32,125 nucleotides of DNA, from assembly GCA_030629865.1 (NCBI GenBank), contig DAOVOC010000002.1:1-32125 (forward strand), in the 5' to 3' direction. The notes under the pieces were generated by a model. That model ran no database searches. It was given only the letters and a program-made list of their open reading frames with translations, and was not told the DNA's origin. Of this stretch, positions 1 through 32,125 are shown in pieces. How positions within the stretch are numbered: position 1 is the stretch's first letter; each line of letters begins with the position of its first letter. The DNA is from a bacterium (GTDB lineage: Bacteria > Babelota > Babeliae > Babelales > GCA-2401785). Both the position numbers and the translations under genes were made by a program.

Positions 1-3000
1 GTGAATACCTTGATCTTGGCAAATTAATTGATGGTAGAAATGGTTCAATTTCGTTTGAAGCGAAGGGTCCCGGTAACTTTTTTGTTGGGTTTGCAAATCA
101 GAAAAAAGTGATTGGAAAGGGTGATGAGTTATACGAAATAGTTCTTGGTGGGCAAAACAATACTCAAACACATATTTGCACGCGCCATTTGGCGCCTCCA
201 GTTGCAGTGCTTTTGCAAGACCAGTCACCTGATGCGGGGCTGAATGCATTCGATTTTGAAAAATATTGGATCAGTTTTAATAGTGGTGTTGTCACCATTG
301 GTCGTGGTGAGTGGAGCAAAAATCCCATTTTGTCTTGGCAAGATCCATATCCGAATCTCAAATATCTTTCTGTTTTTCTTGCCTCGTGGAACGCTCCGAT
401 TAATGTAAGAAATATTCATGTTGGTCCTGCTGTAGAAAATTTAACGGCTGAAAAAATTCAATCGATTATGCAAAAAGATCTAAAGGCAATAGAATCTAAA
501 CTCGAAAAAAAAGATAAAGATGAACTTGTAAGCATTACAGAACACGACAAGATGAAAAAAGAAGCATTTATGCTCGATAAGGGCCTTTTGGAAAAACAGG
601 ACGCATTTAAATATGACGAATTAGAGCTTGCTTCGATGGAAATGAAATATGACGACTTGATGTACGAAGATCTTGCTTGGGAAGCCATGGAGCGTATGAA
701 GGGTGAGCAGGTAACTTCGCTGCAAGAAGAAATTAAAACTGTTGAAGAAAAACAAGAAAGAGTAAAAGACGAAGAAGCTGAGCAACGTAAAATAGATAGA
801 ACTCGGCGTGGTGCTCTGCAACGTGAACGAGCTATGGGTATGACAATGGTTCTCATGACGCCACGAATGTTGAAAATGGAGATGACTCAAGTTGGCCAAA
901 CTGTAGGAGCGATTGCCAGGTCTCCAAAGGCAATTATGCAGTTGGGTAAAAAGGCATGGGAAAGAATGTCGAAGAAAAAGGATGCAAAGGGACTTGCTGA
1001 TAAAAGCCAAAAAGCACAAAAGCAGCTTAAGACTGCAAAAGAAAAATTGGGCAAGATAAGAAAAGATGAAAAAATGACCAGTCCAGCCAAATTGATGCTT
1101 GGTGGAAAACCTGAATTGAGAAAGGCCCGTAAAGCTGAAAAAAAAGCAAAAAAGGATCTTGATAAAGCACAAAAGCAAGTCCAAAAAATTAAAGGAGAAG
1201 AAGAGTCTGTCGCGCGTTTACAAAAGAAAACTCTAAAAACAGCCGAGGCCGCTGACTTGAAAGCAAAAGAATATCGGGAAGCCGCTGAAAAATTTGATGC
1301 GCCTAAGGGTTCTGAAGAAAAGGTTAAAAAACTTAAAAGTCAGGCGGAAGAAATAAGAAAACAGGCGCAAAAGTATGATGAGCAGGCTACAGCTGCACAA
1401 GATGTTGGAAAATCCAGAAAAGCAAAAAAACTTTCCCAAAAAGCTGATGAATTAAGAGTAAAATCGAGGCAATATTCAAAAGAGGCAGAAACGGTTGGGC
1501 AAAGCAAACAAGCCAGAAAGCTTTTGGAAAAGGCCGACGCACAAAAATTTAAAGCTGACATGGCAAGATTTCGGGAGAAAAAACTTGCAGGAAAAGTTAG
1601 AGAAGGTATTGATATCAAGCCTCAGAAAAAAAGCAGTGAGTACGCAGATATCGAAAAAACTACTTCTAAGTGGTGGAGCGTTGTTCCTGGTGGAAGGTCT
1701 TTTGCTAAGGGCTTTAGAGAAGGTTTGCGTGGACAAGATGCTATTAAAAGTGAGCTGCGACAATTTGCAAGTTTTTTCCATTTAACAAATAAATCTCGTT
1801 ACGAAATGGTTCCAGATCCAAAAAATCCAGGCAAAATGATTGTCAAAAAAGATGAACGTGGCAAAAAAGTGATCAAATACAAACGTGATGCAGAAGGTGA
1901 CATTGTTTATAAAGTGAGAACAGGTCCTGATACAGGTAAGCCAATTTATAAAAATGGTCGGCCGGTTCTAGAAACAGATTCAAAAGGGCGTTCAGTTCCA
2001 GAAGAAGATTCAATGGCTAGAATAAACGTCTTAAGGATTGCTGGGGACGAGCTCCATGATCTGAAAAAGTTTTTGAGCGTGCGGAAGAAAGACCGATTTG
2101 AAATGGTTCCTTCTGAAAAATATGATAAACAAGAGAAGCTTGCTGATGAATTGGAAGGGGAGATTCTTGATGTGTCTGCTAAGCCAAGGCAAAGGCTTAA
2201 AACATCAGCAATTTCTCGAAAAGAAAAAGGTAGAAAAGCTAAAATGGTGCCTCTTAGGGACGCGAGTGGTAAACCAGTCTTGAAGCGCGAATGCAAGCGT
2301 GATCGTTATGGTGATATTATTTATGAGCCTAAGATTAAAGATAAAAAAATTGTTTATAAGAAGAAAGATGGCAAAGATGTTTATGCCACAGTTAAAGAGG
2401 CTGATGGGATAACGCCAGTTTATAAAAGAGATGATTTTGGAAATCTGGAACTAGACAAGAGTGGCAAGCAAATACCTGTCTATAAATTAGATGAAGAAAA
2501 CAACAAAATACGTGAATATGAGCCTGCTGTAATGACTTATAACGATAAGAAAAAAACACAGATTATTGATCCTAGAACCGGCAAACCTATGCTCCAGCCA
2601 AAATTTGAAAATGCAATGTCTAAGGATGGCCGATTTCTGATGAAAGATGGGTCTGGCAAACATCATCTTGTAACTAGTGACAAGCTTAAAGATGTTAAGG
2701 GTAAATGGAGCCATGTTCCAGCTTTGGTTCCAGAGGCTTCTGCTTGGGCACATTTGAAAAATAAGATGAAAGAATATGAAGCGTGGAAGGCAGAAACAAC
2801 AACGTGGCAAAAAACTAAAAAGATTTTAGGCAAAGGCGCTAAAGGGCTTGTTAAACTTCCGTTCCAGCCGTTTCTTGTTTCTGGAAAAGCGATGGCTGGA
2901 AAAGAAAAAATGGGTGGAGTTACAAAGGCGATGCTACTTGGATTGGGCTTACCTCTTGGAGCTATTGGTGTTTTCTTTGGTGCCATGGGTGGCGAAGAAG

Positions 3001-3116
3001 GTGAAATTATTACGCCGCAGGGCAATGTTATACGAACGGAAGAAGAAGATGAGGGGGCGCAAGACCCAACATTTAAAGGAAGTTATGTTCATAGTCTTGG
3101 TCGTGCTGACACATAA
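1..3116 (+). CDS. Giant exported protein paralogue, 3' part (5' end lies upstream of the window): one FAMeT-like module, long Lys/Glu-rich coiled-coil region, degenerate D-x-x-G-K-P-x-Y-K repeats, C-terminal Gly-rich TM anchor and acidic end
   Basis: Frame 3 is open from nt 3; there is no stop before the GTG at 108 used by the ORF track. Nt 3-107 translate EYLDLGKLIDGRNGSISFEAKGPGNFFVGFANQKK, which aligns with GSVSFEAKGTNDIFVAFAS (from 7088) and GSVSFEAKGANDIMVGLAA (from 12535) in the two downstream paralogues. The module continues ELYEIVLGGQNN...KYWISFNSGVVTIGRGEW...LSWQDPYP...NIHVGPAV. Hydrophobic segment GVTKAMLLGLGLPLGAIGVFFGAMGG at 2914-2993. Stop TAA 3114-3116. Confidence 0.85.
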   Translation, partial: EYLDLGKLIDGRNGSISFEAKGPGNFFVGFANQKKVIGKGDELYEIVLGGQNNTQTHICTRHLAPPVAVLLQDQSPDAGLNAFDFEKYWISFNSGVVTIGRGEWSKNPILSWQDPYPNLKYLSVFLASWNAPINVRNIHVGPAVENLTAEKIQSIMQKDLKAIESKLEKKDKDELVSITEHDKMKKEAFMLDKGLLEKQDAFKYDELELASMEMKYDDLMYEDLAWEAMERMKGEQVTSLQEEIKTVEEKQERVKDEEAEQRKIDRTRRGALQRERAMGMTMVLMTPRMLKMEMTQVGQTVGAIARSPKAIMQLGKKAWERMSKKKDAKGLADKSQKAQKQLKTAKEKLGKIRKDEKMTSPAKLMLGGKPELRKARKAEKKAKKDLDKAQKQVQKIKGEEESVARLQKKTLKTAEAADLKAKEYREAAEKFDAPKGSEEKVKKLKSQAEEIRKQAQKYDEQATAAQDVGKSRKAKKLSQKADELRVKSRQYSKEAETVGQSKQARKLLEKADAQKFKADMARFREKKLAGKVREGIDIKPQKKSSEYADIEKTTSKWWSVVPGGRSFAKGFREGLRGQDAIKSELRQFASFFHLTNKSRYEMVPDPKNPGKMIVKKDERGKKVIKYKRDAEGDIVYKVRTGPDTGKPIYKNGRPVLETDSKGRSVPEEDSMARINVLRIAGDELHDLKKFLSVRKKDRFEMVPSEKYDKQEKLADELEGEILDVSAKPRQRLKTSAISRKEKGRKAKMVPLRDASGKPVLKRECKRDRYGDIIYEPKIKDKKIVYKKKDGKDVYATVKEADGITPVYKRDDFGNLELDKSGKQIPVYKLDEENNKIREYEPAVMTYNDKKKTQIIDPRTGKPMLQPKFENAMSKDGRFLMKDGSGKHHLVTSDKLKDVKGKWSHVPALVPEASAWAHLKNKMKEYEAWKAETTTWQKTKKILGKGAKGLVKLPFQPFLVSGKAMAGKEKMGGVTKAMLLGLGLPLGAIGVFFGAMGGEEGEIITPQGNVIRTEEEDEGAQDPTFKGSYVHSLGRADT

Positions 3117-3139
3117 GAATTAAAGAATTGGTGGGGAGT

Positions 3140-6100
3140 ATGCAAAAAAGAATAGCTTTGCGAGTTTTAAGTCTTTTGTTTTTCGGTTTAACGCTTGGTG
3201 CTCAGCAGGACGTTGCTGTAACTGATCCTAATCAAGCTTTAAAGGCTACCAAAGCAAAAGAAGCCGCACAAAAAAAGGCAGACAAGTATAAAATTACTTA
3301 CGGTGCGGCGCATGGCTATGCTTTTTTGGAGCGCATTCGTAATTTAACAGATTTTCCGGCGTCGGTTTTTTATAAAAAAACTATTCATGATCAGTTGCCT
3401 ATGGATTCGATGGTGCGCATTAAATCATTTAAAGAAAAGTTTGGGCTTGAAGGTAAATATTATGCAGCACGTTTGGTTGGTGGTGGATGGCGCCTAAAAG
3501 CTGATACTGATGATCCAGAAGATCCTGCCACACAATTTATTGTTCACCGGCATGTTTCGCGAGATTTAAGCGACTGGATTGGTTTGAGCTCCACTGTTGT
3601 AGGCAAGCGATATCTTAATGCAATGCCATCTAATGCAACTCAGTTTGGAGCAGATGATTTTTCTGATGACATGAGGATGGAGACTCATTGGAAGGTTGTT
3701 GGAAGCAATTTGCAGCGCTGCAGTTTAAAAAATCGCCTGACTCAAGGTCTTTTGAGTTGTCGAGACAAGGAAGACAAACAAGAAGTTGGTAAATATGTTC
3801 CACCTCCACCAGTACAATTTAAGACCCTTTATACAAAGAAAGAGAGAGAGCAGGCTGGGTGGTATCGCTGGAGCCCTAGACTAAAAACTTCTATTTTGGG
3901 TAGGAGTGATGTTCCAAAACTTTTATCTTTATCTTGGTTAAGCAAAAATCCTTATAAGGCTTATGTTTTGGTTAAGCGTAAGCATTCAACATTTGGTGAC
4001 AAAGCTCTTAAAGACACAAAAGAGTGGGTTCAAGTTCGTGATGCCAAGTTATCTTTTGTTAAAGCTAAACCAAAAGATTCTGACTTTTTGACAAAACTTT
4101 TACAGAAAAAGGAGCGTACTAAATTAAATAGACAGGCAACTATTAAATCAGCTTCAGAAGAAACTTTTCGTGCTAAAAACCCTTATTCTCTTCGTGAGAT
4201 GATATGTTACATCAATAAAACGCGTCATCACATTCCTGCAAAAGGGAATATTCCTGTTGCCATAGCAGCTATAAAACGATTTGCTGCAGAAGCTGACCAA
4301 TCTAGAGCTCGTGTTATTTCGCAGAAGAAAGAACTGCACTATGGTGACAAGGTACGCATTGTTCACCACGATACTTGGCAGCAGCTTTATGCAGAAAACA
4401 AAACAATTTTTTGTGCGAATGAGGATTCTCCAAACGAATATAATAATGAATCGAATTCATGGTGGATTATAAAAGGTCCACACAAAATAAATGATCCATG
4501 GAACTGCCAAATTGGAACACCTGTAAAAAATGGTGACATTATTCGTCTTGAGCACGAACAATTACATAAAAATTTGATGTGTTCCAAAGAAGGATCACCT
4601 CCTAAAGCAAAAACAATATGGGGTAGTAAGCCTGATGATGGTAAGGAATATCTTACTACTTTGGCAGGCAGCAAAGGAGTTGGTAATAGTGCTGATAACT
4701 GGATAATTAATTTTGAAAATGATGATGATTCACTTTATAAGGGCGCAAACTTTTATCTAACGCACCGCAATACAGGATTTTCTTTGCGTTCACATACGGA
4801 ACTTATTAGCAAGAAACCAAATAAACAACGTGTGGTTGCTTTCCAGAAAAAGAAAGCGAATTGTCGATGGTTTGTTAATGGTGTTTCTTATGGTGATATT
4901 CCAGTGATTGATATTGCCTGGACTGGTTTTCCTAATGGTTCTCCTGCAATTGATGAAACCCCCAAAGAGGCGATTGGCTTTGAAATTGTAAAACTTGGTA
5001 TGGGTGGCGGAATTAAACCAAACACTACGCTTGATTTTTATATGCCTATAAAAGACAAAAAACCAAAAGTTTCAGGCTTTGCAAAAGAAGAGGTTCCTGG
5101 TTTTGGTGCAGGCTACATGGTCAAGCTTAGTCCGCTCATCAGTAAGGGTGTAGCGTGGATAGAACAATCGTTTGAAACAGAAGGAAAGGCTACGGTTGCG
5201 TTTTTGACTCGCGTTTCTGACAAGGGTGATGCGCAAGTAATATTTGGAAACAATATCAATCTTGATTATACGTGGAAAATTGTTATTGGCGCAGACAGAA
5301 ATGGATCATCAAAAATTATTAAGCGTACTTTGGATGTCCAAGGTAATGCTCAAGAAGAAGTTGTTGCGCAAGTTAAAAAAGCCGACAATCCATTGGCAAC
5401 GCCGACGCCCGGAACATTTGTTCCTTATTGGATCAGCGTGGATGATGGGCTTATTCTTGTTGGTGCAAGCACAACGCCTGGTGAAAATATCTTTATGGCA
5501 TGGCGTGACCCAAATCCAAGAAGTGATGTTTCTCGTATCGGTTTTGGGACACATGATGCCTTTGTTGAATACACCGGAATTGAAGTGCGCGATCCGGTTA
5601 CATTACAAAAACCAGAAAAAGTTTATGCAAAGGCAACAAGCGGGGTTTCGGTTTCGTCTCCAGATCCAAAATGGCTCAGTACTCCATTTAGGGTTCCAGG
5701 TCGTGGAACATTCGAATTTGAAGTCAGTGGTGACAAAGATGCAATGATATATCTTTCAGAAAAGAAATCGGCAAAAAATAAACATTATCAACTGGTTTTA
5801 AGTGCAGATGAAACCGGCAATGCGGTGCTGCGCAAGTGGGATGAGCGTAGCAAAATGTATATTGATTTGGTTAAGACGAGCACACAATATCGAGAAAAAA
5901 ATCAGCTAAATACCAAAGAATATAAAAAGTTCTGGATTAGTCTTGCCAAAGGAAGAATATTTATTGGTCGTGGCGAAATTGGGCAAGGGCTATTTTTATA
6001 TCATTGGGACATGAAGCCGCTTGAAAAAATACTGAATCTTGGTGTTGCTTGCAGTGGCGGGACAACCTCATTTCGAAATGTTGTCATTGCGCCTCCGGTG

Positions 6101-7915
6101 GACGTTTCTGTTGCAGAAAAGCGTGAAGCATATGTTCAAGAACAAGATAGATTTAAATTTAGAGGCTCGCTGCACGTAATTTCTCCTTACGAATATGTTC
6201 TGTCTCAAGAAGGGCAGGCTGTTAAATTCGAAGATAAAATCAATCATAAGACTTACTATCCAGGTAAAACACCACAACAAGATGCAAAATACTACTTTAT
6301 GCTTATGCTCCACAAAGATGGTTTTCCAGAGCTTGTGTGGGCACGTGAGCCAGAAAATCCACAAAAATTGTCAATTGAAAAACGGGCATCTATTCTTCGT
6401 GCCGAGTCTGACACATGGTTTCAGGCATCAACGTGGGTGCAAGGTATGGGTGTGCTTGGTGGTCTTGCTGGTGTTGCTGCAAGTATCAGGTATGCAGAAA
6501 AAGGTATTGATCTTGGTAAAGAAGCTGGAGTAAAAGAAACTGCAGCTAATTTGAATTTCAGATCTCACGATTCTTATGTTTATACCGATCAGGCAGTTGC
6601 ACAACAACTAGCCCAGGCACATGTTCCAGAAGAAGCGCGTGCAAATAAAATGAAAGCAGAAGAAAAAATTGAACTTGGTGGAAAGTGGTCACCTTCAACA
6701 ATCGATAAATTAGAGAGATTAATTCCGCTGTATCAGCAAGTTATTAACTTGGTTAACCATCCATTTGTTGTCAGAGACCAATACATCAAGAAAAGTTTGT
6801 TTGATGCTATTTCTACAATGTACGAATCTCACCAAGACATTCACGCACACCCTCAAGCGCCCGTTGATCTAACTTATTCAGGAATGATTAACCTTCTTGT
6901 TTCTGCCTACAACAATCCTTACTTGATAGATTTGAACAAGAAAAAAGAAATGAAGCTCAAAGAGGTTTGGTACAGCCAGATAAATGAGCTTGCGCGTCAG
7001 ATGCTTCAGAAAGATCCAGAAACTAAAGTTTCACTTCAGCCATGTTATGGCGAATATGTTTGGCTTAACGATCAATTCGAAGAGCCTGGAAAGGGATCAG
7101 TTTCGTTTGAAGCAAAAGGTACGAATGATATTTTTGTTGCGTTCGCTTCTATGCCAACACGCGTGCGTAACACCGATAATGAAATTTACGAAACCGTTCT
7201 TGGCGGTTGGGATAACGAAAAGGCCGTAATTCGTGTTCGCAGTCTTGATAAATCTGTTTCGGAAAGCTTTGACAAAAAACTTAATGTTAATCAAATCAAG
7301 TATCAGCGTTATTGGGTCAGTGTCAAAGATGGTCAAATGAATCTTGGAACGGGTGATCTTGATATTAAAAACATAATTTTTTCGTGGAAAGATCCATATC
7401 CAATAAAAGATGTTCAGTTTGTTGGAATTAGTAACTGGAATGCAGCTGTTAAATTTAAGAACGTCCAGATTGGACCTGCTGTTGAAGATGTTGAAGAACA
7501 TAAAGCAAAAATTATTGCTCAAATTATGGAGCTTAGACAAAAACAGGCACAAGCTTCTGTGATAGAGAGTGAAGAAGATTTGACAGAGACTCCTGTAGAG
7601 CCTTATGACGAAGAAGCTACTGAATATGCTGGCGAAGTTGAGCCGGAAGTTATTACAGATCAGGTTGAAGAAATGGCTCCAGTAGAAGATGAAGAAGAGT
7701 TGTCGATGGCAGAGATCGTTGAGTCAGAAAAAACAGTAGAAGAAGAAATCGAACAACTTATTGAACCAGCCGTAGAGCCTTTTGTTGAAGAGGATACTGT
7801 TGTGGATCAAGAGGCGGCCATTAAGGAAGAAACTACTGCTGTTAAAGAAGAACCAGTAGTTAAATATCGTACGGTTCGTAGAGGGCGGTACACATATCAA
7901 GAGCCTATCAAATAA
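3140..7915 (+). CDS. Giant secreted protein: signal peptide, conserved N-terminal domain, one MIR-type beta-trefoil, three FAMeT-like (Methyltransf_FA-like) modules, acidic C-terminal tail
   Basis: ATG 3140 is preceded by GGTGGGGAG; the TTG 3128 of the ORF track is less likely. MQKRIALRVLSLLFFGLTLGAQQ looks like a cleavable signal peptide. Three MIR-like repeats lie at about 4334-4800 (LHYGDKVRIVHH; SWWIIKGPH..C.IGTPVKNGDIIRLEHEQLHKNLMCS; GNSADNWII...FYLTHRNTGFSLRSH) and resemble SDF2/POMT MIR domains. FAMeT-like modules lie at about 5180-5600, 5699-6100 and 7088-7483 (e.g. GSVSFEAKGTNDIFVAF..NEIYETVLGGWDNEKAVIRVRS..YQRYWVSVKDGQMNLGTGD..FSWKDPYP..NVQIGPAV). Glu-rich tail from about 7550. Stop TAA 7913-7915. 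Confidence 0.85.
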   Translation: MQKRIALRVLSLLFFGLTLGAQQDVAVTDPNQALKATKAKEAAQKKADKYKITYGAAHGYAFLERIRNLTDFPASVFYKKTIHDQLPMDSMVRIKSFKEKFGLEGKYYAARLVGGGWRLKADTDDPEDPATQFIVHRHVSRDLSDWIGLSSTVVGKRYLNAMPSNATQFGADDFSDDMRMETHWKVVGSNLQRCSLKNRLTQGLLSCRDKEDKQEVGKYVPPPPVQFKTLYTKKEREQAGWYRWSPRLKTSILGRSDVPKLLSLSWLSKNPYKAYVLVKRKHSTFGDKALKDTKEWVQVRDAKLSFVKAKPKDSDFLTKLLQKKERTKLNRQATIKSASEETFRAKNPYSLREMICYINKTRHHIPAKGNIPVAIAAIKRFAAEADQSRARVISQKKELHYGDKVRIVHHDTWQQLYAENKTIFCANEDSPNEYNNESNSWWIIKGPHKINDPWNCQIGTPVKNGDIIRLEHEQLHKNLMCSKEGSPPKAKTIWGSKPDDGKEYLTTLAGSKGVGNSADNWIINFENDDDSLYKGANFYLTHRNTGFSLRSHTELISKKPNKQRVVAFQKKKANCRWFVNGVSYGDIPVIDIAWTGFPNGSPAIDETPKEAIGFEIVKLGMGGGIKPNTTLDFYMPIKDKKPKVSGFAKEEVPGFGAGYMVKLSPLISKGVAWIEQSFETEGKATVAFLTRVSDKGDAQVIFGNNINLDYTWKIVIGADRNGSSKIIKRTLDVQGNAQEEVVAQVKKADNPLATPTPGTFVPYWISVDDGLILVGASTTPGENIFMAWRDPNPRSDVSRIGFGTHDAFVEYTGIEVRDPVTLQKPEKVYAKATSGVSVSSPDPKWLSTPFRVPGRGTFEFEVSGDKDAMIYLSEKKSAKNKHYQLVLSADETGNAVLRKWDERSKMYIDLVKTSTQYREKNQLNTKEYKKFWISLAKGRIFIGRGEIGQGLFLYHWDMKPLEKILNLGVACSGGTTSFRNVVIAPPVDVSVAEKREAYVQEQDRFKFRGSLHVISPYEYVLSQEGQAVKFEDKINHKTYYPGKTPQQDAKYYFMLMLHKDGFPELVWAREPENPQKLSIEKRASILRAESDTWFQASTWVQGMGVLGGLAGVAASIRYAEKGIDLGKEAGVKETAANLNFRSHDSYVYTDQAVAQQLAQAHVPEEARANKMKAEEKIELGGKWSPSTIDKLERLIPLYQQVINLVNHPFVVRDQYIKKSLFDAISTMYESHQDIHAHPQAPVDLTYSGMINLLVSAYNNPYLIDLNKKKEMKLKEVWYSQINELARQMLQKDPETKVSLQPCYGEYVWLNDQFEEPGKGSVSFEAKGTNDIFVAFASMPTRVRNTDNEIYETVLGGWDNEKAVIRVRSLDKSVSESFDKKLNVNQIKYQRYWVSVKDGQMNLGTGDLDIKNIIFSWKDPYPIKDVQFVGISNWNAAVKFKNVQIGPAVEDVEEHKAKIIAQIMELRQKQAQASVIESEEDLTETPVEPYDEEATEYAGEVEPEVITDQVEEMAPVEDEEELSMAEIVESEKTVEEEIEQLIEPAVEPFVEEDTVVDQEAAIKEETTAVKEEPVVKYRTVRRGRYTYQEPIK

Positions 7916-7929
7916 GAGGAGGGCTTGAT

Positions 7930-8025
7930 GTGAGAATGTTTAAACAGCCCGGAATGACGATTGAGAAAATTGCTAAAAATGAAATAGACATTGAAAACCT
8001 TTTCTTAAATAGAAAGGGTGAATAG
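7930..8025 (+). CDS. Possible 31-codon upstream small ORF translationally coupled to the next giant gene (speculative)
   Basis: AGGAGG at 7917-7922 is followed 7 nt later by GTG 7930. The frame reads VRMFKQPGMTIEKIAKNEIDIENLFLNRKGE. Its TAG (8023-8025) overlaps the GTG start at 8025 (TAGTG). There is no homology evidence. Confidence 0.2.
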   Translation: MRMFKQPGMTIEKIAKNEIDIENLFLNRKGE

Positions 8026-11000
8026 TGAAGCTTAAATTATTTGTCATCCCACTTCTAATTCCCAGTTTTTTAAATGCTACAGTGGCGGACCATGGATTTG
8101 CGGTAATCGAGCGATTGCGCAACAGTACAACATATCCAGTCCAAGTTAGCACGAAAAAAACTGTTCATGACCGGCTGCCTATAGAGTCAGTTGTTCGCAT
8201 AAAGTCGCGCAAGCCAGAATATGGTGAAGATGGTCGCTACTATGCTCTGCGCCAGGATGGTGGCCGCTATATTTTGCGCTCTGATGCAATCGATTCGTCT
8301 GATCCTGCAACCGAATTTATTGTGTATCGTCATCTTGATAAAGATCTAAACGATTGGCTGGGATTTTCTTCATTTGCTGCAAATAGACAGATGATGCGTG
8401 CAACAAAAACTCAGTCGGTTCAGTTTTTTGGTAAAGACTTTGAAAATGAAGAGTCGATAGGTGCTCACTGGAAAATTTCTGGAAGCAACTTGATTGGGTG
8501 TCATCTGCAAAGTCGTTTAACAAAGGGCTTTTTGAGCGCGCGTAGCTTGGATGATGCTCGCCTGGATATTGCAAAATATGTTCGACCAGAGATGCCGAAA
8601 ATAAAGTTTTTGGACAGTAAAAGTTTTTCTAAAGATAAGCCACGTTACAAAAGTTACGTAAAAGAGCTTAAAAAAGATGTTTTTCTATCTCTTGGTGATT
8701 TGTCTGTTCTTGCGCGCAATCCATATGAGCCTTGGTTTACCTTCAAGAAATTTAAACCTGGCTTTTTTAAAATGGGTTTTTCTGATGCAAAGGCAACGGT
8801 AAAAATAAGAAAGAAATCCAATCCTTTTTCTGTTCATGAAATGCTTGCACTTATAAATCATACTAGGCGGTACATTTTAGAAAAACCAACGCAGGTAGTA
8901 AGTACAGTTGAAGGATTTGGCAAAGAGGCTGAAGAGGCGCGCAAGAGATCATTTCAAGAAAACCATCAACTTTTATATGGAGACAAAATTCGATTTGTTC
9001 ACCATTTTACGTGGCAAAATTTATATGCAAATCGTGACAGGTTCAATCACGAAGGTAGTTCTGAAAATATGATGACTTTCTGTTCTAACGACGATGTGAA
9101 CAGCGAGGATTCTGAGTTTGCTGATTCGTGGTGGATTGTTAAAGGACCGCACAGTGATGACGATCGTTTTAATTGTGCGATTGGGACGCCCGTGGGGAAT
9201 AGTGCAACGATTCGTTTGGAACATGTTATAACGGGGAAAAATTTAAGATGTCAAAAAACCGCGCCACCTAGCGTTATAGTTGGCGGGATTGAAAGACAAA
9301 AACATCGTTATGAAGTTTCTATTGCTGGTAAAGATGGTATTGGAACTTCTTATGATAACTGGACAATTTCATTTCACGATAAAGCTAAGCAGTTCAATTC
9401 TGGACAACTTTTTTTATTAAATCATGTTGCTACAGGAAGTTCTCTTTTTTCTGATAATGAATTTTTTACTTCAAGTGGTAGTTCTACAAATATTGTTGAT
9501 GATAACTCAATGTGGATTGTTGAGCTTACTCTTGGTGTTACAGGAGAGGGCCGACCTGTAAGATTTCGAGATCGAGTTAGATTTAAAAATATGACAACGG
9601 GCCGCTATCTGCACCTGCAGCAGCATGATTCTAATGTTGCGGCAACAGAAGATATACAAAAGGAAGACACTGCAATAATGTGGCGCATTAAAGGAGCACA
9701 CAAAAAAGGTGACAGGTGGAATTGCAGAAATGAACAAGTCGAATCTGGTGCTATAATTCGCTTAGAGAGTTCTTCTAACGGAAAAAATCTTTTTATCGAT
9801 CCTACTTTTGAAAATCCTGGTTTGAAGACGCAGCAAACCATGGGTCCCGGCATTGGAAATGAAAATGACGATTGGGAACTAAAAATAATTGGCAAGAATC
9901 AAACCCTCGTCGATGGCTCCAGAGTTGTTCTTCGTCATGTACAAAGTAGACAAAAAAAAGTAGTGCGAGAGATTGCCGTTAATACATCTGATGAACTTAT
10001 CGCCAAAGAATATATTGAGAAAATTGCTGCAAAGAAACCAGAAAAGCAAAGCATTTTGCAGCGTGTAGCGGCATTGCAGCTCGAAACCGAAGAGACAAAA
10101 CAAATGCGCGAAGAGATTCGCAAGCTTGATGATGAAGATCAAAAAAAACAAGCTGCGCTTCAAAAAAAAGCAAAGGCTAGAGCAGATAAATTAACTGGCG
10201 AAGCAAAAGTGAAAGCTTTAGAAGCGATTCAAGAAATCAAAAAGCCAAAGAGTCCACGTAAAAAAGAGTTAGAAGCAAAATTAACGCAGCATGATCACAA
10301 GCTTTTATGGTTTGTTAGCGATTCTAGCACAAGCCAAGTTTCTGCAAAAGATACTGCATGGACGGGCGTTCCATATGGATCGCCTGCAGAGCAAGGACCA
10401 GATGAGTTGATAGATATAGAGGTTGTGCGTCTTGGCCGTGGTGCCGGCGTTTTGCCTGGCAGAACAGTTGATATCAAGGTTGATTTGCTTACAAAGCCTC
10501 CAACATTTTCGGGATTTGCAATAGAAAAAGTTTTAAATTTTGATTCAAGTTTCCTTCTTAACCTAAATCCGCTTCTAAATAAAGGCGCTGCATGGCTCGA
10601 AAGATCTCTAGACACCCCAGGGCGGGCATCAGTTGCTTTTATGGCGCAGGCGAAAGATAAAGGCGATATTCAGGTGCTATTTGGTAACGAGCTTGTATTG
10701 GATTATACGTGGAAAATTATTATTGGCGCCAACAACAATACCGAAACACAAATTATTCGCAGAAGTTTAAAAGATGGCGAGCCAAAAGATAAAGTTGTTG
10801 CATCTGTGCGTAAAGAGACAAATCCTTTGGCAGCAGCTTCTCCCGGGCGTTTTGTTCCTTACTGGGTAAGTGTTTATGATGGCGAGATTCTTTTAGGTGG
10901 AGGTAACATTATTGGTGAGAGCGTAATTCTTGCCTGGAAAGATGTAGAGCCTCGTAGCAAAGTTTCTCGAATTGGTTTTGGGTCATATAAATCTGCAGTC

Positions 11001-12941
11001 AAATATGCCGGCGTTCAAGTTGGCTCACCTGTTACATTGCAAAAACCAAAAAGAATTTATGTAAAAATTCCTTCTGCCTCTCTAAGTGCTTCTCAAGAAC
11101 CTGTGTGGCAACAGAAGGGGCTGCGCATTCCTGGCAGGGGCAGCGTTAGTTTTTCTGTCAAAGGCAGGTCGGAAGTATTAGTTGTTCTTGGTAATGCCGG
11201 TGGCAGAGCCTCTGGGCGTTATGCTGTTCGGTTTACAAGCCAAAATCACGAACAAAAAGGAAGAGTGTCTTTATTGAAGTTAGATGGGCAAAAAGATGAG
11301 TACACCACTTTAGCTTCAACTCCGTTTGGTATTTCTACTTGGGCATTGCAAGAACAGGAGTGGAAAAGTTTTTGGATAAGTGTGATGGGTGGACGGTTCT
11401 TTATTGGAAATGGTGCAATTGGCGAAAATCTTTTCTTGTATCACTGGGACCCGGCCGCATTTGATGAATTTAGGCAAATTGGCTTGCAAAGTGTTGCTGG
11501 AGAAGCCCAACTAAAAGATATTGTTATTGCCCCCGCAGTAACTGTCGCACTACAACAGGAACAAGAAGAATACGAAACAGGTGCCGCTGCAGCGATGAAA
11601 ACTTACAGAGGCGATCTGCATGTTATCGCCCCGTTTGAATACCATTTTTCGCAAGAGGGACAGGTTGTTAAGTTTGAAGACAAAATTAACAAAAAAACAT
11701 TTTATCCAGGAAAAACGCCGCAGCAGGACGCATGGTATTACTTTATGCTCACCATTGCCAAAGATGGATTCCCCAAACTTGTCTGGTCTCGTCAGCCAGA
11801 AAATCCACAAAAAATTGAAAAGCAAAAGTCGGCATATCTAACGCGAGCTGGTGGTGAAGCATTTTACCAAGCGTCAACTTACACACAAGGTGCTGGTGAA
11901 GTGGCCAGTGTTGTTGGAGCAACGCTGAGTATTGCCCATGCAGAAGTTGGCCTTGCCTTGATGAAAAAAGCAATTACTGATGAGGCTAAGGTTAAATATG
12001 GGTATAGAGATCACACGGCGTACACTTATCTTGATGCAACAAATTACACCAAGATGAGTGATGTTGGCATTCCTCGCGAAGCAAAAAACAATCGAATTAA
12101 AGTTGAAGGACTTCTTGAGCTTGGAAGTAAATGGAAGCCTTCTTCTCAAAAAAAATTAGAGCGACTTATTCCCCATTATTTGCAGACAGTTCTTTTGGTT
12201 AACCATCCGTATGTGGTCAGAAACCCTGTTGTTAAAAATAGTATAATTTCCAACATCGAAACGTTGTATGCCGCTCATAAAGAACTGCATGCTCCGCCCA
12301 AGGATAAATATGATCCCACTTATAAACAGATGATGAACCTTCTTATGCATGCCTACAACAACACATCGCTGACAAGCCCTTATGAAGCAAAAGACCAGCA
12401 AAAACGGCTTACATGGCTAGGGTGGCTTAACGAGTTGTCGCGAGAAATTTTGCAAAAAAATCCGCGCGGGACATTAATGTTGCGTCCAAGTTTTGGTGAA
12501 TATGTGTGGCTTTCAGAAAAGTTTGCTCTTCCTGACAGCGGTTCAGTTTCTTTTGAAGCAAAAGGGGCAAATGATATTATGGTCGGCCTTGCTGCAAGGC
12601 CTCAGCAGATGCGCAATACTTCAAACGATATTTATGAAGTCTCTATTGGTTCTAATAACAATTCAATGACTTCCATTCGTGCTTACAGCTTGGACCGGTC
12701 TGTGGCTCAGACAACAAAGCCAAAAGCGCGCGCCAACAGTTTGGTTATGCAAAAATACTGGATTAGCGTTAACAATGGCAAAATTGTATTTGGTAAAGGA
12801 GAGATGTTAGAAGAAAATAAACTTCTAGAGTGGCAGGATCCTTACCCTGTAACTGGAGTGAGAAATATTGGGCTTAGTTGTTGGGATGTGCCCGTAGAAT
12901 TTCGCAATATCACTACAGGGCAGGCTTTGTCGTTCAAATAA
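8025..12941 (+). CDS. Giant secreted protein, paralogue of 3140-7915: signal peptide, conserved N-terminal domain, two MIR-type beta-trefoils, Lys/Glu coiled-coil insert, three FAMeT-like modules
   Basis: GTG 8025 is preceded by AAGGGTG. MKLKLFVIPLLIPSFLNATVA is signal-peptide-like. The protein is colinear with the previous gene by eye. MIR trefoil 1 lies at about 8971-9455 (LLYGDKIRFVHH; SWWIVKGPH..C.IGTPVGNSATIRLEHVITGKNLRCQ; DNWTISF..LFLLNHVATGSSLFS). MIR trefoil 2 lies at about 9558-9950 (VRFRDRVRFKNMTTGRYLHLQ; IMWRIKGAH..W.C..EQVESGAIIRLESSSNGKNLFID; DDWELKI..GSRVVLRHV). Coiled-coil insert at about 9990-10290. FAMeT-like modules at about 10620-11033, 11134-11540 and 12535-12925. Stop TAA 12939-12941. 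Confidence 0.85.
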   Translation: MKLKLFVIPLLIPSFLNATVADHGFAVIERLRNSTTYPVQVSTKKTVHDRLPIESVVRIKSRKPEYGEDGRYYALRQDGGRYILRSDAIDSSDPATEFIVYRHLDKDLNDWLGFSSFAANRQMMRATKTQSVQFFGKDFENEESIGAHWKISGSNLIGCHLQSRLTKGFLSARSLDDARLDIAKYVRPEMPKIKFLDSKSFSKDKPRYKSYVKELKKDVFLSLGDLSVLARNPYEPWFTFKKFKPGFFKMGFSDAKATVKIRKKSNPFSVHEMLALINHTRRYILEKPTQVVSTVEGFGKEAEEARKRSFQENHQLLYGDKIRFVHHFTWQNLYANRDRFNHEGSSENMMTFCSNDDVNSEDSEFADSWWIVKGPHSDDDRFNCAIGTPVGNSATIRLEHVITGKNLRCQKTAPPSVIVGGIERQKHRYEVSIAGKDGIGTSYDNWTISFHDKAKQFNSGQLFLLNHVATGSSLFSDNEFFTSSGSSTNIVDDNSMWIVELTLGVTGEGRPVRFRDRVRFKNMTTGRYLHLQQHDSNVAATEDIQKEDTAIMWRIKGAHKKGDRWNCRNEQVESGAIIRLESSSNGKNLFIDPTFENPGLKTQQTMGPGIGNENDDWELKIIGKNQTLVDGSRVVLRHVQSRQKKVVREIAVNTSDELIAKEYIEKIAAKKPEKQSILQRVAALQLETEETKQMREEIRKLDDEDQKKQAALQKKAKARADKLTGEAKVKALEAIQEIKKPKSPRKKELEAKLTQHDHKLLWFVSDSSTSQVSAKDTAWTGVPYGSPAEQGPDELIDIEVVRLGRGAGVLPGRTVDIKVDLLTKPPTFSGFAIEKVLNFDSSFLLNLNPLLNKGAAWLERSLDTPGRASVAFMAQAKDKGDIQVLFGNELVLDYTWKIIIGANNNTETQIIRRSLKDGEPKDKVVASVRKETNPLAAASPGRFVPYWVSVYDGEILLGGGNIIGESVILAWKDVEPRSKVSRIGFGSYKSAVKYAGVQVGSPVTLQKPKRIYVKIPSASLSASQEPVWQQKGLRIPGRGSVSFSVKGRSEVLVVLGNAGGRASGRYAVRFTSQNHEQKGRVSLLKLDGQKDEYTTLASTPFGISTWALQEQEWKSFWISVMGGRFFIGNGAIGENLFLYHWDPAAFDEFRQIGLQSVAGEAQLKDIVIAPAVTVALQQEQEEYETGAAAAMKTYRGDLHVIAPFEYHFSQEGQVVKFEDKINKKTFYPGKTPQQDAWYYFMLTIAKDGFPKLVWSRQPENPQKIEKQKSAYLTRAGGEAFYQASTYTQGAGEVASVVGATLSIAHAEVGLALMKKAITDEAKVKYGYRDHTAYTYLDATNYTKMSDVGIPREAKNNRIKVEGLLELGSKWKPSSQKKLERLIPHYLQTVLLVNHPYVVRNPVVKNSIISNIETLYAAHKELHAPPKDKYDPTYKQMMNLLMHAYNNTSLTSPYEAKDQQKRLTWLGWLNELSREILQKNPRGTLMLRPSFGEYVWLSEKFALPDSGSVSFEAKGANDIMVGLAARPQQMRNTSNDIYEVSIGSNNNSMTSIRAYSLDRSVAQTTKPKARANSLVMQKYWISVNNGKIVFGKGEMLEENKLLEWQDPYPVTGVRNIGLSCWDVPVEFRNITTGQALSFK

Positions 12942-12947
12942 AGTCCA

Positions 12948-12971
12948 GGGGCCGCGTACTAACGCGGCCCT
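12948..12971. terminator. GC-rich hairpin between convergent genes, candidate bidirectional terminator
   Basis: GGGCCGCGT-acta-ACGCGGCCC is a perfect 9-bp stem (12949-12957 / 12962-12970) with a 4-nt loop. It starts 7 nt after the TAA of the + strand gene and ends 54 nt before the stop of the - strand gene. No strong T-run follows on the + strand; TTTATTT lies on the - strand side. Confidence 0.5.
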
Positions 12972-13024
12972 CTCGGCTCCCACACCACACAGGTGCCGGG
13001 ATAGGGAAAATGTTTAATTTTTTA

Positions 13025-14995
13025 TTAGCCAAATATCCAGGACCAAAATCCTGGCTTTTCTTGTTTTGCTGCCTCTTGTTTAACTGTAACTGCAATATTT
13101 GTAGAAGGATCTTTAGCGAGTGCCTTCTTGGTGCGAGTTATTTGTGCTCTTTGTGCTTCTGCCTGTTTTTGGGTTACCAGGCGTGCAATTTTAATATCAA
13201 GTCCGTCTTGGCGCGCGGCAACGCGAACAATGCCGTTACATAGTTCTTCAATTCCACGTGCAGAAAAGCCACGAGTTCTTTGGGCAAGTTCTAGATAGAA
13301 CTTGTTAAATCCAACTGGGATTGCAACATCTCGTTTTTCAGCGGCTTTTCTTAGATACATTTCAATAAGTTGTTCTCGTTCTGGTAGTTCTGGAAGTCCA
13401 ATTTCAAATTGGTGACCAGAAGTTCTGTCAAACACGGCGCTGTCGAGTTGTTCTGGATGGTTGGTGGCCATAATAAACATAAATCCATCGTTGGAAGGCG
13501 CAGGCACAGCTGCTAAAAATGCTTCTGTTAATGCGCGAGTTAGCGATGTTGCTTCTGTGCCATATCGAGCTGCAAAAATACGTTCTGCTTCGTCAATAAA
13601 TATAATTACGCGTTTTTTACCCTTGCGTGCGCGCCTTCTTGTGTAGTCCATAAGTTCCGTAAAGCTTTTTGCAGCATTGTGTGTTGTCATTTGAGTAAAA
13701 CGAGAACCAGAGGTAAAAAAGAATTCAACGTTTTTGTCCACAGTGTGCATGCGTTTTGCCATGCCTTTACCAAAGAACGATTTTCCTGTTCCTGGAGGAC
13801 CATGGAGTAAAATGTTGTACATTTCGCCAAGTGTGGAAATTTCTTCGATAGTTCCTTCTAGCTGACCCTTGAGTTTTGGAGAAATAACCATCTCGCTCAA
13901 ATCGCGGCATTCATCGAGTTTTATTGGGTCCAGAACTGCAGGGCGGCCAAATTGTTTTACAGCCCATTTGTAGAAAAGAATGCTTGATACAATAAAACCG
14001 CTTCCAATGACGGTGTATAATCCCAAGGAAAGCATTTTTTTTCTAAAGGATGTGGTTTGGGCTTCTTCTATAGATTTAACTGCTCCGACTCTTCCATTAA
14101 GAGCGTCAGTAATGGCTTGTTCGCTTGTCGCTTTTTGCCCTTCAGTACTTAATAGCCTTTTTCTTTTTGCCTCTTCCTCGGTCTCAAGTTGCCGTCTTTC
14201 TAGTTCTTTCTTTGTCAATTTAGTTTGGTGATCTGAATCAGTAAGCTCTTCTTGCCTTTGTGTTTGGGCTTGGGATTTAGCAAGAATTGCTTCGGTGTTT
14301 TTTTGGGACATTGAACTTATAAAAGTTGAAACAGCTTTTTTTGCTTTAGTCCAATTTTCAGGAGCTGAAACTGCCTTTTTTTGCGGGTGACTTCCTGTTA
14401 TGACTGTTTGCCCTGCAAGAAATGCTTTTAAATAGAAAGAAAATTTGTCGGTAGCGGTCGATGATCTTGGACTCATTAAGCTGAGATTTTTTTGAGGTTT
14501 ATTGCTTGTCTCAAATGTAGTAAGGTTTGTTTCTAGTAAAAGTATCGGTCGATCTAAAACTTTAGTTTTAAATTCTGATTGCCAATATTTTTTTGTATGC
14601 TGCATTGTTTTTTTGTCAGAATGTTGCCAGCCACCAGCCAGCCATGCGGTTTCAGCGCTTTTCAGAAGATTCTCAAATGCTTTTTTTAGGCTTTCCTTTT
14701 TTGTTTTTTCTAATTTTTGCGCAACTTCAACGATTGTTGGTTCCCATAGGGGTGACACCGGAAAAGATTGTGTTAGGGAATTTTTTTTACCTTTACCTTT
14801 AGTTGGTAAGTTGCCTACGGTAGGAACTCTTGATCTTGATCTCGATTTTCTTAGATTTGGTTTCCTTGATGGTGATCTTGGTTTTTCTGTTCCCAAAACT
14901 GTCGTTGTTACACCAAAGCCTACAAAAAGCACAAAAAGGGTGGCGAAAAGCCTGCTAGAAAAGAAATTTTTGATTTTAAACATTTTTGTGTTCAT
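13025..14995 (-). CDS. Membrane-anchored AAA+ ATPase with N-terminal signal anchor, coiled coil, central TM and C-terminal AAA module; ATAD3-like
   Basis: ATG 14995 is preceded by AGGGAAAAACA. N-terminal hydrophobic segment [20 protein letters not shown]. Coiled coil [29 protein letters not shown]. Central TM [22 protein letters not shown]. Walker A GPPGTGKS, Walker B IIFIDEAE, sensor-1 region [11 protein letters not shown], Arg finger region AVFDR. Several stretches recall ATAD3 from memory: [44 protein letters not shown]. Stop TAA 13025-13027. Confidence 0.8.
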   Translation of the reverse strand: [656 protein letters not shown]

Positions 14996-15284
14996 TGTTT
15001 TTCCCTATTAATATTTTGCCTAATTTCTTTGTTTATCACTTTTAGTGGTGTGCTACTACCCCATGGCACTGGCCAGCTGGCAACATATGCAGTGGTGTTT
15101 TACATATGTTTGTAGTGTTTTTACCAGCCTTCAGATTACGGGCTGTGCAGCTCGAGTCAAATTGAAACATTTTTTGTACAAAAAAGTGCTTTTTATGGGG
15201 TTTTGCTTTTTGGGCAGGTGGAAAAAAAAGATCTGTGGTGTAAGCTGTTTTGACATTATATTGGCCTCTAGAAGCGTGGTAAGA

Positions 15285-16337
15285 ATGAAAAAGCTTTGTT
15301 TTTTAACCATTGGGTTGTTTTTTGCAGTGATGCCGAAATTGGCATTTTTAGCAGAAAACACCCCAAAACCTGAAAAATGGCCCCAAATTTATATTGACCA
15401 CACTGGGCAAGATTATTCAAAGATTGTTTTTGCAGCCAAATTTGATTCTTCAGAAGAAAAAAAAAGTTTTTTTAAAAGTTTCTTTGAATTTTTTAAGGAA
15501 CGTAGTGAGCAGGAAAAAGCGGCAAAGTTGCTTAAAAGGGCAGATGACCTTGATCAAAAGAATAAAAAAAACAAAAAGCGTCTACGTTTGGTAGAAAAAG
15601 CCTTAGAAAAAAGACAAGGCGTATTGAAAGATGAGATAGATGCGAAAAATGATATTGTTTTTCTAAGAAAGCTTGCTAAGGCAATGGTCTATTGCGAGCC
15701 CAAAGTAATTAAGCGTTATGGAAATAATATGAATGGGCCATTAGGATATTTAAAGGATTGGAATTTTGTTTTAAATACTATTCCTGGGTTTTCATCTTTT
15801 AGACTGAAGTTTAATTACCGACTTTGTTGTGAAAAGAATATTGAAGAACTTGCATGGGAGTACCATTGGGACGATACAAGACAAGCTGTTAAATGGTGGC
15901 TGAGCGAATTGAATGCATCGAAGTTTGCGAGTGTCAGAAGGCGCGTGAAGACGCTTTTGGAGGATGGAGGCACCGCTAATCCGGTCACTAAAAAGTTTTT
16001 GCAAAACCTTTGGGACAAAGAATTTAAAAATAAATGGAACTTTTCTCCTCTTGTCCCAGCTAATTTGTGTGGATATTCAGCCGCTATTGTGGGCATTGCT
16101 ACTTTTATTGCAGCTTACAGAAGGGCCAAGAATAATAAATTGTTCTTCAAGCGTTCAAAAAAGAAGAACTCTCATTTTAAGATGGCGCTAAAGCATCTAT
16201 TTCTTTTTCCAGAAGCGTTTTGTCTAAAAGAAAGTAAGGCGGCAATGTTTACATGGCTTTTGTGTGGTGCATGGATTGCGGGCAAATTGCCTCCTTTAAA
16301 TAAAACGTTTTGGAATCGAGTGGTAGAACTTGGTTAA
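15285..16337 (+). CDS. Exported/membrane protein of unknown function, tandem paralogue A (signal peptide, charged helical region, conserved 2-TM C-terminus)
   Basis: The internal ATG 15285 gives MKKLCFLTIGLFFAVMPKLAFLAEN, a signal-peptide-like start that matches the N-terminus of the next gene. The upstream 80 codons of the ORF-track call are Cys/Phe-rich with no counterpart in the paralogue. The C-terminal block WNFSPLVPANLCGYSAAIVGIATFIAAY...FKMALKHLFLFPEAF..FTWLLCGAWIAGKLPPLNKTFWN is shared with 16360-17349. Confidence 0.75.
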   Translation: MKKLCFLTIGLFFAVMPKLAFLAENTPKPEKWPQIYIDHTGQDYSKIVFAAKFDSSEEKKSFFKSFFEFFKERSEQEKAAKLLKRADDLDQKNKKNKKRLRLVEKALEKRQGVLKDEIDAKNDIVFLRKLAKAMVYCEPKVIKRYGNNMNGPLGYLKDWNFVLNTIPGFSSFRLKFNYRLCCEKNIEELAWEYHWDDTRQAVKWWLSELNASKFASVRRRVKTLLEDGGTANPVTKKFLQNLWDKEFKNKWNFSPLVPANLCGYSAAIVGIATFIAAYRRAKNNKLFFKRSKKKNSHFKMALKHLFLFPEAFCLKESKAAMFTWLLCGAWIAGKLPPLNKTFWNRVVELG

Positions 16338-16359
16338 TATTTATAAAAATACGGCGGCC

Positions 16360-17349
16360 ATGAAAAAAAAATACTTTTTTCTTATGTCTTTGTTTTTGTT
16401 TGCATTGCCCAAAATGGCTTTTTTGGCCGAAAGTGGTGAAGAAGTAGTTGAGTCCATGATTATTAATCATAGGCATAGTGATTATGCAGATGTTTTTGCT
16501 GGATCAAATAAACCCTCGGTTACTCTAAAAACGCCTCGTGATATATCAAAAGCTGGAGATAGATTGGAAAAAATTATTAAAAGCAACATGAAACGGCAAA
16601 AGATGAACTCTGTTGTTAAAAGACAGCTTGCATTAGCATTGCCGCTTTATAAGGAGAGTTTAAACGATTCTTGTGGCTGCTTTTTTAAACCTGATGCTGA
16701 TATTGTTGAACCTCTTCAAAGAATCTTTGATCCCAATGATAGGAAAACTCTTAGATTGCATTATCAGCTAGTTGATGAAAAAAATATTGAAGAGCTTGCG
16801 TGGGAAAATTTTTGGCCAGAAACAAAGCCACTTGTTAAAGATTGGCTTGGTCGGCTGACTACCGAAGAGTTGAAAAAGATAAGAGAAAAAACCGTAAAGA
16901 TTGCTTCTAAAAATTCACATAGTGTGTCTAAAAAACTTTTACAAACACTTTTGGATAATGAAGCTTTACAAGAAAACTTAGATAAAAACTTTGCTGGTGA
17001 GGGGGCTGAAAAAGAAACAGAAAAAGTTAAATCTGAGAGTGATTGGAACTTTTCACCACTTGTTCCTGCAAATTTTTGTGGATATTCAGTCGCTGTTGTT
17101 GGCATGTTCACATTTTTATCTGCCTACAACCGGGCAAAAAATGAAATATCTTTTATTCAGCGGTACCAAAAAACAGTTTCACCTTTTAAAATGGCGCTCA
17201 AACATTTGTTCCTTTTCCCCGAAACATTTTCTATGCAAGAGAGCAAAGGAGCAATTCTTACATGGCTGTTGTGCGCGGCCTGGATTGCTGGTAAGGTGCC
17301 CCCTTTAAATAAAACCTTTTGGAATCAAGCCGTAGAGCTTCCTTCTTAA
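16360..17349 (+). CDS. Exported/membrane protein of unknown function, tandem paralogue B
   Basis: ATG 16360 gives MKKKYFFLMSLFLFALPKMAFLAES. It shares NIEELAWE..W, WNFSPLVPANFCGYSVAVVGMFTFLSAY and FKMALKHLFLFPETF...LTWLLCAAWIAGKVPPLNKTFWN with the preceding gene. The N-terminal two thirds are strongly diverged. Confidence 0.75.
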   Translation: MKKKYFFLMSLFLFALPKMAFLAESGEEVVESMIINHRHSDYADVFAGSNKPSVTLKTPRDISKAGDRLEKIIKSNMKRQKMNSVVKRQLALALPLYKESLNDSCGCFFKPDADIVEPLQRIFDPNDRKTLRLHYQLVDEKNIEELAWENFWPETKPLVKDWLGRLTTEELKKIREKTVKIASKNSHSVSKKLLQTLLDNEALQENLDKNFAGEGAEKETEKVKSESDWNFSPLVPANFCGYSVAVVGMFTFLSAYNRAKNEISFIQRYQKTVSPFKMALKHLFLFPETFSMQESKGAILTWLLCAAWIAGKVPPLNKTFWNQAVELPS

Positions 17350-17463
17350 TGTTCTTTGTGTGGCAATTCTCTCTCGCAACTCGTTGTGTTGCAAAGCCTG
17401 CTGATAGTACGATTTGATCTGATTACCAAACTTTTTTACTTGTGCTTTGAGGGAGTGTTTCCC

Positions 17464-19437
17464 ATGTGTAAAAAATATCTGATCCTTTTGGGAATTGCAT
17501 TTTTTGTATCGACTTTAGCCTTACCGTTTGAAAATCTTCCCGAAATTCCCGTTATAGACAGAGTTCCATCTGGTGGACTCAGCCTTGGCGAACCAGATGT
17601 TTCCGGTGCTGCCACGCTAGATTTAGATGAATTTATGAAGTCGGAAAAAATGGCTCCTTTGCCTGGCGACAAGGCAATTGATGAAGAAGAGCAGGAAAGT
17701 GATATTAAAGAGTTGGAAAAGCTTCTGGAGGAAGGTGGCGAGGTTGCCGATAAAAAAACGGATGAACCATCTAAGCCAACGGTGCCTAAAACTACTGGTG
17801 ATAAGACAGAAGCAGGTTCTGAACTTATAACCTTTGATGAGACAGATGAGATTGTGGAAGAAACACCAAGGGTTTCTCAAAAAACAGAAGATGAAAGTAA
17901 AAAAGAAGGTGATACAGGAGTTCAGACAGAGGTTGTAGAGTTTGGAGATGCAGCCGATGAGGAAGTTTCTTATGAAACCTCAGGCGAAGATGATACTGAT
18001 GTTGTTCCTGATGCAACAGAATCAAGCGGGATGTCACTTACACAGGGGTTAGCTCTTGGCGCGGGAATAGGTGTTGGTGCATTAGGGCTTGCCACTGTCG
18101 CAGGCAAAGGAAAACTAGCACGGCGAATACGCAGCTGGCCATTGGGGCGTGATATTACGGCCTTTACTGAATTGCGAGATCGGCTAGAAACTGCTTTGCA
18201 AGATTTGCCTGAAGACGATCCAAATCGAAAGCTTTTAGAACCTGTGTTGGAAAAAACAAGAGCTGTAATCGATGTAGATGATTCTGTTAAAGCAACTTAT
18301 TCAAAAAGATCTTGGATGTTTGATGACAGAATTTATCAACGAGAAAGTGCTTTTGGTGCTTCAAGCGCTGAATTTTTAAAAGAATATTCCAAATTTCTGT
18401 CTACTCGTTCAGAGCAAGCTTCAAAGGGTGAAGATATCCCAGACTCAATCAAAAAGGTACTAAATTATTTTGAATCAGATTTTCCAAAGACAAGATCTGC
18501 AGAGGCTGCAAAGAGAGCAAAAATTGCCCGCTCTAAATTAACAAGGCGCAAAATTCGACTTCATGTTGATCCTGCTGATATTGAAAAAATTACTGCTGAA
18601 GAGGCTGCTAAAGCTGGTGGTAGTGTTGATAGAATATTAAAAGAAACAATAAAAGATATCAGCGGCCATCTTTTTTCAGAAAAAACAGAAGAAAAGTACA
18701 AGGAGTGGCTGGACGCTGAAGAAGAAATGAATAAAAAATTTAAGGAGTTTGCTGAGACTGAAGATATCGCAAAAATAAGAGAAATAAAGATTGCTCGAGA
18801 TAAACTTTTGGCAGCAAAAGGTCCGAAAATAGACAGGAAAAGAAAAGAGATTGGTGAACTTGAAGTAATTTTAAAAATGTTACGCGACGAAGAGATGGAT
18901 GTTGGTAAGAATATGTATGGTGTTTTAGAAAGAGAATTTGCCGCTATTAGAACAGAAACTGTTCAAAGTATTTTGGATATTTCAAAAGTTCCTGATGAAG
19001 TTCTCAAAGAAAAAGCGAAAACTTTTTTTGCAATACGCAGGTCAGTTGCTGATGATATTGGAAAAGAGGGAAAAAAAATAAACGAAATTTATGAAAATAT
19101 AATTGCGTTGATGCCGCAAGAGAGGGTAGTAGATGAGCCTGAAAAAAAGAAGCTTGTGGGAAGTGCTAAAGAAATTTTAGAAAGATCTAAGGAAGCCAGA
19201 AAAGACAGAACCCATGGGATTGAAAGAATTATATCTTTGGCTGCTAAAGAGCCTGTGGTTTCTGGAGAATCTTTTAAAGTTGTTTCACCTGAGGCGGAAA
19301 TAGGAAAAATTTCTGTAGGAGAAAAACCTGCAAAAACCTTAAAAAAAGATAGTCGTGGTTTTTTTGATAAAATTTTTAGAAGAAAAACAACCTTTACCTC
19401 TACTTACGCCATAAAACCAAGCGGAAAGGTTAAGTAG
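17464..19437 (+). CDS. Membrane protein of unknown function: signal peptide, acidic region, glycine-zipper TM, long charged helical tail
   Basis: ATG 17464 is preceded by GAGGGAG and gives MCKKYLILLGIAFFVSTLALPFE. An Asp/Glu-rich region of about 170 aa follows. TM GLALGAGIGVGALGLATVAG at 18045-18105. A Lys/Glu/Arg-rich region of about 450 aa follows. The TAG stop (19435-19437) abuts the next ATG. Confidence 0.8.
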   Translation: MCKKYLILLGIAFFVSTLALPFENLPEIPVIDRVPSGGLSLGEPDVSGAATLDLDEFMKSEKMAPLPGDKAIDEEEQESDIKELEKLLEEGGEVADKKTDEPSKPTVPKTTGDKTEAGSELITFDETDEIVEETPRVSQKTEDESKKEGDTGVQTEVVEFGDAADEEVSYETSGEDDTDVVPDATESSGMSLTQGLALGAGIGVGALGLATVAGKGKLARRIRSWPLGRDITAFTELRDRLETALQDLPEDDPNRKLLEPVLEKTRAVIDVDDSVKATYSKRSWMFDDRIYQRESAFGASSAEFLKEYSKFLSTRSEQASKGEDIPDSIKKVLNYFESDFPKTRSAEAAKRAKIARSKLTRRKIRLHVDPADIEKITAEEAAKAGGSVDRILKETIKDISGHLFSEKTEEKYKEWLDAEEEMNKKFKEFAETEDIAKIREIKIARDKLLAAKGPKIDRKRKEIGELEVILKMLRDEEMDVGKNMYGVLEREFAAIRTETVQSILDISKVPDEVLKEKAKTFFAIRRSVADDIGKEGKKINEIYENIIALMPQERVVDEPEKKKLVGSAKEILERSKEARKDRTHGIERIISLAAKEPVVSGESFKVVSPEAEIGKISVGEKPAKTLKKDSRGFFDKIFRRKTTFTSTYAIKPSGKVK

Positions 19438-22416
19438 ATGAATGCAATAAAAAGGCATGTTTTTTTGAGCTTTTTTGTTTTGTGTTCTTGTCTAACCACT
19501 TTTTTATCTTCTCAAAATGCCGCACAAAACGTGCAAAGTGAGATTGCTTTTCTCATAGGTGCTGAAAACCAATCTGACGCGGTTGAAGCGAGCTTTGAAG
19601 GTGGTGGCGATTTCTTTGTGCCAGAAGATTTTACTGAAGAAGAAATTCAAAAAATGTCTGATGCTACAGAGACAGAGGATGAATATACCTCTGATGAAGA
19701 AGAGGCCGAGCCAGATGATGTTATAGAAACTGAATTTTTGGGCGCAGAGGAAACTGGTGAAGATGTCGAATTTTTAGGCCCCTACACCCCTTCTGGTGAA
19801 GAGATGTCGCCAGAAGAATTGATGATAGAGGCTGGCGAGGAAGGTTCTGGCCTTGGCGTTCTCGGCACCATTGGAATTGGTGCTGGCGCGGGCCTTGCGA
19901 TTGCCGGTGGTGTTTTGGTTGCACAGCATGTGAACGCTAAGAAAAAGCTAAAGCGTGCTTCAATAGATGTTTCAAAGCTTATCGAGCAATTTGAAAAAAC
20001 TGGTGATGAGGAGGGCCTAAAAAAACTTAAAAGTGCTGTTGAAACCTGGGAAAGTGACTATCAAAAAGACAAAGGTACTAGGCCGAGAGCATTAAGACTA
20101 AGAATGAGAGAAGTTTATTTTCTGAAATTTGCCGAGACAGTTAAAACTATTTTTACAGAGCGTTCAACAGCTCTTCCTGAAGGGCCTGCAAAAAAAGCTG
20201 CGCAAAAGGCGGTTGCATCAATTGAAGGAAAAGGCCTTATTAGCGATAGAGTAAAAACAATACGTAAAAAACATAAAAGACCTCTTAAAGCTTATGAAAA
20301 CGTTGTTGTAGAAAAAACTTATACAAAAGCAAAAGAGGTTTTAAAAGTTCCTGAGCCTCCGTCTGAAAAAGAAAAACAATTAAAGAGCTTTTTACGGTTT
20401 AATGATTTGCTTGGTGAAGTTGAAAAAGGAACAAAAAGAATTGGGGATATTGATATTTTTAGAATGCTCAAGAGTGTTTATGGAGAGGGCCCTGGTACAA
20501 AAGAGCTTAGAATATTTAGTAGATTAGTTGGCGTAGCAGAAAAACGTGCTTATATAGTTGCTCTTAAATCTAGTTTTGAAGATAGAATCAAAAGATTAAG
20601 CGCTACAAGCGCTAGTGAGAAAACTCAAATAAAAAAAATTGCCCCAAAAAAAGCTAAGCCTTCAGCACCTTCTCGAAAAGCTCCAATATTTATAAAAATT
20701 CCACAAAAAATGTTACCTGCCGAAAAAGAAAAACGAGCAAAGCAGCTGGCCAAAGATCTTGGAAAAACTAAATTTGAAGCAGAAAAAATGGTTGAAGATC
20801 GGCAGGTTGAAATAAATAAGCGTGCGACTGCAATGGTTAATGGTTTTTCTAGTAAGGAAGGGATGCAAGTTGATTCAGACCTTTTATTCTTGAAAGGGAA
20901 ATCAGATAAGCAGCGTGATACCGAAACATTAATGCTTTCTGATAAGCAAAGAGAAGCGGTAAGCATCGAAGAAGAAGCGGCTCGTAGAGTTTTTGATCAG
21001 CTTCTAAAAGAAAGAAAAAAACTATTTGCGCAAAGTGTTTGGGGCCGTGATCAGCCTCCTCGAAGGTTGGAGGCATTAGAGCCATTTTTTACTGAAAAAC
21101 GTCAGATCAAGATGCAAAAGGCTACAGATAGAAGTTTTCTTGGTGCGGTTGGGCAAAAATTTGTGTGGGAAATTAAGCGCACTAAGTTGATGAGAAAGTT
21201 TGATGAAAAAAGAAGTGAACTTAGAACATCTCAGACGGAAGATGCCAGGAGTGCCATTAAGAAAGAAATGAGAGAAATCGCCGAAAAAATGAAGCTTCCA
21301 GTTGTCGAGCGTGTTAAAAAGGACGCTGCTGCTGTCCGAGAGACTACTAAAAAAAGTGCAATTGGAGTTGGCAAAGTTGCGGCTATTCCCGTTGTGGTTG
21401 CTGGTAAAATGGGTGTTAGAGCCATTGGAGCTGTAGGGATTGGGGCATATAAAGGATTAAAGTTTGTGGCCGAAGGGGCGGGAGAGGGCGCTAGAAAAGT
21501 TGTTCGCGGAGTTAAGAAAGTTGGCCGAGCCCTTTTTGCACCACAAGCTCGAATCGATATTAAGGGAAGTCTTAAACCTCTTATTTTGCGGACTGCACAA
21601 GAGAGCCAAGACCTTAATGCAAAAAGAATTGTTGCAGATATTGAAAAAGGCTTTGTTAGTACTGGTGATATTGAACGTGTAAAAACCTTTCAGCAGATAT
21701 TGTTAGATGTTGCTGGGCAAGAAAAACTTTCTACTAACGACAAAGCTGGTTTAATTAGGTTTTCGCAATATCTAGAAGCAAATATTGTGCTGAAAGACCG
21801 GATGCGGCAAATGGCGCAAGATAAAATATATGGCTTACAAAGTAATGAAGCTGCAAGAAAGCAATGGGAAAAAGTTAGAGATAATTTGAAAAATCCTAAT
21901 TTAACGCTTGAAAAGTTAATAAAACGATCAGATTCGGCATCTGTTAAAGCTATTGAACTTATGGTTAGTAAGCTTAAGATTGGTGACTTTAAGATTAAAA
22001 CTGCCCTAGAGCAGTCGTTACGATTACGTGATGGGCAAATAAGAACTAAAGCTTATAAGCAATTAAAAAAACAGAGTTTAAAAGATCTTAAAAAGACGAA
22101 ACAAGTATTGTCAGAAGCAGGACAAGAAGAATTTATTAAGCAGCAGGAACTAGGGTTGGAAAAAAGCAGGAGAGAATCCGCTCCTCTTGTGAAAGTGCAG
22201 CGGAAAGTAAGCGAGGGTTTGGCGAAGCCTTTGAGCGAGCAAGAGGCAATTGAAAGAGTTATAAAGCTAAGTGAGAGCGATAAAAAACCGCCTAAATCCG
22301 AAGCAAGACTTCATGCAGAAGCAGCAAGAAGAATACAGAAAAGAAAGGCAAAAGAAAAGAGGAAAATGGAGAAAGCAAAGAGAAAAGAAAGCAAAGCTAA
22401 GAAGTTGAAGAAATAA
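19438..22416 (+). CDS. Membrane protein of unknown function: signal peptide, acidic region, glycine-zipper TM, ~830-aa Lys/Glu-rich tail with a poly-basic end
   Basis: ATG 19438 lies directly after the previous stop, with GGAAAGG upstream. MNAIKRHVFLSFFVLCSCLTTFLSSQNA is signal-peptide-like. Acidic region (..EDEYTSDEEEAEPDD..). TM GLGVLGTIGIGAGAGLAIAGGVLVA at 19843-19926. A second Gly/Ala/Val-rich segment AIGVGKVAAIPVVVAGKMGVRAIGAVGIGAY lies at about 21360-21450. The C-terminus is KRKAKEKRKMEKAKRKESKAKKLKK. Confidence 0.8.
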   Translation: MNAIKRHVFLSFFVLCSCLTTFLSSQNAAQNVQSEIAFLIGAENQSDAVEASFEGGGDFFVPEDFTEEEIQKMSDATETEDEYTSDEEEAEPDDVIETEFLGAEETGEDVEFLGPYTPSGEEMSPEELMIEAGEEGSGLGVLGTIGIGAGAGLAIAGGVLVAQHVNAKKKLKRASIDVSKLIEQFEKTGDEEGLKKLKSAVETWESDYQKDKGTRPRALRLRMREVYFLKFAETVKTIFTERSTALPEGPAKKAAQKAVASIEGKGLISDRVKTIRKKHKRPLKAYENVVVEKTYTKAKEVLKVPEPPSEKEKQLKSFLRFNDLLGEVEKGTKRIGDIDIFRMLKSVYGEGPGTKELRIFSRLVGVAEKRAYIVALKSSFEDRIKRLSATSASEKTQIKKIAPKKAKPSAPSRKAPIFIKIPQKMLPAEKEKRAKQLAKDLGKTKFEAEKMVEDRQVEINKRATAMVNGFSSKEGMQVDSDLLFLKGKSDKQRDTETLMLSDKQREAVSIEEEAARRVFDQLLKERKKLFAQSVWGRDQPPRRLEALEPFFTEKRQIKMQKATDRSFLGAVGQKFVWEIKRTKLMRKFDEKRSELRTSQTEDARSAIKKEMREIAEKMKLPVVERVKKDAAAVRETTKKSAIGVGKVAAIPVVVAGKMGVRAIGAVGIGAYKGLKFVAEGAGEGARKVVRGVKKVGRALFAPQARIDIKGSLKPLILRTAQESQDLNAKRIVADIEKGFVSTGDIERVKTFQQILLDVAGQEKLSTNDKAGLIRFSQYLEANIVLKDRMRQMAQDKIYGLQSNEAARKQWEKVRDNLKNPNLTLEKLIKRSDSASVKAIELMVSKLKIGDFKIKTALEQSLRLRDGQIRTKAYKQLKKQSLKDLKKTKQVLSEAGQEEFIKQQELGLEKSRRESAPLVKVQRKVSEGLAKPLSEQEAIERVIKLSESDKKPPKSEARLHAEAARRIQKRKAKEKRKMEKAKRKESKAKKLKK

Positions 22417-22452
22417 AAAGGGTTGAGTTTGAGAATGCTGGGGGGCAGGGTT

Positions 22453-23256
22453 ATGGACAGGCGGAAAAGATCCCGGATCAAGTCCGGGATGACAATTTTG
22501 GGGTCCGGGATGACATTTCTTTTAATATCACTTTTTTTATTTTTCACTATGCCATGTTGTGCACTTTTGATAGATGAAGCTGCGCTTTTGGCCAAGCTTC
22601 CTCCATCAGTTGCAGAGGAAGTTCAGGCGAGTGCAGTTGAAGGCCGAGAAGCTTTGGCAGAAGATGCAGCAATGGCTGCAACAGGCGAAACTGCCGCTGT
22701 GGTAGAAGCTGGTGACAAAGATCTTTCCTCGATGTCTATTGATGAACTTGCAAAAACCGCCCAAGACGAAATGCCTTCTGGTGAAGAAACTATCAAAGAC
22801 ATTGCGATTGAAGATTCTGATTTTGTTGCAGGTAGCGAGGCTGACGAGCTTGCTAACATGTCTATGGATGATTTGCGCAATGAGGCTCTTCTCGAATCTG
22901 GAATGGATCCCGGAATTTTAGGTACTGGACTAGGTTCAACTGCCGATTTAGCTTTAATGGGTGCTGGTGGTGCCGGAGCAATTGGAATGGTTGGAATGCT
23001 AAGAGAAGTTGTTGGTCGTGTTATGGATGGGCAGCAACTTAAAATGATGATGCAGCGAGGGAACATGATGGCAGGCCAATATGCTATGGATCGTGCGATG
23101 GGTGGTGGAATGATGATGGGGCCTGGCATGAGCGGAGGCATGATGCACCCTGGCATGGGCAGCATGGGCGGTATGGATATGATGGGACGTATGAGTGGTG
23201 TTGATGTAGGTAGATATCGTCCTGGCGGTGGAACGTTTGGCAGAATGCGGATGTGA
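22453..23256 (+). CDS. Membrane protein of unknown function: basic N-region plus hydrophobic signal, acidic region, glycine-zipper segment, Met/Gly-rich C-terminal tail
   Basis: The start is uncertain: TTG 22423, or ATG 22435, 22453, 22489 or 22510. 22453 gives MDRRKRSRIKSG..MTFLLISLFLFFTMPCCALL, a positively charged n-region followed by a hydrophobic core. Acidic region follows. GTGLGSTADLALMGAGGAGAIGMVGML at 22911-23000. Tail MMMQRGNMMAGQYAMDRAMGGGMMMGPGMSGGMMHPGMGSMGGMDMMGRMSG. Stop TGA 23254-23256. Confidence 0.7.
   Translation: MDRRKRSRIKSGMTILGSGMTFLLISLFLFFTMPCCALLIDEAALLAKLPPSVAEEVQASAVEGREALAEDAAMAATGETAAVVEAGDKDLSSMSIDELAKTAQDEMPSGEETIKDIAIEDSDFVAGSEADELANMSMDDLRNEALLESGMDPGILGTGLGSTADLALMGAGGAGAIGMVGMLREVVGRVMDGQQLKMMMQRGNMMAGQYAMDRAMGGGMMMGPGMSGGMMHPGMGSMGGMDMMGRMSGVDVGRYRPGGGTFGRMRM
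22470..22515 (+). repeat. REP-like palindromic repeat copy A plus an adjacent half copy
   Basis: A-TCCCGGA-tcaag-TCCGGGA-T hairpin (22470-22490) followed by GACAATTTTG. The half copy TCCGGGATGACA repeats at 22504-22515. Confidence 0.65.
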
Positions 23257-23329
23257 CATTACGTTTTTAATATCTTTTTTTGAATTTGCCCTGCTTTGCA
23301 GACAGATTGCCTTCAAGTATTCGGCTTAC

Positions 23330-23358
23330 TTGTTATCCCAGACTTCGACCTGGGATCC
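23330..23358 (-). repeat. REP-like palindromic repeat copy B (flank in the opposite orientation)
   Basis: TTGTT-ATCCCAG-acttcgac-CTGGGAT-CC. The reverse complement GGATCCCAGGTCGAAGTCTGGGATAACAA aligns with copy A (GATCCCGGATCAAGTCCGGGATGACAA). Paired stem substitutions preserve the hairpin. Confidence 0.6.
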
Positions 23359-23450
23359 AGTGGAATGTAGTTAGAAAAATTAACTTTGAAGTTTCTTATT
23401 TGCTTTGTTAGCGAAGTGCCGCTAGATTGCCTGCGCGAGCCTCGGCATAT

Positions 23451-23480
23451 TTCCGGATCAAGTCCGGAATGACAATTGTG
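23451..23480 (+). repeat. REP-like palindromic repeat copy C
   Basis: TTCCGGA-tcaag-TCCGGAA-TGACAATTGTG has the same loop and 3' flank as copy A. Paired stem changes (C to T and G to A) keep a perfect 7-bp stem. Confidence 0.65.
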
Positions 23481-23547
23481 TAAGTGTGTTAATCTTATAT
23501 TTCTTAGAAATGTTGATATTAAAATTATTGTTTTGGGGTGTGCCGTT

Positions 23548-26130
23548 ATGAATTCGATAGAGATTCGAAAAAAGTTTTTGCAATTTTTTAAAGATAACGG
23601 CCATGCAATAGTTCCCAGCTCTCCTCTTATCCCTGCAGATGATCCAACACTTTTGTTTGCAAACGCTGGTATGAATCAATTTAAAGATGCGTTTCTGGGC
23701 AAAGAAAAACGGGCCTACAAATGTGCCGCCAGCGTTCAAAAATGTGTACGTGCTGGTGGTAAACACAATGATCTTGATGAAGTTGGCTTTACCGATCGGC
23801 ATCTAACATTTTTTGAAATGTTGGGAAATTTCTCGTTCGGTGCTTATTTTAAAGAAGAGGCCATTGAATTTGCCTGGAATTTTTTGACCAAAGAGCTACA
23901 AATTGCTCCAGAGAAGCTTTCTGTGACCGTTCACACATCTGACGACGATACAGAGCAGATTTGGCACGAGAAAATTGGCCTGCCGATGGAAAAAATCGCT
24001 CGCTTAGGTGATGAAGACAATTTTTGGCAGATGGGTGACATTGGTCCTTGTGGGCCATGCAGCGAAATTTTTTACGATCGCGGTCCAGAATTTGAAGATG
24101 TAACTAAAGGCGGTAAAACTACTACGCGGTTTATAGAAATTTGGAACAATGTTTTTATGCAGTATAACCGTCAAGCAGATGGCACGCTATGTGAGCTTGA
24201 GCAAAAGGGTGTTGATACGGGTATGGGGCTTGAGCGACTTTGTATGGTGCTTGGCAGCTGTCATCTTTTTGAAATTGACCAATTTATTCCACTCATACAA
24301 TTTTTAGAAAAAAAGACGCATGTAAAATATGACGAATGTCAGGAGCATGAAAAAGCAGCGTTTAATGTTTTGTGTGACCATGTTCGCTCTGCATGCATGA
24401 TTATCGCTGACGGTGGTTATCCTTCCAATGACGGCCGTGGATATGTTTTGCGCAAAATCATTCGCCGTGCGGCACTGTTTGCTCAGCGGCTTTCTCAAGA
24501 AATGCCAAAACTTTTTTGTGACCTGGTTCCCGAATTTATTTCTCAGATGGGAGAAATTTATCCAGAGCTAAAAACAAGTGCTATTTTGATTACAGATACT
24601 ATTACGCAAGAGGTTGAAAGATTTGGTGACAATCTTGTTCGTGGTAGGCGCATTTTTAATTCGTACATTAGCGAAAATCGCAGAGTAGGCATCGACGAGC
24701 TTAGTGGCAAACAAGCTTTTAAACTATATGACACCTATGGCTTTCCGCTTGAACTGACAAAAGTTTTATCTTTTGACGAAAACGTTGGTGTTGATGCAGA
24801 AGGCTTTGAACTGGAAATGGCCAGGCAGCGATCGCAGTCTGTCGATGGTGGCGGTGAAGTAGAAGAGCTCGGCGTTCCAGATGATATTTGCACCCAATTT
24901 GTTGGCTACGATGTTTTGCATGGAAGCGGAGTCATTACATGGACCAAGCATATTGATGATGCATTGTGGGTTGTCGTTGATTCAACGCCATTTTACGCCG
25001 AATCTGGCGGGCAAGTTTCTGATACAGGAAAAGTGATTATCGATGACGATACCTTTGAAGTTTTAGAAGTAAAAAAAATACATGTTGGTATTGCTGGAGA
25101 TGCCATTCTGTTAAGGCTGCCAGAAAACGTGCAAATTAAAGTTGGCAAAACAATCAAGATGGTTGTTAATGAAAAAAGTCGTGTGAGCAGTGAAAAAAAC
25201 CATACTGCAACTCATCTATTGCAAGCAGCGCTGACGGCGGTTCTTGGCAACCAGATTAAACAAGCAGGCTCATTTGTAAGCCATAAATTTTTGCGATTTG
25301 ATTTTACCCACCACAAAGCACTATCTCATGACGAGATTCATACTGTTGAAACATTGGTTAATGAGTGGATAGGAAAAGCTGTTGTGACACGAATTTTTGA
25401 AACAACACTAGACAATGCGCGCGAAAAAGGTGCTATTTCCTTTTTTGGTGAAAAATATAATCCAGAAAATGTTCGCGTGGTCCAGGTGCCAACTATCTCG
25501 ACAGAACTTTGTGGTGGTACTCACGTTTCTAATATCGGAAAAATAGGTTGCTTCAAAATTGTTTCAGAAGATGCTTTGGGTGTAGGTGTTCGTCGTTTGA
25601 CTGCAGTCACTGGGCCGGAATCTGTCAAAATGTTCCAAGATCGGTTTGATAGCATTAAGGCATTGTGTTCAACATTTTCGGTGCAAGCTGACGGTGTTTT
25701 AAAAGCGGTTGAAAAAGAACAAGATCATATTCAAGTACTGCGGATGCAAATAAAACAATTTAAAAAAGAGGTTCTCAAATTTCAGATACCTCGTTGGAAA
25801 GAGGGAATGGAAGAGGTTGGTGGTACGCCATTTTTACATCTCGAGTTCGATGAGGTTGACATGGATGTTATGAGAATCATCTGTAATGATGTCACCGCTG
25901 CAAAACCAACCAGTTTTGTATTTATTGTTTCCAAAGAAAGTGGTAGCAAGATTCGTTTTATGGCGTGTGCCGGCAAGCAGTGTTCCAGGCTTAGTGCTTT
26001 AAATGAGCTTTCTGCAATATTGCGAGAGAAAGGCTTAAAGGGTGGAGGCAAAGGTGGCCTGATTCAAGGCGGTGGTAGATATGGGAGTAGCAAAGACATA
26101 ATTAGGCTTGTGTGCAAGTGGCTCGGATAG
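23548..26130 (+). CDS. alaS: Alanine--tRNA ligase
   Basis: ATG 23548 gives the canonical N-terminus MNSIEIRKKFLQFFKDNGHAIVPSSPLIPADDPTLLFANAGMNQFKD. It also has FSFGAYFK, the editing-domain motifs HTATHLLQAAL and CGGTHV, and C-terminal GGGKGGLIQGGG. The 24 upstream codons of the ORF-track call have no AlaRS counterpart. Confidence 0.95.
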   Translation: MNSIEIRKKFLQFFKDNGHAIVPSSPLIPADDPTLLFANAGMNQFKDAFLGKEKRAYKCAASVQKCVRAGGKHNDLDEVGFTDRHLTFFEMLGNFSFGAYFKEEAIEFAWNFLTKELQIAPEKLSVTVHTSDDDTEQIWHEKIGLPMEKIARLGDEDNFWQMGDIGPCGPCSEIFYDRGPEFEDVTKGGKTTTRFIEIWNNVFMQYNRQADGTLCELEQKGVDTGMGLERLCMVLGSCHLFEIDQFIPLIQFLEKKTHVKYDECQEHEKAAFNVLCDHVRSACMIIADGGYPSNDGRGYVLRKIIRRAALFAQRLSQEMPKLFCDLVPEFISQMGEIYPELKTSAILITDTITQEVERFGDNLVRGRRIFNSYISENRRVGIDELSGKQAFKLYDTYGFPLELTKVLSFDENVGVDAEGFELEMARQRSQSVDGGGEVEELGVPDDICTQFVGYDVLHGSGVITWTKHIDDALWVVVDSTPFYAESGGQVSDTGKVIIDDDTFEVLEVKKIHVGIAGDAILLRLPENVQIKVGKTIKMVVNEKSRVSSEKNHTATHLLQAALTAVLGNQIKQAGSFVSHKFLRFDFTHHKALSHDEIHTVETLVNEWIGKAVVTRIFETTLDNAREKGAISFFGEKYNPENVRVVQVPTISTELCGGTHVSNIGKIGCFKIVSEDALGVGVRRLTAVTGPESVKMFQDRFDSIKALCSTFSVQADGVLKAVEKEQDHIQVLRMQIKQFKKEVLKFQIPRWKEGMEEVGGTPFLHLEFDEVDMDVMRIICNDVTAAKPTSFVFIVSKESGSKIRFMACAGKQCSRLSALNELSAILREKGLKGGGKGGLIQGGGRYGSSKDIIRLVCKWLG

Positions 26131-26218
26131 CCACATTGAGCCTTCGGTTTCAAAAAAACGCTAAAAAACGTTATCATTACCAGTCATCATGATTAATCTT
26201 TAAACATATGGGGGGAGT

Positions 26219-27520
26219 ATGAAACGTAATGTAAGCTTGCTTAAAGCCTGTTTAATTGTTACCAACCTAATGGTCGGAGCTGGTGTTTTTATTAACATCA
26301 AGCCACTTACGGCGTACGCGGGTCCATGGGGATTTCTTGGATATCTAATTGGCGTTGTCATTTTTCTTCCCGTTATCATTAGTCTTTCTACACTTGCCTC
26401 AATCCATGCCGTTGCCGGAGGCCTTTTAGTCTATGGCAAAGAATATTTGCATTCGGCTGCTGGATTTTTGAGTGCTTGGTCGTATTTTGTTGGAAAATCA
26501 GTTTCTGCTGCTTTGCTTTCTTACGTTCTGATTGCTCCTCTTTATATGAATTGGCCAGCTGTTCACTTTGTTCCACAATGGGTTTGGACTTATGGATTTA
26601 TGGTCTTTATCGTGCTTTTAAATATCGTTGGAGTTCGTCTTGGTGGACATATCCAGTGGTTATTTACCGCGATAAAAATTGTTCCGTTTGTTGCCGTTAT
26701 CAGTGCTGGTGCTATGCGTGGTGGTTGGGCTGCTGGTGGACTTTGGAGCATGAGCTACACTCCTGATATTATTAGCATTGTGCCAATTGCTCTTTTTGCC
26801 CTTTCTGGCTTTGAAGTTATTTGTAGCATTGGACACATGATAAAAAATCCAGAGCGCAACGCTCGTATTGCTTCTATAGGAACTGCATTGGTCGTTGCGG
26901 CGGTTTATGGCCTTTTTCAGTTTTGCACTTATGTTTTGGCTGGAGATGGTCTTGCAATGGCAATCAAACCACTCGAATATATTGCTGCTCACTTGCCTAA
27001 TGGTATCGGAAACATAATCGATGATTTTATGTTGGCGTCAGTTTTTTCCGGAGCGTTTAGCATCATTACTAATAATTGTTGGAATTTGTATGCGCTTGCA
27101 AAAGAAGATTATTTTCCAGGTTCAAAATTTCTTACAAGACTTACTGGTACAGGTGTTCCGTGGCTTGCTTCGTTTGTTCAGGTTGCCGTTGCTTGTGTTA
27201 TTTTGAGTATTTCTGTTGACCAAATTTCGCTGCAAAACATGTCGGTATTCGCCATGGTTCTTGCATTCTGGATTAGTACGATAGCTGCATTTGTAGCATT
27301 TTGGAAAAACCCTAAAATTTCTTGGATTATTCCAGCTATTGGGATTGTTACTTGTGCATACATTTTATTTTTGTGTTTTCAGAGGCTGATTGAATTTGGA
27401 GTTTCGATTTCATTTTTGTCTGTTTATTTATTTGGAGTTGTCGTCGCGCTTGCAAAATATCTTTGGGATAAGAAGAATAACTCAAAAAATGTTCTACCAT
27501 CTCCATTAAATAATAATTAA
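26219..27520 (+). CDS. APC-superfamily amino acid/polyamine permease (substrate unknown)
   Basis: ATG follows GGGGGAG. The 433-aa protein is almost entirely hydrophobic, with about 12 predicted TM segments. The N-terminal LLKACLIVTNLMVGAGVF motif is typical of APC transporters. Confidence 0.8.
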   Translation: MKRNVSLLKACLIVTNLMVGAGVFINIKPLTAYAGPWGFLGYLIGVVIFLPVIISLSTLASIHAVAGGLLVYGKEYLHSAAGFLSAWSYFVGKSVSAALLSYVLIAPLYMNWPAVHFVPQWVWTYGFMVFIVLLNIVGVRLGGHIQWLFTAIKIVPFVAVISAGAMRGGWAAGGLWSMSYTPDIISIVPIALFALSGFEVICSIGHMIKNPERNARIASIGTALVVAAVYGLFQFCTYVLAGDGLAMAIKPLEYIAAHLPNGIGNIIDDFMLASVFSGAFSIITNNCWNLYALAKEDYFPGSKFLTRLTGTGVPWLASFVQVAVACVILSISVDQISLQNMSVFAMVLAFWISTIAAFVAFWKNPKISWIIPAIGIVTCAYILFLCFQRLIEFGVSISFLSVYLFGVVVALAKYLWDKKNNSKNVLPSPLNNN

Positions 27521-27680
27521 AAATTCTATTTATCTCGAATAACTTTGTTTCAGGTTTAATCTGGTAAGCTCGAATCCATTTTCCCGTCAGCACCGCAAAC
27601 AATTTGGTCAGGAGTAGGTGCCAAAGATTGTGTTTTTTCATCAGATTTATTAAAGAAAATAAACAAAAGGAGAATGGGTG

Positions 27681-28699
27681 AATTGAAATCCCAAGTGCGA
27701 CAAAAACCTATCCGATAACGACTCCAGTTTCTTCAAAAAACACTTGCGCAGGCGTCTTAAATTCAAGAGATTTTCGAGGTCTGCTATTTAGCTTACTCAT
27801 AATGGTAAAAATGTCGTTATCAGTTATGAATTCGAAGCTACTTCCCTTTGGAACATATTGCCTGCAAAGACCATTGGTGTTTTCATTCAAACCGCGCTGC
27901 CATGGGGAATAAGGGTCTGCAAACTAAAATTTTATACCGAGTTTTTTGGCAACCTGCTTGTGATATGCAAATTCTGTTCCGTTGTCACTTGTGATTGTAT
28001 GGACATATTGTTTGATTTTGTTTAAAAAAAGCACTAGTGCATCAGCAACATTTTGGGCAGTATTGCGCAGGACTTTTGCTAAAAACGTTAGTTTGCTTTT
28101 ACGATCCACGATGCTAACAATAGCACCGTTATGGTTTTTGCCGATAATTGTGTCGACTTCAAAATCACCAACTCTGCATTTGCGGTTTACTGCTTCTGGA
28201 CGCTTATCTGTCAAAATCCTGTCTTTGATAATTACGCGTTTGCAGGCCTTGCCAAATATATGAGTAGATGGTTTTAGGACTAATTTGTGTAATATTTTCT
28301 CGTTTAAGGTAGCCGCTGATTTGTTCAGGACTCCACTGATCGTTAGTAAGTTTTTTCTTGATAAATGATAAGAGCTCATGGCTGAGTTTGTATGGGAACG
28401 CTCGTGTAGCACGTCTTCGCAATGCCATTAGATTGGCCTGCTTATGGCGATAACCGCGCTTTCCGCGATTGCGTTTCAGTTCCCTGTAAACGGTTGATTT
28501 GTGGATTTTTAGGGCTCTAGAAATATATGGCACTGAATGGTTTGCTTGTAAAAGTGTTTTAATCTGACATCTTTGATCATATGTGAGCTGTTTATAAGCC
28601 ATACTGTGCAACTCCTTTTTGTGGAAAATGGATGAGCTGCACAAAGCCTATAGGCAGCTCTCTTTTTTTCCACAAAATGTCGCACTTAGAATTTCAATT
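27681..28699 (-). mobile_element. IS30-family insertion sequence (1019 bp) carrying an inactivated transposase
   Basis: Terminal inverted repeats AATTGAAATCCCAAGTGCGACA (27681-27702) and TGTCGCACTTAGAATTTCAATT (28678-28699) match at 20 of 22 positions. They flank IS30-type transposase coding fragments. No clear target-site duplication was seen. Confidence 0.8.
27708..28602 (-). pseudogene. IS30-family transposase, disrupted by one frameshift (about 28230-28260) and one in-frame TAG (27924-27926)
   Basis: ATG 28602 is preceded by AAGGAG. The N-terminal HTH part reads MAYKQLTYDQRCQIKTLLQANHSVPYISRALKIHKSTVYRELKRN..WSPEQISGYL..TIYSYIW. The DDE core continues in another frame (DKRPEAVNRKCRVGDFEVDTIIGK...TSDNGTEFAYH). 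After KLGIKF-TAG the same frame continues FADPYSPWQRGLNENTNGLCRQYVPKG, a typical IS30 C-terminus. Confidence 0.8.
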
Positions 28700-28994
28700 T
28701 AAGATTTGTATAAATGGACAGATACGAATTTAGGTAAGGGGATTCTTGAAGCTAGAAAAATACAAATCCCACCCTATAAATCTATTGTGTATAAATCCAA
28801 AAAAGATTTTAAGAAAAAGAAGCCTATAAAAAGAAAAAAGTGAATCATTAGTGGCAAAAGAGTGAACCCAAATGCATTGTGTTTATTGTTCTAAGTGTTC
28901 AAAAGCACAGTACAAAAGATATAGCGTGTCAGCCTATGCTAAAATGCTAACATAACTAAATATCGTTACAAATAGTTAGCGTAGTGAGTGTGCC

Positions 28995-30869
28995 ATGGAG
29001 AAAATAGAAACTTTAAAATACCGTGCAGCGCAGTTAAGAATTGATTCAATCATGGCAACAACTGCAGCTGGTTCTGGACATCCAACATCGTGTCTTTCTG
29101 CTGCAGACATTGTTGCAGCGCTTTTTTTCGATGTCATGAATTTTGATCCGCAAAAATATTATGAACCAGAAACCGATCGGTTCATCCTTTCTAAGGGCCA
29201 TGCGGCGCCACTTTTGTATTCAGTTTTTAAACAGCTAGGTGTTGTTGTTGACCAGGAACTTCTAAAATTGCGTGATTTTGATTCTCCGCTCGAAGGGCAT
29301 CCTACCTCTCGCTGCCCACTTGTAGAAGTTGCAACCGGTTCGCTTGGGCAAGGTTTAGCTGCTGGTGTTGGAATGGCATTAAGTGCAAAAAGACGCAAGC
29401 AGCCTTTTAATACTTACGTTTTACTTGGAGACGGTGAACTTGCAGAAGGATCAAATTGGGAAGCGGCAGGGCTAGCTGCGCAATATAACTTAGATAATTT
29501 GATTGGCATTGCTGACTGCAACAGGCTTGGTCAAACAGGAGGCGTTGCTTTTGACCACGATGTAGAAAAAGTTGCTGCAAAATTTGAAGCGTTTGGTTGG
29601 AAGATACACTGTGTCGATGGACATAACTTGCAGGAACTGTGCAATGTTTTGCGCCAAGCAAAAAACAATAGCCAAAAACCGTCGATGATTATTGCAAAAA
29701 CATTTAAAGGCAAAGGTGCTTCTTCTATTGAAGATAAAAACGGTTATCATGGAAAAGCGCTTAGCCAAGAAGATGCGCAAAAGACTATCGAAGAAATTAA
29801 GGCTACGATTACAAATTTTGATGGTTATAAAAAAAGCATTCCGATGCCTTTAAATGTTACAATTCCGGCAAAACCTGAACAAAAATTGGATATATCTATT
29901 TGTATTGACCAAAGCCCTGATTTTGTTGAACTAGAGAAAGAAATGGCAACGCGTAAGGCGTTTGGAATTGCGCTACGAGACCTTGGCCATGAGTGTAAAG
30001 ATGTTGTTGTTCTGGATGGCGATGTTGGTAATTCAACTTTTACTCAAATATTTGCTGAAGAGTTTCCCGATCGCTTTACTCAGTGCTTTATTGCAGAGCA
30101 AGCCATGGTTGGCATCGCAACTGGCATGTCAACGCGTGGTGATATTCCTTTTGCAGCATCGTTTGGAGCGTTTTTAACTAGGGCACACGACCAAATTCGT
30201 ATGGCCGGAGTTGGTAGGAATGTGCTAAGGCTTTGTGGCTCTCATTCTGGCGTTTCTATAGGGTTTGACGGTCCTTCGCAAATGGGGCTTGAAGATTTGG
30301 CAATGATGCGCTCAGTTCCAAATTCTGTTGTTTTATATCCAAGTGATGCTGTTTGTGCATACAAGCTTGTGGAAAAAATGGTGAATTATCACGATGGTAT
30401 TTCTTACATGCGTACAACGCGAGCTACAACACCTGTTTTGTATAAAGCGTTAGAAGAGTTTGAAATTGGGCATTTTAAATTGTTGCGCAGGTCAGACTCA
30501 GATAGGCTCGTTATTATTTCTGCAGGTATAACTTTGCATGAATCGCTTAAAGCCTATGAAATGCTGAAAAAAACGAATGTTGATGTTGCTGTTATTGATT
30601 TATATTCAATAAAGCCAATTAATAAAGAAGCGCTCATCGAAGTTGTCAAAGCGTGTGACCGTAAAGTTTTGACAGTCGAAGACCATTATGCAGAAGGTGG
30701 TTTGTCAGAAGCGGTTCGATCAGCTTTAGCTGGCCAAGAGGTTCAAGTTGTTAGTAAGGCAGTCGAAAAATTACCACGATCTGGTAGCCCAGAAGCGTTG
30801 ATGAAGTATGCTTGTATAGATTCTGATTCAATTTGTGACCATGTACGCAAGATACTTAATCTTGAATAA
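28995..30869 (+). CDS. tkt: Transketolase, single-chain short (animal-like, ~620 aa) type
   Basis: ATTAAGSGHPTSCLSAADIVAALFF, LSKGHAAPLLY, ATGSLGQGL, the ThDP-binding GDGELAEGSNWEA and DCNRLGQTG. The C-terminal pyrimidine-binding and transketolase C domains lie in the same polypeptide (624 aa). Confidence 0.9.
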   Translation: MEKIETLKYRAAQLRIDSIMATTAAGSGHPTSCLSAADIVAALFFDVMNFDPQKYYEPETDRFILSKGHAAPLLYSVFKQLGVVVDQELLKLRDFDSPLEGHPTSRCPLVEVATGSLGQGLAAGVGMALSAKRRKQPFNTYVLLGDGELAEGSNWEAAGLAAQYNLDNLIGIADCNRLGQTGGVAFDHDVEKVAAKFEAFGWKIHCVDGHNLQELCNVLRQAKNNSQKPSMIIAKTFKGKGASSIEDKNGYHGKALSQEDAQKTIEEIKATITNFDGYKKSIPMPLNVTIPAKPEQKLDISICIDQSPDFVELEKEMATRKAFGIALRDLGHECKDVVVLDGDVGNSTFTQIFAEEFPDRFTQCFIAEQAMVGIATGMSTRGDIPFAASFGAFLTRAHDQIRMAGVGRNVLRLCGSHSGVSIGFDGPSQMGLEDLAMMRSVPNSVVLYPSDAVCAYKLVEKMVNYHDGISYMRTTRATTPVLYKALEEFEIGHFKLLRRSDSDRLVIISAGITLHESLKAYEMLKKTNVDVAVIDLYSIKPINKEALIEVVKACDRKVLTVEDHYAEGGLSEAVRSALAGQEVQVVSKAVEKLPRSGSPEALMKYACIDSDSICDHVRKILNLE

Positions 30870-30880
30870 AAGGGTTTTTA

Positions 30881-32122
30881 ATGAAAATTTCAAGAATCCG
30901 TGGAACGGAAGACAAAATTGATTTAACATTCAAAAATTTTATTTGCGAAAAAGTGCGCACTTTACTTTCAAATTACAATTTTTCAGAAATCGAGACACCG
31001 ATAATAGAACCAGAAGAACTAATTTGCCGCTCTTTAGGTCAAGAAACTGACGTTGTTACAAAAGAAATGTTTCGTGTAACGGCCACCGGGAACGAAAAAA
31101 TGTGTCTGCGGCCAGAAGCAACTGCTTCAACTACGCGGGCGTATCTTGAAAATAAAATTGAAGAAAAGCCCTGGAATGTGTTTTCGATCGGCCCAATGTT
31201 TCGGCATGAACGCCCTCAAAAAGGTCGTTGGAGGCAGTTTGACCAAATTAATATAGAAACTATTAATGCTAGATCGATAGGGCATGATGCTCAGTTTTTA
31301 GCAATGTTGGAACGATTGTTTTCAGAAATGTTCAAACTTTCTGACTATGTTTTAGCAATCAACTTTTTGGGAACACTCGAAGAACGCAGAGCTTATCGTG
31401 AAAATCTAAAAATATTTCTTGAAAAGCACAAAGAAATTATTTGTGAAACATGCTTGGTGCGTAAAGATAAAAATCCGCTTCGGGTACTTGATTGCAAATC
31501 TCCAATTTGCCAAAAGATTTATGAAAATGCTCCGGTTTTGACAGATCAGCTGGGCGCAGAATCCCAAAAACAATGGGATACATTCAAAGAATATCTGAAA
31601 ATTCTTTCCATAAGCTTTATCGAAGATCCAAAGCTTGTTCGTGGGCTTGATTATTACGAAGGCGTTGTGTTCGAATTTTCGTCACCGCATCTTGGAGCTC
31701 AAAGTTCTTTTGCAGGTGGTGGGCGGTATGAGCTTGCGACCGTTTTTGAGGCAAAAGAGCCTGTTCCGTCATTGGGAGTTGGTATTGGATTTGGCCGTCT
31801 GAGAATGTTGATTGAACAGAATGCAAAACTTCTTTCTATCCCACAAAAGCCTGCTTTAAATCTTATTATTCCGATGACAGAAGAGCAGCAACCAGTTGCA
31901 TTGTTGCTTGCCGAATCGCTTAGGCACCATGGCAAATGTGTGCAGATTCTCTTTGACTACAGTAAGCTGCAAAAGATGATGAAAAAGGCAAATAAAATGG
32001 GTGCTAAGCATGTTCTCATTATAGGCGAAGATGAGCAGGCTTTTGGAAATGTTACTGTTAAAGACATGGTGAGCGGTGCAAATCAAACTGTTGCGCAAAG
32101 TGAAGCATTTAAGGTTTTGTAA
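30881..32122 (+). CDS. hisS: Histidine--tRNA ligase
   Basis: ATG lies 11 nt after the tkt stop, with AAAGGG upstream. RGTED near the N-terminus, motif 2 region MFRHERPQKGRWRQFDQINIE, GGGRYE and motif 3 GVGIGFGRL, plus a C-terminal anticodon-binding domain (KMGAKHVLIIGEDE). Stop TAA 32120-32122. Confidence 0.93.
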   Translation: MKISRIRGTEDKIDLTFKNFICEKVRTLLSNYNFSEIETPIIEPEELICRSLGQETDVVTKEMFRVTATGNEKMCLRPEATASTTRAYLENKIEEKPWNVFSIGPMFRHERPQKGRWRQFDQINIETINARSIGHDAQFLAMLERLFSEMFKLSDYVLAINFLGTLEERRAYRENLKIFLEKHKEIICETCLVRKDKNPLRVLDCKSPICQKIYENAPVLTDQLGAESQKQWDTFKEYLKILSISFIEDPKLVRGLDYYEGVVFEFSSPHLGAQSSFAGGGRYELATVFEAKEPVPSLGVGIGFGRLRMLIEQNAKLLSIPQKPALNLIIPMTEEQQPVALLLAESLRHHGKCVQILFDYSKLQKMMKKANKMGAKHVLIIGEDEQAFGNVTVKDMVSGANQTVAQSEAFKVL

Positions 32123-32125
32123 TAA

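Follow-up and report, generated by a model that had tools for sequence, protein, structure and literature searches.

What do the three giant genes at the start of this stretch of a Dependentiae genome encode, and what might their products do? The window, that is, the whole 32,125-nucleotide stretch of contig DAOVOC010000002.1 that was analysed, opens with three consecutive plus-strand genes (here A, B, and C), which a preliminary description made from the letters alone had taken for exported paralogues that combine MIR β-trefoils with modules named after arthropod farnesoic acid O-methyltransferase (FAMeT). The Dependentiae (TM6/Babelota), a widespread group, depend on protists as obligate parasites or symbionts, and only a handful of strains are in culture. 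The genes and their predicted export signals are:

3..3116, plus strand: gene A, 3′ part, from translation (1037 codons; 5′ end beyond the window)
3140..7915, plus strand: gene B (1591 aa, 180 kDa; orthologue P0003)
3140..3202, plus strand: B, predicted Sec-type signal peptide, MQKRIALRVLSLLFFGLTLGA, followed by QQ (by eye and hydropathy)
8025..12941, plus strand: gene C (1638 aa, 184 kDa; orthologue P0004)
8025..8078, plus strand: C, predicted signal peptide, MKLKLFVIPLLIPSFLNA, followed by TV (by eye and hydropathy)

The in-frame ORF of gene A was called at 108..3116 on the plus strand, with the reading frame open upstream to base 3, while the plus-strand ORF of gene B, which stops at 7915, could start at 3128 or 3140. 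Shine-Dalgarno-like motifs were found 5′ of the ATG at 3140 (GGGGAG) and of the GTG at 8025 (AAGGGTG). Promoter and terminator scans of the window scored no better than shuffled sequences, and searches of it for tRNA and Rfam features gave none. The masses of B and C agreed with the earlier estimate of ~180 kDa.

B and C are colinear, with 43% identity over 897 aa and 36% over 538 aa. Within the window, A has only its last PF12248 module in common with them (31–38% identity); its full-length orthologue, the first gene of the array in the Dependentiae single-cell genome (SAG) AM-312-O17 (L002:5333-9976, 1547 aa, ~58% identical, range 58–59%), aligned with the B/C core over about 830–870 aa at 29% identity, and A is therefore a true paralogue. 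This orthologue carries neither the N-terminal domain nor MIR trefoils. The order A-B-C is common to the source genome and this related single-cell genome, in which the orthologues of B (P0003) and C (P0004) are 67–71% and 54% identical, respectively. Between B and C, codon-position identity was 0.40 at third positions vs. 0.62 at positions 1 and 2. Third-position identity is low, and in the related genome a separate orthologue exists for each of the three genes; by sequence comparison, they are therefore old paralogues, as the preliminary description had concluded. It had also held that the copies are maintained; consistently, the gene order is conserved, tandem copies are frequent (see below), and B, compared by sequence, is as conserved as the HisRS and DXS encoded in the window (73% and 65% identical to those of the single-cell genome, respectively), that is, at housekeeping level, all of which indicate a maintained function. 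The identities of HisRS and DXS also support the assignment of the window to the Dependentiae.

An n-region, an h-region, and a small-x-small cleavage motif were all present in B, in C, and in the A orthologue, whose signal-peptide-like N-terminus reads MRQLRFAFIAMILLLITINTA followed by DH, so that Sec signal peptides are predicted for the three by hydropathy and by eye. Across the family, a hydrophobic stretch lies within the first 45 residues in 80 of 91 full-length members. The proteins showed no lipobox, no secretion-system signal, and no outer-membrane anchor. For C. destructans, a cultured member of the Dependentiae, export is proposed to run via Sec, and signal peptides were assigned to 44% of the coding sequences (PMC6561590).

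To place these proteins in a family, a core profile of 897 positions was built from B and C. An exhaustive HMMER search yielded 172 representatives at E<1e-30, and the A orthologue also matched the profile. The core is shared by at least 124 clusters (50% identity), at least 27 of which combine it with MIR, so the supposition that the MIR plus FAMeT architecture was a one-off did not hold. A view of the proteins as "almost unique", drawn from word-index searches that gave four relatives for the full protein, none for a single module, and four for a 44-sequence profile, was likewise discarded in the light of the exhaustive search. Besides B and C, 98 further representatives possess the first module (M1), the β unit, the helical bundle, and the third module (M3) together, and the conserved order of the core, as read from sequence profiles, is M1, M2, β unit, helical hairpin, five-helix bundle, and M3. 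Every member labelled to phylum level belongs to Candidatus Dependentiae or Babeliales, which supports the expected confinement to intracellular-type bacteria. Tandem copies (two to four) occurred at six of nine loci inspected, and single-copy loci also exist; the loci sit among core genes, e.g., gyrB, topA, and tRNA synthetases. A GTDB genome scan with back-translated patterns matched only in the single-cell genome, but these patterns were narrow and the result is therefore no measure of family distribution; a scan of metagenome contigs for the family gave no match. A literature search returned no paper linking Dependentiae with 'farnesoic' or 'MIR domain', and, judging by titles, none of the papers mentioning Methyltransf_FA is about bacteria. 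The family is thus sizeable, and none of its members is characterised.

Seven FAMeT-like modules had been proposed, and the Pfam profile PF12248 (Methyltransf_FA) matched at all seven places:

3..437, plus strand: A, PF12248 module equivalent to M3 of B and C (Pfam 69.9 bits; local HMM)
5141..5602, plus strand: B, PF12248 M1 (Pfam 39.6 bits; local HMM)
5657..6103, plus strand: B, PF12248 M2 (Pfam 51.6 bits; local HMM)
7043..7486, plus strand: B, PF12248 M3 (Pfam 72.5 bits)
10578..11036, plus strand: C, PF12248 M1 (Pfam 42.1 bits)
11091..11543, plus strand: C, PF12248 M2, divergent (Pfam 18.3 bits; local HMM; position equals B M2)
12489..12929, plus strand: C, PF12248 M3, the module modelled (Pfam 73.8 bits; AF2 pLDDT 92.8; Foldseek)

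Six modules exceeded the gathering score of 24.2 bits, with 39.6–73.8 bits, and only C M2 fell below it, at the position where its counterpart in B scores 51.6 bits. The earlier placement of the modules was right, while the proposed domain starts at 8971, 11134, and 12535 were each one base out of frame. The AF2 model of C M3, a confident one, is an 11-strand β-sandwich, whose best PDB neighbours in Foldseek were the galectin-like 1oq1, ERGIC-53/VIP36, galectins, and CBM66 (E 1e-5 to 3e-4, TM-score 0.55–0.69, identity 7–15%); resemblance to ConA-like domains of phage tail and receptor-binding proteins was also observed. On this model, the PF12248 module is a galectin/concanavalin-like β-sandwich, and with such TM-scores at such identities it is to be called a lectin-like scaffold, not a lectin. 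Galectins, L-type lectins (ERGIC-53, VIP36), CBM66, and the B. subtilis protein 1oq1 have the same kind of two-sheet jelly-roll, but the likeness is at the fold level only, with no detectable sequence similarity: a PDB sequence search with the module profile gave no match at E<1, the galectin and L-type lectin families included. Neither a Rossmann or SAM-binding fold nor a nucleotide-binding site was found in the module model. A methyltransferase function of the module was rejected on the fold, and the name "FAMeT", judged from the model, has no enzymatic meaning here.

The same ~140-residue module, significant by Pfam, is found in arthropod FAMeT and in CPAMD8, where it has no established biochemical function. 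Insect and crustacean FAMeT carry one to four tandem copies (PMC10015273), CPAMD8 has the module embedded in a thioester-protein scaffold (PMC9363628), and the Lingula anatina protein P0094 has 14 copies. Arthropod FAMeT is small and pairs PF12248 with DUF3421/DM9, whereas A, B, and C are proteins of 1,500–1,640 aa with other domains; no DUF3421/DM9 match was found in them by Pfam scan, which sets them outside the arthropod FAMeT family. In addition, arthropod FAMeT and CPAMD8 have neither the core of β unit, hairpin, and helical bundle nor MIR or Tectonin heads. For arthropod endocrinology, where FAMeT methyltransferase activity "has never been reliably shown" (PMC10015273), the confident galectin/ConA-like model speaks against FAMeT being a methyltransferase.

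N-terminal to these modules lie the following features of B and C:

3302..4285, plus strand: B, N-terminal family domain (local HMM)
4301..4804, plus strand: B, MIR β-trefoil (Pfam 22.8 bits; family profile vs. 3mal E 2.4e-10)
8082..8924, plus strand: C, N-terminal family domain (local HMM)
8937..9464, plus strand: C, MIR trefoil 1 (Pfam 23.2 bits; phmmer vs. SDF2-like 3mal E 3.6e-4; family profile E 2.4e-10)
9507..9959, plus strand: C, MIR trefoil 2 (Pfam 25.8 bits; 1t9f E 0.016)
9960..10346, plus strand: C, Lys/Glu/Ala-rich linker, absent from B (sequence comparison and composition)

The three single-domain MIR scores lie around the PF02815 cut-off of 25.6 bits, and the whole protein C scored 44.6 bits in Pfam. 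Further, a profile of the family MIR regions matched the SDF2-like 3mal over 164 of 169 positions and also matched the MIR domains of Pmt3 and Pmt2 and IP3 receptors. The assignment thus extends, at the level of profiles, over the whole three-motif trefoil that is known from SDF2/SDF2-like proteins, protein O-mannosyltransferases, and IP3/ryanodine receptors, and the three trefoils were confirmed where they had been proposed. In B and C, the trefoil sits in a bacterial 180-kDa protein predicted to be exported, with no GT-C transferase or ion channel attached. The claim that all three paralogues combine MIR with FAMeT modules stood for B (one trefoil) and C (two) but failed for A, which has none, as judged by its orthologue. 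For the N-terminal domain, weak β-trefoil hints were obtained (RicinB_lectin_2 0.0028, MIR 0.044, Fascin, FGF1 E 1.3), with a probability of 4.5% against the MIR profile in hhalign.

Among the 124 core-family clusters, the head contained Tectonin in 40 and MIR in 27, and both in none. Tectonin (PF19193) scored above the cut-off in the heads of P0037, P0041, P0061, P0099, and P0019. The Tectonin-headed relatives MBS1988427.1 (P0037) and MBX9830556.1 (P0046) have the same core, signal peptides, tandem arrangement, and phylum, but carry a β-propeller instead of MIR trefoils and are only about 25% identical in the core. According to these profile matches, the variable head is exchangeable, being either a MIR trefoil or a Tectonin β-propeller.

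The remaining features, the middle region and the tails, are:

2931..2987, plus strand: A, C-terminal hydrophobic helix MLLGLGLPLGAIGVFFGAM (Kyte-Doolittle 1.95 over 19 aa; stop codon 42 residues on)
6137..7042, plus strand: B, middle region with β unit (LHVISPYEY...), uncharged Gly/Ala-rich segment TWVQGMGVLGGLAGVAASI, and helical bundle (by homology to the C model)
7487..7912, plus strand: B, acidic C-terminal tail, 26% Glu (composition)
11586..12488, plus strand: C, middle region with 5-strand β unit, helical hairpin with VASVVGATLSIAHAEVGLA, and five-helix bundle (AF2 model)

The linker LHVI.P.EY..SQEGQ.VKFEDKIN, pointed out earlier, is real in the B/C alignment and kept across the family. 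The small β unit, the Gly/Ala-rich hairpin, and the five-helix bundle form a family-defining middle, which was absent from the earlier description. In gene A, the PF12248 module is followed by a ~830-aa Lys/Glu-rich tail and then by the C-terminal hydrophobic helix, which is conserved in the SAG orthologue as IIGVGIPLTAAGIFFGAMA and found in A-type members only.

Taken together, the results make one reading slightly more likely than not (roughly 0.55): after export, A, B, and C would act in the interaction with the host, on the cell surface or as secreted proteins, not as enzymes but by multivalent binding of glycans. A binding or adhesin role, also suggested in the preliminary description, fits because the PF12248 sandwich is galectin/ConA-like, MIR is a carbohydrate-binding module, and relatives carry a Tectonin head. 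MIR is an established β-trefoil carbohydrate-binding module that binds mannose, with protein O-mannosyltransferase (PMT) MIR domains among its examples (PMC7759382), and Tectonins are lectins (PMC5238581, PMC4539729). The proteins would be exported via Sec and then shown on the cell or released; each would bind host glycoconjugates, at the host surface or in the vacuole, through several weak sites simultaneously, which might help the bacterium to attach, to be taken up, or to dock inside the cell. Joint action of the three co-conserved paralogues is conceivable, with the headless A probably tethered to the membrane by its predicted C-terminal helix at the end of the long Lys-rich tail. Several points count against the glycan-binding reading: the MIR domains of IP3 and ryanodine receptors are not known to bind sugars, β-sandwiches and trefoils can also mediate protein–protein contacts, a protein as conserved as B is unlike what is expected of an arms-race adhesin, and the conserved hydrophobic segment in mid-protein is left unexplained by a pure lectin model.

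The conservation of B at housekeeping level would fit structural or scaffold proteins of the envelope, e.g., those of a surface layer or of a tether across the periplasm, whose modules bind the bacterium's own peptidoglycan or glycans and not those of the host. Such a role would also agree with a widespread, multi-copy family amid gyrB, topA, and tRNA synthetase genes, and with the predicted membrane anchor and very long charged stalk of A. However, the exchange of MIR and Tectonin heads, like the variation in copy number, is more reminiscent of proteins that adapt to changing ligands outside the cell, and Pfam and profile searches revealed no S-layer, SLH, or peptidoglycan-binding domain of a known kind; we regard an envelope scaffold as rather unlikely.

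The hydrophobic segment lies in the middle region, for which the C model had a pLDDT of 78 (about 90 in the five-helix bundle). Of 106 members, 80 carry an uncharged Gly/Ala/Ser-rich 19-mer between the β unit and the bundle (median hydropathy 1.57; at least 1.6 in 40 members), and long variants have it halfway between two amphipathic flanks of ~60–110 aa that are rich in Ala, Lys, Glu, and Gln. In a bold reading, which we hold to be unlikely, the family would be a Dependentiae-specific host-membrane machine, in which exchangeable heads and the three sandwiches dock to host glycans, the hairpin with its uncharged glycine-zipper tip then inserts into the plasma or vacuolar membrane of the host, and the tandem paralogues, with A anchored in the bacterial membrane by its C-terminal helix, co-assemble to bridge the parasite and the host or to form a pore between them; if true, it would represent a new class of lectin-coupled α-helical membrane-inserting proteins. 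The more general proposal of lectin-targeted membrane inserters (a pore-former, a translocon, or a host-membrane anchor), whose hairpin would insert into a host (vacuolar) membrane after docking of the lectin modules and whose paralogues would co-assemble, seems likewise doubtful. It draws on the frequency, hydropathy, and flanks of the 19-mer, on its modelled position in a helical hairpin adjoining the five-helix bundle, and on the tandem sets of two to four genes, and it has an analogy in the tripartite α-pore-forming toxins (Hbl, Nhe, AhlABC/SmhABC; ClyA superfamily), which likewise have adjacent paralogous genes and a helical bundle with a hydrophobic hairpin. Those toxins are about 40 kDa and without lectin modules, and no fold or sequence match links them to this family, whose copy number is one to four, single-copy loci included. 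In detail, Foldseek of the C middle-region model against the PDB gave no significant fold among the matches listed (best E 0.035, TM<0.25); the 50 matches listed held no toxin and no ClyA/Hbl/YaxAB-type fold, and the region, hairpin and bundle included, had no accepted match in Pfam or PDB sequences. Assignment to a glycine-zipper 2TM family or to a ClyA type was accordingly not supported by these searches, and a PsbP match (40 residues, E 8e-4) was judged a local chance. Moreover, the hydropathy of the segment is borderline, and it could be buried in the bundle or act as an oligomerisation zipper.

Finally, that the proteins are enzymes, either methyltransferases or carbohydrate-active enzymes with a catalytic centre in the N-terminal or helical parts and the modules as CBMs, is hardly credible: the Pfam name, the CBM66-like modules of a kind that usually accompany glycoside hydrolases, and two regions with no fold assignment speak for it, but the PF12248 sandwich, with no nucleotide-binding site, excludes it at the fold level for that module, FAMeT activity is itself doubted, Pfam and PDB profiles detected no catalytic family in any part of the proteins, and no acid pair is present among the few residues that are invariant in the helical part (Q, Y, N).

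Returning to glycan-binding proteins of host interaction, the family is a good candidate for how Dependentiae parasites grip their protist hosts, since it is phylum-restricted where labelled, large, predicted to be exported, and multi-copy, has a member (B) with housekeeping-like conservation, and is made up of lectin-type scaffolds with swappable heads. It also supplies defined modules suited to testing on glycan arrays or host cells.

Three genes in the same orientation occupy the first 12.9 kb of the window:

3–3116, + strand, gene A, partial at the 5′ end, reading open from base 3
3140–7915, + strand, gene B, starting at ATG 3140 with GGGGAG directly upstream
8025–12941, + strand, gene C, starting at GTG 8025 with AAGGGTG upstream

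ATG 3140 is most likely the start of B; a TTG (3128) lies four codons earlier. B and C were colinear (43% identity over 897 residues, plus 36% over 538), with codon identities of 0.40 at third positions vs. 0.62 at positions 1 and 2. Inside the window, A had only one module in common with B and C, and its paralogy was settled by its orthologue in the Dependentiae single-cell genome (SAG) AM-312-O17, proteins of which, labelled 'Candidatus Dependentiae bacterium', are among the closest relatives of C. The tandem array of three paralogues claimed in the preliminary description was confirmed, and its module places as well, while three of its coordinates were off frame by one base.

In the SAG, three tandem genes encode an A-type protein of 1547 aa, a B-type protein of 1583 aa and a C-type protein truncated by the contig end, and, unlike in the window, they directly follow DXS–HisRS. 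Reciprocal identities between window and SAG were 58%, 67–71%, and 54% for A, B, and C, respectively, and 73% for HisRS and 65% for DXS. Because each paralogue has an orthologue in the SAG, the triplication is older than the split of both genomes, and B is conserved like the housekeeping enzymes.

Outside the array, the window carries bacterial genes, among them those for AlaRS, DXS, HisRS and an amino-acid permease (GC ~0.40). Between the permease and DXS–HisRS, near the synteny break relative to the SAG, an IS30-family transposase is present as two overlapping ORFs on the − strand (27924–28644; N-terminal part at 28204–28644, 61 bits; middle part at 27924–28412, 103 bits), probably a frameshifted pseudogene. 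Convergent with C, a 656-aa protein (13025–14995, − strand) has a hydrophobic N-terminal leader, followed by ~380 residues that matched no family, then by a hydrophobic helix and finally by an AAA+ module of the classic FtsH/CDC48-like type, which lacks a protease domain. Five genes follow at 15045–23256 (+ strand; 430, 339, 693, 992, and 277 aa), packed so tightly that each stop overlaps or adjoins the next start; none had a Pfam or NCBIfam match, and signal-peptide-like N-termini or hydrophobic helices occur in several of them, marking a predicted exported ORFan operon beside the array.

Local HMMs built on the alignment gave the following domain order, in which M1 to M3 are successive PF12248 (Methyltransf_FA) modules:

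Domain order of B and C
signal peptide, B and C
N-terminal domain, ~280 aa, B and C
MIR trefoil, one in B and two in C
charged linker, C only
short beta segment before M1, B and C
PF12248 modules M1 and M2, B and C
conserved beta unit (the "linker" of the preliminary description), B and C
Gly/Ala-rich segment, B and C
helical region, B and C
PF12248 module M3, B and C
C-terminal tail, 140 aa, 26% Glu, B only

Pfam matched PF12248 at all seven places proposed beforehand, six of them over the gathering score; the seventh, M2 of C (18.3 bits), was under it and is the positional counterpart of M2 of B. The three proposed MIR places were likewise matched, with single domains straddling the Pfam cut-off (22.8, 23.2, and 25.8 bits vs. 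25.6) and 44.6 bits for the whole protein C. A profile from the family MIR regions matched the SDF2-like structure 3mal over the entire trefoil (E 2.4e-10), followed by MIR domains of protein O-mannosyltransferases (PMTs) and IP3 receptors. The N-terminal domain gave sub-threshold beta-trefoil hints, and profile–profile comparison showed no similarity to MIR.

The pairing of MIR with PF12248, which had been extended to all three genes, holds for B and C but not for A, as the full A-type protein of the SAG has the conserved core behind a signal peptide, with neither the N-terminal domain nor MIR. Its Lys-rich tail of ~680 aa ends in a hydrophobic helix, 42 residues short of the C-terminus, and the same C-terminal helix is found in the window's A. 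The tail carries short repeats, D-x-x-G-x-x-(I/V)-(Y/L), spaced ~12–20 residues apart (window ~1680–2900; SAG array locus L002 ~8700–9750), with 5 strict matches in both orthologues vs. 0.09 expected from shuffles. In B-type proteins, a Glu-rich tail of ~140 aa (window 7487–7912; C-terminus of the SAG orthologue P0003) precedes a short conserved basic/aromatic end, RRGRYTYQEPIK in B vs. RRVGRYYR in P0003, a possible motif for sorting or binding.

The AF2 model of C's M3, from an alignment of 14 paralogous modules, was an 11-strand beta-sandwich (pLDDT 92.8). Foldseek matched it in the PDB to lectins and carbohydrate-binding modules (E 1e-5 to 3e-4, TM-scores 0.5–0.7, identity 7–15%), namely 1oq1 (a galectin-like protein of B. 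subtilis), ERGIC-53/VIP36, galectins 7/9/10/11/13 and CBM66, and among predicted viral structures to the ConA-like domains found in phage tail and receptor-binding proteins. A search for solved structures with sequence similarity to the module returned none. On this model, the PF12248 domain is a concanavalin/galectin-like scaffold, and the beta-sandwich with its lectin/CBM neighbours rules out a methyltransferase. For the middle region of C, the model (pLDDT 78, bundle ~90) showed a beta unit of five strands, then a helical hairpin and a bundle of five helices, with no significant match in fold, Pfam or PDB searches.

The core profile (897 positions), searched exhaustively with HMMER against 1.84 billion representatives, retrieved 1,054 proteins at E<1e-3, of which 172 reached E<1e-30. 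The core was present in 124 of the best 149 matches, every element of it in 98 of the 124, while 23 of the 149 were plain PF12248 arrays, one of them, with 14 modules, from the brachiopod Lingula anatina (P0094, XP_013402294.1). Such arrays of 4–14 modules came from this animal and from unlabelled metagenomic proteins (P0082, P0088, P0092 etc.). Phylum-level labels of members were all Dependentiae or Babeliales, the others being 'bacterium' or nameless, and every member is annotated 'hypothetical protein'. Of the 91 members whose N-terminus is intact, 80 have a hydrophobic leader. In 80 of 106 members, a stretch of 19 residues between beta unit and bundle contains no charged residue (52% Gly/Ala/Ser vs. 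23% protein-wide; median hydropathy 1.57); in long variants, this stretch sits at the midpoint between two amphipathic flanks rich in Ala/Lys/Glu/Gln (~60–110 residues).

Tandem copies number three in the window and in the SAG, four at L006, and two each at L004, L007 and L008; L001, L009 and L010 have a single copy. The L006 array (1694–20510, Logan ERR14837229; 1647, 1053, 2009, and 1488 aa) has HisRS on one side and TopA on the other, and its second gene, with a faint MIR match and no PF12248, may be a 'head-only' member. The HisRS neighbourhood recurs at L006, in the SAG and in the window (16 kb away).

The head, the variable lectin-type part before the core, was MIR in 27 and a Tectonin beta-propeller in 40 of the 124 core clusters, and both in none; the two occupy the same architectural position and are mutually exclusive family-wide (P0005–P0152). 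Tectonin PF19193 scored over the Pfam cut-off in the five heads tested and was also among precomputed matches. Tectonin-headed pairs adjoin gyrB in two different Dependentiae/Babeliales assemblies (L007, L008). Tectonins are lectins (PMC5238581, PMC4539729), and MIR in PMTs is a mannose-binding beta-trefoil CBM (PMC7759382).

The presence in each chain of three ConA/galectin-like modules and one or two trefoils, a head exchanged between two unrelated lectin folds at one position, the signal peptides and the expansion into arrays together argue, with a probability of roughly 0.55, that the family comprises exported, non-enzymatic, multivalent binding proteins for avidity-based carbohydrate recognition. 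Several modules per chain would engage host glycoconjugates at once, the "obvious" target given the dependence of Dependentiae on protist hosts and their use of Sec as the export route (PMC6561590). A, which has a long charged tail and a helix near the C-terminus, would be the membrane-tethered member, while B and C, lacking an anchor, might be released or retained via the shared core. The analysis demonstrates the domains and folds, the export signals, the distribution and the conservation; ligand, location, host target and any A–B–C complex are what we infer.

The housekeeping-level conservation of B and the embedding of family genes among core genes would also suit a structural role in the bacterial envelope, an unlikely reading against which the head swapping speaks. 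Still more doubtful is a lectin-coupled membrane-inserting device with a glycine-zipper hairpin, reminiscent of tripartite alpha-pore-forming toxins; it would account for the sole feature left unexplained by carbohydrate recognition, but neither fold nor profile searches gave support for it. An enzyme is very improbable, as the PF12248 fold contradicts it and the other regions give no support.

Multi-domain lectin-like exported proteins are familiar in host-associated bacteria. PF12248 and MIR are known parts; what is undescribed is their combination, the conserved middle region and the whole family. In the paper collection searched, none paired 'Dependentiae' with 'MIR domain' or 'farnesoic', and of the five that mention Methyltransf_FA none has a title that suggests a bacterial subject. 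The novelty assigned to the combination stands, but not its singularity, the architecture being common within the phylum. Although its function is conjecture, the family is phylum-specific, strongly maintained and experimentally tractable, and bears directly on the host-interaction biology of Dependentiae.

Follow-up and report, generated by a model that had tools for sequence, protein, structure and literature searches.

Three adjacent genes of a Dependentiae bacterium share a rare signal, acidic, glycine-rich and long-tail layout

Results

The locus and its host

Dependentiae are ubiquitous, almost uncultured and parasitic on protists. The window analysed here, a stretch of 32,125 nt, belongs to an uncultured, intracellular-type Dependentiae (TM6/Babeliales-like) bacterium from cold-seep sediment. 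The AlaRS of this host is 45–52% identical to those of Babeliales/TM6 MAGs, and orthologues of the genes g1–g3, transketolase and HisRS sit in one Candidatus Dependentiae MAG. The contig of the closest relative (L082) stops inside the g3 orthologue, before the region of interest, where three genes, A, B and C, follow one another on the forward (+) strand, to which all coordinates refer. A look for RNA runs covering the locus found none. Near-identical stretches that include parts of all three are present in independent Logan assemblies from two metagenomes (X1 and X2).

The genes are packed as closely as an initial annotation of this DNA had described. The TAG of A (19435–19437) abuts the ATG of B (19438), with a Shine-Dalgarno-like GGAAAGG motif lying within the end of A, and the two genes are possibly translationally coupled. 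From the stop of B (22416) to a possible start of C at 22453 the gap is 36 nt, within the proposed limit of 100 nt. The same annotation assigned one blueprint to the three proteins, and each of them indeed comprises a signal, an acidic stretch, a Gly-rich segment and a long tail.

Gene A (17464–19437) is a long ORF of 657 aa with GAGGGAG upstream of its ATG. An indexed search of 5.8 billion proteins returned only A itself, and A has no match in Pfam, NCBIfam, PHROG or PDB. The N-terminal signal/anchor MCKKYLILLGIAFFVSTLALPF (17464–17535; Kyte–Doolittle (KD19) 1.89) carries a basic MCKK n-region and, as read from the sequence, a small-residue site between TLA and LP. It is followed by an acidic disordered region of 168 aa (17536–18039; net charge −35 by charge composition and charge-hydropathy plot), for which AF2 gives no confident structure (pLDDT ~27–40) save a short helix at residues 74–92 (pLDDT 51–64). 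The Gly-rich hydrophobic segment TQGLALGAGIGVGALGLATVAG (18040–18105; KD19 1.79, Hessa sum 2.1, Wimley–White (WW) octanol +2.1) is not helical in the AF2 model, the confidence being too low to count, and runs directly into KGKLARRIR. The K/E-rich tail of 443 aa (18106–19434; net +13, pI 9.3) is almost all helix by DSSP of the AF2 model, with low confidence. Near its end lies an amphipathic helix, SRGFFDKIFRRK (19351–19386; AF2 helix 630–639), a possible membrane-binding element whose resemblance to the membrane-targeting helix of MinD/FtsA is a lead only.

Gene B (19438–22416; 992 aa) is likewise an ORFan. No homologue was found by indexed search, an exhaustive HMMER search of 1.84 billion representatives recovered nothing but a 253-aa piece of B, 100% identical to it, and Pfam, NCBIfam, PHROG and PDB gave no match. 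Its N-terminal signal/anchor (19438–19515; KD19 1.68) precedes an acidic disordered region of 110 aa with a net charge of −36 and a single K/R (19516–19845; charge composition, charge-hydropathy plot and AF2). The Gly-rich hydrophobic segment SGLGVLGTIGIGAGAGLAIAGGVLVAQ (19846–19926; KD19 1.86, Hessa 2.0, WW +2.7), which is helical in the AF2 model at low confidence, is followed by HVNAKKKLKR and then by a K-rich helical tail of 829 aa (19927–22413; net +87, pI 10.2; composition and AF2). Within this tail, residues 640–700 form a second, K/R-interrupted Gly/Val/Ala-rich stretch (21355–21537), whose Hessa (6.6) and WW (+4.5) values argue against a transmembrane (TM) helix despite a KD19 of 1.61; it may be membrane-peripheral. 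The C-terminus is polybasic, with 22 K/R in 45 aa (22279–22413).

Gene C (22453–23256) encodes 267 aa when read from 22453 in an ORF spanning 22423–23256. Its start is uncertain, later ATGs being present at 22489 and 22510; its 5′ end contains a widespread 34-nt repeat, and antisense ORFs overlap the gene. C has no Pfam or PDB match. A basic n-region and a very hydrophobic 19-aa segment, either a signal or a signal-anchor (22453–22575; KD19 2.56, Hessa −2.4), lead into an acidic Ala/Glu/Asp-rich region of 114 aa (22576–22917; net −23; composition and charge-hydropathy plot). The Gly-rich segment LGTGLGSTADLALMGAGGAGAIGMVGML (22918–23001; KD19 1.43, Hessa 4.6, WW +3.4) has an Asp inside it, and the tail (23002–23253) consists of 26% Met and 26% Gly.

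The shared layout is rare and only weakly reflected in sequence

The element lengths, positions and compositions agree closely with the initial annotation: the acidic stretches fall within the 100–170 aa that it had given, its limits for the Gly-rich segments were right to within a few codons, and the tails are K/E-rich in A and B and Met/Gly-rich in C, as it had stated. In each protein the Gly-rich segment is 32–33% Gly. The acidic regions all have a pI of 4.05; the charge-hydropathy plot places them among disordered sequences, and in single-sequence AF2 models of A and B they are mostly unstructured coil. The A and B tails, predicted to be helical, contain 3–4 times as many i/i+4 opposite-charge pairs as AlaRS. 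Signals of Sec type are present in all three proteins, with a basic n-region followed by a hydrophobic core of 16–19 aa (KD 1.68–2.56).

The window and 82 fetched loci, 1.5 Mb in all, contain 1238 ORFs that code for 200 aa or more. Each was scanned for four features: hydrophobicity at the N-terminus, a 100-aa stretch with a net charge no higher than −15, a second hydrophobic segment further on, and 60 aa or more of tail. The full layout occurs in only three ORFs, the adjacent genes A, B and C; the proposal of a rare architecture confined to one tight same-strand run is thus borne out by its absence from the other 1235 ORFs. At least five Gly in 19 residues occur in 52 of 1696 hydrophobic segments, and the four Gly-rich hydrophobic segments found among Dependentiae-type loci all lie within this window.

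That the three sequences cannot be aligned by eye is essentially right. Segment-wise shuffling gives z-scores of 2.1–2.8 for the module of acidic region and Gly-rich segment, and 0.05 for the tails. The residual similarity is weak, collinear and restricted to the module, and is strongest in the juxtamembrane region of B and C, which share G[VI]LGT and an MSx[DE][DE]L motif (z 2.3). Since 5–8 of 300 and 46 of 2000 shuffles reach the observed score, homology is statistically insecure, and convergence is a possible source of the likeness.

The Gly-rich segments as membrane helices and glycine zippers

The segments had been read as TM helices with GxxxG spacing. We compared them on the Kyte–Doolittle, Hessa and Wimley–White octanol scales with the TM segments of the window's permease and with three soluble enzymes. 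The TM assignment is equivocal for A and B, whose KD and Hessa values lie within the permease TM ranges and beyond every window of the soluble enzymes, but both fail on the WW-octanol scale, where the values of A, B and C (+2.1, +2.7 and +3.4) are worse than those of the soluble controls and speak against a TM. For A and B, a simple Hessa sum of about +2 kcal/mol also implies inefficient stop-transfer. For C the assignment fails on all three scales: with its Asp, the segment is insufficiently hydrophobic to be a membrane helix.

GxxxG spacing is not enriched. A, B and C contain three, two and one GxxxG, respectively, against ~1.8, 2.5 and 2.5 expected from composition, calculated as (L−4) × p², with p ~0.32. 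The strict zipper pattern, (G/A/S)xxxGxxxG or GxxxGxxx(G/S/T), occurs twice in A and once in the Gly-rich segment of g1, whereas B, which is mostly GxGxGxG, and C have none. A Pfam-A hmmscan of A, B, C and g1 at E ≤ 0.1 retrieved no Gly-zipper_Omp, Gly-zipper_OmpA, Gly-zipper_YMGG or Rick_17kDa_Anti.

The acidic parts had been placed outside the cell and the basic tails in the cytoplasm. The charge distribution of A and B fits this arrangement: the 50 aa before each Gly-rich segment contain 12–13 D/E and no K/R, and directly after it stand KGKLARRIR in A and NAKKKLKR in B. In C, however, the bias is weak, and the g1 protein has a K-rich region on the exported side. The signature motifs of C-terminal sorting signals (LPXTG, PEP-CTERM and GlyGly-CTERM) are absent from A, B and C, in which 84–829 residues follow the Gly-rich segment.

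Neighbouring genes

Gly-rich segments had also been pointed out in g1 and g2. Both exist (at 2931–2993 and 6443–6487), but only that of g1 is a convincing C-terminal TM (KD19 1.95, WW −5.7), with flanks that are the mirror image of those in A and B, K-rich before and acidic after. The L082 orthologue retains it and has, apart from a signal peptide, no further TM. The segment in g2 does not qualify as a TM: its KD is only 1.27, and the paralogue g3 and the homologue P0004 have a Glu at this place. In g1 and its orthologue, the signal peptide and the Gly-rich TM would leave an 800-aa K-rich region (net +64 in g1) on the exported side, so that 'basic' does not automatically mean cytoplasmic in this cluster.

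The genes g1–g3 encode giant proteins that bear signals and contain MIR and Methyltransf_FA domains of eukaryote type. Directly upstream of A, g5 and g6 (15045–17349) encode tandem paralogous membrane proteins that are 38% identical overall and 70% identical across the C-terminal 100 aa; a search for them in the metagenome contigs found neither. Both g2/g3 and g5/g6 are clear tandem paralogues and provide a local precedent for duplication.

Discussion

Having no detectable relatives, A, B and C probably encode envelope proteins that evolve fast. Our leading reading, which we hold tentatively, is that they are lineage-restricted and Sec-targeted, with A and B acting as single-pass tethers and C being exported, and that they arose in tandem. 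An N-terminal module of signal, polyanionic disordered stretch and Gly-rich hydrophobic segment would have been duplicated, with unrelated tails grafted onto it or the tails diverging. A and B would then span the bacterial inner membrane once, N-out/C-in, or as two-TM hairpins with unchanged orientation if the signal were uncleaved. They would expose a floppy polyanionic brush in the periplasm and extend long helical polycationic scaffolds into the cytoplasm, and the C-terminal amphipathic helix of A may fold back onto the membrane. Such proteins would serve as membrane tethers or spacers rather than as enzymes or channels. C would have kept the signal and acidic module; its Gly-rich segment being too polar for an anchor, full export together with the Met/Gly-rich tail is more likely. 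The architecture and its rarity, the adjacency of the genes, the phylum and, for A and B, the ORFan status are observed; topology, duplication and the tether role are inferred.

The marginal hydrophobicity of the segments, with positive WW-octanol values and a Hessa sum of about +2, also accommodates a second, rather unlikely reading, in which all three are fully exported effectors or surface proteins. Their Gly-rich segments, just below stop-transfer hydrophobicity, would later insert into a host or outer membrane, or self-associate or aggregate, and the K-rich tails would act outside the bacterium. Indeed, TM segments of secreted effectors typically fall just below the threshold for inner-membrane targeting (PMC6110835), the K-rich region of g1 and its orthologue lies on the exported side, and g1–g3 are giant signal-bearing neighbours with eukaryote-type domains. 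Dependentiae are, moreover, host-dependent and have very large, ORFan-rich predicted secretomes (PMC6561590). The strong acidic-before/basic-after asymmetry right at the segment, however, has the look of a stop-transfer anchor, and by KD and Hessa the A and B segments fall in the same range as the bona fide TMs of the window. The TMD-containing effectors of intracellular pathogens resemble A, B and C in their moderately hydrophobic segments and in coming from host-dependent bacteria, but they are T3SS/T4SS substrates that use the signals and chaperones of those systems and lack Sec signals (PMC6110835), whereas A, B and C carry N-terminal Sec signals and neither dedicated secretion-system genes nor chaperones are visible in the window.

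Another analogue for export is offered by the Cdz bacteriocins CdzC/CdzD, whose Gly-zipper segments bring about aggregation at the surface and attack on membranes; like A, B and C, these are exported proteins from several adjacent genes with extended Gly-rich, small-aliphatic hydrophobic regions (PMC5380434). The Cdz toxins measure 5–10 kDa, leave the cell through a type I secretion system encoded next to them and come with an immunity gene (PMC5380434), whereas A, B and C are 267–992 aa long, carry Sec-type signals and lie near neither a T1SS nor an immunity gene; ABC or MFP domains are absent from the scanned neighbours g1–g6 and AAA.

In the model of the initial annotation, glycine-zipper TM helices would bring A, B and C, and perhaps g1, together in a tight homo- or hetero-oligomer or a channel. 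We consider this improbable. The genes are adjacent, with A and B possibly coupled, B and C have the G[VI]LGT motif in common, and each segment is about one-third Gly with small or aliphatic residues between, a composition that resembles transmembrane glycine zippers (Kim et al. 2005, cited in PMC5380434). The strict pattern in A and g1 points the same way, but it is missing from B, mainly GxGxG, and from C, whose segment is not TM-like and has an Asp; GxxxG counts do not exceed the expectation from composition, none of the Pfam Gly-zipper families is hit, the TM status is equivocal, and tails of 440–830 aa are atypical of small channel-forming zipper proteins.

Charge complementarity would allow a further, highly speculative arrangement that we regard as a long shot: a single envelope assembly in which the ectodomains of A, B and C, all polyanionic (−23 to −36), bind the exported polycationic region of the giant surface protein g1 (+64), unusually Gly-rich anchors hold all four proteins and the cytoplasmic tails of A and B link to the interior, forming a new trans-envelope or host-contact scaffold of Dependentiae; in a variant, the Gly-rich segments would be host-membrane insertion elements of Sec-exported effectors. 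That the layout is coincidental low-complexity sequence, or C a mis-call, with no common biology, is scarcely credible: the sequences do have a biased composition and resist secure alignment, and the start of C is uncertain, with its repeat and antisense overlaps, but ORFs of 657 and 992 aa in DNA of 40% GC are not chance, no other scanned ORF has the layout, near-identical parts recur in the independent assemblies, and the common strand, tight spacing and SD-like motifs speak for real genes.

Our preferred reading of lineage-restricted, Sec-targeted envelope proteins places the trio beside the signal-bearing ORFans of Chromulinavorax destructans, a cultured member of the Dependentiae in which 44% of CDS have signal peptides and ORFans are enriched in that set (PMC6561590). 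A, B and C share with these an N-terminal Sec-type signal, the lack of a recognisable family, the phylum and a setting of secreted proteins that contain eukaryote-like domains; an acidic/Gly-rich/giant charged tail layout or a tandem trio is, however, not described for that secretome (PMC6561590).

At present the trio is a well-documented curiosity, and any function is a guess. Should the layout have functional meaning, A, B and C would stand for an architectural class that can be recognised within the huge 'dark' secretome of Dependentiae, and architecture could serve to find envelope or host-contact proteins that sequence searches miss. The trio is, besides, a clean natural case of neighbouring genes in which composition and element order persist while alignable sequence is lost, and is useful for thinking about the origin of ORFans through duplication and runaway divergence.

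Two further likenesses concern single elements or their order. In classical type I bitopic proteins, such as filamentous-phage procoat and APP, a signal and an acidic ectodomain precede a TM that contains Gly and is followed by a basic stop-transfer cluster. A, B and C have the same order of elements but no homology to them, and an entirely different scale and tails, so that this is an analogy only. Searches of Pfam, NCBIfam and PDB linked C to none of the multicopper-oxidase, CopC/PcoC or CusF folds. In composition only, the tail of this signal-bearing protein is like the Met-rich segments of the periplasmic copper proteins CueO, PcoA and CopA, with very high Met and interspersed Gly, His and Asp (PMC3847284).

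Architecture of A, B and C

Genes A (17464-19437), B (19438-22416) and C (22453-23256) lie next to one another on the + strand, and the tight packing described in the initial annotation is borne out, with the TAG of A (19435-19437) abutting the ATG of B and a gap of 36 nt separating B from C. A GGAAAGG motif is located ~10 nt upstream of the ATG of B, and scans for promoters and terminators return counts not above those in shuffled sequence. The common layout ascribed to the three products, namely a signal, an acidic stretch, a Gly-rich segment and a tail, is likewise present in A, B and C. Each N-terminus comprises a basic n-region followed by a hydrophobic core of 16–19 aa, with Kyte-Doolittle 19-residue means of 1.89, 1.68 and 2.56 for A, B and C, respectively. 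The acidic stretches (168, 110 and 114 aa; net charge -35, -36 and -23) fall on the disordered side of a charge-hydropathy plot and, in low-confidence AF2 models of A and B, are mostly unstructured. The third element (residues 193-214 in A and 137-163 in B) is 32–33% Gly with interspersed Ala, Ile, Leu and Val. The tails of A (443 aa, pI 9.3) and B (829 aa, net charge +87, with 22 K/R in the last 45 residues) are K/E-rich and predicted to be helical, and that of C (23002-23253; MGGGMMMGPGMSGGMMHPGMGSMGGMDMMG) is 26% Met and 26% Gly.

To gauge how often this layout occurs, the 1238 ORFs that reach 200 aa in 1.5 Mb of sequence (the window and 82 fetched loci) were scanned with four requirements: a hydrophobic segment at the N-terminus, 100 aa with a net charge not above -15, another hydrophobic segment further along, and 60 aa or more of tail. 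Three of these ORFs show the full layout, and they are exactly A, B and C. Just 3% of the hydrophobic segments in the scan contain at least five Gly per 19 residues, and when the window is taken together with six Dependentiae-type loci, such segments occur in the window only, four in number, in A, B, C and the upstream gene g1. The shared layout is a genuine and statistically striking architectural repeat, beyond what chance would produce. We note that the tail of B contains a second Gly/Val/Ala-rich stretch (21355-21537; IGVGKVAAIPVVVAGKMGVRAIGAVGIGAYKG...), broken by Lys/Arg, which is hydrophobic by Kyte-Doolittle and not TM-like on the other scales, and which may be a peripheral membrane-binding element.

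Membrane propensity of the Gly-rich segments

The GxxxG spacing attributed to the Gly-rich segments is put too strongly: A, B and C carry three, two and one such motifs against ~1.8, 2.5 and 2.5 expected for their lengths at 32% Gly. The strict zipper pattern is present solely in A and g1, and the segment of B consists chiefly of GxGxGxG.

Membrane propensity was judged on published hydrophobicity scales, with the 14 TM windows of the permease encoded in the window serving as the positive control and three soluble proteins (AlaRS, transketolase and HisRS) as the negative ones. By Kyte-Doolittle, A (1.79) and B (1.86) lie inside the TM range of 1.55–2.42, the best soluble windows reaching 0.96–1.49, and a simple Hessa sum of ~2.0 also places both inside the TM range (-0.6 to 6.7), with soluble proteins at 6.3 to 10. 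On the Wimley-White octanol scale, by contrast, A (+2.1) and B (+2.7) fall outside the TM range (-0.9 to -12.6). The predicted TM status of these two segments depends on the scale chosen, and the proposal that all three are TM helices is retained for A and B by Kyte-Doolittle and Hessa, but not by Wimley-White octanol, and is lost for C, whose segment carries an Asp and fails on all three. A further Gly-rich segment, within the upstream gene g2, had also been grouped with them; here a TM helix is ruled out by a Glu at this site in both the paralogue g3 and the homologue P0004 and by the FA domains on either side, and the Kyte-Doolittle mean is 1.27.

Relationship among the three genes

Pairwise BLASTP and phmmer comparisons of A, B and C yield one weak collinear match, which spans the module of acidic stretch and Gly-rich segment. 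When residues are permuted inside each compartment, so that the composition of the layout is kept, and the alignments are rescored, the module gives z values of 2.8 (A-B), 2.1 (A-C) and 2.3 (B-C), the observed score being reached in 5–8 of 300 shuffles; the same procedure gives z of 0.05 for the tails. Within a narrower juxtamembrane window B-C alone stands out (z 2.3; 46 of 2000 shuffles reach the score), and B and C have in common the motifs MSx[DE][DE]L..EA and G[VI]LGT. A search for DNA-level repeats detects no duplication linking A, B and C, the sole match being between the upstream genes g5 and g6. From these alignments it is plausible that the N-terminal modules share an ancestor, a view favoured because the adjoining pairs g2/g3 and g5/g6 are clear tandem duplicates.

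The true start of C is uncertain because its putative 5' end holds a 34-nt stretch (22469-22502; GATCCCGGATCAAGTCCGGGATGACAATTTTGGG) that includes a 7-bp hairpin; copies of TCCGGGATGACA are located at 22483 and 22504. The stretch matches many unrelated contigs, frequently at their extreme ends, and its summed depth is ~900x in a cold-seep metagenome and ~310x in a sediment metagenome, compared with 6-8x and 1-3x elsewhere in the window. It appears to be a short, widespread repeat or a fragment of an RNA gene. A tRNA 3' fragment finds no support from ARAGORN, Rfam or the 94 tRNA genes of the fetched loci, and two pattern matches in viral contigs turned out to be unrelated coding repeats.

Host organism and search for relatives

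Immediately 3' of C begins a housekeeping block (AlaRS, permease, transketolase, HisRS), whose AlaRS is 45–52% identical to AlaRS from Babeliales/TM6 MAGs. In addition, a search with the giant protein g3 led to orthologues in a Candidatus Dependentiae MAG (GCA_042576345.1, locus L082), with identities of 69% for g2, 54–57% for g3, 65% for transketolase and 73% for HisRS. Judged by these AlaRS matches and orthologues, the host is an uncultured member of the Dependentiae. To our knowledge, all studied Dependentiae are host-dependent and parasitise protists. The window is a whole metagenomic contig of 32,125 bp. Its DNA is found in one cold-seep metagenome (run X1; 89% of sampled words, depth 6-8x) and, as the same sequence at 1-3x, in a second, sediment metagenome; public sequencing runs hold only this same organism, with no diverged strain for dN/dS and no RNA run found.

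A, B and C match no Pfam, NCBIfam or PHROG profile, bar DUF3347 below threshold for A and noise from Na+/H+ antiporter subunit G for C. No meaningful match was obtained in a PDB sequence search with the tails of A and B and with C, nor any match in viral contigs scanned with all three proteins, so that for C the profile scans, the PDB search and the viral-contig scan are all negative. In an indexed collection of 5.8 billion proteins, B is without a homologue and A retrieves only itself; an exhaustive HMMER search of 1.84 billion cluster representatives with B returns just a 100%-identical fragment of B, and an exact-protein look-up of B returns no record. Likewise, comparing every protein of the window by tblastn with 80 loci anchored on AlaRS gives no match, and two scans of metagenomes with the g5/g6 family as anchor found no syntenic relatives. 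In L082, g1-g3 adjoin transketolase and HisRS and the contig stops inside the g3 orthologue. A more distant locus, L081 (42% identity), has a single g3-like gene set in a housekeeping context, and nothing beside it resembles A, B or C. A phage lysis cassette (holin/spanin) is ruled out by the protein sizes and PHROG results, and C-terminal sorting signals in A, B and C by the excessive length of the tails.

Proposed topology

We tentatively favour a reading in which A and B are single-pass inner-membrane proteins, inserted by Sec in an N-out/C-in orientation, C is probably exported, and the set arose locally. On this model a disordered polyanionic brush of A and B would face the periplasm, and their long, helical and polycationic scaffolds would reach into the cytoplasm; were the signal to stay uncleaved, both would form hairpins with unchanged orientation. 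The terminal amphipathic helix of A (RGFFDKIFRRK) could lie on the membrane. C would keep the module, but is probably exported entirely, together with its Met/Gly-rich tail, which has no homology to the Met-rich segments that bind Cu(I) in periplasmic copper proteins (PMC3847284) and resembles them in composition only. Local duplication followed by fast divergence is the most likely origin of the set.

The main rival, which we regard as rather unlikely, is full export, whereby the marginally hydrophobic Gly-rich segment would escape stop-transfer and go on to act within a host or outer membrane, or to serve as an aggregation zipper. The analogies behind this view are TMD-effectors of moderate hydrophobicity (PMC6110835) and the glycine-zipper bacteriocins of the Cdz type (PMC5380434). 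The hetero-oligomeric glycine zipper or channel of the initial annotation gains no specific support from this analysis and appears improbable. A, B and C would belong with known bitopic or exported envelope proteins rather than constituting a new system. Signal peptides occur on 44% of CDS in one cultured Dependentiae member, and ORFans are enriched in that set (PMC6561590). ORFans with a signal, as all three genes are, are common in Dependentiae.

Neighbouring genes

The 5' part of g1 (108-3116, +) is lost at the contig start, window positions 3-107 aligning to residues 725–759 of a 1547-aa orthologue. The encoded product has an 820-aa K-rich region (net +64), a Gly-rich TM that is robust on two scales (Kyte-Doolittle 1.95, Wimley-White -5.7) and an acidic 40-aa tail (2931-3116 for TM and tail). 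The full-length orthologue has a signal peptide, conserves the TM and has no other, and Gly-rich anchors are thus a conserved feature of this gene cluster. By predicted topology, g1 mirrors A and B, with its basic region on the exported side, so that equating basic with cytoplasmic is unsafe in this cluster; if the N-terminal signal is used, this arrangement contravenes the positive-inside rule. A partnership by charge complementarity between the K-rich region of g1 and the acidic ectodomains of A, B and C is speculative.

Together, g1, g2 and g3 (108-12941) encode giant paralogues that bear a signal and contain MIR and Methyltransf_FA (PF12248) domains of eukaryote type, g2 and g3 being ~1600 aa each, and are conserved at 42–69% identity in two other Dependentiae-type assemblies. 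In L082 (786-9976), transketolase and HisRS, the last genes of the window, lie immediately upstream of the g1 orthologue, and the two window ends (1-107 and 32120-32125) are therefore neighbours in this relative, which reflects either a rearrangement or contig ends that are close together in the genome; Logan contigs extend neither end.

Profile and hydrophobicity scans identify a membrane-anchored AAA+ protein (13025-14995, -), in which an N-terminal hydrophobic segment, a ~280-aa K/S/T-rich region and a second TM precede a Cdc48/AFG2/FtsH-like AAA domain without a protease domain. The tandem paralogues g5 and g6 (15045-17349, +) carry a signal and C-terminal TMs, match no Pfam, NCBIfam or PHROG family, and a search of the metagenome contig collection gave no relative. 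Over their last 100 aa the two proteins share 70% identity, including WNFSPLVPAN, FKMALKHLFLFPE and PPLNKTFWN.
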